DNA of 64,000 nt from a bacterium (lineage in GTDB: Bacteria; Patescibacteriota; Minisyncoccia; Portnoybacterales; UBA2143): positions 9,507 through 73,506 of the forward strand of contig JBDRFK010000010.1 of assembly GCA_043818835.1 (NCBI GenBank). The letters run 5' to 3'. A model generated the notes under the pieces. It was given only the letters and a program-made list of their open reading frames with translations. It was not told where the DNA came from and ran no database searches. Of this stretch, positions 1 through 64,000 are shown one piece after another. Numbering within the stretch: the stretch's first letter is position 1; each line of letters starts with the position of its first letter. The position numbers and the translations under genes were made by a program.

Positions 1-35
1 AATTATTTTAATTTTATAATAGATAATACAATAGT

Positions 36-230
36 ATGAAAGCGAAAGAAATAAATAAAAAAAACGAAAAAGAATTACAGACTGTTTTAAAAGAAAAACG
101 CTTGCAATTGGGTGAGATGAGGTTTACGTTATCTTCAAAGAAAATTAAGAATGTAAAAGAAGTTAGTGTGTTGCGTCGTGATATTGCTAGAATATTAACT
201 ATTTTAAATAGTAGAAAACAAAATGGATAA
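36..230 (+). CDS. rpmC: 50S ribosomal protein L29
   Basis: 64 aa basic protein; position immediately before S17 in the S10/spc-type gene order; L29-like sequence. Confidence 0.85.
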
Positions 231-522
231 TAATAAAAAAACTGCTAAAGGTAATACTGAGGCAGAAAAAGAAAATAGTAAAGCTAAAGGCAAACTTTTA
301 AGGGGCGTTGTTGTTAGTGATAAAATGGATAAGACTATAACTGTGATAGTTACTCGTTTTAAGAAACATCCGAAGTATAAGAAAAGATATAAAATTAGTA
401 AGAAGTATAAAGCGCATGATGAGAGTAATAAATTTAAAGAAGGTGATAGAGTTATTATCCAAGAATGTTCTCCGATTAGTAAAGATAAAAGATGGAAAGT
501 TAAGGCTTTGTCTAAAAATTAG
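223..522 (+). CDS. rpsQ: 30S ribosomal protein S17
   Basis: [14 protein letters not shown]...[13 protein letters not shown] matches the S17 OB-fold signature; 8-bp overlap with rpmC. Confidence 0.9.
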
Positions 523-568
523 AGTGTTAGCTAATAAATTTTGAAAAAAAATTTAACCAAGAAATATT

Positions 569-934
569 ATGATTCAGGTAGGAACAAAATTAAAAGTAGC
601 AGATAATACTGGCGCAAAAACAATCCAGTGTTTTAAGGTGCTTAGAGGTAGTCATCGTCGTTATGCTCGCATAGGTGATATTATTGTGGCATCGGTAAAG
701 AGCGCCGAACCTCGTAAGGCTGTTAAGAAAAAAGATGTTGTTAAGGCCGTTGTGGTACGTCAACGCAAGGCTTATCGTCGGGCTGATGGTTCTTATATCC
801 GTTTTGATGATAATGCGGCAGTTATTTTAGATGGGTTGAATCCAAAAGGTGGTCGTATTTTCGGACCTATTCCTAGAGAAATAAAAGAAAAGGGATATGA
901 TAAGATTGCTTCTCTGGCAGTAGAAGTGCTATAG
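569..934 (+). CDS. rplN: 50S ribosomal protein L14
   Basis: [17 protein letters not shown]... is the canonical L14 N-terminus. Confidence 0.95.
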
Positions 935-962
935 AAGATTAACTTGAATATAATTATAAATT

Positions 963-1274
963 TTGTATATGAAGATTAAAAAAGGTGATACAGTTTTAAT
1001 AATAAGTGGTAAAGACCGTGGAAGAAAGGGTAAAGTTTTACAGTCCTTGCCTAAATTAAATAAAATTGTTGTGGAAGGAATCAATATAATCAAGAAACAT
1101 CGTCGTCCTCGTAATGAACGAGAAAAAGGTCAAGTTGTAGAATTGGCTAAACCGATTAGTATTTCTAATGTTAAATTGATTTGTTCAAAATGTAGCAAAG
1201 CGACAAGAACTGGTTTTAAGGTTGTGGAAGATAAAAAATATAGAATTTGTAAAAAGTGTAAGCAGGAAATTTAA
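963..1274 (+). CDS. rplX: 50S ribosomal protein L24 (Cys4 zinc-ribbon variant C-terminus)
   Basis: KOW motif GDTVLIISGKDRGRKGKV. The C-terminal region CSKCSKATRTGFKVVEDKKYRICKKC aligns to the E. coli L24 C-terminus but carries 4 Cys. Confidence 0.9.
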   Translation: MYMKIKKGDTVLIISGKDRGRKGKVLQSLPKLNKIVVEGINIIKKHRRPRNEREKGQVVELAKPISISNVKLICSKCSKATRTGFKVVEDKKYRICKKCKQEI

Positions 1275-1283
1275 AAAATATTT

Positions 1284-1829
1284 ATGAATAGAATAAAAGA
1301 AAAATATAATAAAGAAGTCGCGCCAAAATTGAAGGAAAAATTTGGTTATAAGAATATTTTTTCTATTCCTAAGATTAGTAAGGTTGTTGTGAACGTTGGT
1401 TTTAATCCAACGACTAAAGATGCTAATGTGCAAGAAGACATAGTAAGGGATATATCTTTGATTGTTGGACAAAAGCCATCTTTGCGTCCAGCACGCAAGG
1501 CTATTGCTGGATTCAAAATTAGAGAGAATATGATTGTAGGTGTTGCTGTTACTTTACGTAGAGAAAAAATGTATGATTTCATTGATAGATTAGTTAGTAT
1601 TTCTTTACCTCGTAGTCGTGATTTCCGAGGCTTGTCTCGAAGTTGCGTTGATCAATCTGGTAATTTAAATATTGGTATAAAAGAACAAATAATTTTTCCA
1701 GAGATCTCAACCGAAAGTGCTAAAAATATTTTCGGATTACAGGTGACAGTTTCAACAACAGCTAAAAGTAAGGAAGAAGGAGAAGAATTATTTAAACTAT
1801 TAGGATTTCCTATACAGTTTGAGGAATAG
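1284..1829 (+). CDS. rplE: 50S ribosomal protein L5
   Basis: 181 aa; YKNIFSIPKISKVVVNVG... is L5-like; sits in the conserved operon position. Confidence 0.9.
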   Translation: MNRIKEKYNKEVAPKLKEKFGYKNIFSIPKISKVVVNVGFNPTTKDANVQEDIVRDISLIVGQKPSLRPARKAIAGFKIRENMIVGVAVTLRREKMYDFIDRLVSISLPRSRDFRGLSRSCVDQSGNLNIGIKEQIIFPEISTESAKNIFGLQVTVSTTAKSKEEGEELFKLLGFPIQFEE

Positions 1830-1870
1830 GTATTGATTTTATTGATTAACTTAGGTATATTATCAACTAT

Positions 1871-2056
1871 ATGGCTAGAAAAGCTCTCATTGCTAAAGCA
1901 AAAAGAAAACCAAAATTTTCAACACGAACAATCCGTCGTTGTTTTAAGTGTGGACGTAATCACGGCTTTATGAGAAAGTTTGGTCTTTGTCGAATATGTT
2001 TTAGAGAATTAGCTAATAAGGGTGAGCTACCTGGCATTAAAAAATCATCATGGTAA
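1871..2056 (+). CDS. rpsZ: 30S ribosomal protein S14 type Z (zinc-binding)
   Basis: 61 aa with [20 protein letters not shown] (CxxC...CxxC). Confidence 0.9.
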
Positions 2057-2445
2057 TTGATCCAATTGCAGACATGTTAATACGTATCAAGAATGCGCAA
2101 TCTGTTAAACACAAAACGGTTGTTATTCCATTTTCCAAGATTAAGTTATCTTTGGCTGAGGTTTTAAATAAAAATGGTTGGCTTGGCGATATTAAAACTG
2201 GTGGTAAAAAAATTGATAAGTATATTGAATTGGAATTAAAGTATGATATAGATGGTCAGCCTCTAATAAAGGAATTGAAAAGAGTTAGTAAATGTGGTTG
2301 CAGAATTTATATTAAGAAAGATGAGATCAGGTCCTTACATCAGGGTTACGGTTTATCTGTGATTTCTACGTCGAAGGGGTTGATGTCAGATATGGAAGCT
2401 AAAAAAATAGGTTTAGGTGGAGAGGTAATCTGTCAAGTTTGGTAG
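2050..2445 (+). CDS. rpsH: 30S ribosomal protein S8
   Basis: [15 protein letters not shown]-terminus is diagnostic of S8. Confidence 0.95.
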
Positions 2446-2499
2446 TATTCTCAAAACTTGAAATTTGTAGTTTGAAACTAAAAATTTATTTTTGTATTT

Positions 2500-2533
2500 T
2501 AGTTCTAAGTTATAAGTTCTAAGTTATAAGTTT
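2500..2533. repeat. heptanucleotide tandem array (CTAAGTT/ATAAGTT x4) in the rpsH-rplF spacer
   Basis: agttctaagttataagttctaagttataagttt read directly. An 88-bp gap here is unusual inside an otherwise tightly packed r-protein operon. Confidence 0.7.
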
Positions 2534-3100
2534 ATGAGTAGAATAGGAAAACAACCAATTATTATTCCCGAAGGAGTTGAAGTTAAATTTGAGAATGGCG
2601 AAGTTGTGGTTAAGGGACCAAAGGGAGAATTAAAACAAGCTGTGTTATCACAAATGGACTTGTCTTTTAGTGACACCGAAGAGGGCGACAAAAAGATTAA
2701 AAGTTTACAAATTGTTCCTAAAAGAACAACCAAAAATAGTTCTGCTTTCTGGGGATTAACAAGAGCTTTAATTGCTAATATGGTCAAGGGTGTAACAGAG
2801 GGTTTTGAGAAAAAATTAGAGATTGAAGGAGTGGGCTATAGAGCATCTTTAGAAGGAACCAAATTGGTTTTGAGCTTAGGTCTTTCTCATCCTATTAATA
2901 TGGAGGCCCCTGATGGTATAACGTTTGTTGTTGAAAAAAATGTTATTACGGTTGCTGGTTTTGATAAACAGAAAGTAGGACAAGTTGCAGCAAAGATAAG
3001 AGATTATAAAAAACCAGAACCATATAAAGGAAAGGGGATACATTATGTTGGCGAGGTTGTTCGCCGTAAGGCTGGTAAGAAAACCGTAGCTGGAGAATAA
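2534..3100 (+). CDS. rplF: 50S ribosomal protein L6
   Basis: MSRIGKQPIIIPEGVEV... is the canonical L6 start. Confidence 0.95.
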   Translation: MSRIGKQPIIIPEGVEVKFENGEVVVKGPKGELKQAVLSQMDLSFSDTEEGDKKIKSLQIVPKRTTKNSSAFWGLTRALIANMVKGVTEGFEKKLEIEGVGYRASLEGTKLVLSLGLSHPINMEAPDGITFVVEKNVITVAGFDKQKVGQVAAKIRDYKKPEPYKGKGIHYVGEVVRRKAGKKTVAGE

Positions 3101-3110
3101 ATTTGAATAT

Positions 3111-3449
3111 TTGAATATGAATAATAGACAAAATAGGCACAAAAGAATTAGAGCAAAAATAATTGGCAAAAAGAGTTGTCCTCGTCTTTCTGTTTTTCGT
3201 AGTAATAAGCATTTGGATTTACAATTAATAGATGATGATCAAGGAAAGACAATAGCAAGCGTTAGAGATACAGAAATTGAAAAAAAGTTAAATAAAAAAA
3301 ATTTAGCTAAAGAGGCGGGTAAATTGATAGCTCAAAAAGCAATAGATAAAAAAATAGAAAAAGTTGTTTTTGATCGCGGGGGTTATAGATATCATGGGCG
3401 AGTCAAGGCTGTTGCTGAGGGAGCTAGAGAGGCTGGATTAAAATTTTAG
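3111..3449 (+). CDS. rplR: 50S ribosomal protein L18
   Basis: RHKRIRAKIIG...RLSVFRSNKH is L18-like. Confidence 0.9.
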   Translation: MNMNNRQNRHKRIRAKIIGKKSCPRLSVFRSNKHLDLQLIDDDQGKTIASVRDTEIEKKLNKKNLAKEAGKLIAQKAIDKKIEKVVFDRGGYRYHGRVKAVAEGAREAGLKF

Positions 3450-3479
3450 GATTTTGTTTAAATCCTAAGACCAAATATT

Positions 3480-4064
3480 ATGGACGATAAAAATAATCAA
3501 AATAATAAAGAGACAAAATTTAACCGAAAAAATTCGGCTCGTGGCGACAGTGAACGAGAATTTGATCAGAAGTTATTGGACGTGTCTAGAGTTGTTCGTG
3601 TTGTGGCTGGTGGACGTCGATTTAGATTTCGCGTTGTTATTGTTATTGGTGATCACAAGGGTAGGGTTGGCGTAGGTGTTGCTAAGGGACAGGATGTAGT
3701 AATGGGTATTGAGAAAGCTGTGATTAACGCTAAGAAAAATATGATTACCGTTAAAACGGTTAATGGAACCATTCCTCACGAGGTGGAAGGTAAGTTTAAT
3801 AGAGCTAAAGTCTTATTAAAGCCGGGTCGTGTTGGTGGTGGTATTGTGGCTGGTGGCGCTGTGCGTGTTGTCTGTGAATTAGTTGGTATCAATAATATCT
3901 CGGCTAAAATTTTAGGGCGAACTACTAATAAGCTTAATAATGCACGTGCGGTTATTGTGGCTTTGAAGGATTTAAGATCAGAAAAAGTATCTGCTTCTCC
4001 TAAAGAAAATTCTAAGATTAAAAATATTAAGAAGGCGAAAAAAGTAAAAAAGCAAGATAAATAG
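3480..4064 (+). CDS. rpsE: 30S ribosomal protein S5
   Basis: RVVRVVAGGRRFRFRVVIVIGDHKGRVGVGVAKG (S5 dsRBD) plus a C-terminal domain. No L30 gene follows. Confidence 0.95.
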   Translation: MDDKNNQNNKETKFNRKNSARGDSEREFDQKLLDVSRVVRVVAGGRRFRFRVVIVIGDHKGRVGVGVAKGQDVVMGIEKAVINAKKNMITVKTVNGTIPHEVEGKFNRAKVLLKPGRVGGGIVAGGAVRVVCELVGINNISAKILGRTTNKLNNARAVIVALKDLRSEKVSASPKENSKIKNIKKAKKVKKQDK

Positions 4065-4068
4065 ATAT

Positions 4069-4578
4069 ATGCAATTAAATCAATTAAAACCTAATAATAA
4101 AAAATCACGCAAGCGTGTTGGTAGAGGAGGAAAGAAGGGTACGTATGCTGGGCGAGGATTGAAAGGTCAGAAGTCAAGATCTGGTAAGGATCTTCGTGTT
4201 GGTTTCGCTGGTGGTGATACTTCAACGATAATGCGTTTACCAAAACAGCGTGGAACTGTTGGTCATACTCATATACGGAAGGGAACAAAATTATCGAGAT
4301 ATACTCCTGATTGGGCGGTTTTTAATTTGGGAGATATAGATAAACTTTTTAAAGAAGGAGAAACTGTTTCGCCAAAATCATTGCTTGAGAAAAAAGTGAT
4401 CTATCGGGTTAGAAATAAAATTCCTTCAATTAAAATATTAGGTACCGGAAAATTAACAAAAAAAATTAAGTTTGAAGATGTTAAATTGTCCAAAAGTGTG
4501 AAAAAGGTTTTAGGCATTACAGATAAAAAGAAGTCAATTAAGAAGGAAAATATTAAAGACAAGAAAAGTGAAAAATAA
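4069..4578 (+). CDS. rplO: 50S ribosomal protein L15
   Basis: LKPNNKKSRKRVGRGGKKGTYAGRG Gly/Arg-rich L15 N-terminus. Confidence 0.9.
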   Translation: MQLNQLKPNNKKSRKRVGRGGKKGTYAGRGLKGQKSRSGKDLRVGFAGGDTSTIMRLPKQRGTVGHTHIRKGTKLSRYTPDWAVFNLGDIDKLFKEGETVSPKSLLEKKVIYRVRNKIPSIKILGTGKLTKKIKFEDVKLSKSVKKVLGITDKKKSIKKENIKDKKSEK

Positions 4579-4588
4579 CTAACTACTT

Positions 4589-5872
4589 ATGAAGTGGTAT
4601 CAAAAAGTTGTCCAAGTTTTTAAAATAAAGGATTTGCGGAAGAAGATTTTTTTCGTTTCAATAATGCTTGTTATTTTTCGTATTGTGGCGAATGTTCCTT
4701 TACCGACTATTGATACATCGCAGTTGAAACAATTTTTTGCTGGTAATCAACTATTTGGTCTTTTGAATATTTTTACAGGTGGAGCGTTAAGTAATTTATC
4801 TATTGGAATGTTGGGTATGGGTCCATATATTACCGCTGTAATTATTATGGAACTTTTAACAATGATATTTCCTGCTCTTGAAGCTCTTTATAAAGAAGAA
4901 GGTGAAGCTGGTAGACAAAAATTTAATCAATATGGGCGTTTATTAACGATTCCATTAGCGTTGTTACAGGGTTTTGCTATGTTGACCTTATTAAGTCGTC
5001 AGAATATTATCGGTCATTTGTCTATGTTTCAATGGTTTACGTCTTTGGCGCTAGTATGTGCTGGGGCTGTTTTTGTGATGTGGCTTGGCGAACTGATTTC
5101 TGAAAAAGGTATTGGTGATGGTGTTTCTATATTGATTTTGGCGGGTATTGTGGCTCATGTTCCTTTGTCTGTTAAAGAAATTGTTGTTACTTATGATCCA
5201 TCAAAGATCCCAGCATATATTGCCTTTCTTATTTTAGCATTAGTTATTACAGCAGGTGTTGTTATTATTAACGAAGGTCGTCGTAATATTCCAGTATCTT
5301 ATGCCAAACAAGTGCGTGGTAACAAAATGTATGGTGGTGTTTCAACCTATCTTCCATTAAACGTTAATCCAGCAGGTGTTATTCCAATTATCTTTGCGTT
5401 ATCAATTATGCTTTTCCCAGGGATGATAGCTAGTTTTTTAGGGACTTCAAGTATTGGATGGTTAGCAAGTTTTGCGCAATGGGTGGGTGCGCTATTCCAG
5501 AATCAGTGGTTTTATGGCAGTATTTATTTCGCCTTAGTGGTTTTATTTACATATTTTTATACAGCAGTCACGTTTGATCCAAAGAATGTGGCAGAAAACT
5601 TGCAAAAGATGGGTGGTTTTATTCCGGGGATTCGTCCAGGACAGCCAACAGTTGATTTTCTTTATCATATTTTAAATAGAGTCCTTTTGTTTGGAGCAGT
5701 ATTTTTAGGGACAATTGCAGTTTTGCCGTCTGTCGTTCAGGGCGTTACTGGCGTTCAAGCCTTTGGTTTTGTTATTGGCGGTACAGCGTTATTGATTATC
5801 GTTGCTGTAGTTTTAGATACTTTAAGACAAATAGAATCCCAGCTGACTATGCGGGATTATGAGGGGTTTTAA
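4589..5872 (+). CDS. secY: preprotein translocase subunit SecY
   Basis: 427 aa, 10 TM segments, conserved position after rplO. Confidence 0.95.
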   Translation: MKWYQKVVQVFKIKDLRKKIFFVSIMLVIFRIVANVPLPTIDTSQLKQFFAGNQLFGLLNIFTGGALSNLSIGMLGMGPYITAVIIMELLTMIFPALEALYKEEGEAGRQKFNQYGRLLTIPLALLQGFAMLTLLSRQNIIGHLSMFQWFTSLALVCAGAVFVMWLGELISEKGIGDGVSILILAGIVAHVPLSVKEIVVTYDPSKIPAYIAFLILALVITAGVVIINEGRRNIPVSYAKQVRGNKMYGGVSTYLPLNVNPAGVIPIIFALSIMLFPGMIASFLGTSSIGWLASFAQWVGALFQNQWFYGSIYFALVVLFTYFYTAVTFDPKNVAENLQKMGGFIPGIRPGQPTVDFLYHILNRVLLFGAVFLGTIAVLPSVVQGVTGVQAFGFVIGGTALLIIVAVVLDTLRQIESQLTMRDYEGF

Positions 5873-6098
5873 ATTTTAAAATAAGGAGATGTTGTTATGG
5901 ATGGAATAATAATTTGGCACTCTGTTCATAGAGATAATGGAGCAATTACGGGAAGTTGTTTAGAAAAGTTTACCGGTTAGGATGATGAGACATTGGTAAA
6001 ACATATTAATAATACAATTATGATTAACAAAACTCGTTTTGGGTTTAGAATTGTTCATCAGATATTGATAACTAACGAAAATAAATAAGATTTCTAAT

Positions 6099-6121
6099 GT
6101 CCCCTGACGATGTCGGGGGAC
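6099..6121. other. GC hairpin (gtcccc-N11-ggggac) in the 290-bp secY-adk spacer
   Basis: Inverted repeat read directly. No following T-run, so not a clear intrinsic terminator. Confidence 0.3.
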
Positions 6122-6163
6122 TAATACGTTGTAGTTATCTATATTGAGTGCTAACATATAACT

Positions 6164-6835
6164 ATGTCAAAAGTATATATAATCTATGGCGCACCGGGGT
6201 CGGGGAAGGGGACGCAAGCCAATTTGTTGGCTGAAAAGATGGGGGTGATTCATTTTGATACTGGATATGCGATTGAGAAAAAAGTACATAATCCAGATTT
6301 GCAAGATGATTTGATAATTCAACGCGAAAAAAAAATGTTTGACGAAGGTGTTTTGTGTACGCCTGAATGGGTGGCGCAGATAGTTGAAGAAGCGATAGAA
6401 AAGATACATAGAAAAGGAAAAGGAATTGTCTTTAGTGGATCGCCAAGAACTTTGCCGGAAACAAAAACATTTATCCCACTTGTCGAAAAATTATATAACA
6501 GAGAAAACATCAAGATTATACGCATCAATGTTAAACCAGAAACATCTATTTACAGAAACAGTCATCGGCGTGTATGTAAAAATTGCGGTTTGTCTTTGGT
6601 TTATACGCCAGAAAATAAAAAATTAGATAAATGTCCGAAATGTGGTGGCAAATTGATAAAAAGAGTTTTAGATAAACCAGAAACGATTGAGGTGCGATTA
6701 AAAGAGTTTAATAAAAGGACAGAGCCGATTTATGAATTTCTAACAGACAAAGGATATGAGATTGTAGATATTGATGGCGAACCATCGGTAGAGGAAATTC
6801 ATCAGGATATTTTGTTCCAAATCAATCACGAATAA
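6164..6835 (+). CDS. adk: adenylate kinase with zinc-binding lid (CxxC...CxxC)
   Basis: P-loop GAPGSGKGTQA; lid CKNCG...CPKCG. Confidence 0.9.
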   Translation: MSKVYIIYGAPGSGKGTQANLLAEKMGVIHFDTGYAIEKKVHNPDLQDDLIIQREKKMFDEGVLCTPEWVAQIVEEAIEKIHRKGKGIVFSGSPRTLPETKTFIPLVEKLYNRENIKIIRINVKPETSIYRNSHRRVCKNCGLSLVYTPENKKLDKCPKCGGKLIKRVLDKPETIEVRLKEFNKRTEPIYEFLTDKGYEIVDIDGEPSVEEIHQDILFQINHE

Positions 6836-6881
6836 TTATTTTTAATAATTCGTGATAAAATTAGTGATTGATTAGAGATTT

Positions 6882-7628
6882 ATGATTCCAATTAAAAGTC
6901 AACAAGAAATAGAAATAATGAAAGAAGGTGGGCGTTTTTTAGCCGGCATAATTAAGGAATTGGAGAACAAAGTTGCGCCTGGAATATCTACAAAAGAATT
7001 GGATATAATGGCAGAAAAACTAATTTTAAAAGTTGGCGCTACACCATCATTTAAGGGATATAATCAATTTCCATCTGCTTTGTGCATTTCTGTGAATAAT
7101 GAAATTGTGCATGGCGTACCATCAAAAAGAATATTAAAAGACGGCGATATTGTCAGCTTAGATTTGGGAATTTTATACAAAGGATTTCATACAGATATGG
7201 CGGTAACAGTACCAGTAGGCGAGGTATCATCTGAAGCAACTCGCTTGATTCGTGTAACAAAAAAATCGTTGAAGCGCGCTATCGCCAGAACAAAAGAAGG
7301 CAGAACAATTGGCGATATTGGTCATGCGGTGCAGAATTATGTTGAAGAACAAGAATTTGGCATAGTGCGTGAGTTGTGTGGTCATGGAGTTGGACGTGAA
7401 CTGCATGAAGATCCAGAGGTGCCAAATTTTGGACAAAGACATAAGGGCCCGAAACTTAAAAGCGGAATGGTATTAGCAATAGAGCCGATGGTAACAGTGG
7501 GTGATTGGAAAATTAAATTATCGCCGAATAGACTTTGTTTTGAAACAAAAGATGGGTCTTTATCTGCTCATTTTGAACATACGGTTTTGGTGACAAATAC
7601 TGGAGGAAAAGTTTTAACAACTATTTAA
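6882..7628 (+). CDS. map: type I methionine aminopeptidase
   Basis: 248 aa pita-bread fold with metal ligands (D..D..H..E..E pattern); conserved position after adk. Confidence 0.9.
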   Translation: MIPIKSQQEIEIMKEGGRFLAGIIKELENKVAPGISTKELDIMAEKLILKVGATPSFKGYNQFPSALCISVNNEIVHGVPSKRILKDGDIVSLDLGILYKGFHTDMAVTVPVGEVSSEATRLIRVTKKSLKRAIARTKEGRTIGDIGHAVQNYVEEQEFGIVRELCGHGVGRELHEDPEVPNFGQRHKGPKLKSGMVLAIEPMVTVGDWKIKLSPNRLCFETKDGSLSAHFEHTVLVTNTGGKVLTTI

Positions 7629-7629
7629 A

Positions 7630-7654
7630 AATCCCGCTCGGCGGGATTTTTAAA
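7630..7654. terminator. bidirectional intrinsic terminator between map (+) and thrS (-)
   Basis: aaaatcccgc-tcg-gcgggatttt: perfect hairpin flanked by A-run and T-run. Confidence 0.75.
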
Positions 7655-7655
7655 T

Positions 7656-9410
7656 CTATATTTTATTCTTAATTTCTTTACTTATCTTGTCTATAAATTC
7701 TTCAATCTTCATCTGGCCAAGGTCGCCATCCTTACGATGTCGGGCGCTAACCATTTTAGCGTCTTTTTCTTTATCGCCGATAATTAACATATATGGCACT
7801 TTTTCGTTTTGGCTGTTCCTTATTTTTTTACCCAAAGTGTCATCGTCATCTTTCAAAACAGCGCGAATATCGCTTTCTTTTAATTTATTTAAAATTTCAT
7901 TAGCAAATTCTTTTTGCTTTTCACTGATAGTCAAAATATGAACTTGTTCTGGTGCGAGCCAAGCAGGGAAGGCGCCGGCGAAGTATTCAATTAATAACGT
8001 TAAAAATCTTTCATAAGATCCTAAAATTGCGCGATGAACCATTACTGGGTTAATACTGTTTCCTTTTTCGTCTGTATAAACTAAATCAAATCTTTTTGGA
8101 GTGGCGAAATCTACTTGAACAGTTGGGATTTGAATTTCTTTGCCTAAAGAATCTTTAAACATAAAATCTAATTTAGGTCCATATAGCGCCGCTTCGCCTT
8201 CCATTTTTTTCGCATCTAATTTCATCTCATCGGATATTTCTTGAAGCATATTTTCGCATGTATCCCAATCTTTAACATCTCCAATATATTTTTCTGGATG
8301 ATCATAATCTCTTACAGATAAGGATACCCAATGGTTATCCCACATTCCAAGTGATTTGTAGAAATCTTGGATAATATTAACCATGTTTTTAATCTCTTCT
8401 TTGACCTGATCTACTCGACAGAATGAATGTCCATCTTCTACAGTAATGGCTATGACTCTACTTAGACCACTTATTTCTCCAGGTTTTTCATCGCGATATT
8501 GTTTATTAGATTCCATATAGCGAATAGGAAGATCTCTGTATGAACGTGGATGAGAAGCGTATATCTGAGTTTGGTGCGGACATTGCACAGGCTTAAGCAC
8601 ATAGTTTTGTTTATGATGTGACCGAACATGAAAAAGCTCATCGCCAAATTTTTGAGCATGACCAGATAATTCATATAAATCTATTTTTGCTAAGTGTGGA
8701 GTCATAACTTTTTCAAAACCATATCTTCGACAAACAGATTCTATATGTTTTTGTAGTTCATCAATAATTATAGTTCCTTTTGGTGAAAATAGAGGTAAGC
8801 CAGGACCAACTAAATCCGAAAAAGAAAATAGATCTAATTCTTTCCCTAATTTTCTATGATCGCGTTTTTCGGCTTCTGCGACCATTTCTAAATGTTTATC
8901 TAATTCTTCTTTATTTTCAAAAGCAACTCCATAAATGCGAGTGAGCATCGGATTTTTTTCGTCTCCACGCCAATAAGCGCCGGCGACTTTAGTCAGTTTA
9001 AACGCATCAGGGTTTAGTTCTTTGGTAGAATTAATATGTGGGCCCTTGCATAGATCGGTAAAATCTTGCAATTTGTAACTTATAACTTGCAACTTCTTTT
9101 GTTCTTTTTTAATGTCATTGACGAGTTCTAACTTGTAAGGCTGATTTTTAAAGATTTTTTTAGCTTCGGATATTGCCAATTCTTTTTTTTCAAATTTCAA
9201 ATCTTTTTTAATTATCTCGCGCATTTTCTTCTCTATCTTTTTCAAATCTTCAAGTGTGATTTTTACTTTATCAAAGTCGTAATAAAAACCATTTTCAATG
9301 GCTGGTCCAATTCCAAATTGCGCTTCAGGATGTATTTCCAAAACAGCTACTGCCAAGACATGGGCGAATGAATGACTAATTATCTCAATTGTTTTGTTTG
9401 AATTATTCAT
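7656..9410 (-). CDS. thrS: threonyl-tRNA synthetase
   Basis: 584 aa; N-terminal HSFAHVLAVAV editing-domain region, class II core, C-terminal anticodon-binding domain. Confidence 0.9.
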   Translation of the reverse strand: MNNSNKTIEIISHSFAHVLAVAVLEIHPEAQFGIGPAIENGFYYDFDKVKITLEDLKKIEKKMREIIKKDLKFEKKELAISEAKKIFKNQPYKLELVNDIKKEQKKLQVISYKLQDFTDLCKGPHINSTKELNPDAFKLTKVAGAYWRGDEKNPMLTRIYGVAFENKEELDKHLEMVAEAEKRDHRKLGKELDLFSFSDLVGPGLPLFSPKGTIIIDELQKHIESVCRRYGFEKVMTPHLAKIDLYELSGHAQKFGDELFHVRSHHKQNYVLKPVQCPHQTQIYASHPRSYRDLPIRYMESNKQYRDEKPGEISGLSRVIAITVEDGHSFCRVDQVKEEIKNMVNIIQDFYKSLGMWDNHWVSLSVRDYDHPEKYIGDVKDWDTCENMLQEISDEMKLDAKKMEGEAALYGPKLDFMFKDSLGKEIQIPTVQVDFATPKRFDLVYTDEKGNSINPVMVHRAILGSYERFLTLLIEYFAGAFPAWLAPEQVHILTISEKQKEFANEILNKLKESDIRAVLKDDDDTLGKKIRNSQNEKVPYMLIIGDKEKDAKMVSARHRKDGDLGQMKIEEFIDKISKEIKNKI

Positions 9411-9439
9411 AATAATTATCTACTATGTTTACTATAGTC

Positions 9440-9886
9440 TTAATAAGCACAACCCGCTGTAACAAGTACTCGGTAGTCATCGGCTGTTCCACTTATTTTA
9501 TCTGTGCCAGCAGTAAACAAATAGCTTGCACCTGGATTACTATTGCAATCATTGTCGTCGTATCCGTAATAATTACCCCAAGGATCTTTATCAATTCGCT
9601 GAGAAAAATAACCACCATTAACCAAAGCGGTGATTACGTTTGTCCACGAACTATTAGGCGGATTAGAACAAGAAGAACATAGATCTCCTGGTGGTGGCAA
9701 CTCTCCTTTATCTATTTTATAAATTAACATAGCCTTTCTTAATTGATCAATATCTGTCTTGGCCTTAGCATATTTTGCCTTTTCTCTTACGCTATTAACA
9801 CTAACCAAAACAATACTCGCCAGAAGACCAATTATAGCAATAACCACAAGAAGCTCTATTAAAGTAAACGCTTTTTTTTGATTCAT
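9440..9886 (-). CDS. type IV pilin / pseudopilin (prepilin N-terminal methylation motif)
   Basis: MNQKKAFTLIELLVVIAIIGLLASIV: class III signal peptide plus hydrophobic helix. N-terminal 33 aa nearly identical to the ORF at 42346. Confidence 0.85.
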   Translation of the reverse strand: MNQKKAFTLIELLVVIAIIGLLASIVLVSVNSVREKAKYAKAKTDIDQLRKAMLIYKIDKGELPPPGDLCSSCSNPPNSSWTNVITALVNGGYFSQRIDKDPWGNYYGYDDNDCNSNPGASYLFTAGTDKISGTADDYRVLVTAGCAY

Positions 9887-9901
9887 TTTTTTAGTTTAAT
9901 T

Positions 9902-12900
9902 TTACTTTAATATTTTAACACTATCGCAGAGAATTTTCAAATTATTATCACGTTCGTTGACGCGTCCACTGACAATAGCAATAGTATCTTCTTGCCATTT
10001 CGCGCTTGTTTTTTCAAATATTTTTGGAAAGACTACTGTTTCAATATGCCCGCGACTGCCTTCTAATTTAACAAAAAGCATTGGTTGTCCGTTTTTGGTA
10101 ATTATTTTTTTGATTTTACTTATTAATCCACCAACTTTAACTTTTTGTCCAATATGATTACGAGTTACCTTGTGACATGGAATAGCTTCTTTAGCTAACT
10201 GTTCTTGGTATGAGCTTAGCGGATGTTCGGAGATATATAAACCGAGTAATTCTTTTTCCCATAATAATCCTTCTTTTTTGTTTTCTTCAAATTCATTGAC
10301 TAATTGTAATGTGGCGGTTGTGGCTTTTGATGATTGTCCAAATAAACTTTCTTGACAGCTTTGTTCTATTTTATGCACTTCGCGCGCAAAATTTAACATT
10401 TGCTCTGTAGATGCTAATAATTGATAACGATTTCCAAAACTGTCTAAGGCGCCACATTTAATCAAACTTTCTAAAGATTTTTTATTCAAATCTCTTCCGC
10501 CAGCGATAGACATTCTTTCAACAAAATTTGCTAATGTAGTAAATGAACCATTGTTTTTTCTTTCATCGACAATTGATTGTGAAATATTATGTCCAACATT
10601 TTTAATTGCTTCCAACCCAAAACGGATTACTTGATCATCGGTTTTGGCAAAAGTTACAAAACTTTCGTTAACATCTGGAGCCATAACTTGGATATTCATT
10701 TTTTTGCATTCATCAATTAAAAAAGCAATTCTTTCTGTATCACTTTGTTCGGAAGTGATTAAGGCAGACATAAATTCTGTAGGGTAGTGAGCTTTAAGAT
10801 AGGCGGTTTGATAAGCAATCATTGCGTAGCAAGTGGCGTGAGCGGCATTAAATCCGTAACTGGCAAATGGCTCTACCATTTCCCAAATTTGAATAGCAAC
10901 TTGTTTTTCTATGCTGTTGTTAATCATTCCTTGAATCAACTTGTTTTTTTGCTCGTCTAATAATTCTTTAATTTTTTTACCAACAGCTTTACGCAGAACA
11001 TCAGTTTCGCCCGGTGTAAAACCAGCAAGTTGTCGAGCGATGTGCATCAATTGTTCTTGATATACACAAATACCATAAGTTGTCTTTAAAATTGGTTCTA
11101 ATCCATGATGAAGATAGGTGACTTGTTTTAACCCATGTTTGCGAGCAATAAAATCGGGAATAAATTCCATTGGCCCCGGACGGTACAAGGCAACCATGGC
11201 GATAATATCTTCAAATTGGCTTGGTCTTAGGTCTTTAAGATATCTTTTCATGCCACTTGATTCTAATTGAAATACGCCGGTGGTATTAGCATCACGAAAA
11301 AGATTGAATACTGCAGGATCGTTTAGGGGTATATCAATGATATTAATTTTCTGTCCAGTTTGAGCTTCTATCTGGTTAAGAGCATTTTGAATAACGGTTA
11401 AGGTTTTTAATCCCAAGAAGTCCATTTTTAAAAGACCCATATCTTCAACGGCGTGCATTTCATATTGACTAACGATAGATCCATCATTGTGCGAAGTATA
11501 TTGACAAGGGGTGGTTATATCCAGTGGATCTTTAGTGATTAAAACACCAGCAGCATGGGTGGACGCATGTCGCGCTACGCCCTCCAATTTCTTAGCCATA
11601 TCAACTAATTTTTTGGCTTCTGGATCGGAATTATACCATTGTTTAAACTCATCAGATTCTTCTATGGCAGTAGATAAATTCATGCCAAAAGGTACTAATT
11701 TAGCAGTTTTATCGCAGAATTCGTAAGGGTAATCCATTGCGCGTCCAGTGTCGCGAATAGCGCCACGCGCGGCCATTGTTCCAAAGGTGATAATTTGTGC
11801 CACGTGGTCGGAGCCATATTTTTTAGTAACGTATTCAATAACTTCGCCACGACGTTCATCAGCAAAGTCCATATCAATATCAGGCATAGAAATTCTATCT
11901 GGATTCAAAAATCTTTCAAAAAGCAAATTATATTTTAAGGGATCTATTTCAGTAATGTTTAATAAGTAAGAAACAATAGACCCTGCAGCGCTTCCGCGTC
12001 CCGGTCCAACAACAATTCCATTTTCTTTTGACCAATTAACAAAATCGGAAACAATTAAAAAATATGAATCAAAGCCCATTTTATGAATAACAGACAATTC
12101 AAAATCAAGACGCTCCTTTATTTCTGGTGTCATTTCTGGATATTTCTTTGGCAAACTATTTCTGCAAAGTTCACGTAGATATACTTCTGGCGCTTGACCA
12201 GAAGGAACGTCAAAATGTGGAAGTTGTAAGACACCTAATGTAAACTCAAAATTACACTGTTCTACAATTTTTTGCGTATTACTGATCGCTTCAGGTACAT
12301 TTTTAAATTCTTCAATCATTCTTTCTGGAGGTCGCAAAGAATAGTCTTCGTCTAACATTGATAGGCGATTAGGATCAGTGATTTTTCTGTCTGTTTGTAT
12401 GGCCAATAAAACATCATGAGCCTCAGCATCTTCTGGTTTTAGGTAATGAGCGTCATTGGTGGCTACTACAGGAATATTGTATTTTTTACTAATTTTGATT
12501 AATTCATCGTTAACTTTTTTTTGCTCTGGTATTGATGGATGATGTTGTAATTCCAAATAGAAACTGTCAGGTTCAAAAATATCGCGATACTCCAAAACTA
12601 ATTCTTCGGCTTTTTTAATGTCTTTGTTGATAATTGTTCTCGGAATTTCACCAGCGATACAAGCGGTCAGTCCAATCAATCCTTTGGAATGTTTTTTTAA
12701 TAATTCTTTGTCTATACGTGGCTTGTAATAAAACCCTTCAAGATGCGCTTTAGTAACTAATTTTACAAGGTTATGATACCCTTCTTCATTTTTGACTAAG
12801 AGAACAAGGTGATATGGTTTAACATCAATATTTGGTCGCTTCATATGCATGCCATTACGGGCGATATACATTTCGCAACCGATGACTGGTTTGATACCAG

Positions 12901-13072
12901 CTTTTTTTGCTTTTTGGAAAAGTTCTACAACACCATACATTGTGCCGTGATCGGTAATAGCGACAGAATCCATTTTCAATTCCTTACAGGTATCCAAAAG
13001 TTGGTCTATTTTTGACAGACCATCAAGTAGGGAATAATGGGTGTGAACATGAAGGTGGGTGAACGATGGCAT
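9902..13072 (-). CDS. dnaE: DNA polymerase III alpha subunit
   Basis: 1056 aa; PHP domain HLHVHTHYSLLDG at the N-terminus; polymerase core and OB domain. Confidence 0.95.
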   Translation of the reverse strand: MPSFTHLHVHTHYSLLDGLSKIDQLLDTCKELKMDSVAITDHGTMYGVVELFQKAKKAGIKPVIGCEMYIARNGMHMKRPNIDVKPYHLVLLVKNEEGYHNLVKLVTKAHLEGFYYKPRIDKELLKKHSKGLIGLTACIAGEIPRTIINKDIKKAEELVLEYRDIFEPDSFYLELQHHPSIPEQKKVNDELIKISKKYNIPVVATNDAHYLKPEDAEAHDVLLAIQTDRKITDPNRLSMLDEDYSLRPPERMIEEFKNVPEAISNTQKIVEQCNFEFTLGVLQLPHFDVPSGQAPEVYLRELCRNSLPKKYPEMTPEIKERLDFELSVIHKMGFDSYFLIVSDFVNWSKENGIVVGPGRGSAAGSIVSYLLNITEIDPLKYNLLFERFLNPDRISMPDIDMDFADERRGEVIEYVTKKYGSDHVAQIITFGTMAARGAIRDTGRAMDYPYEFCDKTAKLVPFGMNLSTAIEESDEFKQWYNSDPEAKKLVDMAKKLEGVARHASTHAAGVLITKDPLDITTPCQYTSHNDGSIVSQYEMHAVEDMGLLKMDFLGLKTLTVIQNALNQIEAQTGQKINIIDIPLNDPAVFNLFRDANTTGVFQLESSGMKRYLKDLRPSQFEDIIAMVALYRPGPMEFIPDFIARKHGLKQVTYLHHGLEPILKTTYGICVYQEQLMHIARQLAGFTPGETDVLRKAVGKKIKELLDEQKNKLIQGMINNSIEKQVAIQIWEMVEPFASYGFNAAHATCYAMIAYQTAYLKAHYPTEFMSALITSEQSDTERIAFLIDECKKMNIQVMAPDVNESFVTFAKTDDQVIRFGLEAIKNVGHNISQSIVDERKNNGSFTTLANFVERMSIAGGRDLNKKSLESLIKCGALDSFGNRYQLLASTEQMLNFAREVHKIEQSCQESLFGQSSKATTATLQLVNEFEENKKEGLLWEKELLGLYISEHPLSSYQEQLAKEAIPCHKVTRNHIGQKVKVGGLISKIKKIITKNGQPMLFVKLEGSRGHIETVVFPKIFEKTSAKWQEDTIAIVSGRVNERDNNLKILCDSVKILK

Positions 13073-13221
13073 TGATTGAATCCAAATATCAAAATCTAAA
13101 TGTCAAAAATTTTTAGATTTTAGAATTTGGATTTAATTTGGTATAATTTGAGCTTTGAAATAATTTGGAATTCATCTTTATTCTACCTCTTTAATCTATC
13201 CCAAACAATCTTGACAAAATA

Positions 13222-13265
13222 TAAAATAGAGTCCTCGTAGAGTACTCTACGAGGACTCTATTTTA
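13222..13265. repeat. 44-bp perfect palindrome (core ATAGAGTCCTCGTAGAGTACTCTACGAGGACTCTAT); second copy at 57962
   Basis: Read directly in the divergent dnaE/ligA control region. A near-identical 36-bp core recurs at 57962..57997 with one central substitution. Confidence 0.8.
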
Positions 13266-13391
13266 TAGACACCTATTGACACTCAATGTAGCGGGTGCAA
13301 ATCCCGCCGGGTCCACGTCAAAAAATCTCTGATTATTCAGGGATTTTTTGATTCTTCAAATTTTGGGTGGTTTGGGGTATAATAGTATTAA

Positions 13392-15424
13392 ATGACGAAA
13401 ACCGAAGCCAAAAAAAGAATAGAAAAAATGAAAAAAGTGATTAGTTATCACCGATATTTGTATCATGTTTTAGATAAACCAGAAATTAGCGATGCGGCTT
13501 TGGACTCCTTGAAACACGAATTAAAAAAATTAGAGGATGAATATCCAGAGTTTATCACTTCGGATTCACCGACACAACGGGTTGGTGGTAAGCCTTTGGA
13601 TAAATTTAATAAAATAACACATAAAAAAAGAATGCTGTCTTTGGAAGACGCTTTTAGCGAAGAGGAATTACAGGATTGGGAGAAAAGATTAAAAAACAAG
13701 TTCCAAGTTCCAAGTTCCAAGATTTTAATTATTTTGCAGAACTAAAAGTTGATGGTTTTGCTATTTCCTTATTATATAAAAAAGGTATATTGGTTGGTGC
13801 AGCAACACGCGGTGATGGTCGGATTGGCGAGGACGTTACTCAGAATATAAAGACTATCAATTCAATTCCTTTAAAATTAGAAGTTCATTTTTCCCAAGGT
13901 TTAACTTTAGGAAAAGAAATTAAATCAAAGATTGAAAAAGGTGAGATAGAAATTCGCGGAGAAGTATATATGACCAAAAAGGATTTTGAAAAAGTTAACA
14001 AAGATCGCGCAAAGCAAGGTTTGCCAGTTTACGCTAATCCAAGAAATACGGCGGCGGGGAGTATTCGTCAGCTTGATCCAAGGGTTGCCGCTTCGCGCAA
14101 ATTAAAATTTTTAGCATATTCTGTGCCAACTGATTTGGGGCAAAAAAATCACCAGGAAGAACATCAAATTGCTGAAAGTTTGGGTTTTAGGGTTGGTGAA
14201 AGTAATTTTTGTAAAAATGTAAAAGATATTGTTAATTTTTGGAATAATATTAATAAAAAAAGAGAGAAATTATCATATCAAATTGATGGCATTGTAGTTA
14301 ATGTTAATGATAATAAATTATTTGATAAATTAGGAATAGTAGGTAAGGCTCCGCGCGGAGCAATCGCTTTAAAGTTTGCTGCTGAAGAATCAACTACAAT
14401 AGTTAAAAACATTGTGGTTCAAGTTGGACGAACGGGCGCTTTAACGCCGGTGGCGGTTTTGGAGCCAGTTAATATTGGTGGAACGACAGTAACCAGAGCA
14501 ACTCTGCATAATGAAGATGAAATTAAACGACTTGATGTGCGTATTGGCGATACGGTGATTGTTCAACGAGCTGGTGATGTCATTCCAGATATTGTAGAGG
14601 TTATTAAAAAATTACGAACAGGTAAAGAGAAAAAATTTAAGATGCCAAATAGATGTCCTGTTTGTGATTCAAAAGTTGTTCGTCCAGAAAACGAGGCGGT
14701 GCATCGGTGTGCTAACAAGAATTGTGGCGCGCAACAAAGGGAGAGATTAGCTCATTTTGTTTCTCGCAAAGGTTTTAATATTGATGGCTTGGGTCCTAAA
14801 ATTATTAACCAGTTAATGGACGAAGGGTTGGTTTCTAATCCTGCTGATCTATATTCTTTAACGGAAGGAGATTTAATTCCTCTGGAGAGATTTGCCAAAA
14901 AGTCGGCGGAAAATTTAATCAAGTCAATTCATCAAAGTAAAAAAATATCTTTGTCTAAATTTGTGTTTGCTTTGGGAATTCGTCATACAGGAGAAGAGAC
15001 AGCAATTGCTTTGGCGCAATATTTTGGTGACATAGAAAAAATAAAAAGAGCCTCTCAGGAGCAATTAGCGAATATACCAGATGTTGGTCCTGTTGTTGCC
15101 AAAAGTATTTTTGAATGGTTTAATGATAAGGTAGACCAAGAGGTGTTGGATAGACTTTTGAATAATATAGAAATAGAGAAAGTTAAAACGGTAAAGAAAG
15201 TGTTAGCAGGAAAGACATTTGTTTTGACGGGAGAATTAGGATCTTTAACCAGAGATGAAGCAAAGGAAAAAATTAGAAGTTTGGGTGGTGATATTTCTGG
15301 TTCTGTTTCTAAAAATACTAATTATGTTGTAGCAGGGGAAAATCCGGGTTCTAAATATGATAAAGCAAAGAAATTGGATGTTAAAATTGTTAGTGAGAAA
15401 GATTTTTTAAAATTGTTAAAATAA
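13392..15424 (+). CDS. ligA: NAD-dependent DNA ligase LigA, reading frame broken at 13700-13727 by a heptanucleotide tandem repeat (segments 13392..13745 and 13676..15424)
   Basis: N-terminal Ia domain lies in one frame. KxDG adenylation motif (AELKVDGF), OB fold, Zn finger, HhH and BRCT domains lie in the +2 frame. The junction is caagttc x3. Confidence 0.85.
13700..13727. repeat. (CAAGTTC)x3.6 tandem repeat inside ligA
   Basis: aacaagttccaagttccaagttccaagat. Keeping a single copy restores ...KNKFQDFNYFAELKVDG, which aligns with E. coli LigA. Confidence 0.85.
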
Positions 15425-15425
15425 T

Positions 15426-15716
15426 ATGGATTTAACTAAAAAACAAGCTAAAGAAGTAGCTGGTTTAGCTAGATTAGAATTAACTGATAAGGAAACTAGA
15501 AAGTTTCAAAAAGACCTATCGGCTGTTTTAGATTTTGTAGATAAATTAAATGAAGCAAAGATTGGCAAAGTGGATCCAACAGCGCATATTGCTGGATTAG
15601 AAAATGTTATGCGAGAAGATGAAGGGATTGAAACTGATAAGAAAGTTAGAGAAAAATTATTAAATTTAGCGCCAGATAAAGAAGGTGATCAAGTGAAAGT
15701 AAAGAGTGTTTTGTAA
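15426..15716 (+). CDS. gatC: Asp/Glu-tRNA amidotransferase subunit C
   Basis: 96 aa; LARLELTDKETRKFQKDLSAVLDFVDKL is GatC-like. Confidence 0.9.
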   Translation: MDLTKKQAKEVAGLARLELTDKETRKFQKDLSAVLDFVDKLNEAKIGKVDPTAHIAGLENVMREDEGIETDKKVREKLLNLAPDKEGDQVKVKSVL

Positions 15717-15731
15717 AATTATAATTTTATT

Positions 15732-16169
15732 ATGATAGGCATTATTAATAAATTAAATAAAAAAATAATCATAACTTTATTTTTACTATTGATTATTGTT
15801 TCATTAGTCATTTTTTTCAGCAAAAAAAATAAAAAAATAGAAGTTATAGGCGGCGTGACGCCAGAAGAAACTTTTTTATATGCCGCCCAAGCGATAGAAA
15901 ACGAAGATGCTGATAAGGCGTTAGAAATGTTTAATGTGGGTGCGCATAATAAAGTTAGAAATTTAATAAATGAATTAGACAAAGAAGGAAGACAAAAACT
16001 ATCGCAATCATTAAGAAGCGCTCAACGATCAACAGAAGAAGAATTTCAAACAGAAACTTTTAAAGTATTTAATACAAAAATGAACGTCAAAGGGTTTGCT
16101 TATCCGATTAATATTCAAATTGAAATAATCGCGTTGCCTAATGGGAATTGGGTTATTTTGAATTTGTAA
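15732..16169 (+). CDS. hypothetical membrane-anchored protein
   Basis: N-terminal TM helix; inserted between gatC and gatA; no recognisable domain. Confidence 0.5.
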   Translation: MIGIINKLNKKIIITLFLLLIIVSLVIFFSKKNKKIEVIGGVTPEETFLYAAQAIENEDADKALEMFNVGAHNKVRNLINELDKEGRQKLSQSLRSAQRSTEEEFQTETFKVFNTKMNVKGFAYPINIQIEIIALPNGNWVILNL

Positions 16170-16181
16170 AATTATTGAACT

Positions 16182-17609
16182 TTGATTATGGACTTAAAAT
16201 TATTAACAATCAAAAAAATCCAGAAAGGATTAGCAAATAAAGAATTTACTGCAGAAGAAATTGCGCAGGCTGTTTTTGACCGTATAAATGAAAAAGAAAA
16301 AGATATTCATGCTTATTTAGAATTGATGAAAGAAAGCGCATTAAAACAGGCAAAGGAAATAGATGAAAAAATTAAAAACAATGAAGATATAGGTGTTTTA
16401 GCGGGCGTCCCGATTGCGATTAAAGATAATATTTTGGTTGATAGCGTTAAATGTACAGCGGCATCAAAAATCTTAGAAAATTATATTGCGCCTTACGACG
16501 CGACAGTTATTAAAAAATTAAAAAGCGAGGATGCGATTTTAATTGGCAAAACAAATTGTGATGAATTTGCTATGGGTTCATCAACAGAAAATTCTGCTTT
16601 TGGACCGACAAAAAATCCACATGATCTGGAAAGAGTGCCGGGTGGTTCTTCTGGTGGTTCTGCGGCGGCCGTGGTAGCAGACGAATGTATTGCAGCGATA
16701 GGTTCGGATACAGGCGGATCAATTCGTCAGCCAGCATCATTTTGTGGCGCTGTTGGTTTTAAGCCGACCTATGGGCGAGTTTCGCGTTATGGGTTGATGG
16801 CTTATGCTTCTTCACTTGATCAAATTGGACCCTTGGCAAAAGCAGCAGAAGATACAGAGATAATTTTGAATGTGATTGAAGGACAGGATAACAATGATTC
16901 TACAAGCGCGTCAGATGAAAAATATAAAAATGATGAAGCGATAGATATTAAAAAATTAACTATTGGTATTCCTAAGGAATATTTTGTTGAAGGCATAGAT
17001 TCAAAAGTGGAAAGCGCAGTTCACAAGGCAATCTCCGAATACGAAAAGGTAGGCGCCAAGATTGTGGAAATTAGCTTGCCATACACAGAGTTTGCTTTAG
17101 CAAGTTACTATATCATCTGTACCGCCGAAGCATCATCAAACTTGGCAAGATACGACAGTATTCGTTATGGATTATATAAAAAAGGAAAGAACCTCTTGGA
17201 TGGTTATACAAAGACACGACATGAAGGTTTTGGCGATGAAGTAAAAAAAAGAATTATGCTTGGCACTTATGTCTTGTCGGCGGGGTATTATGATGCCTAT
17301 TATTTAACTGCGCAAAAAGCGCGTACTTTAATCAAAGATGATTTTGTAAAAGCATTTAAAAAAGTTGATGTGATTATGACGCCAACCAGCCCGACAACCG
17401 CTTTTAAAATTGGTGAAAAAATGAATGATCCAGTGGCTATGTATCTATCAGATATCTATACTGTTTCTGTAAACTTGGCTGGTTTGCCAGCTGTATCTAT
17501 TCCATGTCAGAAAGATGGTTTGCCAATCGGTTTACAAATTATCGGCAATCAATTTGAAGATAAAAAAGTTTTAAAAACGGCTCAAATTTATGAAAACATT
17601 TCTAATTGA
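16182..17609 (+). CDS. gatA: Asp/Glu-tRNA amidotransferase subunit A (amidase)
   Basis: Amidase signature [13 protein letters not shown] and catalytic Ser-cisSer-Lys context. Confidence 0.95.
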
Positions 17610-18129
17610 ATTTTACGATAAATTTATTGTCAATTGGCCTGTCTGGTTTGATAAATGGCAGGAGAATATTTTTTATCTAAAAATAATTTTTGTTGGTATT
17701 TCAATAGTTTTATTTATTGGAATTATTTATTACATCATTCTTATTCGTCGTGATATTAAGAAATATTTTGAATTGATTATTGATAGTGTAGAAGCGCCGA
17801 AGGTTCCTAAAAAGAAAGTCACCAAACAATGGGAGGGGATTATACAAAAATTGGAAAGCGACAATACGAGCGATTATAAATTGGCAGTTATTGAAGCAGA
17901 TAAAATGTTAGATGAATTATTAAAAAGGATTGGTTACAAAGGCGATGATATGGGCGCGCGATTAAAGCAATTGACATCAGCACAGGTGCCAAATCTGAAC
18001 GAACTTTGGTCGGCGCATAAGGTGCGTAATCGCATTGCTCATGAATCCAATTTTAATTTAACACGCGAAACAGCTCGCCGAGCGATTGATGCTTACGAAC
18101 GAACATTTGAAGAATTAGAGTTGTTGTAA
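17590..18129 (+). CDS. hypothetical membrane protein with an alpha-helical C-terminal domain (possible HEPN-like R-x4-H motif)
   Basis: TM segment, then KVRNRIAHE in a predicted helical ~110 aa domain. Weak assignment. Confidence 0.4.
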
Positions 18130-18305
18130 AAATTAATTTTTTATTATTTTCAAATGGAATTGGTTTTTCAGAGGAGGGATAAAAAAACTACTGAGTTAAC
18201 TCCGGAGTTAAATAAGGAGATAGTAAAAATACGGATTGCAATTTTGAATATTTTAATGTAACTTAAAGATAAACGTAGTTTAACAATTTAATAAGGAGAG
18301 ATATT

Positions 18306-18908
18306 ATGCTTGAATCAATGTGTGGTTATTTGTCTGATTTATTGCCATTTTCAGAAGAGAATGTGCTAACTCCTGAAAAAGCGTGGGAAAAGGTAGAATT
18401 TATTATTATGCCAGAGGTTGCAGAAGATAATAAAAAGTATTTTTTTAAAAGTTATATTGTTTTTTACAATGCTTTATTACTTTTGCGAGAAAGATACCAG
18501 TTTTATTTGCAAGTTCTAGAAAGAAATACTCAAGTAATGGACCAGTTTGCAGAAAAGATGGGAGATATATTATTGAATGAACGAATTGTTTTTGCCATGC
18601 ATCATTGTTTTACTTATGGACAAAAAATGTCAAAAACGCTTGAGGATATAATCAAAGAATTTCCTGCGGAATGTCTTAAACATTTTAACAAAAGACCGTC
18701 AATAGATGTTGGGCAACCGATGACCGATTGTAAAATAACAGGTATTTGTGTTTGCTTAGGAAAAAAACCGCCGTATATGCATTCTTGCCTTGTTGGTAAT
18801 CTTTCTGGTTTGATGCGAGACAAACAAACGCAAGACAAACAATGGGACGAAGTATTTGGTGTTGTCGGCAAGGCAATGGATAATCATTTCAAAAGCTTAG
18901 AAAGATAG
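18306..18908 (+). CDS. hypothetical protein (Cys-containing, no recognisable domain)
   Basis: Strong SD (taaggagag-N6-ATG) and a terminator follows. First gene of the accessory block. Confidence 0.6.
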   Translation: MLESMCGYLSDLLPFSEENVLTPEKAWEKVEFIIMPEVAEDNKKYFFKSYIVFYNALLLLRERYQFYLQVLERNTQVMDQFAEKMGDILLNERIVFAMHHCFTYGQKMSKTLEDIIKEFPAECLKHFNKRPSIDVGQPMTDCKITGICVCLGKKPPYMHSCLVGNLSGLMRDKQTQDKQWDEVFGVVGKAMDNHFKSLER

Positions 18909-18943
18909 GATAATAATTACAATTAATAAAATAAAAAAGCCAT

Positions 18944-18979
18944 TACTAAAGTAGTGGCTTTTTATCTTAATTCTGCGGG
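18944..18979. terminator. intrinsic terminator after ORF 18306..18908
   Basis: aaaaaagccattac-taaa-gtagtggcttttt: 8-bp stem with one G-U pair plus T-run. Confidence 0.7.
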
Positions 18980-19237
18980 GCTTGCGGGACGATTTCAGAA
19001 CTCTTGATTGGGTAGAAATAAGGAATAATTTGGGAGAGTTTGGATTTGTTTACCAATTTTAAAACCTTTACAAAAACGATTAAGTGTGGCAAGCTATATA
19101 TTAGCTGTTTAACAATTAAAAAAAGTCCTCACTTGAGTCATAATTTATGGTGCAATTATGTTAAATGAAAATTAGTATAACTAATTTTAAGCCTAATTTA
19201 TGATAAAAAGTTACAGGCACGAAAGGAGGAAAAGGTT

Positions 19238-19363
19238 ATGGCACAAAAGGCAATAGTAGCTAGGTTTAGTACTATCAAGAATAAAAAACCTAAGCTCTTT
19301 CCGATGCGTGCGCACTCTATGAAGTGCCAAGGGCAATGTACTTGTAAATGTTGTAAAAATTAG
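19238..19363 (+). CDS. putative RiPP precursor peptide, 41 aa, Cys-rich C-terminus (MAQKAIVARFSTIKNKKPKLFPMRAHSMKCQGQCTCKCCKN)
   Basis: Not in the ORF track (below the 60 aa cutoff). Excellent SD (gaaaggagga-N8-ATG). 5 Cys in the last 12 residues. Directly upstream of a rSAM/SPASM enzyme. Confidence 0.6.
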   Translation: MAQKAIVARFSTIKNKKPKLFPMRAHSMKCQGQCTCKCCKN

Positions 19364-19389
19364 ATAAGTTTTTTTAACGGTTTTGAAAA

Positions 19390-19420
19390 TGGGGGGATAG
19401 GCTAAATCAGTTTATCCCCC
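19390..19420. promoter_or_regulatory. stem-loop between precursor and maturase (ggggggata-N13-tatccccc)
   Basis: 9-bp GC-rich stem read directly. No T-run, so it looks like an attenuator or RNA-stability hairpin, as is common between RiPP precursor and enzyme genes. Confidence 0.5.
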
Positions 19421-19446
19421 TACCTATTATCAAAAAGGAATGCAGT

Positions 19447-20451
19447 ATGAATGAGTTAGTCAGTTTAAAATCACCATTGTCAGTTAATTTTGAGGTGACA
19501 CCTCTTTGTAATTTGTTTTGTGAATTTTGTTTTAACGCGAGGGATGAATGTCAAAATATTAATCATCCGTCATTATCACAAGTTAAAGCTATTTTAGCCG
19601 AATTATCTAAGGCTGAAGTTTTCGAAGTGAGATTGTTTGGAGGAGAATTTTTTATTTATCCTCAATGGCAAGAAGTGCTTGAATATGCCGATCAGTTAGA
19701 TTTTTTTCTATCATTTGTGTCTAATGGCACGTTCATTACGCCACAAGTTGTAAAAAAGCTAAAACAGCATCGTGTTATTGGCGGAGCTATTTCATTACAT
19801 GGACCAAAAGATATTTATGAGAAGATTTGCGGTGTTGAAGGTGCTTTTAACTTAACAATAAATGGCATAAAAACATGTATAGAAAATGATATGGATATTT
19901 CTATTCTTTATACGCTTACTAAGACAAATTATCTGCTATTTTTTGAAACTGTAAAATGGTTAAAAGAAAATGGAATCGGTATTGACGAGATTAATGTTGG
20001 ACGACTAACTCCATATGGTAGAGCTAAATCTGATTGGGACGGAGTAAAACTTTCGTTCGAGGATTATATGAAAGTTTTTTATCAATTGGAAAAAATCAGA
20101 AATGAATTAGATATTTTGGCTAATTTGGGGGATGCATTTCCGTTGTGCTTGTTGCCATCTAAATACCATGATTTTGTGATTGGTTGTTGGCAAGGAACAG
20201 GATTTGGACATATTGATTATCAAGGCAATGTTCGTTCATGTTCAATTACTAAGGGTAATTATGGTAATATTTTAGAGACTTCTTTGGTTGAAATTTGGAC
20301 TAATCGTCTGGGTTATTTTAGATCCTTAAAATGGCTTCCTAAAAAATGCCAAAATTGCAATAATTTTTGTGGGGGTGGATGTTCGGCTTCCCGTTATGAG
20401 GGAGGTATTTATGCTCCAGATGAATTTATAGTTTTAGGAGAAAAATCATGA
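19447..20451 (+). CDS. radical SAM enzyme with C-terminal SPASM-type Cys cluster (peptide-modifying maturase)
   Basis: CNLFCEFC (CX3CX2C) at residues 21-28. C-terminal CQNCNNFCGGGC plus upstream Cys residues resemble SPASM/twitch auxiliary clusters. Confidence 0.85.
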   Translation: MNELVSLKSPLSVNFEVTPLCNLFCEFCFNARDECQNINHPSLSQVKAILAELSKAEVFEVRLFGGEFFIYPQWQEVLEYADQLDFFLSFVSNGTFITPQVVKKLKQHRVIGGAISLHGPKDIYEKICGVEGAFNLTINGIKTCIENDMDISILYTLTKTNYLLFFETVKWLKENGIGIDEINVGRLTPYGRAKSDWDGVKLSFEDYMKVFYQLEKIRNELDILANLGDAFPLCLLPSKYHDFVIGCWQGTGFGHIDYQGNVRSCSITKGNYGNILETSLVEIWTNRLGYFRSLKWLPKKCQNCNNFCGGGCSASRYEGGIYAPDEFIVLGEKS

Positions 20452-20708
20452 TAAATCCAAGTTTTATTCCTAAAATTAATTGTCGTTTCAAAATTAGAAA
20501 AGATATTGATTGTCATATTGGTTTTTTTCAAACAAAGGGAGTATTAACCTTCAATGACATCGGGGCTTTTATAGTTAATCAAATGATTGGCAATAAAAGT
20601 ATTCAGGAAATTGCAGATTCAATTTCATCAGAATATTCCGATATTGAGAATCCTCTTGAGGAAGTGGTGAATATAGTTTCTCAATTTCAAGACTCGGGAT
20701 TTCTGTGA
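20448..20708 (+). CDS. PqqD-family RiPP recognition element (peptide chaperone)
   Basis: 86 aa; LTFNDIGAFIVNQMIGNKSIQEIADSISSEY...EEVVNIVSQFQDSGFL fits the PqqD pattern. Start overlaps the rSAM stop (ATGA). Confidence 0.75.
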   Translation: MINPSFIPKINCRFKIRKDIDCHIGFFQTKGVLTFNDIGAFIVNQMIGNKSIQEIADSISSEYSDIENPLEEVVNIVSQFQDSGFL

Positions 20709-20715
20709 GTGCATG

Positions 20716-20761
20716 GCGACCAAGAAAGCAAAAAAACTTGCTCTTGGTCGCTTTTCGTTTT
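20716..20761. terminator. intrinsic terminator closing the precursor-rSAM-PqqD operon
   Basis: gcgaccaaga-N16-tcttggtcgc: perfect 10-bp stem followed by ttttcgtttt. Confidence 0.8.
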
Positions 20762-20774
20762 ATCATATATAAAT

Positions 20775-21377
20775 ATGAGTGTTAATTTTTTATCATCAAA
20801 AAAACAGGAATTAGAAAAACTTTTAGATATTTATGATGAATATCAATGGTTTATTGATAACGATTTTCCTATTTTTTTGCCTAAATTTTATAATAAATTG
20901 TATTTACAGACGAAAGACAATAAAAAGGAATTTAAAGAAAAATTAATTTTAGAGTTTAATAAGATTTATGATAAAAATATTTATCAAGAGAAAAAAGAAA
21001 TTGCCAAGAATCAATGGCAAAAGGTTGAAAAAGATTTTTTTAATGTTTTAATAAAACTTGGCTTGAAGCTTGAAAAAGATTATTTTTGCTATATTTCATT
21101 ATATGGACCAGAAGGACAATTCTATTATCCAGAGACAATTAATATTAGGATACTTATCGATAAAGATATTAAAGAGGTTGGTGTCACCATTGCTCATGAA
21201 ATAATTCATCTTGCGATATTTAATAAAGTTCAAAAATTAAAATTGAGCTATGATCAGATTGAGGAGATTGTAGATTTATTTTTTACAGAAACCAAACTCA
21301 AAAATATTTTTCCCGATTATAAGCTACAAAATATAGCTGTGCATGATAAAAAATTGCTTGAAGAGATATTAATTTAA
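20775..21377 (+). CDS. hypothetical protein with HExxH motif (putative zinc metallopeptidase)
   Basis: Start taken at MSVNFLSS, after the terminator. VTIAHEIIHLAIF motif. Confidence 0.5.
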   Translation: MSVNFLSSKKQELEKLLDIYDEYQWFIDNDFPIFLPKFYNKLYLQTKDNKKEFKEKLILEFNKIYDKNIYQEKKEIAKNQWQKVEKDFFNVLIKLGLKLEKDYFCYISLYGPEGQFYYPETINIRILIDKDIKEVGVTIAHEIIHLAIFNKVQKLKLSYDQIEEIVDLFFTETKLKNIFPDYKLQNIAVHDKKLLEEILI

Positions 21378-21435
21378 GTAATAAAAAAATATTTTTCTTG
21401 CAATTATAAGCGTTGCAATTTTTTTATTTAAATAT

Positions 21436-21864
21436 GTGATTAACAAAATTTTACAACAAAAAATATTAAAAATGGAAAAGGAAGACCAAGAATTGCGAGA
21501 GAAAGCTATAAAAGATAATCAAAATAAAAAATTAATTAAAGCTGTTTATGATTGCGATACCAGAAATATAAGAGAAGCTAAAAAGATAATAGAAAAATAT
21601 GGTTATCCGATTTTTAGTCTTGTGGGCAAAAAAGCGTCTTATGGTTTTTGGCGAATAATCCAACATGCCGACAGAGATGTTAAATTTCAAAAAAAATGTC
21701 TTAAATTGCTTGAAGAGGCAGTTGGTAAAAAAGAGGCATATAAAAAAAATTTAGAATTTTTGACAGATAGAATAATGATTATGGAAAAAGGAAAACAAAA
21801 ATACGGAACGCAATTTATGTATGATAAAAAAGGAAATTTGGTTAAATATCCTTTGATTAAATAA
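21436..21864 (+). CDS. hypothetical protein (conserved domain of unknown function)
   Basis: 142 aa, helical; no catalytic motif recognised. Confidence 0.5.
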   Translation: MINKILQQKILKMEKEDQELREKAIKDNQNKKLIKAVYDCDTRNIREAKKIIEKYGYPIFSLVGKKASYGFWRIIQHADRDVKFQKKCLKLLEEAVGKKEAYKKNLEFLTDRIMIMEKGKQKYGTQFMYDKKGNLVKYPLIK

Positions 21865-21867
21865 TTT

Positions 21868-22221
21868 ATGAATCAATCTATTGATCAATATCTAAAATCG
21901 GCTAAAAAAGAATTAGATGATTTTTTTGGTATTGATGTGGATTTGCCAGAAGTTTGTTTTATTAACTCTCGAAAACACTATGACGAGATGATGGGTTGGA
22001 AAACAGAAGAATATATGGTCGGACACGCCAAGGATGGCAAAATATATATTCTACATCCAGATATTTATGTTCAAGAATCAAGCCATAAAAGCATTGATAG
22101 CTTTTGGAAAGTATTAAAACATGAATATTGCCATATATATTTTAGAACTATAACAACTATAACAAAGATAGGGTATCCCAAATGGCTTAATGAGGGATTG
22201 GCTTCTTATCTTACAGGTTAA
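21868..22221 (+). CDS. peptidase MA-like (HExxH ... WLNEGLAxY) protein; in-frame TAA at 22219, frame stays open to 22470
   Basis: HEYCHIYF...PKWLNEGLASYL matches the Peptidase_MA_2 pattern. An 83-codon protein-like extension follows the TAA with no start or RBS of its own. Confidence 0.6.
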   Translation: MNQSIDQYLKSAKKELDDFFGIDVDLPEVCFINSRKHYDEMMGWKTEEYMVGHAKDGKIYILHPDIYVQESSHKSIDSFWKVLKHEYCHIYFRTITTITKIGYPKWLNEGLASYLTG

Positions 22222-22449
22222 GAAAAAGACGAACCAAAAGAAGAGGATAAATTTAAAATCTTTTACTATTTTCAAAAAAATGATTGGCAGACAGGGATAA
22301 TAGGGTATTATTGGGTTAAGTTATTGATAGATAAATTTGGCAAAGATAAATTATTGGGATTATTAAAATCTTTGCATCTCGATATTACAGAAGAAGAATT
22401 TTCGGAGAGTTTTAAGAATGTTTATAAAGTTGATTTTTCGGAGGAGGGG

Positions 22450-22818
22450 TTAAAAAAACTCCTTATTTAATTTTAGAAGATTCCCAAGGGCTGATATAAA
22501 ATTATAACTTTCTGCATATTTTATGAAATTTCTTTGTTCTTCAATAGTATTTAGAGCCTCGGCATATCGCTTAAAATTATCTATGCTTTTGCCCATATTT
22601 TGATTATCAATTGATTGACTAGTTAATTGGAATATTCTTTTTGATAATTGTTCTGCAACCGGCAGTGTTTGTTTTATCTTTTTAGTATGTAATAGCAGTC
22701 TCTTCCTTTCTTTTTTAGAAAATAGGAATATCAAAAAAACAATTGGCACTGTTCCTCCAATTACAGTAAAAAAAGAATAAATTAAAGGTACTATCATGTT
22801 GTTTAAAATAAATTGCAT
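22450..22818 (-). CDS. hypothetical small membrane protein
   Basis: N-terminal TM helix; no recognisable domain. Confidence 0.4.
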   Translation of the reverse strand: MQFILNNMIVPLIYSFFTVIGGTVPIVFLIFLFSKKERKRLLLHTKKIKQTLPVAEQLSKRIFQLTSQSIDNQNMGKSIDNFKRYAEALNTIEEQRNFIKYAESYNFISALGNLLKLNKEFF

Positions 22819-22878
22819 AACACCAATCTCAAAAAAAACACTATATTTAAATGTTCCTATAATAAAATAAACTAGTTG

Positions 22879-22952
22879 CGGGGCCGATGGGATTTGAACC
22901 CACGATCTTCTGCGTGACAGGCAGACGCATTAGGCCACTATGCTACGACCCC
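22879..22952 (-). tRNA. tRNA-Asp (GTC)
   Basis: Minus-strand cloverleaf GGGGUCGUAGCAUAGUGG...; anticodon loop CUGUCAC; T-loop GGUUCAAAUCC. Confidence 0.85.
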
Positions 22953-22971
22953 AATGATATTTAGTTTTCAG

Positions 22972-23046
22972 TAGCGGCGGAGGGACTCGAACCCCCGACC
23001 TGAAGTTTATGATTCTTCCGCTCTAAACCAACTGAGCTACGCCGCC
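22972..23046 (-). tRNA. tRNA-Met/Ile2 (CAT), elongator type
   Basis: GGCGGCGUAGCUCAGUUGG...; anticodon loop AUCAUAA; T-loop GGUUCGAGUCC. Confidence 0.75.
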
Positions 23047-23103
23047 ATAAAACTATTCCAAATCTTGATTTGGTAAACAACTAATGATATTTATAAAATA
23101 CTT

Positions 23104-23178
<75 letters not shown>

Positions 23179-23258
23179 ATAATATATTAGATTATATCAT
23201 AAACTGTCTTATATGCAAGGGGAATATTGGTATATATGAATGGTGAGATTAATTAAAT

Positions 23259-23366
23259 TGTCATTGCGAGCGAGGCAATCCCGTAAGATAAGTAACTATA
23301 CTACTATTTTACACATTTGCCACGAGATTGCCACGTCGCTCACTGTGTTTGCTCCTCGCAATGACA
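23259..23366. repeat. palindromic mini-element copy A (TGTCATTGCGAGCGAGG...CCTCGCAATGACA)
   Basis: 108-bp imperfect palindrome with 12-bp terminal inverted repeats, next to the tRNA cluster. Confidence 0.8.
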
Positions 23367-23441
23367 AGACAAAGTTAATTTTGTTATTCACGGTTTAGCA
23401 ACTTGTTATTGGCAATAAAATATAGTAAAATATAAACAGAT

Positions 23442-23819
23442 ATGAAGATGTCCGCTTTTTTAATTGGTGTAATATTAACAACATTATTAGCGCTGGTAGC
23501 GTTGATGGGTATTTTGGTATATTTAGAGCCATTAGCCTCGGATGTTTTGATAATGTCTTTATTCTATTTAAGTCTATTTGTCAGCGCTTCTGGGCTGTTA
23601 TCTTTAGTGGGTATTATTGTTCGGCGTATTTCTCGCAAGTCACGAACGACATTGTCTATCAATTGTCAATTATGGGATTCATTTCGTCAAGGTGTTTTTT
23701 TGGCTGTGATTTTGATTGGTTCTTTATTGATGCAAAGTAATGGTTTGGCTTGTTGGTGGAGTTTGTTAGTTTTGGTTGGCATGGTTGGTTTATTGGAATT
23801 TATATTTTTAAGAAGATAA
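23442..23819 (+). CDS. hypothetical polytopic membrane protein
   Basis: 125 aa with 4 predicted TM helices. Confidence 0.5.
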   Translation: MKMSAFLIGVILTTLLALVALMGILVYLEPLASDVLIMSLFYLSLFVSASGLLSLVGIIVRRISRKSRTTLSINCQLWDSFRQGVFLAVILIGSLLMQSNGLACWWSLLVLVGMVGLLEFIFLRR

Positions 23820-23821
23820 TT

Positions 23822-24799
23822 ATGCTGAAAGATATTAAGCAAAATTTCATAAGCGATTTTAAAAAGGCTAAAGATTTAGTCGGTCTTGACGATCTTTATA
23901 ACAAATACCTTGGACGAAAAGGAGAGTTAACTGATTTTTTAAAGTCATTGAAAGATTTATCAAAAGACAAGCGGGCGAAACAAGGTCAAGAAGCAAATTT
24001 GTTAAAAAAAGAAATAGAACAACAGATTGAAGATAAAAAAAACGAATTAGTAACTTCAGGACATAAATCACAAAAAAAAGATTGGATTGATGTGACTGTT
24101 CCTGGTGTCTTGCCTGTGCAAGGCCATTTGCATCCGATTACATTGGTACAACGGCAGATAGAGGATATTTTCAGTTCTATGGGATTTGAAATAGCGTATG
24201 GTCCGGAAGTAGAAAGCGAACATTATAATTTTGATGCCTTAAATATTCCAAAAGACCATCCAGCACGCGATATGTGGGATACTTTTTGGTTGAAGGATAT
24301 TCCAATGCTTTTGAGGACTCATACATCACCGGTACAAGCGCGTTATATGGAAAAGAATAATCCGCCTTTACGAATTATTGTCCCTGGAAAAGTTTTTCGT
24401 CACGAAGCAACAGATGCTTCTCATGATGCTCAGTTTTATCAAGCGGAAGGGTTAATGGTTGGCAAAGAAGTCTCGGTGGCAAATTTCCGAGCAATTATTG
24501 AAGAATTTTTAAGAAGATTTTTTGGAGAGGAAGCGATAATTAGATTACGTCCAAGTTATTTTCCATTTACCGAGCCGAGTTTTGAAATTGATGTTAAACG
24601 TCCAAAAGGTGATTGGTTAGAAATTATGGGCGCGGGCATGGTTCATCCTAATGTTTTTAAGGCGGTTGGCTATGATCAAAAAAAATGGAAGGGTTTTGCT
24701 TTCGGTGTTGGTTTGGATAGGCTAGCAATGTTAAAATACAAGATAGATGATATTCGTTTATTTCATTCAGGGGATTTAAGATTTATAGATCAGTTTTAA
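23822..24799 (+). CDS. pheS: phenylalanyl-tRNA synthetase alpha subunit
   Basis: Class II motifs (FRHEATDASHDAQFYQAEG, GAGMVHPNV). Start taken at MLKDIKQ. Confidence 0.9.
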   Translation: MLKDIKQNFISDFKKAKDLVGLDDLYNKYLGRKGELTDFLKSLKDLSKDKRAKQGQEANLLKKEIEQQIEDKKNELVTSGHKSQKKDWIDVTVPGVLPVQGHLHPITLVQRQIEDIFSSMGFEIAYGPEVESEHYNFDALNIPKDHPARDMWDTFWLKDIPMLLRTHTSPVQARYMEKNNPPLRIIVPGKVFRHEATDASHDAQFYQAEGLMVGKEVSVANFRAIIEEFLRRFFGEEAIIRLRPSYFPFTEPSFEIDVKRPKGDWLEIMGAGMVHPNVFKAVGYDQKKWKGFAFGVGLDRLAMLKYKIDDIRLFHSGDLRFIDQF

Positions 24800-24802
24800 A
24801 AT

Positions 24803-26869
24803 ATGAAAATATCATATAATTGGTTACAAGATTTAATAGAAGAAAAATTACCTAATTCAGAAAAACTGGCTGATTTGTTGTCTATACGTTCTTTTGAAAT
24901 TGAATTAGCTGAAAAGAAAGACAAAGATTATATTCTCGATGTTGATGTGTTGCCAAATCGCGCTCATGATTGTTTTAGTCATCAAGGTATTGCGCGAGAA
25001 GTGGCGGCGATTTTGAAATTAAATTTGAAGACAACAGATTATTCTAAAATAATCAAAAACAAAGATGGACTAGTTAAAAATATTTTGAATGTTGAAATTA
25101 AGAATAAGGATTTATGCCGTCGTTATACAGCATGCGTATTAAATAATGTCAAAATTGAACCATCATCAAAATTAATACAGAGTCGTCTAATTGCTTGTGG
25201 CCTAAAGCCAATTAATAATATTGTTGATATTACTAATTATGTAATGTTGGAAACGGGACAGCCGATGCATGCTTTTGATGCAGATAAAATATCAGAAAAT
25301 AGGTTGGGACAAAAAAATATTGTTGTTCGCAGGGCTCAAAAAGGTGAAAAAATTAAAACTTTGGATGGTAGTGAATATGATTTAGACGATAATATTCTAT
25401 TGATTGCTGATATTAAAAATCCTCTTTGTATTGCTGGAATTAAAGGAGGAACAGTCTCCGAGATTAACAACAATACTAAAAATATAATTTTGGAAGCGGC
25501 TAATTTTGAGCCAACATTTACGAGGCGCGCTTCTCAAAAATTAAAATTGCGTACAGATGCATCATTACGATTTGAACACGATCTTGATCCAAATTTAACA
25601 AAAGAGGCGATTGATATGGCTGTTTATTTAATTGACGATTTAGCTGGTGGAAGTGTTGTCGGCGATATATTTGATGTTTATCCAAAAAAAGTATTGCCAA
25701 AAAAGATTGTTTTGAATTTGAATGATGTTAATTCTTTATTAGGTGTAACTATTTCTATTAAACAGGTATCTGATATTTTGAAGCGATTAGGTTTTAAGTT
25801 CCAAGTTTTAAGTTCCAAGTTTCAAGTTGAGGTTCCGACCAAGAGAATTGATGTTTCTATTCCAGAAGATTTGATTGAAGAAATCGGACGTATTTATGGG
25901 TATGAAAATATTTCCAGTCAATTTCCGAATGCAGCTTTAATACCGCCAACGACCAATGAAGATGTTGTTTATCAAAATAAGATTAGAAATATTTTGATTG
26001 GGTTTGGATTTGACGAAGTGTACAATTATTCTTTTGTTAGTGACGATGCTCTAAAAATGTATAGGAAAAAAATAAACGCAATTGAGGTGGCTAATCCAAT
26101 TAGTCAGGAACAAAAATACTTGCGTCCAAATTTAATCACAAATTTAATCAGGAACATTAAAGATAATGAAAAATATTTTAATGAAATAAAGATTTTTGAA
26201 TTAGGTAGGGTTTTTTGTGGTAATAAATTAAACGTTAAAGAGACTAAGAAAATTGGTGCGGTGATGGTATTGAATAATAAGAAGAATGAGGCGAATAATT
26301 TTTATGAATTAAAGGGTGTTTTGGATTCTTTGTTTAATAAGTTGCGTATTACAGATCAGTGGTATGACGATGTTTTTTCGGATGATATTTTGGTGTCTGA
26401 TTTGTATCATAATGCGCGACGGGCGGAGGTTAAAGTAGGTGATGAATGTTTAGGATGGATTGGTGAGATTAACAATTTGGTTTTATCAAAATTAGGAATA
26501 AAATCTAAAGTAGTTGGTTTTGAATTGTTTTTTGATAAAGTTGCGGAATTGGCAACAGAGGAAAGAATCTATTTGCCACCTTCAAAATATCCTGCTATGG
26601 TAAGAGATATCGCCGTATTGGTAGAGAGAGGAACAAAAGTTGAAGATGTGCTTAATTTGATAAATGTGGTGGGTAGCAGTTTGGTAGTAGATGTAGATTT
26701 GTTTGATATTTACGAGGATGAGCAATCTGGAGATGGGCGTAAAAGTATTGCTTTTCATATAATTTATCAGTCAGATGAGCATAATTTAACAGATAAAGAG
26801 GTTAACGAAGTGCAGAAAAAAATTGTTAAAGTTTTAGAAGACGAAGGCGGTTGGGATGTTCGGAAATAG
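24803..26869 (+). CDS. pheT: phenylalanyl-tRNA synthetase beta subunit
   Basis: 688 aa; B3/4 and B5 domains. Contains an in-frame heptamer array at 25795-25830 (KFQVLSSKFQV). Confidence 0.9.
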   Translation: MKISYNWLQDLIEEKLPNSEKLADLLSIRSFEIELAEKKDKDYILDVDVLPNRAHDCFSHQGIAREVAAILKLNLKTTDYSKIIKNKDGLVKNILNVEIKNKDLCRRYTACVLNNVKIEPSSKLIQSRLIACGLKPINNIVDITNYVMLETGQPMHAFDADKISENRLGQKNIVVRRAQKGEKIKTLDGSEYDLDDNILLIADIKNPLCIAGIKGGTVSEINNNTKNIILEAANFEPTFTRRASQKLKLRTDASLRFEHDLDPNLTKEAIDMAVYLIDDLAGGSVVGDIFDVYPKKVLPKKIVLNLNDVNSLLGVTISIKQVSDILKRLGFKFQVLSSKFQVEVPTKRIDVSIPEDLIEEIGRIYGYENISSQFPNAALIPPTTNEDVVYQNKIRNILIGFGFDEVYNYSFVSDDALKMYRKKINAIEVANPISQEQKYLRPNLITNLIRNIKDNEKYFNEIKIFELGRVFCGNKLNVKETKKIGAVMVLNNKKNEANNFYELKGVLDSLFNKLRITDQWYDDVFSDDILVSDLYHNARRAEVKVGDECLGWIGEINNLVLSKLGIKSKVVGFELFFDKVAELATEERIYLPPSKYPAMVRDIAVLVERGTKVEDVLNLINVVGSSLVVDVDLFDIYEDEQSGDGRKSIAFHIIYQSDEHNLTDKEVNEVQKKIVKVLEDEGGWDVRK

Positions 26870-26887
26870 GTTATTAGTGTATTTTTA

Positions 26888-28863
<1,976 letters not shown>

Positions 28864-28916
28864 ATAGAGCCTATTGACAGTTATAGTTAAAATGAGATAG
28901 TATTTAAGCAGAAATT

Positions 28917-28950
28917 AAAGCCCTGCGGGGCTTTTAAAAAACTTTTATTT
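28917..28950. terminator. intrinsic terminator after gyrB
   Basis: aaagccc-tgcg-gggcttttaaaaaactttt. Confidence 0.6.
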
Positions 28951-28971
28951 TTCGCCGAGAGGCTAAAAACT

Positions 28972-29187
28972 TTGATTTTTAATATGAAAGTTAAAATTAG
29001 TCAATTACCTAAAAAAGCAGTAGAATTTATTAGAGAGGTTTATGTCGAGTTAAAGAAAGTTACTTGGCTGACCAGAAAAGAAACGATTAAATACACTTTG
29101 ATTGTCATTGGTGTTAGTTTAGTTTTAGCTATGTTTTTAGGCGGTTGGGATTTCTTCTTTTCTTGGTTATTAGGAAAAATGATATAA
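28972..29187 (+). CDS. secE: preprotein translocase subunit SecE
   Basis: 71 aa with a single C-terminal TM helix; conserved position before nusG. Confidence 0.8.
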   Translation: MIFNMKVKISQLPKKAVEFIREVYVELKKVTWLTRKETIKYTLIVIGVSLVLAMFLGGWDFFFSWLLGKMI

Positions 29188-29311
29188 ATGTTAAAATTGT
29201 TCAATTTGTTAGAATGATTAAATTTTTTTGCTTGATAATCTTGATAACATTTTAACAGCTTGAACAAATCTAACAAAGCGAACATAGTGAGCGATATAAC
29301 AAATAACACTT

Positions 29312-29854
29312 ATGCCAAAACAAGTTCAACAAGGAAAAAATTGGTACGTCTTGCATACATATGCTGGTTATGAAGAAGCGGTGGCGCGTAATTTGCGTCA
29401 ACGTATTGAGTCTATGGGAATGGAAGATAAGATTTTTAATGTATTAGTGCCAACCGAAAAAAAGATTAAAATTAAGGGTGGAAAACGTCATGTGGTTGAG
29501 GAAAAGGTTTATCCGGGCTATGTATTAGTAGAAATGATTGTAACGGATGATTCTTGGTATGTAGTGCGAAATACCCCACGTGTAACTGGTTTTATTGGCG
29601 CAGGTACTGTGCCAACACCAATCTCTAAGGAAGAAATTGAATCTTTGCAAAAACGAATGGGTGTTGAAGAACCAAAATACAAAATTGATGTTAAGGTTGG
29701 CGACGCAGTCAAAATTGTTGATGGACCATTTAAAGACTTTGACGGTAAAATAGCTGAAATTGATGAGAAGAGAGGAAAGATTAAAGTTTTGGTCTCTATG
29801 TTCGGACGCGAAACTCCAGTTGAGTTAGACTTTTTGCAAATTAAGAAGTTGTAA
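29312..29854 (+). CDS. nusG: transcription antiterminator NusG
   Basis: NGN domain (WYVLHTYAGYE) plus C-terminal KOW (GDAVKIVDGPFKDFDGKI). Confidence 0.95.
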   Translation: MPKQVQQGKNWYVLHTYAGYEEAVARNLRQRIESMGMEDKIFNVLVPTEKKIKIKGGKRHVVEEKVYPGYVLVEMIVTDDSWYVVRNTPRVTGFIGAGTVPTPISKEEIESLQKRMGVEEPKYKIDVKVGDAVKIVDGPFKDFDGKIAEIDEKRGKIKVLVSMFGRETPVELDFLQIKKL

Positions 29855-29862
29855 TATTTACT

Positions 29863-29946
29863 GTCATTGTGAGCGAGCAAAGCGAGCGTGGCAATCTCGT
29901 GTTTTACTGCGAGATTCTTCAGTCGCTTTACTTCTTCAGAATGACA
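29863..29946. repeat. palindromic mini-element copy C (TGTCATTGTGAGCGAGC...CTTCAGAATGACA)
   Basis: 84 bp filling the whole nusG-rplK spacer. Confidence 0.8.
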
Positions 29947-29953
29947 ATACATT

Positions 29954-30379
29954 ATGGCAAAGACAATAAAAACAATTATAAAATTACAGATTAAGGCGGG
30001 ACAGGCAACACCAACGCCTCCTATTGGTCCTGCTTTGGGTCAACATGGTTTGAATATTGGGGACTTTTGTTCCAAATTTAATAATGCGACAAAGGATATA
30101 CAAGGTGATGTTGTTCCCGTTGAAATTACTGTTTACGAGGATAGAACATTTGATTTTAAGTTAAAAACACCGCCTGCTGCAGAATTATTAAAAAGGGCGG
30201 CTGGAATTACCAAGGGTTCTGGTGAATCACAAAAAATTAAGGTTGGAAAGGTGACCAAGGCGCAGATTAAAGAAATTGCTGAAAAGAAAATGGTTGACCT
30301 GAATGCTTACGATGTTAATCAAGCAACTAAGATTATTGAAGGAACTGCCCGTAATATGGGCATTGAAGTACAAGGTTAA
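29954..30379 (+). CDS. rplK: 50S ribosomal protein L11
   Basis: [18 protein letters not shown] is the canonical L11 N-domain. No rplA follows. Confidence 0.95.
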
Positions 30380-30406
30380 AACATTTAAGAATGGGGGAGG
30401 TAAGGA

Positions 30407-30562
30407 ATGATTTATAATCTTTGTATTAAAAAGTTTTGGAATAATCTAGTTAAAAAATTATCTGGAAGAGGGTGCAAGTATGGAATTCCTTTAAGTTCTA
30501 ATTACTTGGGGAAAATGAAAAATCCGAAGAGTATTGCAAAATTTAGTCGGAGGGGTAGGTGA
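30407..30562 (+). CDS. possible small basic protein (51 aa) in the rplK-downstream spacer
   Basis: Strong SD (gggggaggtaagg-N1-ATG); pI very basic; no homology recognised. Confidence 0.25.
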   Translation: MIYNLCIKKFWNNLVKKLSGRGCKYGIPLSSNYLGKMKNPKSIAKFSRRGR

Positions 30563-30613
30563 AAACCTGTCCCTTTTTAGTTCTTTGACAATCAAAACAA
30601 AAGGAATGTATGT

Positions 30614-31234
30614 ATGAGTGATAAGAAAATGCATGATATTTTTGGTCCGGGATCAAATCTTGAGGGTCGTGTTTTCAATAATTACGATGAGTTGTTTAAA
30701 ATAGTTGATCATTGTAAGGGTATAGGGTTAAAAATTGTTTTAACTTCTGGAACCTATGATTTGCTTCATATTGGTCATAGCCGTTATCTTGAAGAAGCAA
30801 AAAAACACGGTGATGTTTTAATTATTGGAGTCGATAGTGATGATAAGGTACAATCTCGAAAAGGACCTCATCGACCAATTGTGGGCGAAAAAGAAAGGTT
30901 GGAAATTTTATGCCATTGTCGACATGTTGATTTAGTTTTTTTAAAGGATAAAGATGTTAAACGATGGCATCTCATTGAAACAGTGAGACCAGATGTTCTA
31001 ATTGTTACGGATCGTGTGTATACGGAAGAAGACTTAAACAGCTTGAGAGAATTAGACTATTGTGGAAATATTATTATGCTTAAATCGCAAGCAACCACCT
31101 CAACAACTGCTCGTATTCGAGCTATATTAGTTGATCCAGCTGAAAAGATAAAGAGCAAATTAAAAGATGTTATTGCTGAGGTTTGTAGTTTTTTGGATAC
31201 TTTAACAGGTCGTGACGAAGGAGATAATAATTGA
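30614..31234 (+). CDS. cytidylyltransferase-family nucleotidyltransferase (HldE/RfaE domain II-like, heptose-1-P adenylyltransferase type)
   Basis: TSGTYDLLHIGHSRYLEEAKKHGDVLIIGVDSD (HxGH motif) and C-terminal STTARIRAI. Confidence 0.75.
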   Translation: MSDKKMHDIFGPGSNLEGRVFNNYDELFKIVDHCKGIGLKIVLTSGTYDLLHIGHSRYLEEAKKHGDVLIIGVDSDDKVQSRKGPHRPIVGEKERLEILCHCRHVDLVFLKDKDVKRWHLIETVRPDVLIVTDRVYTEEDLNSLRELDYCGNIIMLKSQATTSTTARIRAILVDPAEKIKSKLKDVIAEVCSFLDTLTGRDEGDNN

Positions 31235-32088
31235 ATAGCAAGAATATTAAAATTATACTAGCTTATATTCCAGTTATTCATAGAGGATATATAGAATTTT
31301 TGAAAAAGTATTGTTGGGATGTTAAAGATCTTTTTATTTTCGGTAAAGATTTGATTAATGAATTTGATCATTTAAAAAGAAAAGATATTCGTGCGTTACC
31401 TCCAGACGGAGTAAAAGATATTATTTCGCATATTACAGAATGTATTATTGTTCGTATTGCTGATAAATCGATTTTGTATAAAATAAACCAGAAAGGTGAT
31501 GTGACTGTAATTATGCCCGATGAAGAGGAATGTCGTGAAGTTGCAGAAAAATATCTTTCAAATTGTGAAATTGAATTTGATAATTCTATTTTTCTTCGTT
31601 GGGATAGAAAAAAAGTTCTTAAAAAGGATAAAGTAACTTGTGATAGAATAATTTCTTTTGACGGATTGGCTGCTAATGTATTATCTTTTGCCGAGAAAGA
31701 AAGCAAGAAAGCATCTAATTGGTGGCGACAAGTAGGTGCAGCAATTGTGAAAGATGGTCAAATAATTTTGTCGGCATATAATCAACACGTGCCACATCAA
31801 CGAGTTCAATGTTTTGAAGGAGATGTTCGCGGACTATTTAAACGTGGATTACACATTGATTTGTCTACTGATTTTCATGCAGAAGCGCAACTTGTCGCTA
31901 TGGCGGCAAAAGAAGGAATATCTCTAAAGAGAACTGATTTATATGTAATGACTTTTCCGTGTCCGCCTTGTGCAAAAATTGTTGCATATTCTGGTATTAA
32001 AAGGTGTTTTTTCAATTCTGGATATGCAATGCTTGATGGTGAAAGAATTTTGAAAGATCAAGGAGTAGAGATAATTTTAGTAAAATAA
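31231..32088 (+). CDS. dCMP/cytidine deaminase-fold protein with ~150 aa N-terminal extension
   Basis: C-terminal HAEAQ...PCPPCAK zinc-binding deaminase signature. Start overlaps the upstream stop (ATGA). Confidence 0.7.
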   Translation: MNSKNIKIILAYIPVIHRGYIEFLKKYCWDVKDLFIFGKDLINEFDHLKRKDIRALPPDGVKDIISHITECIIVRIADKSILYKINQKGDVTVIMPDEEECREVAEKYLSNCEIEFDNSIFLRWDRKKVLKKDKVTCDRIISFDGLAANVLSFAEKESKKASNWWRQVGAAIVKDGQIILSAYNQHVPHQRVQCFEGDVRGLFKRGLHIDLSTDFHAEAQLVAMAAKEGISLKRTDLYVMTFPCPPCAKIVAYSGIKRCFFNSGYAMLDGERILKDQGVEIILVK

Positions 32089-32092
32089 AGAA

Positions 32093-32145
32093 GACCCCAC
32101 TATTGAATTTGGCTAACCAAATCTCAAGTGGGGTCTTATTGTTTT
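32093..32145. terminator. bidirectional terminator between the deaminase gene (+) and folA (-)
   Basis: gaccccact-N25-agtggggtc followed by ttattgttttt. Confidence 0.55.
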
Positions 32146-33108
32146 TCAGTTCATTCTAAAACGAACTGTCTTATAATTAGGATGTTTCCTATTAGTAATG
32201 TCTGCACAAATAATGTGTGCATGCAGATGATTTACGGTTGCTCCATTAATTCTTATATCGCCAAAGCGTAAACCTATTGCGCCTCCTTGTAATTGATGCT
32301 CTTTTTCAATCCATTGTAGTAATTCAAATAATTCTTGGGCCGCCTCATGAGTAATGTCTGCAAGTTTTTCGGCATGTTTATTGTGGAGTAATAATAGATG
32401 TAATTTAGTGTTCTTATATGGCCATTTATTTGACCTTATATGCCAGTATTTACCTTGTTTGATAATCGGTGTAAGTTGTGATTTCTCGCAGTGTTCAGGA
32501 CAGAATGGGCAAAACTCTTCTTGTTGAATTTTTTCCATTATTTTTTTCTGGTCTTCATGTCGCGTATTATTCAGATTTACGAATGATGAAGATTTTCTTT
32601 CAAACGTTTTGAATTTATAATGATATTCATTATTCTGGTCAGCGAAATGAAAATCAGAGTATATTAGTTGCCAATTATCATCATTAATATCACCAAGCGG
32701 GAAATGTGTATCTCCTTGTTCTTCTGTACTAACTTGGGTGAGATATATTTTGGTAGCGTATGGTAATGCAAGTTTGTAAATCTCTGCTCCGCCAATAATA
32801 AATATTTCTTCATCTTTTGGTGATTTGTCAAAGGCTTTTTCTAATGACGTTGCAACTTCGCATGTATCAGGGACTGTATATTTTGAATTTCTGGTTATAA
32901 CGATAGTGTGGCGATTAGGCAGGGGTTGTCTTATGTGTTGTAGTATTGACTCATATGTTTTTCGTCCAACAATAACTGTGCGATACTTAGTCAGGAGTGC
33001 AAAACGAGCTAAATCTGCTTTAAGTTTCCATGGAATTCTATTATTCGCACCAATTAATCCATTTTTATCCACGGCAACAATAATAGAAATTCTTAGATTG
33101 GAGTGCAT
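32146..33108 (-). CDS. folA: dihydrofolate reductase fused to a C-terminal HIT (histidine triad) domain
   Basis: N-terminus ISIIVAVDKNGLIGANNRIPWKLKADLARF (DHFR). C-terminus CPFCPEHC...NHLHAHII (HIT HxHxHxx). Confidence 0.8.
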   Translation of the reverse strand: MHSNLRISIIVAVDKNGLIGANNRIPWKLKADLARFALLTKYRTVIVGRKTYESILQHIRQPLPNRHTIVITRNSKYTVPDTCEVATSLEKAFDKSPKDEEIFIIGGAEIYKLALPYATKIYLTQVSTEEQGDTHFPLGDINDDNWQLIYSDFHFADQNNEYHYKFKTFERKSSSFVNLNNTRHEDQKKIMEKIQQEEFCPFCPEHCEKSQLTPIIKQGKYWHIRSNKWPYKNTKLHLLLLHNKHAEKLADITHEAAQELFELLQWIEKEHQLQGGAIGLRFGDIRINGATVNHLHAHIICADITNRKHPNYKTVRFRMN

Positions 33109-34010
33109 ATTTTTCTCCTTGATAGTTGTGGGTTATAATCAGATACCTCAAAGTGTTTTGGGCGGAAATCAAATATATTTTCGATATCAGGATCTATTGT
33201 AACTGTCGGAAATATCTGCGGTTGTGTTTTTATCATTGTATATACGCTATCTATTTGAGACTCATAAATATGAGCATCAGATATTGTGTAAACAAGTTGT
33301 TTGGGCGTGTATCCTGTTACTTGAGCAATCATAAATGTTAATGCAGCATATTGAATGAAGTTAAAAACAACTCCAACAGGAACATCTGCACTCCGCTGGA
33401 AATGATGAAGCGATAATTCTCTGGTCTTGGTATTAACAAAAACATGGAACCAGCCATGGCAGGGGACGACAATAACTTTTTGTTGTTTGTTTTTTCCTCG
33501 TCCGATATATTGAGGTATCCATGGAGTGACGATATGTGTCCTTAAGTGAGGAAGTTCTTTGATTTGTTCTATAATGTGCGCGATCTGATCAAACGGCCTA
33601 CCTTCGGACGTGGGAAAACTTCGCCATGCTGGACCATATGAGCCGGGTCCTAAATCTCCGGTCTTGAGTCCTCGTTTAGCACACTTTTTTTCAGTGACCC
33701 ATTCTTTCCACCAACCGCATCCAAACTTTTTCATTTCATCTAATGTTCTGGCTCCATTTAGGAAAGCGCATAGTTCTCCGAGGGCCATTTGGAATTGCGA
33801 TAATTTTCCTTCAGGTGCACCAACTAAATCTCTCTCAGTGATGATTGGAAATCCATTTTTTAAATCAAAATGCATTTGATGACCTAAAATCATTAAAGCA
33901 TCCTCGTCTGGTTGAGAATAGACTATTTCATTACTGTTTATAATTTTGCGTAATAATATGCGGTAATGAGAATCTATATTTCTTGTAGCTGCTGATTTAT
34001 ATTTGAACAT
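33093..34010 (-). CDS. thyA: thymidylate synthase (ThyA family)
   Basis: DLGPGSYGPAWR, VVPCHGWFHVF (catalytic Cys), QRSADVPVGVVFNF (Asn retained, so dUMP-type). Confidence 0.85.
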   Translation of the reverse strand: MFKYKSAATRNIDSHYRILLRKIINSNEIVYSQPDEDALMILGHQMHFDLKNGFPIITERDLVGAPEGKLSQFQMALGELCAFLNGARTLDEMKKFGCGWWKEWVTEKKCAKRGLKTGDLGPGSYGPAWRSFPTSEGRPFDQIAHIIEQIKELPHLRTHIVTPWIPQYIGRGKNKQQKVIVVPCHGWFHVFVNTKTRELSLHHFQRSADVPVGVVFNFIQYAALTFMIAQVTGYTPKQLVYTISDAHIYESQIDSVYTMIKTQPQIFPTVTIDPDIENIFDFRPKHFEVSDYNPQLSRRKICTPI

Positions 34011-34147
34011 ATGGCGTTTCTCCTTATAAAAGGTTGATCAAAATTTGTTAATGAGCTTAATGACAACATAGTTAAATAATAGTGTTTTAGTCTATTTTGT
34101 CAACCACGGGCTTTATTTTTTTATCAATTTGGGGTATTATAACTTTA

Positions 34148-35395
34148 ATGAAAAATATACTCAAAACAACTGATGTAGAAATATATAAGGCAATTACTGG
34201 CGAGGAGAATCGACAAAAGCGTGGTGTAGAATTGATTCCTTCGGAAAATTATACCTATCCAGAAGTTTTAGAAGCTAATGGGTCTATTTTAACTAATAAG
34301 TATTCGGAAGGATATCCGGGTAAAAGGTATTATGGAGGACAGGAGTTTGTGGATATTATTGAAAGATTGGCTATAGAAAGAGCAAAACAATTATTTCGAT
34401 GCGAACATGCTAATGTTCAGTCGCTTTCTGGTTCGGCAATGAACCAAGCAGTCTATTTGGCTTTCTTAAAAACGGGCGATACAATAATGGGGATGGATTT
34501 ATCGCATGGCGGACATTTGACTCATGGTGCGTCTGTTTCTCATATGGGAAAAATTTTTAATTTTGTTCGCTATAAAACAGATAAAGATGGCAAGATAGAT
34601 TTTGATAATTTATTAAAAATTGCCAAAGAAACAAAACCAAAAATTATTTTATGTGGTTATACATCTTATCCTCGTGATTATAATTATGCTGAATTCAAAA
34701 AAATCACTGATGAAGTTGGGGCGATTACTGTGGCTGATGTGTCGCATATTGGCGGTTTAATTGCAGGTGGCGTAATGAACAACCCTTTTGATTATGGTTT
34801 TGATATTGTAACCACAACAACACATAAAACTTTGCGTGGACCACGTGCGGGATTGATTTTATGCAAAAAAGAATTTGCTGAGATAATTGATAAATCAGTT
34901 TTTCCTGGTTTGCAGGGTGGGCCACATATGCAGACTATTGCTGCCGCGGCCGTGGCGTTTAAAAAAGCATTAGAACCAGAGTTTAAAAATTACGCTAAGC
35001 AAGTTTTGAAAAATTCTAAAACTTTGGCGCAAGTATTTTTGGATAATGATGTGAAGTTAATCACCGGCGGAACGGATAATCATATGATGGTTATTGATAC
35101 AATTCAAAGTTTTGGAATTGATGGTAAAATTGCCGAGGAAACCTTAGACGAAGTCTCAATAACAGTTAATAAGCAAATTATTCCTGACGATTCTAATCCT
35201 GCGATGCGACCAAGTGGCATTCGTCTTGGGACACCAGCGGCAACAACGCGTGGTATGAGAGAAAAAGAAATGGAAAAACTTGGAGAGTGGATAGTGCAGG
35301 CTTTAAAAAATTATCAAAATGGAGAAATTCTGAACCACATTAAAAAAGAAGTTGAAAAAATGTGTTTAAAATTTAAAGTACCGGGAATAAATTAG
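34148..35395 (+). CDS. glyA: serine hydroxymethyltransferase
   Basis: ELIPSENYT and a PLP-lysine region TTTTHKTLRGPRAG. Start taken at MKNILKT. Confidence 0.9.
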   Translation: MKNILKTTDVEIYKAITGEENRQKRGVELIPSENYTYPEVLEANGSILTNKYSEGYPGKRYYGGQEFVDIIERLAIERAKQLFRCEHANVQSLSGSAMNQAVYLAFLKTGDTIMGMDLSHGGHLTHGASVSHMGKIFNFVRYKTDKDGKIDFDNLLKIAKETKPKIILCGYTSYPRDYNYAEFKKITDEVGAITVADVSHIGGLIAGGVMNNPFDYGFDIVTTTTHKTLRGPRAGLILCKKEFAEIIDKSVFPGLQGGPHMQTIAAAAVAFKKALEPEFKNYAKQVLKNSKTLAQVFLDNDVKLITGGTDNHMMVIDTIQSFGIDGKIAEETLDEVSITVNKQIIPDDSNPAMRPSGIRLGTPAATTRGMREKEMEKLGEWIVQALKNYQNGEILNHIKKEVEKMCLKFKVPGIN

Positions 35396-35396
35396 C

Positions 35397-35477
35397 GTCA
35401 TTCCGAGCGAAGCGAGGAATCTCATTAAGCTGGTTATTGTACAGTATGAGATTTCTCGCTTACGGATTGAAATGACA
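35397..35477. repeat. palindromic mini-element copy D (CGTCATTCCGAGCGAAGCGAGGAATC...GAAATGACA)
   Basis: 81 bp filling the glyA-folD spacer. Confidence 0.8.
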
Positions 35478-35487
35478 ATAAGCGTTA

Positions 35488-36351
35488 ATGAAAATAATTG
35501 ATGGTAAAAAAATAGCAGATGAAATACTACTTGGCGTAAAAGAAAAAACCAAAGAAAAAAATCTGAAATTGGGTTTGGCTACTATTTTAATAGGCGATGA
35601 TTCTGCCTCGCATCTGTACGTATCATTAAAAGAAAAAGCAGCAAAGGAAATTGGTGTCGGTTTTAAAAAATATATTTTTTCAAATAATGTTGAAGAAAAA
35701 AGAATTATAGATTTAATTATAGAATTAAATATAGATAAGTCGGTAAATGGAATTTTAATTCAAATGCCTTTGCCAAATAATTTAGATGCGGATAAATTAA
35801 TATCTGCGATTGATTTCAAAAAAGATATAGATGGATTATCATCAAATAGCGATTTTGATTCACCATTTATTTTGGCTATTTGGGAAGCGTTGAAAAACAC
35901 AAAAGAAGATTTAAAAAATAAAAAAATATTCGCTTTAGTAAATTCTGGAATTTTTGGAGAAAAGCTCAAAGATTTTTTTAAAACTAAAAAATTGAGTTTG
36001 CGATATAGTGTTATTCCCGCTATACATCAAAGTACAGGACAGGCTTTCGCGAGAATCTGCAGTCTGGATTCCCGCTTTTCCGCCAGAGGGCGGACACGGC
36101 TTGAGAATGACATTACGAGAGAGGATGTCTTAATTACGGCATTGGGCTGTAAAAATTGCATTAAGAGTGATATGATTAAAAAAGGCGTGATTTTGATTGA
36201 CGGTGGTATTTCAAAATTTGATGAAAAAGTTGTCGGTGATGTAGACGCCAATAGCGTTACTCAAAAAGCCGGATGGCTGACACCAGTACCTGGAGGAGTA
36301 GGGCCGATAACTATAGCTATGCTTCTCAAAAACATTACTAAAGATTTATAA
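35488..36351 (+). CDS. folD: methylenetetrahydrofolate dehydrogenase/cyclohydrolase, carrying an in-frame ~30 aa insertion from a palindromic element (36030-36120)
   Basis: FolD-like overall. QSTGQAFARICSLDSRFSARGRTRLENDIT has no counterpart in FolD and is encoded by ...gattcccgcttttccgccagagggcggaca...gagaatgaca. Confidence 0.85.
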   Translation: MKIIDGKKIADEILLGVKEKTKEKNLKLGLATILIGDDSASHLYVSLKEKAAKEIGVGFKKYIFSNNVEEKRIIDLIIELNIDKSVNGILIQMPLPNNLDADKLISAIDFKKDIDGLSSNSDFDSPFILAIWEALKNTKEDLKNKKIFALVNSGIFGEKLKDFFKTKKLSLRYSVIPAIHQSTGQAFARICSLDSRFSARGRTRLENDITREDVLITALGCKNCIKSDMIKKGVILIDGGISKFDEKVVGDVDANSVTQKAGWLTPVPGGVGPITIAMLLKNITKDL

Positions 36352-36359
36352 TTAACACT

Positions 36360-36387
36360 CAAGGTCCGCCTTCAAGGTCGGACCTTG
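36360..36387. other. hairpin caaggtccg-N10-cggaccttg after folD, followed by an 11-bp direct repeat (gaccttgataa x2)
   Basis: Read directly; no T-run. Confidence 0.3.
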
Positions 36388-36412
36388 ATAAGACCTTGAT
36401 AACATAAAGAGT

Positions 36413-37930
36413 ATGGAATATATACCAACAATAGGATTAGAGATTCATTCAGAATTAAAGACAAAAAGTAAAATGTTTTGTCGGTCTTTGAATAATTCAG
36501 ATGAATCAAAACCAAATACTAATGTTTGTCCTGTTTGTATGGGACATCCAGGGACTTTACCTGTGGCCAATAAGCGAGCAATTAATTTGGTTATTAAGAC
36601 TGGCTTGGCCTTGAATTGTAAGATTAATAAGTTGTCCAAGTTTGATCGCAAAAATTATTTTTATCCAGATTTACCAAAAGGGTATCAAATTTCACAGTAT
36701 GATAAGCCACTGTGTTTTGAGGGATATTTAAATATTATTTCTCCTGTTCTGCGAGATTCTTCGGTCGCTCCACTTCCTCAGAATGACAAATTGAGAAAAA
36801 TACGAATTACTCGCATTCATTTAGAAGAAGATACAGGCAAATTAACTCATCCAAAGGGAGCTGATTATTCATTGGTGGATTATAATCGGGCGGGTGTGCC
36901 ATTGATGGAATTGGTAACTGAACCAGATATTACCTCGGGTAAAGAGGCTCGCGTATTTTGCGAAGAGTTGCAACTTATTTTACGTTATTTAAATGTTTCA
37001 GATGCAAATATGGAAAAGGGACAAATGAGATGTGAAGTTAATATTTCTATGGCGCCTGAAGGAATGCGCGGAACAAAGGTGGAGATTAAAAATTTAAATT
37101 CTTTTAGGGTCGTTGAAAAATCTATTGATTATGAGATTAAAAGGCAGATAGAAATATTAAATGATAGTAAAAAAATTATTCAAGAAACAAGGGGTTGGGA
37201 TGATAATAAACAAATAACTTTTTCACAGAGAATAAAAGAAGGAGCTAAGGATTATCGTTATTTTCCAGATCCTGATTTACCGACTTTAAGCATTAGTCAG
37301 GATGAAATAGATAATCTTAAAAGAGATATTACAGAATTACCACAATCACGACGTGAAAGATTTTTACAAGAATACAAAATACCCGAACAAGATATCAAAG
37401 TTTTGGTATCTAATAAATATTTGGCTAACTTTTTTGAACAGGCTGTTTCAGAATTAAAAACTTGGTTGAAAATAAAGAAGGTTGATATTTTGCCAACTGA
37501 CGGACAATCATTAATCAAGTTAACTGCTAATTACATTTTGACCGAATTGCAAAAATTATTATTAGTTTCAAAAAAAGGAATGGATGATTGTCGTGTTAGT
37601 CCAGAAAATTTTGCTGAGTTTATTACCTTAATAAAACAGGGAGAAATCTCTAGTTCTGCTGCGCAAGCTGTTTTAAAAGAAATGTTTGAAACGGGAGCTG
37701 ACCCATCACATATTATTGAAGAAAAAGGATTAAAACAAGTTAGTGATCAAGGAGCATTAGAAACAATTGTTGATCAAGTTATAAAAGACAATCCAGATTC
37801 TGTTAAAGATTTTAAGTCGGGGAAAGAAAATGCTTTACAGTTTTTAATTGGTAGAACCATGGCTGTTAGTAAGGGACAGGCTAATCCTCAGGTGGTTGGC
37901 GAGATTTTAAGAAAGAAATTGACTGACTAA
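36413..37930 (+). CDS. gatB: Asp/Glu-tRNA amidotransferase subunit B, carrying an in-frame half-element at 36745-36788
   Basis: GatB N-terminus (IGLEIHSELKTKSKMFC) and RIHLEEDTGK motif. Inserted segment ctgcgagattcttcggtcgctccacttcctcagaatgaca is near-identical to the right half of copy C. Confidence 0.9.
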   Translation: MEYIPTIGLEIHSELKTKSKMFCRSLNNSDESKPNTNVCPVCMGHPGTLPVANKRAINLVIKTGLALNCKINKLSKFDRKNYFYPDLPKGYQISQYDKPLCFEGYLNIISPVLRDSSVAPLPQNDKLRKIRITRIHLEEDTGKLTHPKGADYSLVDYNRAGVPLMELVTEPDITSGKEARVFCEELQLILRYLNVSDANMEKGQMRCEVNISMAPEGMRGTKVEIKNLNSFRVVEKSIDYEIKRQIEILNDSKKIIQETRGWDDNKQITFSQRIKEGAKDYRYFPDPDLPTLSISQDEIDNLKRDITELPQSRRERFLQEYKIPEQDIKVLVSNKYLANFFEQAVSELKTWLKIKKVDILPTDGQSLIKLTANYILTELQKLLLVSKKGMDDCRVSPENFAEFITLIKQGEISSSAAQAVLKEMFETGADPSHIIEEKGLKQVSDQGALETIVDQVIKDNPDSVKDFKSGKENALQFLIGRTMAVSKGQANPQVVGEILRKKLTD

Positions 37931-38794
37931 TTTTTCTGCTTCTTTGTAATCTTTTACCCATTTTATTCTTTTATCTCTTTTGAACCATGTTATTTGCCTT
38001 TTGGCGTATTGACGGGTATGTGATTTAATTTGCTCTATGTTTAACTCCGGAGTTAAACATAGAGTTATTTCCTTATAACCAATACCACTCATAGAAGGCA
38101 GGGTAGATGAATATTTTTTAAGTAAATTTCTTACTTCAGTAATTAAACCATCTTTAATCATTTTATCAACCCTCTTATCAATTCTTTGATCGAGAGTTTT
38201 TTTGTCTATTTTTAATCCAATTTGTAAAACATCAAAAAGTGGTTTACCTGTTCTTTTTTGTTCCGAAAAGGGTTTGCCAGTAGTAAGGCAAACTTCTAAG
38301 GCGCGAATTAGTCGTCGTTTATTATGAATATCAATTTTTTTGATAACGGCTGGGTCTAATTTTCTTAGCATTTTTAATAGTTCTATCAAATCTAACATTT
38401 CTAACTTTTTACGTAATTTGTGATTTGGTTTGACTTCTGGAATTTCTAAATTATCAACAATTGCTTGTATATATAATCCTGTTCCGCCTACAAGAAATGG
38501 TACTTTATTTCTTTGCTGTATATCTTTGATTTTTGAGATGGCCAGTTTCTTATATTGATTTAAGGCAAAATCTTGATTTGGATTTATAATATCAATTAAA
38601 TGATGAGTTATTTTTTGTTGTTCTTGTTTTGTTGGTTTGGCTGTGCCAATATTCATTTCTTTGTAAATTTGTCGTGAATCAGCGGAGACTATTTCACCTT
38701 CACTTTTGGCTGAAAACTGCTTAGCTAACTTTATCGCTAAACTCGTTTTTCCTGATGCGGTTGGACCTAAAATGACAATTAATTTGTTATCCAT
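37907..38794 (-). CDS. miaA: tRNA dimethylallyltransferase
   Basis: P-loop ILGPTASGKTSLAIKLA and IPT fold. Confidence 0.9.
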   Translation of the reverse strand: MDNKLIVILGPTASGKTSLAIKLAKQFSAKSEGEIVSADSRQIYKEMNIGTAKPTKQEQQKITHHLIDIINPNQDFALNQYKKLAISKIKDIQQRNKVPFLVGGTGLYIQAIVDNLEIPEVKPNHKLRKKLEMLDLIELLKMLRKLDPAVIKKIDIHNKRRLIRALEVCLTTGKPFSEQKRTGKPLFDVLQIGLKIDKKTLDQRIDKRVDKMIKDGLITEVRNLLKKYSSTLPSMSGIGYKEITLCLTPELNIEQIKSHTRQYAKRQITWFKRDKRIKWVKDYKEAEKLVSQFLS

Positions 38795-38971
38795 ATTGAC
38801 ACAGATTTAGAAATTATACATAATCTATATTAGACGTTCTGGTTCTTTTTTCATGGGGATGGACTGTGAGGCATAATAAACAATAATCAATCTGCCGAAT
38901 ATTGAAGATATATGGTATGCCTCACAGTTCTCCTTAGATGCATAAAAAATGCGTAAAAAGCCTCTTAAAAA

Positions 38972-40027
38972 TTAGGAGCGCTTTTTAATTTTATTTAATA
39001 TTATGGTTTTTCTTCTCTTTTTTTCGTGTGACGAAATATTATCTTTAAATTTTGATGCGACAGATTCTGGTCGTGGGGAATAACAAGCAGTATATATTTG
39101 AGTAAATTTCATCTCGTCTATTATTTTGATTGTGTTGTTGAATTGACTTTCAGTTTCTCCTGGAAAGCCGACAATAATATCTGTAGAAAATTTAGCTTCA
39201 GGTATTTTTTTAATTATCCTCTTTATCAAATTCTTATATTGATTAACTGTATAGCCTCGATTCATTTCTCTTAGAATTATATTATCGCCCGATTGAAGTG
39301 GTAAATGCAATTCTTTTGATATTTTTTCTTCTTGAGCAATGACATTAATCAGTTCATTAGACATATCTTTCGGGTGAGAAGTTAAGAATTTTATATTAAA
39401 GTTGCCGGGGATTTGACAGATTTTTTGTAGAAGCTCGGGAAAATATGTGTATTCTGATTTTGACTGGATTCTCGCTTTCGCGGGAATGGCAGAATGGGAT
39501 GCGGGAATGGCAGAGGAGAAATTATAACTATTCACATTTTGACCTAATAAAATTATTTCCGTATATTCTCTTTCTATCAAATATTTAACTTCTTCTAAAA
39601 TATCTTTTGTTGGCCTAGAAATTTCTCGATCACGAGTGTAGGGGACGGCGCAGTATGTGCAGAAATTGTTACAACCGTTCATTATCGGTAGATAGGCATG
39701 TTGTTGTGATTTATGTTTTGGTCTAAATTTAAAATCGATTATTGGCCATATTTCATCTACTTGCAATACTAATTGCTTTCTATCTTTATCTAGGAGACAT
39801 CCTGTCAAAATTATTTTCGTGTTTTTATTGATTTCTCTAATTTTTTCAATTTTGCTGTAAACTCGGTTAACAGCAGATTGTCTTACGGAGCACATATTAA
39901 TTATTATCAAATCAGCCTGTTCTGGTGTAGAAACAGGTATATATCCTTGATGTTCCAATTTTGTTGATAGTCTTTCGCTGTCAGATTCGTTCATTTGACA
40001 GCCATAAGTAATTATGTGGTAATGCAT
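38972..40027 (-). CDS. miaB: radical-SAM methylthiotransferase (MiaB/RimO family), with an in-frame element-derived segment at ~39466-39528
   Basis: UPF0004 N-domain (YGCQMNESDSE) and radical SAM CNNFCTYC. Inserted SAIPASHSAIPAKARIQ is encoded by gcgggaatggcagaatgggatgcgggaatggcag. Confidence 0.8.
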   Translation of the reverse strand: MHYHIITYGCQMNESDSERLSTKLEHQGYIPVSTPEQADLIIINMCSVRQSAVNRVYSKIEKIREINKNTKIILTGCLLDKDRKQLVLQVDEIWPIIDFKFRPKHKSQQHAYLPIMNGCNNFCTYCAVPYTRDREISRPTKDILEEVKYLIEREYTEIILLGQNVNSYNFSSAIPASHSAIPAKARIQSKSEYTYFPELLQKICQIPGNFNIKFLTSHPKDMSNELINVIAQEEKISKELHLPLQSGDNIILREMNRGYTVNQYKNLIKRIIKKIPEAKFSTDIIVGFPGETESQFNNTIKIIDEMKFTQIYTACYSPRPESVASKFKDNISSHEKKRRKTIILNKIKKRS

Positions 40028-40073
40028 AATTTAAGACTATCAGAATGGCAACTATTGGGCAATAGGATAAAAT

Positions 40074-40847
40074 ATGATATATTATATTTATATGGAACAA
40101 ATTTATTTATCAGTAATTATACCCGCATATAAAGAAGAAAAAAATATTAGTAGTACGCTTTTGGCTATTGATAAGTATTTATCAAAACAGAAGTATGCTT
40201 ATGAAATCATTGTCGTTAATGATGGTTCTAAAGATAAGACTGCAGCGATAGTGAATAAATTTAAGGATTTGGTTAAAAATCTCAGTTTAATTGATAATCC
40301 TGAGAATCATGGCAAGGGTTATGTTGTTCGACAGGGAATGTTATCAGCAAAAGGTGAATATCGTTTGTTTACTGATGCTGATAATTCTACTTCTATTGAA
40401 CATCTGGATAAGGTTTGGCTACATTTTGAGAAAGGCGCAGATTTGGTTATTGGTACACGAGATAAAAAAGATGCTGCTGGAGCAGGGCAGGCTGTGCCAC
40501 AATCATTTTTAAAAAGGTTGTTAGGCAATATGGGTAATGTTTTGATTCAGGTTTTGGCTGTTTGGGGGATTTGGGATACGCAATGTGGTTTTAAGGCTAT
40601 GACTGCGGAAGCGACAGAAGATATTTTTAGCCGAGCTATAATAGATCGTTGGGGATTTGATATTGAGATGTTGGCATTAGCAAAGAGATTAAAATACAAA
40701 ATAGCAATAATTCCGACTTATTGGGTTAATCGCGCGGAGAGTAGAGTTACCTTAGGGGGTTATTTAAAAACATTTAGTGAATTATTTAAAATAAAATGGA
40801 ATTTGATAAACGGTAAATATCATTTAAACAATAGAAAAGATGCCTAA
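40074..40847 (+). CDS. family 2 glycosyltransferase (polyprenol-phosphate sugar synthase-like)
   Basis: SVIIPAYKEEKNI...VVNDGSKDKT and a DxD motif. Confidence 0.8.
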   Translation: MIYYIYMEQIYLSVIIPAYKEEKNISSTLLAIDKYLSKQKYAYEIIVVNDGSKDKTAAIVNKFKDLVKNLSLIDNPENHGKGYVVRQGMLSAKGEYRLFTDADNSTSIEHLDKVWLHFEKGADLVIGTRDKKDAAGAGQAVPQSFLKRLLGNMGNVLIQVLAVWGIWDTQCGFKAMTAEATEDIFSRAIIDRWGFDIEMLALAKRLKYKIAIIPTYWVNRAESRVTLGGYLKTFSELFKIKWNLINGKYHLNNRKDA

Positions 40848-41871
40848 GGTTATTCAAAAAAACAAAATTAAAAAAAGTAAAAAAACGAATGCGTCTTCGG
40901 AACTTAGAATGGACTTAGTGTCCAATGATTGGGTGGTAATTGCTACGGGGCGGGCGCGCCGACCAGAAAGTTTTGCTGAGAACAAGAGAAACATAAACGT
41001 AGTTTCTGTTAAGGATTGTCCTTTTTGCGATCAAGAAGTATTAGATACATCAATCTTTAAAAGTTGTCGATCGGATGGTTCTTGGGTAGCGTTATCAATA
41101 CCGAATAAATATCCAGCATTTACGCAACAAAAAAGTTTGAATGAACGAAAAGAAGGACCAAACAGAATTATGGATGGTCATGGTTTTCATGAGGTGATAA
41201 TAACTTATGATCACGACAAACAGATGGCTCTTTTTTCGCAAGAAGATGTTAAGCGAGTAATTGATGTTTATCAGGCTCGTTATTTATCGTTGATGAATCA
41301 AGAGTTTATTAAATATATTTCAATCTTTCATAATCATGGTCAAGAGGCTGGAGCGTCGGTGGCGCATCCTCATTCGCAGTTAATTGCTATTCCAATTATA
41401 GATCCTGGTTTGCGGGGCAGTATTGATGGAGCTGAATCTTTCTATACAAGTCAGGGAAAGTGTGTTTATTGCGCTATGCTTGAATGGGACAAGAAAGATG
41501 GTCGTAGGATAATTTATGAAAATGAAAAGTTTATTGTAGTTTGTCCTTTTGCGCCGCAGGTGTCGTTTGAAGTGCGAGTGTATCCAAAAAATCATCAATC
41601 GCATTTTGAACAAATTAATGGTAAGGATAAAGGGTTGTTTGCTGATGCCTTGCATACAGCGCTTTACAAGATTTTTCAAGGATTAAAAGATCCGGCTTAT
41701 AATTTCTATATTCACACAGCGCCGTGTGACGGCGCGAATTATGATTTTTATCATTGGCATGTGAATATAATGCCAAAAACTGCTATTTGGGCTGGTTTTG
41801 AATTAGGCACAGGTGTTGAAATATCTACTATAGAACCCGAAAAAGCGGCAGAATTTCTTAGAAAGTTTTAA
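40840..41871 (+). CDS. galT: galactose-1-phosphate uridylyltransferase family protein
   Basis: Zn site CPFCDQE and HIT-like active site HPHSQLIA. Confidence 0.75.
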   Translation: MPKVIQKNKIKKSKKTNASSELRMDLVSNDWVVIATGRARRPESFAENKRNINVVSVKDCPFCDQEVLDTSIFKSCRSDGSWVALSIPNKYPAFTQQKSLNERKEGPNRIMDGHGFHEVIITYDHDKQMALFSQEDVKRVIDVYQARYLSLMNQEFIKYISIFHNHGQEAGASVAHPHSQLIAIPIIDPGLRGSIDGAESFYTSQGKCVYCAMLEWDKKDGRRIIYENEKFIVVCPFAPQVSFEVRVYPKNHQSHFEQINGKDKGLFADALHTALYKIFQGLKDPAYNFYIHTAPCDGANYDFYHWHVNIMPKTAIWAGFELGTGVEISTIEPEKAAEFLRKF

Positions 41872-41875
41872 TATT

Positions 41876-42343
41876 ATGTTAAGTTTTTTACCACCACAAA
41901 TTGTTGTTTTAATTGTTTCAATGTTACCAATTTTTGAGTTGCGCGGTGCTATTCCTTTAGCTATTGGAGTTTATCAATTGTCACCAGTTATGGCTTTTGT
42001 TTTATCTGTCATTGGTAATATTATTCCAATTATTTTTTTGCTTTTGTTTTTGGGTTGGATGTCGGAATATTTAAGTAAACATTCATATTATTTTAATCGT
42101 TTTTTTGCTTGGTTATTTGAAAGGACAAGAAAAAAGCACAATCATAAATTTGAAGTTTGGGGAAGTTTGGCCTTAATTGCTTTTGTGGCGATTCCGCTGC
42201 CAATGACAGGCGGATGGACGGGAGCCGTAGCGGCGTTTGTTTTCGGTATACCGTTTAAAAAAGCGTTACCATTAATTTCTTTAGGGATTGTTATTGCTGG
42301 GGTTATTGTAACCTTAGCAAGTATGGGAATGTTAGCAATTTAA
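41876..42343 (+). CDS. small polytopic membrane protein (unknown function)
   Basis: 155 aa with 4 TM helices. Confidence 0.5.
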   Translation: MLSFLPPQIVVLIVSMLPIFELRGAIPLAIGVYQLSPVMAFVLSVIGNIIPIIFLLLFLGWMSEYLSKHSYYFNRFFAWLFERTRKKHNHKFEVWGSLALIAFVAIPLPMTGGWTGAVAAFVFGIPFKKALPLISLGIVIAGVIVTLASMGMLAI

Positions 42344-42345
42344 TT

Positions 42346-42834
42346 ATGAATAAGCGAAAGGCATTTACATTGATAGAATTATTAGTAGTCATCGCTATTA
42401 TTGGTCTTTTGGCGTCTATTGTTTTGGTGTCGGTGAATAGCGTGCGCAAGAAAGCGAGAGATGCGAGAAGAAAAACTGATTTAAGACAGATAGTCACGGC
42501 GATGGAGTTATATTATGATAAATATGGAACTTATGTTATTCCAGGAACAGGACATACTGGCTGTAGTTGTGGATGGTTTAATTATCAAGCTGGTTCTTAT
42601 ACTTTGTCTATTGCTCATGGATTAGAAAATTCTGGTTTTATGGTTAAAGCTCCGCGAGATCCATTACTTTCTTCTGATAACCAGACACCACAGTATATGA
42701 AATATCAATGCCAGGATGGATTTTATGTTTATGCGATATTGGAAAATCCGAGTGCTGAAGATTTGGCTACATATAATAATGCAGGTTGTAAGCCTGGTTA
42801 TGGAATGAATTATGCGGTAGGGCATAATAATTAA
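42346..42834 (+). CDS. type IV pilin / pseudopilin
   Basis: MNKRKAFTLIELLVVIAIIGLLASIVLVSVNSVR; paralog of the ORF at 9440..9886. Confidence 0.85.
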   Translation: MNKRKAFTLIELLVVIAIIGLLASIVLVSVNSVRKKARDARRKTDLRQIVTAMELYYDKYGTYVIPGTGHTGCSCGWFNYQAGSYTLSIAHGLENSGFMVKAPRDPLLSSDNQTPQYMKYQCQDGFYVYAILENPSAEDLATYNNAGCKPGYGMNYAVGHNN

Positions 42835-42839
42835 AAATT

Positions 42840-43613
42840 ATGAATAAACAAAAAATAATTATTGCTAATTGGAAATGTAATCCGACAACTAAAAAAGAAG
42901 CTCGGCGGATTTTTAACGCTATTCAATATGGCGTTCACAATCTGGAAAATGTGGAAATAATTATTTGTCCTCCATTTGTTTATATTCCAACAATTCAACA
43001 ATCCAATAATCCAACAATTAAAATTGGCGCGCAAGATTGTCATTGGGAAAATAAAGGAACTTTTACTGGCGCAGTTTCGCCAGCGATGATTAAAGATTTG
43101 GGCTGTAAATATGTTATTCTTGGACATTCTGAAAGACGCGCTTTTTTTAGCGAAACAGATGAAATTATCAATAGGAAAATTAAGATGGTTCTGAAAAATG
43201 GATTAAAACCGATATTGTGCGTTGGTGAAAAAGAAAGAGATGATAAAGAAATGAGTTTGGTTGTTGGTGATCAATTAAAAAAATCTTTAGAAGACATTTC
43301 AAAAAATAAGATTAAAGATATAATCATTGCTTATGAACCAGTATGGGCGATTAGTAAGGGACAAATTGGTAGCGGCAAACCTTGCTTACCAGAGGATGCG
43401 GTTAAAGCTAATTTATTTATTAGAAAAACACTGGCAAATTTGTATAGTCGCGCGGTAGCCGAGAAAGTTGCTATAATTTATGGTGGTAGTGTTAGTAGTC
43501 AAAATGCTGTAGATTATCTTAAAGAAGATCAAATTAACGGCGCTTTGGTTGGTGGCGCGAGTTTGATTGTTGATGATTTTATAAAGATTGTGAAGAATGT
43601 TGAAGAATTATGA
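42840..43613 (+). CDS. tpiA: triosephosphate isomerase
   Basis: IIIANWKCN, catalytic AYEPVWAIS... region, GGASL. Confidence 0.9.
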   Translation: MNKQKIIIANWKCNPTTKKEARRIFNAIQYGVHNLENVEIIICPPFVYIPTIQQSNNPTIKIGAQDCHWENKGTFTGAVSPAMIKDLGCKYVILGHSERRAFFSETDEIINRKIKMVLKNGLKPILCVGEKERDDKEMSLVVGDQLKKSLEDISKNKIKDIIIAYEPVWAISKGQIGSGKPCLPEDAVKANLFIRKTLANLYSRAVAEKVAIIYGGSVSSQNAVDYLKEDQINGALVGGASLIVDDFIKIVKNVEEL

Positions 43614-43621
43614 TTTTTTTA

Positions 43622-43691
43622 TGTCATTTCCGCGAAAGCAGGATCCAGCGATAATCAATAATCTCTGGATTCCCAATCAAGTTGGGAATGA
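43622..43691. repeat. palindromic mini-element copy H (TGTCATTTCCGCGAAAGC...TTCCCAATCAAGTTGGGAATGATA)
   Basis: 70 bp filling the tpiA-pgk spacer. Confidence 0.7.
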
Positions 43692-43699
43692 TAAAGCAG

Positions 43700-44848
43700 A
43701 TGAAGACAATTCGTGATATTTATGTTAAAAACAAAACAGTTCTAGTCAGAGTTGATCTTAACGTTGCTTTAAGAGACGGAAAAATATCTGATGATTTTCG
43801 TATACAGGCAATATTACCAACTATAAATTATCTATTTGGTCAAAATGCTAAAATAATTTTGTTGTCGCATTTGGGTCGGCCATCAGAAAATGAAAAACAA
43901 CATAGTTTGTGGGTAGTTGCCAAGCATCTTTCGGAACTAATTAAGCAAGAAATTGTTTTTATAGAAAATTTAGATAAAGCTAAGGATACAATTGATGAGA
44001 TGGATTTTGGTCAAATAGCATTTTTAGAAAATTTACGTTTTTATGATGGTGAGGTTGATAATGATGCTGATTTCGCTAAAAAATTAGCTGATTTGGGTGA
44101 AGTTTATATCAATGATGCTTTCGGCGTGTGTCATCGCATGCATGCGTCGGTAGTGGGTATTCCAAAATATCTTCCAAGTGCTATTGGTTTATTGGTTGAA
44201 AAAGAAATAAAGGTGCTTTCTAATGTGATGGAAAACTCACAGCATCCATTAGTGGCGGTTATTGGCGGCGCGAAAATTTCTACAAAAATCAAGATGATTG
44301 ATAATTTTTTAGATAGGGTTGATGATTTAATTTTGGGTGGAGCTTTGGCCAATACAGTTATAGCAGCGAAAGGAATTGCTATTGGTCGTTCGGTAGTAGA
44401 AAAAGGGATGATAGAAGAGGTTAAAAAGTTGGAATTAACTAATACCAAATTGCATATTCCTGTTGATGTTATTGTTTCGGCAGATGTCTCAGGAAGCGCG
44501 CCGAAAAGAATTGCTCCGGTTGGTAGGACAGAGGAGAATGAAATGATTTTAGATATTGGTCCTGACACGATTAACTTATTTGAACAGATAATAAAATTAG
44601 CAAATATGATAATTTGCAATGGTCCAATGGGACTTTTTGAAGTTGATGAATTTTCTGTGGGTAGTAAGAGAATAATCTCTGCTATTGCCGAAAGTGATGG
44701 TTTTTCTGTGGTTGGTGGCGGGGATTCTATTGCTTTGTTAAATCAACTCGGACTTAAGAATAAGATAAATCATATTTCAACAGGTGGTGGCGCGATGCTT
44801 AAATTTTTGTCAGGGGAAAAGTTACCCGGTTTAGAGGTAATAGAATAA
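43700..44848 (+). CDS. pgk: phosphoglycerate kinase
   Basis: VLVRVDLNV, ILLSHLGRP, GGGA...; start taken at MKTIRDI. Confidence 0.9.
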   Translation: MKTIRDIYVKNKTVLVRVDLNVALRDGKISDDFRIQAILPTINYLFGQNAKIILLSHLGRPSENEKQHSLWVVAKHLSELIKQEIVFIENLDKAKDTIDEMDFGQIAFLENLRFYDGEVDNDADFAKKLADLGEVYINDAFGVCHRMHASVVGIPKYLPSAIGLLVEKEIKVLSNVMENSQHPLVAVIGGAKISTKIKMIDNFLDRVDDLILGGALANTVIAAKGIAIGRSVVEKGMIEEVKKLELTNTKLHIPVDVIVSADVSGSAPKRIAPVGRTEENEMILDIGPDTINLFEQIIKLANMIICNGPMGLFEVDEFSVGSKRIISAIAESDGFSVVGGGDSIALLNQLGLKNKINHISTGGGAMLKFLSGEKLPGLEVIE

Positions 44849-44853
44849 TTTTT

Positions 44854-46623
44854 ATGAAATGGCGATTAAAGTCGAAAGCTCCAGAGGACTTTATTAAACG
44901 GTTTCCAGAGTATTCGTCTTTGATAATTCAATTACTATATGATAGAGGAATAGAAACTCAGCAACAAATTGATGAGTTTTTTAATTGTAATTATAAGACA
45001 GATATTCATGACCCTTTTTTACTAAAGGATATGGATATTGCAGTAGGTTCTGTTTTAAAAGCAATTAAAAATAATGAGCGTATTGTTATTTTTGGTGACT
45101 ATGATGCTGATGGCGTATGTTCTTCGGCTATTTTGTATCTTACTCTTAAGAAGATAGGGGCTGATAACATTAATGTTTACATTCCAGACAGAGGAAAGGA
45201 GGGACATGGCTTGAATCAGATGGCGGTTGAGAAAATTATCAACGAAGGCGCTAAATTAATTATTACTGTTGATTGTGGTAGTAGGGATATAGAAATGGTT
45301 GACTTGATAAACTCTCTTGGAGCGGAAATTATTATAACCGATCATCATGAAGTGGGTGACAAATTACCTAAGGCGATAGCAATGATAAATTTTCACCGAA
45401 AAGATGATAAGTATCCTTTCAAAAATTTAGCTGGGGCTGGTGTGGCGTATAAATTGGCTTGTGCTTTATTATCTTCTGAATTAGCTAAAAATAGAAAGGT
45501 AGAAAATCTCAAGAAATGGCTTTTAGATTTGACAGCTATTGCGACTGTGGCAGATGTTATGCCGATTATTGGTGAAAATCGCACACTGTTGATTTATGGT
45601 CTTGGTGTTTTAGCGCAGACAAAATGGATTGGATTGCAAGAATTGATGAATGTTTCTAAATTACAACCAAAAATAAGCAAACAATCGGTTAATGGTGAAG
45701 CGCCAATAACTAATTTAGATTCTTTCACAATTGGTTTTGTATTGGGCCCGCGATTGAACTCGGCGGGACGTATGGATCATGCAAATGTGGCTTTTAATTT
45801 ACTAACAACAGAAGATAGAAACGAAGCAATAGAATTGGCCCAACAACTTACAGATAAAAATATTGAACGGCAGAAAATGACTGATAAAATTGTTATGGAA
45901 GTTGTGAAAAGATTGGAAAAAGATTTTGACAAACCAGATAAACCAAAAATAATTTTTGAAGGTAGTCCAGATTGGTCGGTAGGATTAGTCGGTTTAGTTG
46001 CTGGTAAAATCGCCAATAAATATTGTCGTCCAACATTTATTTATCAGGACAAGGGTAATGCTATTCATGTTTCTGGAAGAAGTATTCCGCAATTTAACTT
46101 GATAGAATCCATCAATGAATGCGCAGATTTGTGTGTGCAATATGGCGGGCATAGAGGAGCGGCTGGGTTTGTGGCGAAACAGGACAAAATAGATGAAATT
46201 AAAGAAAGAATAAATAATTTTGCTGATCCACAAATTAATGAAAATGAATCAATATCAATAATAGATATTGATTCGGAATTATTTTTTGATGATGTGGGTT
46301 GGTCAAGTTATAATCAACTTCAACGTTTTGCTCCATTCGGAAATGCGAATACGGAACCTAAATTTTTAATTAAAAATGTAGAGGTGGTAAATGCGCGGAC
46401 AGTTGGTAGCGATGATAAACATCTTAAAATGGATATAAAATTATGGAATAATGATCGTAAATTAGCAAAGAATTTGAAGGCAATTGGTTTTGGCTTAGGC
46501 GAATGGGCTAATAATCTACAGACAGGCAATATTGTTAACTTGGTTTTTGAATTTACAGTTAATGAATGGAATAATTATCGCGATTTAGAACTTAGAATTA
46601 TTGATTTAAAAGTTGCTACTTAA
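44854..46623 (+). CDS. recJ: single-stranded-DNA-specific exonuclease RecJ (DHH/DHHA1)
   Basis: DYDADGV, ITDHH, DHHA1 GGH..AAG and a C-terminal OB domain. Confidence 0.85.
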   Translation: MKWRLKSKAPEDFIKRFPEYSSLIIQLLYDRGIETQQQIDEFFNCNYKTDIHDPFLLKDMDIAVGSVLKAIKNNERIVIFGDYDADGVCSSAILYLTLKKIGADNINVYIPDRGKEGHGLNQMAVEKIINEGAKLIITVDCGSRDIEMVDLINSLGAEIIITDHHEVGDKLPKAIAMINFHRKDDKYPFKNLAGAGVAYKLACALLSSELAKNRKVENLKKWLLDLTAIATVADVMPIIGENRTLLIYGLGVLAQTKWIGLQELMNVSKLQPKISKQSVNGEAPITNLDSFTIGFVLGPRLNSAGRMDHANVAFNLLTTEDRNEAIELAQQLTDKNIERQKMTDKIVMEVVKRLEKDFDKPDKPKIIFEGSPDWSVGLVGLVAGKIANKYCRPTFIYQDKGNAIHVSGRSIPQFNLIESINECADLCVQYGGHRGAAGFVAKQDKIDEIKERINNFADPQINENESISIIDIDSELFFDDVGWSSYNQLQRFAPFGNANTEPKFLIKNVEVVNARTVGSDDKHLKMDIKLWNNDRKLAKNLKAIGFGLGEWANNLQTGNIVNLVFEFTVNEWNNYRDLELRIIDLKVAT

Positions 46624-46650
46624 ATGATTTTTATTGTATAATATATAACA

Positions 46651-47088
46651 ATGAAAATAACTATAAATACAGATGGTGGCGCGCGCAAGAATCCTGGGCC
46701 AGCAGCGGTTGGTGTTGTTATCGCTAATGAGAATAGCGAAATTATTAAGAAATACGGCCAAGCTATTGGTAAGGCGACAAACAACGAAGCTGAATATCAG
46801 GCAGTTATTATAGCTCTTCAAAAAGCTAAACTTCTTTTTGGCAAGGAAAAATCAAAACAAATAGATGTGGAAATTAGGTTGGATAGCGAGTTGGTCGCAA
46901 AACAAATCAATCACGAATATAAATTAAAAGAAGAGCATATTCAAAAATTATTTATCATGGTATGGAATTTAATGATGGATTTTAATTCTGTAGTTTTTCA
47001 TCATATACCAAGGGAAAGAAATAAAGAAGCTGACAAATTAGTGAACGAAGCATTAGACAATCAAAATAAAAATGTAAGTTTGTTCTAA
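46651..47088 (+). CDS. rnhA: ribonuclease H I
   Basis: INTDGGARKNPGPAAVG...TNNEAEYQA has the RNase H catalytic DEDD pattern. Confidence 0.8.
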   Translation: MKITINTDGGARKNPGPAAVGVVIANENSEIIKKYGQAIGKATNNEAEYQAVIIALQKAKLLFGKEKSKQIDVEIRLDSELVAKQINHEYKLKEEHIQKLFIMVWNLMMDFNSVVFHHIPRERNKEADKLVNEALDNQNKNVSLF

Positions 47089-47092
47089 ATTT

Positions 47093-47121
47093 AAAAACCA
47101 ACTTTATACAAGTTGGTTTTT
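47093..47121. terminator. bidirectional intrinsic terminator (rnhA on +, rnpB on -)
   Basis: aaaaaccaact-ttataca-agttggttttt. Confidence 0.75.
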
Positions 47122-47139
47122 AAATTGTAATCATCTCAT

Positions 47140-47667
47140 AGTTCTTAGTAAATTAGTAAGCCGAATTCTGTTATACTATTTTGTCATTATCCGGTTTGAC
47201 TGGATAATCTAGAAATAATATAGATGATCATCTATCTGGGATTGATATTACTATCAACCTCTAGCGAGCTACTTGTCTTACCCCACAATAGTGGGATAGT
47301 TTGCTCTTGCACCGGGCAGGGTTTGTCACGCTATTACGTTTCCGTAAAGCGAGAAGGGTCTTAATCCTTCACTTTTCATCCTTACCAAGTTTATGTCATT
47401 CTGAACGGAGCGAAGCGGAGTGAAGAATCTCGTAGAACTTGCCACGGGATTCTTCGGGCTTTGCCCTCAGAATGACGACTGGGCGGTTTTGTTTCTGTGA
47501 CACTTTCCCTAGACTTTGCTTTAAACAATTTGTCTCGAGAACAAATTACTTAAAACTACTTCCGACGGATGTTATCCGTTGCCCTTTTTTTATGGTGTTC
47601 GGACTTTCCTCCCCGCACCACTTTTTTTGAAAAGTAGTGGAGGCAATCATCTTATTTACTAAGAACT
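47140..47667 (-). ncRNA. rnpB: RNase P RNA (bacterial type A) carrying a palindromic mini-element at the P12 position
   Basis: Minus strand shows P1 pairing (AGUUCUUAGUAAAU/AUUUACUAAGAACU), P3 hairpin, GGGGAGGAAAGUCCGAACACCAUA...GGGCA (P4 5' strand), CACAGAAACAAAACCGCC, GGUAAGGAUGAAAAGUGAAGG, CCCGGUGCAAGAGCAAACUAUCC and ACAGAAUUCGGCUUAC (P4 3' strand). All match conserved M1 RNA blocks in order. Confidence 0.8.
47394..47476. repeat. palindromic mini-element copy I, located inside rnpB between the ACCGCC and GGUAAGG blocks (P12)
   Basis: TGTCATTCTGAACGGAGCGAAGCGGAGTGAAGAATCTCG...GGGATTCTTCGGGCTTTGCCCTCAGAATGACG. Confidence 0.8.
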
Positions 47668-47742
47668 AATTAAATTATATTACATATATTATTTTTGTCA
47701 AGTCATTGACCACGTAGTCTCAAATGAGTAATATGGCAGTAT

Positions 47743-49170
47743 ATGAAGAAGCCGGAACTTACTTTTACGGCGGCGTTGGTGCCATTAGATTTTATAATGT
47801 TGTTGGGGGCCGGTTTGGCCTCTTATTTTTTACGAACTAGTATATGGGTAGAGCAATATCGTCCAGTGCTTTTTTATTTGGATTTACCTTTCAGTCGTTA
47901 TCTTATTTTAAATATTGGGTTTGCGTTATTTTTGTTAGTGGTTTTTGCTTTTGTTGGACTTTATAAGATAAAACCCATAAGATCGATTGTAGATGATTTT
48001 TTTAAAATTGTTATTGGTGTTTCGGCTGGGGTTTTTGTTTTAGTATTTTATATATTCTTACGTCGAGAATGGTTTAATTCTCGTTTTTTAATTTTATCTG
48101 GGTGGATAGCGGCTATTTTTTTAGTTACGTTTGGTCGTTTTTTGATGATTTGTTTTAAGAAATTTTTATTTAAAAAACATAAAATTAGAATCCAACCAGT
48201 TTTGGTAATAGGCGATGATAATATTAGTAGAAAGATAATTGATATTTTACAAAACAACTTAGGCTTGGGATATAAATTAGTGGCTAATTTGACAGAGCCG
48301 GATTTATACGAAATTAAAGCCAAAGTAAACGATCATGGTGTTGAAGAGATAATATTAGCTGATCTTAATTGGTCTAAAGAAAAAATTTTAGAGTTAGTTA
48401 GTTTTTGCGAAGAAAATCATATTATTTTTAAATTTGTGCCTAATTTATTTCAAACATTGACTATTAATAGTTTGGCAACAACATTAGGAACAGTGCCTTT
48501 GATAGAGATTAAACGGGCGGCGTTAGATGGCTGGGGAAGAATTATTAAACGACTTATTGATATTATTGGCGCTATATTTGCGATTATTATTTTTATGCCG
48601 ATTATGATGGTAATTGCTTTTGCAGTAAAATGGGAATCGTTCGGTCCAATTATTTATAAAGATTATCGCTATGGTTATAAACAGAAGAAGTTTGTTTTTT
48701 ATAAATTCAGATCTATGCGATCAGATCTATGTGATGGCGAATTTGGCACTGGTGCTGGTAATGAGATGCTTAAAAAATTAGAACAAGATCAAGTCAAGAA
48801 TATACGCGGTGGTAGTCCTTTGCACAAAATTAAAAATGACCCGAGATTAACCAAGGTGGGTAATTTTATTAGAAAAACATCGTTAGATGAGTTGCCACAA
48901 TTTTTTAGCGTTTTAATAGGTGATATGAGTTTAGTTGGCTATCGTCCGCATATGTCTTACGAAGTAGAAAAATATAATTATGAACAGCGCAAAATGTTTT
49001 GTACTAAACCAGGTATTACTGGATTGGCGCAAATTTCTGGTAGAAGCGATTTGGATTTTGATGAAGAAGTTAAATTGGATTTATACTATATTGAAAATTG
49101 GTCGTTCTGGTTGGATATAATTATTATGATAAAAACTCCGTTTGTTGCTTTATTCAAGACGCATCAATAA
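47743..49170 (+). CDS. polyprenyl-phosphate sugar phosphotransferase (bacterial sugar transferase, WbaP-like)
   Basis: N-terminal TM domain; C-terminal RPHMSYEVEKY...DELPQFFSVLIGDMSLVG...PGITGLAQ. Confidence 0.85.
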   Translation: MKKPELTFTAALVPLDFIMLLGAGLASYFLRTSIWVEQYRPVLFYLDLPFSRYLILNIGFALFLLVVFAFVGLYKIKPIRSIVDDFFKIVIGVSAGVFVLVFYIFLRREWFNSRFLILSGWIAAIFLVTFGRFLMICFKKFLFKKHKIRIQPVLVIGDDNISRKIIDILQNNLGLGYKLVANLTEPDLYEIKAKVNDHGVEEIILADLNWSKEKILELVSFCEENHIIFKFVPNLFQTLTINSLATTLGTVPLIEIKRAALDGWGRIIKRLIDIIGAIFAIIIFMPIMMVIAFAVKWESFGPIIYKDYRYGYKQKKFVFYKFRSMRSDLCDGEFGTGAGNEMLKKLEQDQVKNIRGGSPLHKIKNDPRLTKVGNFIRKTSLDELPQFFSVLIGDMSLVGYRPHMSYEVEKYNYEQRKMFCTKPGITGLAQISGRSDLDFDEEVKLDLYYIENWSFWLDIIIMIKTPFVALFKTHQ

Positions 49171-49174
49171 AAAT

Positions 49175-50263
49175 ATGAAAGTTGCTTTGGTTCACGATTA
49201 TTTAACTCAATATGGAGGGGCAGAAAGAGTGCTGGATGTTTTTTGTGAAATATTTCCAGAAGCGCCAATTTATACTTTGCTTTGCGATAAAAAGAAAACA
49301 GGGTTAATCTTTGAATCTAAAAAAATTTATACTTCTTTTTTGCAAAAAATTCCTTTTATTAAAAATCATCACAGATCTTTTTTAATGTTGATGCCGTTTG
49401 CGGTGGAGCAGTTTGATTTGTCGCAATATGATTTGGTGGTTTCTGATTCAGCCAGTTATGCCAAGGGGGCGATAACATCTCCAAACACAAAACATATTTG
49501 TTATTGTCATACGCCAATTCGTTATGCATGGGATGATTCGCAAAAATATATTAACGAGTTTGGATATTCAAAATTGAGTCAAAAATTTATTCCTTTTTTT
49601 ATGAACTATATTCGCATTTGGGACGAACAGGCAGCGGAAAGAGTTGATAAGTTTATCGCTAATTCAGACTTTGTTGCCGATAGAATTTTAAAATATTATC
49701 ATCAAGAATCAGAAGTTATTTATCCGCCAATAAAAACAGATTTATTTTATATCGCTGATAAGATAGAAAATTATTTTTTAATGGTTGGACGGCTGTTGCC
49801 TTATAAGAAATTTGATTTAGCGATTGAAGTTTTTAATAAATTAGGATTGCCATTGAAAATTGTTGGTGATGGTCCTGAGCGAAAATATCTACAGAAAATA
49901 GCTAAGAAAAATATTGAATTTGTTGGTTTAGTTTCAGATAACAAATTAAGAGATTATTATGCGCATTGCCAAGCCTTTATCTTTCCGCAAGAAGAAGATT
50001 TCGGTATTACGGCGATAGAAGCAATGGCATCTGGACGACCAGTAATCGCTTATAAAGCAGGCGGGGCTTTAGAATTTATCAAAGAAAATATTACAGGTAT
50101 GTTTTTTGAAAAACAGGAAGAAGATTGTTTAATAGAAACGATTAAAAGATTTGATGTTCATAATTTTAATCCACAGTTTATTCGCGCAGAAGCAAAGAAA
50201 TTTGATAAAGAAATCTTTAAAAGCAGAATTAAAGAATTTATTGATAGGGAGTATAATAATTAA
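49175..50263 (+). CDS. family 4 glycosyltransferase
   Basis: EDFGITAIEAMASGRPVIA (EX7E region). Start taken at MKVALVHDY. Confidence 0.8.
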   Translation: MKVALVHDYLTQYGGAERVLDVFCEIFPEAPIYTLLCDKKKTGLIFESKKIYTSFLQKIPFIKNHHRSFLMLMPFAVEQFDLSQYDLVVSDSASYAKGAITSPNTKHICYCHTPIRYAWDDSQKYINEFGYSKLSQKFIPFFMNYIRIWDEQAAERVDKFIANSDFVADRILKYYHQESEVIYPPIKTDLFYIADKIENYFLMVGRLLPYKKFDLAIEVFNKLGLPLKIVGDGPERKYLQKIAKKNIEFVGLVSDNKLRDYYAHCQAFIFPQEEDFGITAIEAMASGRPVIAYKAGGALEFIKENITGMFFEKQEEDCLIETIKRFDVHNFNPQFIRAEAKKFDKEIFKSRIKEFIDREYNN

Positions 50264-50281
50264 AGCCCCTTTATTGGGGCT
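50264..50281. terminator. hairpin agcccc-tttatt-ggggct between convergent genes
   Basis: Read directly; serves either strand. Confidence 0.45.
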
Positions 50282-50301
50282 CTAAGTTAGCAAGGTTTAT
50301 T

Positions 50302-50541
50302 TTATTTATTAAAATAATTATTTAATAATTTTTTTGCCAATTCAGTAGGCATAACAACATATTTAGTAGACGTAAATTTGCTTATCTTTTCTATTGCTAT
50401 TGGCAATCTGTTTTCTACACTGACATCGTTAGCATTAGATATAGTTTCTTTGACATCGAATAGTATTCCGGTAACGGTACAGGCGTCTATTTCTTGTTTA
50501 TCGTTGCGTATTTCTTTGTCTGTTATAATTAATATACTCAT
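50302..50541 (-). CDS. hypothetical small protein (79 aa)
   Basis: ORF only; no motif recognised. Confidence 0.35.
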   Translation of the reverse strand: MSILIITDKEIRNDKQEIDACTVTGILFDVKETISNANDVSVENRLPIAIEKISKFTSTKYVVMPTELAKKLLNNYFNK

Positions 50542-50649
50542 TAGATAATTCTCCTTTTTATATAAATTAATATTAAGAGCAAATTCTATTTATTATATAA
50601 TACAAATAAAATAATAGATTGTCAAGTTGTTATTAAAGGAAATAAATAA

Positions 50650-51789
50650 ATGACGATTGGAATAGATATCAGAGTTTTAGCCAAGGGGACAAGAACGGGG
50701 GTAGAGGAATATACGATAAATCTTTTATCTCATCTTTTGCCTTTAGATAAAACTGTAAAATACAAATTATTTTATAATGCTTTTCATAAACCAATCTTAG
50801 ATTACGATTGGTTAAATTTGGATAATGTGGAATTATGCAATTTTATAATTCCTAATCGCGCTTTCTTTGGAATGACACGATATTTAAATCAACCTAAGGT
50901 TGATAAATTATTGAAGGGTGTTGATGTATATTTCAATCCACATTTTTTTAATGCGCCAGTTTCAAAAGAATGTCGCAAGGTGGTAACTTTTCATGATTTG
51001 TCTTTCAAACGTTATCAATACTATTTTTCAAAAAGAAAAAGATTATGGCAAATTTTTTTAATGAATGCTAAACGCGAAGCACAGACGGCTGATAAAATTA
51101 TTGCTGTTTCAGAATCAACTAAAAATGATTTAGTAAATCTATGTAAAATTAATTCAGATAAGATACAAGTAATTTATTCAGGAGTTGGTTTACAAAGGTT
51201 AGGTCTTTGTAAAAATAAAGGCTTAACCTTTGTAAAAAATAAATATAATTTGCCTGATGATTATGTTTTATACTTTGGCACCATTGAACCTCGTAAAAAT
51301 ATTATCGGCTTGATAAGGGCTTTTGAATTATTAAAAACCAAATATAATTTTCCAAATCTTAAATTGGTTTTAGCGGGATCAATGGGGTGGCTTTATGGTG
51401 ATGTTATTAGAACAGCAAAAAAATCAACATATAGTCAAGATATTTTTTTTACTGGTTTTGTTGAGGAAACAGATAAACCATATTTATATAAATTAGCTGA
51501 TTTATTTGTTTATCCGAGCTTTTTTGAAGGTTTTGGTTTTCCGCCATTGGAAGCAATGGCTTGTGGCGCGCCGGTAATTACATCAAATAATTCTTCTTTG
51601 CCCGAAGTTGTGGGTGATGCCGCTTTGATGGTAGATGCTTATAGATATGGCGATATGGCGTGGGGAATGAATGAGATTTTAACTAACCAACAGATTTATG
51701 ACAGAATGATTAAAAAGGGCTTTGAACAGGTAAAAAAGTTTTCGTGGAAAAGGTGCGCCGAGAAAACATTAAAAACTTTATGCGAATAG
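50650..51789 (+). CDS. family 4 glycosyltransferase
   Basis: [23 protein letters not shown]. Confidence 0.8.
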
Positions 51790-52979
51790 GAATTGATGCT
51801 CGATTTTACGGGCCTAAAAAACAAAAAGGACTTGGTCGTTATCTACAGGAATTAATTACCGAGTTAGAAAAAATAGATACAAATAATGAGTTTGTTATTT
51901 TTTTGCGTTGTGAAAATTGGAACGACTATCAACCAATAAACAATAATTTCAGAAAAGTTTTGGCAGATTATCGTTGGTACACTTTTGCCGAACAAATTAT
52001 GATGCCGATTAAAATTTGGCGAGAGGATATAGATTTAATGCATTTTCCTCATTTTAACATTCCGATTTTTTGCCCAACTAAATTTGTAGTTACAATTCAT
52101 GACTTGATTTTAAAACATTTTCCAACACGACGCGCTTCAACGCTTGGGCCGATAATGTATAGGATTAAAAACTGGGGATATGAGATTACAATTTGGTTGG
52201 CGGTCAGGAGGTCGCAAAAAATCATTGCTGTTTCAGAATTTACCAAACGAGATATTTTGAATAACTTTAATGTTGCTGATAACAAAATTAAAGTTATTTA
52301 TGAGGGGGTGTTATCTCCTGTCATTCCCACTCCCTTTGTCATTCCCGCTAAAGCGGGAATCCAGAATGTAGATTTACGCTTTTCCGCCAAAGGGCGGACA
52401 TGGCGCGGGAATGACAAAGAAGAAGGTAGGAGTAACGAAATATACTTGCTTTATGTAGGCAATGCATATCCTCACAAAAATTTAGAAAGATTGATTTTGT
52501 CGTTTGATAAATTATCAGGTGATTATCCTGATTTAAAATTAGTTTTAGTTGGCGAATTAGATTATTTTTACAAACGGCTTCAGGAATATGTTTCAGGTTT
52601 TAATCCTAAGACCACAAATAATATAATTTTTACTGATCTCGTGTCGGACAATGAATTAAATAATTTATACAAAAATGCTTCTTTATATGTTTTTCCTTCA
52701 GAATACGAAGGGTTTGGGTTACCGCCCTTAGAGGCGATGTCTTGTGGCTTGCCAGTAGTTTCTTCTAATGCCAGTTGTTTGCCAGAAATTTTAGGTAATT
52801 CGGCAATTTATTTTAATCCGGTCAGTGTTGATGATATGGTCGACAAAATTAAAAAAGTTTTTAATAATAGAGCTATAAGAAAGGATTTAATCGAGAAAGG
52901 ATATCAGCAAATTAAAAAATATAATTGGCAGAAAATGACAAAAGCAATAAGGAGGATCTATGCCGAAGAGAAGATATGA
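51780..52979 (+). CDS. family 4 glycosyltransferase with in-frame palindromic-element insertion (52319-52415)
   Basis: [24 protein letters not shown]. Inserted [33 protein letters not shown] is encoded by tgtcattccc...cgcttttccgccaaagggcggaca...gggaatgaca. Confidence 0.8.
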
Positions 52980-53300
52980 AATAGGTGAGAGATATAGGTA
53001 TTAAAGATTAAATAAGTACTATATAGTATTAGCGATGGTTTCAGGATTTGGAGGTGCTTTATTGCTTGCGGTGAGTAATAATTCTATAATTCATATTGTT
53101 ATATTTATTCTTATAATTGCGTTGAATGATGACTAATTGTATTCTTAATTAGTTCTTAAACAATATAATATCATAATAAAATTTAAATCTTAAATGGGTC
53201 AAAAAAGCAGATTATAGACTAATCTGCTTTTTTATTTTTGTGTTTTTGTCCACAGGGTTTGTTCTATGGTATAATTAAAGTGAAAAAGTAAAGAATAATT

Positions 53301-56300
53301 ATGCCGAGCTATTCCGTAAAAAATAAAAAAAGGCTTGTCTTTTCGGCGTTGTTTGATGTCCGTCCAACAACACAAGTTGGTGATTTAGATGTGGTAAAAA
53401 TAAGACAATCTAAACGAATTTTGGATTTACGTGGTCTTAAAAATGCGCAAGAGGAAGAATTGCGACGTAAGGCGATAAGAATAGATTTAATTGAAGAACC
53501 AATAGATCCAAACAAAGGATTAAGCGCAGGTGATCAAATAATATTAGATCGCTTAGAAGCTGATATGGGCACAGATGAAACTGTGCAAAGAGTGTTTCAA
53601 TTATCTAAGATAGAAGAATCAATAAATTCGCAGACACAACCAGCGCCAACACAAATACAAGAAGTTGCAAAAAAAACCTTTATTACACCTAAGCCCGAGG
53701 CAAATATAAAAAAAGAAATTCTTAAAGCAAAACCAAAGAAGCTAACATATCAAATTTCAGAAGAAGAATTAAATAATTTAGATAATGAGTTTGGATTTGA
53801 AACAAATAACAAAAGTACTATCAATAGGCCAGTTTTGGTTAATAGTGAAGAAGATGAGATTGTTTCGTCAGCTGTGGCTCCTCGCAATGACAGTGAAGGT
53901 GAGGGTGATAACGGAGAAAAGAATGCAGTAAAGGAATATTCTAACATACCTGCTATTGAACCAATTAGGAGTCCAATTTTAGTCAGTGATCAGTGTATAG
54001 AAAGATTGCCAACAAAAGAAGAAGTTCTGGCTGATTTAGAAAAAATAGATAATTTAGATATAATACTGAACGATGATCAAAATGTTTTAATAGAAGATAA
54101 TAATGGGAAAGACTTTGTTGTTAGTGCTATTGTCGGCGACCAAAGCAGGATAAAGATAATTAAAAAGCAATTGGAATCAAAAAATATTTCTGATTTAGAA
54201 AAGATTTATTTTCAGGAAGATGGTAGAGATAGTGTATTGATGGATAAAAATATCTTTCAGAAACCGTCTCCAAGAATTAATAATGATCAGGATGAGGTAT
54301 TTGAAGAAGAACCACAGAGTAAATTACAATGGAAAACTCAGTTGGCTAACCATAGTCAATCTTATTGGCCACGATCTTTGACAGGCTTTATAATTACGGG
54401 CATATTAGTGGCTTTAATAATTCCTGGGGCAACGCTGTTAAGTCGAGGATTGGCGATAAAAAGCGAGGTTGTTAATAACGGCGTGGCAGCTATCGGGAAT
54501 TTAATAGCAGCCAAACATTCGGTTGAAGAAACTAATTGGGAGGTGGCTGAGAGAGATTTTGGTTTGGCGCATCAAAACTTTATTCAAGCTAATTCCGAAA
54601 TTGGTAAATTAGGTAAAATAACATTGGGTATTTTGGAACATATGCCGGGCGGTTCTTTAGTTTCGTCTGGTAATCATCTGGTTGGTGTCGGAGAAAATCT
54701 GGCAGAGGCTGGTCAGAAATTATCTTCAGCGGTTGGTTTATTTTCTTTTGACACATGGCTAAGTGAAATTAATATTTCTGAAGAGGACGACAAAGATAAC
54801 AAGACATTAGCAGTAAAAAATAATTCTCTTACTGATATTTTGAGTTCTGGTTATGGTAATTTGGAAGATGCTTTGGAAAATATTCATTTGGCTAATGATG
54901 AATTAAATAAGGTAGATGTTAATTCTTTACCTGTAGAAATGCAAGGAGAAGTGCTTTTATTGAAAGATAAATTGCCGGTTGTGGAAGAGTTATTGAACGG
55001 CGCGGTATCATATTCAAAAGTTCTATTAAAAATTATGGGGAATGACAATCCGCGTCAATATCTATTGTTGTTTCAGAACAACGGCGAGGCGCGAGCGACG
55101 GGTGGCTTTATCGGTACGTATGGGTTATTAAAAATTTATCAAGGTGAGATAAGGCAGCTTTTTATTGATGGTGTTTTTAATGCTGATGGGCAATTGCGAG
55201 AGAAAATTATTCCACCAAAACCAATACAAAAAATTAGCACGGCATGGTCAATGCATGATGCTAACTGGTTTGCCGATTTTCCAACTTCTGCAGAAACAGT
55301 GTCTTGGTTTTATGAAAAAACTGGTGGGCCGACAGTTGATGGTGTGCTCAGTTTTACGCCAATAGTTATAGAGCGTTTACTGGCTATAACTGGCGAGATT
55401 GCTATGCCCGAATATGATGTAATTTTAACGGCTGATAATTTTGTAGAGTTGATACAATACAAAGTAGAAATAGATTATGACAAAGAACTTAATCGTCCTA
55501 AAAAGATTTTGGCTGATTTTGCTCCTAAATTTATTGAAAGATTGAATCAATTGCCTAATGATAAACAAAAAGAAGTAATCAAGGTAATTATAGACTGTTT
55601 AGTCGAAAAGCATATAATGTTTTATTTTAAAGATAGTGATTTAGAAGAATTTACTGTTAATGAGGGTTGGGGTGGACAAGTTTTAGATGCTGATAAAGAT
55701 TATCTTAGTGTTATATCATCCAATATTAATGGGTTTAAGACTGATAGAGTAATTAAGGAGACAATAAATCATCAGGCAGAAATTCAAGATGATGGTTCTA
55801 TAATTGATACGGTGCAAATTACACGTAAGCACGAGGGTGGTGATTTGGAATATGATTGGTGGAATAGGGTTAATGCAAACTATCTAAGAGTTTATGTTCC
55901 TCTTGGCAGCGAACTAATTTCTGCTGAAGGTCATAGTTTAGAATCTTATAATTCACCGATTGACTATGAGGAAAATAATTTCAAAACATATCCATCACTG
56001 AGTCTGATAGAGGATACGCAAAAAACAGATAAAAAGACTGGGACACAAATATTTACTGAAAGTGGCAAAACAGTGTTTGCTAACTGGGCGTATGTTAGTC
56101 CTGGGGAAACTGTGGTTTTGACGTATAAATACAGATTGCCATTTAAAATTAACTTGACCAAATCGGCTGATAGTTATAGTTTGATAGCGCAGAAACAATC
56201 TGGAAGTTTAGGAAGTAATTTTAAATATTCTTTACGGTATCCAGCTGATTGGAATGTATCTTGGCAATATCCGAACGATTTAACGTTATCATCAGGAATT

Positions 56301-56360
56301 GTGAATTATGTTGGTGATCTTGCAAAGGACAAGTTTTTAGGTGTAACTTTTAGTTTTTAA
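53301..56360 (+). CDS. large envelope-associated protein, DUF4012-like (low-complexity N-terminus, one TM helix, ~650 aa extracytoplasmic domain)
   Basis: TM helix FIITGILVALIIPGATLL. Motif LLLFQNNGEARATGGFIGTYG is characteristic of the DUF4012 family (recalled, not searched). Sits next to murJ. Confidence 0.55.
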   Translation: MPSYSVKNKKRLVFSALFDVRPTTQVGDLDVVKIRQSKRILDLRGLKNAQEEELRRKAIRIDLIEEPIDPNKGLSAGDQIILDRLEADMGTDETVQRVFQLSKIEESINSQTQPAPTQIQEVAKKTFITPKPEANIKKEILKAKPKKLTYQISEEELNNLDNEFGFETNNKSTINRPVLVNSEEDEIVSSAVAPRNDSEGEGDNGEKNAVKEYSNIPAIEPIRSPILVSDQCIERLPTKEEVLADLEKIDNLDIILNDDQNVLIEDNNGKDFVVSAIVGDQSRIKIIKKQLESKNISDLEKIYFQEDGRDSVLMDKNIFQKPSPRINNDQDEVFEEEPQSKLQWKTQLANHSQSYWPRSLTGFIITGILVALIIPGATLLSRGLAIKSEVVNNGVAAIGNLIAAKHSVEETNWEVAERDFGLAHQNFIQANSEIGKLGKITLGILEHMPGGSLVSSGNHLVGVGENLAEAGQKLSSAVGLFSFDTWLSEINISEEDDKDNKTLAVKNNSLTDILSSGYGNLEDALENIHLANDELNKVDVNSLPVEMQGEVLLLKDKLPVVEELLNGAVSYSKVLLKIMGNDNPRQYLLLFQNNGEARATGGFIGTYGLLKIYQGEIRQLFIDGVFNADGQLREKIIPPKPIQKISTAWSMHDANWFADFPTSAETVSWFYEKTGGPTVDGVLSFTPIVIERLLAITGEIAMPEYDVILTADNFVELIQYKVEIDYDKELNRPKKILADFAPKFIERLNQLPNDKQKEVIKVIIDCLVEKHIMFYFKDSDLEEFTVNEGWGGQVLDADKDYLSVISSNINGFKTDRVIKETINHQAEIQDDGSIIDTVQITRKHEGGDLEYDWWNRVNANYLRVYVPLGSELISAEGHSLESYNSPIDYEENNFKTYPSLSLIEDTQKTDKKTGTQIFTESGKTVFANWAYVSPGETVVLTYKYRLPFKINLTKSADSYSLIAQKQSGSLGSNFKYSLRYPADWNVSWQYPNDLTLSSGIVNYVGDLAKDKFLGVTFSF

Positions 56361-56366
56361 TTATCA

Positions 56367-57965
56367 ATGATAAAAAAACTTCTTAATAATAAAATAAGCA
56401 CTATTACTATGGCCGCTGTCGTTTTGGGAGCGGCTTCTTTTTTGAGTCGTCTTATTGGTCTTTTTAGAGATAGAATTCTATTGAATATGTTTGGTACGGG
56501 TAGAGAGTTGGATATATATTATGCCGCTTTTCGTATTCCAGATTTTGTTTACGCTTTTTTTATCTTAGGTGTTATCTCGGCAGGCTTTGTTCCTGTGTTC
56601 ATTCATTATCTTCAAAAAGATAAAGAAAAATCGTGGTATTTGGCTAATAATATTTTGAATCTAATTGCTATTGTTTTAATAGTGGTTTGTTTAGTTTTAG
56701 TATTTTTTGTTCCTTATATTGTTCACTTGGTGGCACCCGGGTTTGAAAAAGAGAGCGCAGATATGACAATCAAATTGGCTCGGATTATGTTTTTAAGTCC
56801 GATATTTTTAGGCATCAGCGCTGTTTTCAGTGGGATTTTACAAAGCTTCCGTCGGTTTCTTATATATTCATTAGCGCCGATTATGTATAATTTGGGAATA
56901 ATTTTTGGCGCATTATTTTTGGTAAAATATTTTGGTTTAATTGGTTTGGCTTACGGCGTCGTTCTGGGTGCTTTTTGTCATATGATGATTCAAATTCCGA
57001 CAGCAATTTTTTGTGGGTATAAATGGCGTCCAATATTAAACTTAAAATTTGATGGATTGAAAAGAGTATTAAAGTTAATGCCACCACGGTTTTTGAGTTT
57101 GATTTTTTATCAAATTACTTTCTGGGTTTTTACGGCTATTGCGTCGTTATTGGCAGTGGGGAGCATAGTAATTTATAATACGGCTTATAATATTTTTAGT
57201 TTTCCATTAGGTATATTTGCCTTATCTTATGCAGTGGCGGCTTTTCCGAAATTGTCGGAAAGCGCACAAAAAAAAGATAAGCGAGAATATGTTCGGACTT
57301 TTTCGGCTACCGCACGACAAATATTGTTCTTTATTATTCCAGTTGCGGTTTTGTTTATTATCTTAAGATTACAAATAATTCAGGTGCTATTTTCTGGAGG
57401 TAAGTTTAGTTGGCAAGATACAATGCTGATTGGACAGACTTTGATGTATTTTTGTATTGGTCTTTTTGCAGAAGGTTTGGCTTTGTTTCTGTTGCGTGGG
57501 TTTTTTGCATGGGAAGACACAATAACGCCCTTTGTATTGGCGTTTATTACTATGGTAATTCGTATAGCCAGTGGTTGGTATCTGACCAGATTTTTTGGGG
57601 TTGCTGGTTTGTCTTTAGGATTTGCTATTGGTAGTATTTGTTTTTTTGTGTTGCTTTTAATTTGTTTAAGAAAAAAGGTGGGATTATTGGATGGTAAAAA
57701 TATTTTTAATTCAGCAATTAGAATTGCTATTGCAACATTATTTGCGGGTGGCGTGTCATATTTTATATTAAATCTTTTGACTATAAAAATTCCGGCTATT
57801 GTTCCAATAATGATGCTTTTGAAAGGTGGTATCGCAGGCATTTTAGGTGTTATTATCTATTTTGTTTTTGCTTGGATTTTAAAAATTCCAGAATTTTATT
57901 TATTTGTTTCCTCTTTATCAAGAAAATTGTCTATAAAAAAACTTCCGCCACGACAGGAGATATAG
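56367..57965 (+). CDS. murJ: lipid II flippase MurJ
   Basis: 532 aa, 14 TM helices; N-terminus ASFLSRLIGLFRDRILLNMFGTG...YYAAFRIPDF is typical of MviN/MurJ. Confidence 0.9.
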   Translation: MIKKLLNNKISTITMAAVVLGAASFLSRLIGLFRDRILLNMFGTGRELDIYYAAFRIPDFVYAFFILGVISAGFVPVFIHYLQKDKEKSWYLANNILNLIAIVLIVVCLVLVFFVPYIVHLVAPGFEKESADMTIKLARIMFLSPIFLGISAVFSGILQSFRRFLIYSLAPIMYNLGIIFGALFLVKYFGLIGLAYGVVLGAFCHMMIQIPTAIFCGYKWRPILNLKFDGLKRVLKLMPPRFLSLIFYQITFWVFTAIASLLAVGSIVIYNTAYNIFSFPLGIFALSYAVAAFPKLSESAQKKDKREYVRTFSATARQILFFIIPVAVLFIILRLQIIQVLFSGGKFSWQDTMLIGQTLMYFCIGLFAEGLALFLLRGFFAWEDTITPFVLAFITMVIRIASGWYLTRFFGVAGLSLGFAIGSICFFVLLLICLRKKVGLLDGKNIFNSAIRIAIATLFAGGVSYFILNLLTIKIPAIVPIMMLLKGGIAGILGVIIYFVFAWILKIPEFYLFVSSLSRKLSIKKLPPRQEI

Positions 57966-57997
57966 AGTCCTCGTAGAGTACTCCACGAGGACTCTAT
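57962..57997. repeat. 36-bp palindrome ATAGAGTCCTCGTAGAGTACTCCACGAGGACTCTAT (second copy of the element at 13226)
   Basis: Differs from the 13226 copy by a single central T/C. Overlaps the murJ stop codon. Confidence 0.8.
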
Positions 57998-58053
57998 TAT
58001 GCATAGACTAATTATGCCATCTACGCTATTATTTCGAGAAAGAATTTTTACTA

Positions 58054-58152
58054 TGTCATCCTGAGGCAGTAGCCGAAGGATCTCGTGGGAAAAACATAAT
58101 CGTTGTTTGTCTACGGGATTGCCGAGATCCCTACTGGTCACTCGCAATGACA
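58054..58152. repeat. palindromic mini-element copy J (TGTCATCCTGAGGCAG...CACTCGCAATGACA)
   Basis: 99 bp; internal gggattgccgagatccc is shared with copy A. Confidence 0.8.
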
Positions 58153-58234
58153 GAAGAAAGAGAGTTTTTTGGTTCACGTTGTGTGATTTAATTTATAACG
58201 AAATCGCCGCGGGCTTTGCCCGCGGCGAGATGTT

Positions 58235-59014
58235 TTACATATCAAGATTATTACATATATCTCCCAATAAGATATTTTGATTGTTAAGAAGAGTTATTAT
58301 ATCACATAGATTGTTCAAAATTTCTTGATGCTTGAAAAACATCCTGGCAAGGTTTGACAAAGTATTTCTGAAATTCGCTACTTTTGATATATCAGAAATC
58401 ATAAACTTGTTATTCCCAATTTCAGATAATTTTAATGAATTATCTTTTTTATTTTCTGAAAACACAAACAAACAAGTGAATAATTTTGTTAAATTATCTA
58501 AGAACTTTGGTTGAATTTCTTTTTCGTGATCCAAGTCTTTATGGAGTAATATTCTTAGGAGCATGTCTATGCCGGCCTTATCTTCTTGAAATATTCCTTT
58601 GTCAAAAACAGGATAAATAGTAGTATTAATCTTTAAGGTAATCAGATCAAAGTGTCTATTAAAACCTCCTTTAATGATTGATTGTTCTTTAAAATGAAAT
58701 TCACCTAAAAAGGAATTATTGTCTATAAGAATACTATCAATATTATCACTACCATTATAACTAAGAAAATTTACGAATGTTTTTTCTAACATATTTCTTA
58801 TAGATAGTTTAGTTGCAATTTCAACTTCTGCTGGTATGTTTTTATGTTTTATCCAGTTAAAAATTTCTGTTAATTGTTTGAAACTTTTCAAATCTTCTCC
58901 GTCTAACAATAAAATATTTTTGTAAAATATTTTATCTATAATTACATTGCTTTCATTACCGACAATTTTAATAGCCATTCTATCCTCCTTATATATAAAA
59001 ATGTTAAGTTGCAA
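58235..59014 (-). CDS. hypothetical protein (259 aa, no recognisable domain)
   Basis: ORF only; AT-rich and island-like. Flanked by repeat elements. Confidence 0.45.
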   Translation of the reverse strand: MQLNIFIYKEDRMAIKIVGNESNVIIDKIFYKNILLLDGEDLKSFKQLTEIFNWIKHKNIPAEVEIATKLSIRNMLEKTFVNFLSYNGSDNIDSILIDNNSFLGEFHFKEQSIIKGGFNRHFDLITLKINTTIYPVFDKGIFQEDKAGIDMLLRILLHKDLDHEKEIQPKFLDNLTKLFTCLFVFSENKKDNSLKLSEIGNNKFMISDISKVANFRNTLSNLARMFFKHQEILNNLCDIITLLNNQNILLGDICNNLDM

Positions 59015-59050
59015 TTTATTTTAGAATAAAGTATGATTAGGTATATGTCA

Positions 59051-60865
59051 ATGAAAAATATTAGGAATTTTTGTATCATTTCTCATATTGATCACGGGAA
59101 GTCAACTTTGGCTGACCGGCTTTTGGAATTGACTGGGACTGTTGAGAAGAGAAAAATGCAAAATCAAGTTTTGGATATGATGGATTTGGAAAGAGAGAAG
59201 GGGATTACGATTAAACTACAGCCAGCAAGGATGGAGTATCAACTGCCACGTCATTCTGAGGGAGCGAAGCGACCGAAGAATCTTGCGCTTATTCGGCGGG
59301 ATTCTTCACTTTTAGCTCAGAATGACGGACAACAGGATGACAAATTCATTCTCAATTTAATTGATACACCGGGTCATGTTGATTTTACTTACGAAGTTTC
59401 AAGAAGTTTAGCAGCGGTGGAGGGCGCTGTTTTATTGGTGGATGCAACACAAGGAATACAGGCGCAGACATTGGCAAATCTGCATTTAGCGCAGAAGCAG
59501 GGTTTGGTGATTATTCCTGTGATCAACAAAATTGACGCGCCTGCGGCGCGCCCAGATGATATTGCTTTAGAAGTTGCGCAATTATTGGATATTGAACCAG
59601 ACGGGATTATTAGAATATCAGCAAAAAATGGAATAAATATAGAACAAGTTGTTGAGGCAATAGTTGAAAAAATTCCAGCGCCAGAAGGTGATGAGAATCA
59701 ACCATTGCAAGCCCTAATTTTTGATTCTAATTATGATTCTTATCAAGGTGTCATTGCTCATGTTCGTATTAAAAACGGGCAAGTAAAAAAAGACCAGAAA
59801 ATTTTTATGAAAGCGTCGCAGGCTACTTCTGGTATTATTGGCATAGGAATTTTTAAACCACGACCTCAAGAGAAAGAAAATTTAACAGCGGGTGAGATTG
59901 GATATATTGCCACAGGATTAAAGGACATCAATATTTGTCGGGTGGGTGATACGATTACTTTGAATAATAATATAAAAGCATTGTCTGGATATCAAGAATC
60001 AAAACCGATGGTCTATGCTAGTTTTTTTCCTATTGATGGTGATGATTTTGATTTGTTGCATGATGCTTTAGGTAAACTGAAAATGAATGATGCGTCTTTG
60101 GATTTTGAATTAGAATCTTCTGATGCTTTGGGGCGTGGTTTTCGTTGTGGATTTTTAGGCTTGTTACATTTAGAAATTATCGGCGAGCGACTACGTCGTG
60201 AATATGATTTAAATTTAGTTATAACAGCGCCTTCGGTATATTATCGTTATACTGATAAATCTAAAACAGGTATGGAAGAGCCGTGGGTAAAATTGGAAGT
60301 TGTTTCTTCTAATGAATATTTAGGAGCAGTAATGAAATTATTAACAGAAGCGGAAGGAGAATATGTTAATACGGAATATTTAAATCCAGAAAAAGTATTA
60401 CTGACCTATAAAGCGCCATTGCGCGAAATTATGACTGATTTTTATGATAAATTAAAAAGCGCTACATCGGGCTATGCTTCTTTAGCTTATCAATTAGACA
60501 ATTATCGTGAAGCAGATTTGGTTAAGCTGGATATTGTAGTGGCTGGGGAAAAGGTAGAAGCTTTTTCCAGATTTGTGGCGCGCAATAAATCTTATCGTGA
60601 AGCAAAATTATTAGTCGAAAAACTAAAAGATTTAATTCCTTCTCATCAATTCAGTATTCCAATTCAAGGTATGGTGGGCAGTAAGGTGATTGCTCGTGAG
60701 ACAATTAAAGCGTTTAGAAAAGATGTTATTGCTGGTCTTTATGGTGGTGACTATACACGCAAAAGAAAACAATTAGAAAAGCAGAAAAAAGGTAAGAAAC
60801 GATTAAAACAATTCGGCAAAGTTTCTATTCCGCAAGAAGTATTTTTAAAGGCTTTAAAAAAATAA
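59051..60865 (+). CDS. lepA: elongation factor 4 (LepA) with a 26-codon in-frame palindromic-element insertion (59249-59326) in the G domain
   Basis: MKNIRNFCIISHIDHGKST, DTPGHVDF and the LepA C-terminal domain. PRHSEGAKRPKNLALIRRDSSLLAQND lies between G1 and G3 and has no counterpart in E. coli LepA. Confidence 0.9.
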   Translation: MKNIRNFCIISHIDHGKSTLADRLLELTGTVEKRKMQNQVLDMMDLEREKGITIKLQPARMEYQLPRHSEGAKRPKNLALIRRDSSLLAQNDGQQDDKFILNLIDTPGHVDFTYEVSRSLAAVEGAVLLVDATQGIQAQTLANLHLAQKQGLVIIPVINKIDAPAARPDDIALEVAQLLDIEPDGIIRISAKNGINIEQVVEAIVEKIPAPEGDENQPLQALIFDSNYDSYQGVIAHVRIKNGQVKKDQKIFMKASQATSGIIGIGIFKPRPQEKENLTAGEIGYIATGLKDINICRVGDTITLNNNIKALSGYQESKPMVYASFFPIDGDDFDLLHDALGKLKMNDASLDFELESSDALGRGFRCGFLGLLHLEIIGERLRREYDLNLVITAPSVYYRYTDKSKTGMEEPWVKLEVVSSNEYLGAVMKLLTEAEGEYVNTEYLNPEKVLLTYKAPLREIMTDFYDKLKSATSGYASLAYQLDNYREADLVKLDIVVAGEKVEAFSRFVARNKSYREAKLLVEKLKDLIPSHQFSIPIQGMVGSKVIARETIKAFRKDVIAGLYGGDYTRKRKQLEKQKKGKKRLKQFGKVSIPQEVFLKALKK

Positions 60866-60888
60866 AACCCCTTTTTGGGGTTTTGTTT
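60866..60888. terminator. intrinsic terminator after lepA
   Basis: aaaacccc-ttttt-ggggttttgttt. Confidence 0.7.
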
Positions 60889-60889
60889 A

Positions 60890-61000
60890 ATTGATTGCCT
60901 TTCGGCGCCTTGTCGCTATATATTTTCAAATTTAAGGAGGATTGAAAATAAATTAAGATAAAAGAGAAACAACAGAAACGACGGGCGCCGAAAGGCAATA
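60890..61000. other. long-range inverted repeat (ATTGCCTTTCGGCGCC...GGCGCCGAAAGGCAAT, 16-bp perfect arms plus a short GTCG/CGAC extension) enclosing a ~65-nt AT-rich loop with an SD-like AAGGAGG
   Basis: Read directly. Possible structured RNA, regulatory element or element termini. Confidence 0.5.
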
Positions 61001-61131
61001 TTTTATATAAATACTTCTTATCCTGATTATATACAAAGCAATAATTTTGTCAACTCCATATAAAAGGATACTCAATATTTATTGCAATAGGGCTGTTTTT
61101 AAAATACAATTATAGTGTAGTGGGGATTCTA

Positions 61132-61230
61132 TTAGAAAAAGAAAGGTGTTGCTAAAAAGGCTACCATTCCGATAGCAACTAAGGTCACGACGATTATTGT
61201 TATTATACGCATAACAATTTTACGATTCAT
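61132..61230 (-). CDS. possible 32-aa hydrophobic peptide (MNRKIVMRIITIIVVTLVAIGMVAFLATPFFF)
   Basis: Small ORF only; no clear SD. Confidence 0.2.
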   Translation of the reverse strand: MNRKIVMRIITIIVVTLVAIGMVAFLATPFFF

Positions 61231-61286
61231 AGGTTTTATAGTCATTCTTAATTAATATCTAAATAAATATTATCACAAATAGTTTA

Positions 61287-61721
61287 ATGGCTCAATCAAA
61301 TAAAAAAACTATAAGGAAAATTCTTGGTTCAAAAACTTTTTTAGTTTTAATTTTATTTGCATTGATTGGAATAGTGTTAAGTGTAGGACGGGAAAGTTAT
61401 AATAAATATCAATTAACCAAAGAAATAAATAAGTTAAAAGGTGATATCGAAAAAATAGAAGGGCGGAATAGCCAGCTTGCCGATTTGATGGACTATTTCT
61501 CAGAAGATTCTTTTTTAGAGAAAGAGGCTAAGGTTAAGTTGAATTTACAAAAGCCGGGTGAGAAAGTAGTTATATTCTCAGATGTCTATAGTGACGATGT
61601 AACGGATAGTGTTAATTCTCAGGAGGCGATAGATAATTCTGATAATCAAGATAACAATGACCGATTGGCAAATTGTTGGAAATGGTGGGAATATTTCTTT
61701 AATCCGCCTCTGGAGGATTAG
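61287..61721 (+). CDS. septum formation initiator family protein (FtsB/DivIC-like)
   Basis: N-terminal TM helix, coiled coil and EKEAKVKLNLQKPGEKVV (FtsB-type motif). Confidence 0.7.
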   Translation: MAQSNKKTIRKILGSKTFLVLILFALIGIVLSVGRESYNKYQLTKEINKLKGDIEKIEGRNSQLADLMDYFSEDSFLEKEAKVKLNLQKPGEKVVIFSDVYSDDVTDSVNSQEAIDNSDNQDNNDRLANCWKWWEYFFNPPLED

Positions 61722-61727
61722 AATGTC

Positions 61728-61798
61728 GCGAGTGTAGTATAGTGGCAGTATGCGACCTTCCCAAGGTTGAGACGAGGGTTCGATTCCCTTCACTCGCT
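61728..61798 (+). tRNA. tRNA-Gly (CCC)
   Basis: GCGAGUG acceptor; anticodon loop UUCCCAA; T-loop GGUUCGAUUCC. Confidence 0.8.
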
Positions 61799-61806
61799 CT
61801 AGGACT

Positions 61807-61878
61807 GCCAACATAGCTCAGGGGTAGAGCAACTCTTTCGTAAAGAGTAGGTCGGGGGTTCAAATCCCTCTGTTGGCT
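61807..61878 (+). tRNA. tRNA-Thr (CGT)
   Basis: GCCAACAUAGCUCAGGGGUAGAGC; anticodon loop UUCGUAA; T-loop GGUUCAAAUCC. Confidence 0.8.
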
Positions 61879-61922
61879 CTGGTAAGTATTTTGTCTATTT
61901 CTAAAACTGTGTTAAAATATTT

Positions 61923-62687
61923 ATGAAAGAATTAAAAAACAAATTAATTGGAAAATACGATAAGAATAAAGCTATTGTGTCTATTTATGCTGGAGCGGGT
62001 GGGGCAGATGCGCAGGACTGGGCGGAAATATTGTTGAGGATGTATCTTAGGTATGCTCAAAAAAATAACTGGTCAGCCAAGGTATTGCAAATTAAAGAGG
62101 GTAAAGAGGCGGGGATAAAAAATGTGACCTTGTCTATCAATGAGCCATACACTTATGGATATTTGAAAGGTGAGACAGGTGTGCATCGTTTGGTAAGAAT
62201 TTCTCCATTCAGTTCTGCTAAGTTACGTCATACTTCTTTTGCGATGGTTGATATTTTACCAGAACTTGGAGATATGGGGGAAATAAAAATAGATCCACAA
62301 GATTTAAGAGTTGATACCTATAGGGCCAGTGGTCCGGGTGGGCAGTATGTTAATAAGACAGAATCGGCAGTAAGAATTACACATTTTCCAACGGGCGTTG
62401 TTGTTGCTTGTCAAAGTGAGCGTTTGCAGGGAGAAAATAAGAAACAAGCAATGAAATTGCTTTATGCTAAATTGCATCAACTTTTATTAAAAAGTAAAGA
62501 GAAAGAGATTAGTAAATTGAAAGGCGATGCTGTGTCAATTGAATGGGGGAATCAAATTCGTTCTTATGTTCTACATCCTTATCAGATGATCAAAGACCAT
62601 CGTACAGGCGTAAAAAGTTCCAGTCCTGATAAGGTATTAGATGGTGATTTAGATAAGTTTATTGAAGCAGAAATTAAAAATATTTAA
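61923..62687 (+). CDS. prfB: peptide chain release factor 2-type protein (SPF and GGQ motifs) lacking the ~110 aa N-terminal domain 1
   Basis: RISPFSS (SPF), RASGPGGQYVNKTESAVRI (GGQ). The ORF starts 45 nt after tRNA-Thr, so no upstream coding room and no frameshift site. Confidence 0.75.
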   Translation: MKELKNKLIGKYDKNKAIVSIYAGAGGADAQDWAEILLRMYLRYAQKNNWSAKVLQIKEGKEAGIKNVTLSINEPYTYGYLKGETGVHRLVRISPFSSAKLRHTSFAMVDILPELGDMGEIKIDPQDLRVDTYRASGPGGQYVNKTESAVRITHFPTGVVVACQSERLQGENKKQAMKLLYAKLHQLLLKSKEKEISKLKGDAVSIEWGNQIRSYVLHPYQMIKDHRTGVKSSSPDKVLDGDLDKFIEAEIKNI

Positions 62688-62706
62688 GTGCTTAATTAGC
62701 TATTTT

Positions 62707-63387
62707 ATGATACGTTTTAAACAAGTTTCAAAAATATATCCTCCCAATTGTCATGCTTTAGAGGATATAAATTTAATAATTAAAAGAAGAGAGTTTGTTT
62801 CTATTGCTGGCAAATCAGGTGCTGGCAAATCAACTTTAATTAAATTATTAATTCGTGAAGAAGCTCCATCAGTGGGTCAAGTTTTTTGGGATAAACAAAA
62901 TATTCACCATTTATCTGATAAAGAAATACCACATTGGCGCCGACAGATAGGAATTATATTTCAAGATTTTAAATTATTGCCTAACAAGAATGCCTATGAG
63001 AATATTGCTTTTGCAATGGAAGTTGGTGGTTGGGCTGACGAAGATATTGAACGTGATGTTCCGCAACTATTAAAACTTGTTGGTCTTGAAGAAAAAATGA
63101 ATAACTTTCCAAATCAGCTTTCTGGTGGAGAACAACAGCGTGTGGCAATCGCGCGAGCCTTGGCTCATCGTCCAGAAATATTAATTGCTGATGAACCGAC
63201 AGGTAATTTAGATATTCATCATACATGGGATATTATCCGTCTTCTAATGAAAATTAATGAACTAGGAACAACTGTAATTCTTTCAACTCATAATGTTGAT
63301 GTGATAAATGGATTAGAGCGACGTGTGGTCACCATGGAAAATGGTAAAATAATTAAAGACGAAGTCAAAGGAGAATATAATATATAA
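62707..63387 (+). CDS. ftsE: cell division ATP-binding protein FtsE
   Basis: Walker A GKSGAGKST, ABC signature LSGGEQQRVAIARAL, Walker B ILIADEPT. Confidence 0.9.
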   Translation: MIRFKQVSKIYPPNCHALEDINLIIKRREFVSIAGKSGAGKSTLIKLLIREEAPSVGQVFWDKQNIHHLSDKEIPHWRRQIGIIFQDFKLLPNKNAYENIAFAMEVGGWADEDIERDVPQLLKLVGLEEKMNNFPNQLSGGEQQRVAIARALAHRPEILIADEPTGNLDIHHTWDIIRLLMKINELGTTVILSTHNVDVINGLERRVVTMENGKIIKDEVKGEYNI

Positions 63388-63392
63388 ATATT

Positions 63393-64000
63393 ATGAAAAA
63401 TAAATTAGCAACTTCTATTATAAGAGTTTCTAAGGCGGGTTGTACAAATTTTTGGCGGAATAAGTGGCTGTCGGTGGCAGCTATCGCTATGATGTTTTTA
63501 ACTATTTTAACGATTGTCGGTTTATTGATGACCAATGTCTTAGTAAATTCGTTTGCTGCTAGTTTAGAGGATAAAATAGACATTAGTGTTTATTTTAATC
63601 TAGAAGCTTCAGAGGAGAAAATTTTAGAGACAAAAAAAGATTTGGCAAAACTTAGCGAGGTGCGTAATGTGGAATATATTTCTTCAGAAGAAGCATATAA
63701 TCGTTTTAAGGAGAAACATAAAGAAAATTCTGTTTTAATGCAAAGTCTGCAGGAGGTGGGTGATAATCCGCTTAAGCCGAGTTTAAATATTCAAGCGCAA
63801 AGTGCTTCTCAATATAATATTATTGCCAGTTTCTTTGATAAAGATAAATATCAGGAGATTGTGGATAAAATAAATTATCAGGAAAATGAAATTATTATCA
63901 ATCGTTTATCTTCTATGACTACTACTATTCGTAAATTTGGTTTTATTTTCTTATTGTCTCTGGCGATAATCGCTGTCTTTGTAACCTTTAATACTATTCG
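63393..64000 (+). CDS. ftsX: cell division permease FtsX (3' end truncated by the window)
   Basis: N-terminal cytoplasmic region, TM1, then periplasmic domain; conserved position after ftsE. Confidence 0.75.
   Translation, partial: MKNKLATSIIRVSKAGCTNFWRNKWLSVAAIAMMFLTILTIVGLLMTNVLVNSFAASLEDKIDISVYFNLEASEEKILETKKDLAKLSEVRNVEYISSEEAYNRFKEKHKENSVLMQSLQEVGDNPLKPSLNIQAQSASQYNIIASFFDKDKYQEIVDKINYQENEIIINRLSSMTTTIRKFGFIFLLSLAIIAVFVTFNTI

Follow-up and report, generated by a model that had tools for sequence, protein, structure and literature searches.

A palindromic repeat in the P12 loop of a Patescibacteria RNase P RNA gene, probably inserted there and passively tolerated

Introduction

What becomes of an RNase P RNA when a copy of a dispersed palindromic repeat lies within one of its helices? 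The question is raised by a 64-kb stretch of DNA from a Patescibacteria (CPR) genome, here called the window, meaning the whole stretch that was analysed, in which a preliminary description placed an 83-nt palindromic element in the P12 region of the RNase P RNA gene (rnpB). No nucleotide of P12 is universally conserved, and the helix can in some cases be dispensed with (PMC2858038); the RNase P RNAs of CPR bacteria are known to have large helix extensions and missing helices, including even the loss of P12 (Lui et al. 2021, PMC8172020). Our analysis suggests that the gene is probably a functional rnpB, whose P12 received an RPE-like repeat in its apical loop by insertion and passively tolerates it.

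Results

The locus carries a class A RNase P RNA gene

A cmscan search of the window matched RF00010 (RNaseP_bact_a) on the minus strand at 47662..47141, scoring 195 bits (the gathering score is 100) with an E-value of 1.4e-61. The alignment is untruncated and covers the full model (positions 1–367 of 367), and P1 pairing takes the 5′ end of rnpB out to 47667. All conserved blocks (GGAGGAAAGUCCG..., ACAGAAA..ACCGCC, GGUAAGG.UGAAA and ACAGAAnnCGGCUUA) were found in the correct order, while the class A-specific helices P13, P14 and P18 are aligned and paired in the covariance-model (CM) alignment and show compensatory changes across relatives. By every feature examined through sequence and covariance model, this rnpB is a class A RNase P RNA. 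The preliminary description had read the minus strand in this way, with the conserved blocks in order, and had expected a significant RF00010 match with a long insert at P12, away from P4 and the catalytic core; the match bears this out on each point, since the CM puts the insert in P12. The gene and the elements in and around it are as follows.

47141 to 47667, minus strand: rnpB, bacterial class A RNase P RNA, ~527 nt with the full P1 (RF00010, synteny)
47674 to 47701, minus strand: sigma-70-type promoter (TTGACA-16-TATAAT) that stops 7 nt short of the P1 5′ end
47092 to 47121, listed without strand: candidate bidirectional terminator, an AT-rich hairpin AAAAACCAACU-UGUAUAA-AGUUGGUUUUU, read from the sequence
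47515 to 47558, minus strand: P9 extension of 44 nt (cmscan: 44 inserted nt vs 3 in the model)
47172 to 47222, minus strand: additional P19-site hairpin, flanked by the P2 and P4 3′ strands (35-nt CM insert)

The promoter agrees with the consensus at 12/12 positions, a consensus match that makes it a candidate as to use; rnpB together with its insert would be transcribed from this sigma-70 promoter of its own. Downstream, the hairpin at 47092..47121 sits between rnpB and the convergent RNase H gene, and is possibly a bidirectional terminator, although a consensus terminator scan did not have it in its list.

The window rnpB, at 522–527 nt, is longer than the genes of its relatives (358–414 nt) because of the element and the expansions in P9 and at the P19 site. 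In the rnpB alignment of relatives, the P9 extension has a homologue solely at locus L122, the closest of the nine aligned genes, and the element profile finds no copy of the palindromic element at 47515..47558. The P19-site expansion, of ~35–50 nt, is predicted to fold with 10-bp and 7-bp helices (−12.6 kcal/mol), and loci L122, L135 and L138 have other, different hairpins at that site. We considered whether the P19-site hairpin, which ends in ...GGAUAAUGACA, might be a degraded half element; this found no support, with no profile match at E ≤ 10 in a search with filters off and a search space of two rnpB sequences only. L135 has a pair of GC-rich hairpins in its rnpB that were likewise considered as a dispersed repeat, and in the DNA examined they occur solely within that rnpB.

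The insert lies in the apical loop of a retained mini-P12

According to cmscan, the long insert opens the hairpin loop of a helix flanked by ACAGAAAcaaAACCGCC on its 5′ side and GGUAAGGAUGAAA on its 3′ side. In the CM alignment, the helix between ACAGAAACAAAACCGCC and GGUAAGGAUGAAAAG is P12, and P12 is also the corresponding segment of E. coli M1 RNA. The parts of the helix are listed here.

47394 to 47476, minus strand: palindromic hairpin element, 83 nt, CM insert in the P12 apical loop (profile E 9.7e-16)
47477 to 47486, minus strand: native P12 base, 5′ strand (CCGCCCAGUC), from cmscan and MFE, aligning with the P12 5′ strand of L122
47380 to 47393, minus strand: native P12 base, 3′ strand, and start of CR-III (UAAACUUGGUAAGG), from cmscan and MFE

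Around the element, a mini-P12 base is kept as CC/GG, then GCC/GGU, then AGU/ACU, giving a P12 of the form ACC-GCCCAGU-C[83 nt]AUAA-ACUUGGU-AAGG; the rnpB sequence flanking the element is ...CCCAGUC on one side and AUAAACUUGG... on the other. Deleting the element in silico lets GCCCAGU-loop-ACUUGG refold into a mini-hairpin of about the size of that of L122, where P12 reads ACC-GCCCGCC-UUA-GGCGGGU-AAGG, a mini-hairpin of ~17–19 nt situated exactly at the insertion point. The element had been described as occupying P12 in place of the usual hairpin. Its position in the place of P12 holds, but P12 has not been replaced, as its mini-base is retained and the element sits in the loop.

The P12 region including the element folds with −41.9 kcal/mol (z = −6.15). 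The 83 nt would pair with themselves to form an irregular hairpin of ~31 bp stacked on the retained P12 base, leaving the J11/12 and J12/13 modules, P4 and the catalytic core untouched. Tandem Repeats Finder reported in the insert only a weak 2.5-copy 10-mer (score 34), so that it is not a tandem array; the element alone matched no Rfam family at E ≤ 1, and an exact 29-mer taken from the insert is unique within the 64-kb window. Class A structures have a contact in which L13 docks onto P12, and the mini-P12 or its extension may bear on it. The insertion may be tolerated because the P12 tip is peripheral, length-variable and dispensable in some lineages.

A hairpin of this length could have another fate, namely cleavage by a double-strand-specific nuclease such as RNase III, much as with intervening sequences of 23S rRNA or the Correia elements of Neisseria mRNAs. 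The ribozyme would then work in two pieces, as a naturally split RNase P RNA whose tertiary structure keeps the parts together. The predicted helix is nearly continuous and could plausibly serve RNase III as a substrate. Fragmented rRNAs are known to function, as are bimolecular reconstitutions of RNase P RNA, and RNase III cleaves Correia hairpins. The same helix is, however, predicted to be interrupted by several internal loops and mismatches, and no RNase III gene was seen in the 64-kb window. We therefore consider such cleavage unlikely, and favour a mature RNA that would presumably keep the insert and act as an unbroken ribozyme.

The ribozyme core is intact and the element is predicted to be insulated from it

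Across nine rnpB genes, RNAalifold called 92 consensus pairs, and compensatory changes occur in 38 of these. The distal part of P4 shows a double GC-to-AU compensatory switch common to the window and L122, and the P4 pairs (alignment columns 57–65 with 541–548) are all canonical. Outside P12, whose columns are unalignable across the insert and were left out of the pair count, there are five non-canonical pairs in the window gene and five in L122. The ribozyme core is under selection.

A partition-function calculation on the full 527-nt RNA gives the element 30.8 expected pairs within itself and 0.02 with other parts of the RNA; for shuffled inserts the cross-pairs number 13.0 ± 5.8 and never fall below 2.75. 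Across the 444 positions outside the element, the MFE structure does not differ whether the element is present or deleted. From these models, the element is predicted to be structurally insulated from the rest of the ribozyme.

These results bear on whether the insertion might have turned the gene into a pseudogene, with a second rnpB or a protein-only enzyme elsewhere in the genome supplying RNase P. The whole-window Rfam scan returned a single RNase P match, and since the DNA examined amounts to 64 kb of the genome, other loci are conceivable. A pseudogene is nevertheless very improbable: all conserved regions and helices are intact and show compensatory changes, broken pairs are no more frequent than in L122, the promoter is perfect, the gene occupies an orthologous, syntenic rnpB locus, and the insert appears structurally insulated.

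The insert belongs to a dispersed repeat family

The element in rnpB shares a common design with other sequences in the window: (T)GTCATT followed by SYGAG; a GC-rich variable arm, often with GCGAAGC; GAATCYCG-loop-CGRGATTC; a second arm; and CTCRS-AATGAC(A). The signature GTCATT-N60-90-AATGAC was observed six times in the window against 0.17 expected, and 0/100 shuffled sequences reached six. A profile built from the window copies finds seven full copies and one half copy of 77–107 bp in 64 kb, a density of ~1 copy per 8 kb, and its best score belongs to the rnpB copy (E 9.7e-16). This agrees with the preliminary description, which had recognised an 83-nt copy of a palindromic element at 47394–47476. 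All copies are hairpin-forming when folded, their terminal inverted repeats extend to 10–11 bp, and they have no coding capacity. The other copies, listed without strand, are the following.

23260 to 23366: copy a, intergenic, adjoining a tRNA cluster, hairpin fold (profile E 6e-11)
29863 to 29946: copy b, filling the NusG / L11 spacer (profile E 3.3e-14)
35397 to 35476: copy c, filling the SHMT / FolD spacer (profile E 8.9e-12)
36011 to 36112: copy d, diverged, in-frame in folD, of repeat family D3, common with copy g
36746 to 36788: half element e, in-frame in gatB (profile E 5.4e-5)
52338 to 52416: copy g, in-frame in a GT4 glycosyltransferase, where it falls in the linker between domains (profile E 2.4e-7)
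58054 to 58153: copy j, intergenic, downstream of murJ (profile E 4.5e-11)
59250 to 59326: copy k, in-frame in lepA, in the EF4 G domain (profile E 7.7e-15)

Four housekeeping genes thus carry in-frame copies (those for FolD, GatB, GT4 and LepA), each seen as added residues. FolD has ~26 extra residues at copy d compared with its L124 ortholog, GatB has a clean 17-aa insertion at half element e that two orthologs are without, and the GT4 glycosyltransferase has extra residues at copy g compared with two orthologs; in LepA, residues 72–101 stand in place of two residues of T. thermophilus EF4. The same profile, applied to ~1.05 Mb of other CPR loci, found a single copy (in L124) at E ≤ 0.01, with a weaker match in L122 at a laxer threshold, implying that the family has expanded in the present genome.

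Beyond CPR loci, a cyanobacterial (Calothrix) plasmid carries a complete element that, along 49 nt of its 3′ arm, shares 92% identity with the rnpB copy, and an alphaproteobacterial (Sphingopyxis) plasmid has an element inside an intact ileS CDS. Twelve IMG/VR contigs of 40–58% GC show the element architecture, 10/12 with both termini intact, and one of the viral contigs, L273, bears an array of at least five clustered copies. N. gonorrhoeae records contain 10–11 matches each to the arm ATTCCCGC...GCGGGAAT, while no Rickettsia plasmid was matched in searches with the element sequence. As judged from these sequence matches, the element architecture is cosmopolitan and crosses phyla.

The way in which the element moves is something we infer. 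No flanking direct repeat that would mark a target-site duplication was found at any of the eight copies, and no transposase or recombinase family was found among the Pfam-scanned ORFs of the window, a set that leaves out about ten probable ribosomal-protein ORFs at 223–5872. As to whether the element inserts into hairpin loops generally, flank complementarity at the eight copies is barely above random (P about 0.05).

Relatives have rnpB at the same locus with the element absent

The nearest RecJ homologs are ~61% identical to that of the window and come from organisms named Patescibacteria, Parcubacteria group or Candidatus Portnoybacteria. On the contigs around eight RecJ homologs, the gene order TIM-PGK-RecJ-RNase H-gap-sugar transferase-GT4 glycosyltransferases is kept. 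An Rfam scan found rnpB in the gap between RNase H and sugar transferase at 10/10 loci, namely those whose contig runs beyond RNase H, with lengths of 358–414 nt and scores of 178–234 bits; the element was present in 0/10 of these syntenic genes. L122 has in common with the window a 44–50 nt P9 extension, the P4 variant CCGAAC/GAATTCGG and an inverted gene orientation, and its RecJ is merely ~60% identical to the window's. Because no same-species allele with an empty P12 site was found, we infer the insertion event from L122.

For a broader comparison, we measured the segment from CR-II to CR-III, which contains P12, in ~107 rnpB genes, the measurable subset of 120 metagenome loci matching the CR-II variant of the sub-clade. 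It spans 8–63 nt with a mode of 11–13 nt, and the 98 nt of the window are the longest; none of the ~107 other genes with the same CR-II variant has a GTCATT element in this segment. The preliminary description had suggested comparing rnpB genes of related genomes lacking the element, and both the ten syntenic genes and the ~107 others are of this kind. It had also called P12 dispensable and length-variable, in line with the 8–63 nt spread and with published work (PMC2858038, PMC8172020). A metagenome scan for the terminus GTCATTSYGAR 6–36 nt past CR-II found it in no rnpB, which argues that the insertion event is rare, as far as so strict a pattern can tell. A scan of a genome collection with the pattern GGAGGAAAGTCCGAACNCCATA matched many phyla, the pattern being too general, and no close relative was among the matches listed.

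Together, the family and the relatives speak to whether the 83 nt might be a native, lineage-specific expansion of P12 that resembles the repeat by chance or was its source. P12 does vary in length, and P9 and the P19 site of this same gene carry lineage-specific hairpins that are not copies of the element. Yet the profile E-value of 9.7e-16 comes with termini, inner stem and arm motifs in common with the other copies, and the same architecture recurs in the Calothrix plasmid, the Sphingopyxis plasmid and the twelve viral contigs, while being found in none of the relatives' rnpB genes. A native origin is thus largely refuted, and we give it next to no weight.

Both junctions of the insert are present outside the MAG assembly

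Compared with the window, Logan contigs of runs SRR27458547 and SRR27458548 show 100% identity over 44956–47429 and 46472–47431, and 99.97% over 47400–51117. They enter the element by 36–38 nt from one side and by 77 nt from the other, overlapping by 30–32 nt, so that both junctions between element and rnpB are covered and are therefore seen outside the MAG assembly. All three (3/3) end within the element, as expected of a repeat. A repeat-induced mis-join that put the element between two sequences is accordingly hardly credible: although short-read contigs do break within the element, the sequences on its two sides are halves of a single rnpB, correctly ordered and oriented, and the Logan contigs of two runs cover both junctions.

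Discussion

Our results suggest that a non-coding, non-autonomous double-hairpin repeat (GTCATT...AATGAC) would have inserted into the loop of a very short P12. Additional hairpins at the tips of peripheral helices are known from 23S rRNA, where IVSs are compatible with function and their excision by RNase III leads to fragmented rRNA; the present insert resembles them in being an extra hairpin at a peripheral helix tip of an essential structural RNA. For RNase P RNA itself, Vioque 1997 (ref. 108 of PMC2858038), by its title a paper on STRR repeats within cyanobacterial rnpB, reportedly described STRRs that lengthen helix P12; PMC2858038 refers to it for the dispensability of P12 in cyanobacteria. 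Both cases have a genome-wide repeat tolerated within rnpB. They differ in that STRRs are tandem heptanucleotide arrays of cyanobacteria, whereas the present insert is a single dispersed palindrome in a CPR host.

RPEs are interspersed palindromic repeats of ~100–150 bp, found both between genes and in-frame in protein genes (PMC1458961, PMC1779305), and in R. bellii protein genes hold 53 of them and the tmRNA gene a single one (PMC1458961). The present family behaves similarly, with intergenic copies, four in-frame copies and one copy in a structural RNA gene, but its host is a member of the Patescibacteria, its elements are shorter (77–107 bp), and the RNA gene is rnpB instead of that for tmRNA. 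Like a MITE, the element is small and non-coding and has terminal inverted repeats; unlike one, its copies show no target-site duplication. We therefore describe the element as working like an RPE or a MITE and file it as neither, because the host is not Rickettsia, no target duplication was seen and no parent transposase was found among the scanned ORFs of the window; the likeness to RPEs described here is one of behaviour.

Similarities extend to repeats of Neisseria, where dRS3 is a 20-bp inverted repeat of the form ATTCCC-N8-GGGAAT (PMC1797815). Each arm of the present element is a sub-hairpin of a similar kind: in copy g the 5′ arm (ATTCCCGCTAAAGCGGGAAT) agrees exactly with ATTCCC-N8-GGGAAT and matches N. 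gonorrhoeae at 10–11 places per record, and the rnpB copy has a relaxed version, ATTCT-N15-AGAAT. The clustered copies on viral contig L273 further recall NIME arrays. In contrast to dRS3, NIME and Correia repeats, the present elements are two-arm units with GTCATT/AATGAC termini, the window copies are dispersed, and no linked recombinase was found among the scanned ORFs.

In the literature that could be searched, which is incomplete, no account turned up of a MITE or palindromic element within rnpB. Nearest to the event come two precedents, the STRR in cyanobacterial rnpB and the RPE in R. bellii tmRNA. The preliminary description had called the event unusual, and in view of these precedents, including the RPE in the tmRNA gene (PMC1458961), it is so to a lesser degree than claimed. 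It had also spoken of an element co-opted into the ribozyme, and here we differ, as what we see is in keeping with passive tolerance. A specialist will hardly be surprised to find P12 accommodating an insert; the case is an unusually clean one.

The RNAs described by Lui et al. (PMC8172020) resemble the present one in having CPR hosts and extended helices, but no extension was ascribed there to a dispersed repeat, while here the origin of one extension is identified. A ribozyme helix would in this instance have been extended through insertion of a dispersed hairpin repeat and not by gradual growth, which is relevant to the helix extensions, so far unexplained, that CPR RNase P RNAs are reported to have (PMC8172020). 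The locus is also a natural test of how much extra structure the P12 tip can carry, in a lineage whose P12 is cut to a few base pairs. More widely, it extends RPE-like behaviour beyond Rickettsia, with housekeeping proteins and a structural RNA gene colonised in a CPR bacterium, and the surrounding biology of such elements in a CPR genome, drawn from a cross-phylum family, is worth following up.

A bolder reading would see the family as a mobile element, still active, whose frequent landing sites are exposed loops in structured RNAs and proteins and which directly supplies expansion segments to CPR structural RNAs; the P12 copy would have been caught early, the older P9 and P19-site hairpins would be degraded remains of that process, and the P12 hairpin would perhaps be cut in vivo, leaving a naturally split RNase P RNA. 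We regard this as a long shot.

A practical consequence of passive insertion concerns genome surveys. The element breaks short-read assemblies inside rnpB and spawns spurious ORFs, so that rnpB may look absent in completeness checks of MAGs. One such ORF, which the preliminary description had noted as spurious, does exist at 47439..47630 (63 aa, TTG start), where it overlies rnpB.

Element copies within protein-coding genes

Four copies of the palindromic element lie in frame within conserved housekeeping genes of the window:

36011–36112, in-frame element copy in folD
36746–36788, in-frame element copy in gatB
52338–52416, in-frame element copy in a GT4 glycosyltransferase gene
59250–59326, in-frame element copy in lepA

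Compared with orthologs, or with the solved structure of EF4, these copies add approximately 14–28 residues, placed at loops or linkers, and the peptides they encode include VIPAKAGIQ...RGNDK and RHSEGAKRPKNL...AQND. The arrangement resembles that of Rickettsia palindromic elements (RPEs), which also have in-frame copies within protein genes, here found in a CPR bacterium.

Occurrence of the element in other genomes

The architecture of the element is cosmopolitan. The 3' arm of the copy on a Calothrix plasmid (AP025020.1; locus L260, about 263–347) shares 92% identity with the rnpB copy across 49 nt, and in Sphingopyxis pMC4 (locus L261, about 303–381) an element resides within ileS, whose coding sequence is intact. 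Two Neisseria gonorrhoeae records (H4 and H5) contain 10–11 matches each. The same architecture was detected on twelve IMG/VR viral contigs (L264–L275) with a GC content of 40–58%, both termini being intact in 10 of the 12, and one of these contigs (L273, 4211–5040) carries an array of at least five copies. Closer to the window genome, weak copies of the element family were observed in the TIM/PGK spacer of two relatives (L124, 8706–8771; and L122, the closest relative, 6241–6347); the corresponding spacer of the window (43614–43681) is empty, with no element copy there. Recurrence of this architecture across hosts may reflect common descent, horizontal spread or convergence.

A second repeat, unrelated to the element, is a near-perfect 36-nt palindrome, ATAGAGTCCTCGTAGAGTACTCTACGAGGACTCTAT, found in intergenic sequence at 13226–13277 and 57962–58013. 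The latter copy adjoins the intergenic element copy downstream of murJ (58054–58153).

Orientation and architecture of rnpB among relatives

A slot for rnpB between the RNase H and sugar-transferase genes is common to the window and all relatives compared (L122, L124, L127, L128, L130, L132–L135 and L138). In the window (47141–47667) and in L122 (10574–10987), rnpB lies on the strand opposite to its flanking genes; it is co-directional with them in the other eight relatives (from the list L124, L127, L128, L130, L132–L135 and L138). This pattern suggests that a gene-sized segment was inverted in an ancestor shared by the window and L122.

Relatives' rnpB genes contain additional hairpins of their own. 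L135 rnpB has two nearly identical GC-rich hairpins, CCCGCCTTYGCGCTWCGCGCTACGGCG (8336–8372 and 8607–8645; also present in L136 and L137), one at J5/7, a P5.1-like position, and the other at the P19 site, with no further copy elsewhere in the 13.7-kb locus. A similar hairpin occupies the P19 site in L138. Our alignment of nine rnpB genes (A1, columns 70–104) further reveals a small additional hairpin between P5 and P7 in L124, L127, L130 and L134, the interval that holds P5.1 in RNase P RNAs of class B. The L127 version of this hairpin (CCGCAATACTGCGG) is a near-repeat of the P3 hairpin in the same RNA.

Among metagenomic rnpB genes sharing the window's CR-II variant GGGAAAGTGYCACAGAAACAAAACC (L140–L259), a mini-P12 is widespread: P12 has usually shrunk to a hairpin of 3–5 bp, and the mode of the CR-II-to-CR-III segment length is 11–13 nt.

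Assembly breaks at rnpB

Three short-read contigs matching the window (L001, L262 and L263) end within the rnpB element, at window positions 47400, 47429 and 47431, and contigs of three relatives (L125, L126 and L139) stop just past the RNase H gene, short of rnpB itself. Metagenome-assembled genomes (MAGs) may miss the gene owing to repeats within it or close by.

Split and shortened reading frames in the window

The coding sequence of the NAD-dependent DNA ligase LigA is spread over two ORFs that overlap and lie in different frames: one (13392–13745) encodes the N-terminal Ia domain and the beginning of the adenylation domain, and the other (13676–15424) the remainder. A sequencing error, a frameshift or a pseudogene could account for the split. 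A peptide-chain release factor ORF (61923–62687), located immediately downstream of tRNAs (61728–61878), lacks the N-terminal part, since its PCRF domain match starts only at profile position 85; truncation or a programmed frameshift of the prfB kind are possible explanations.
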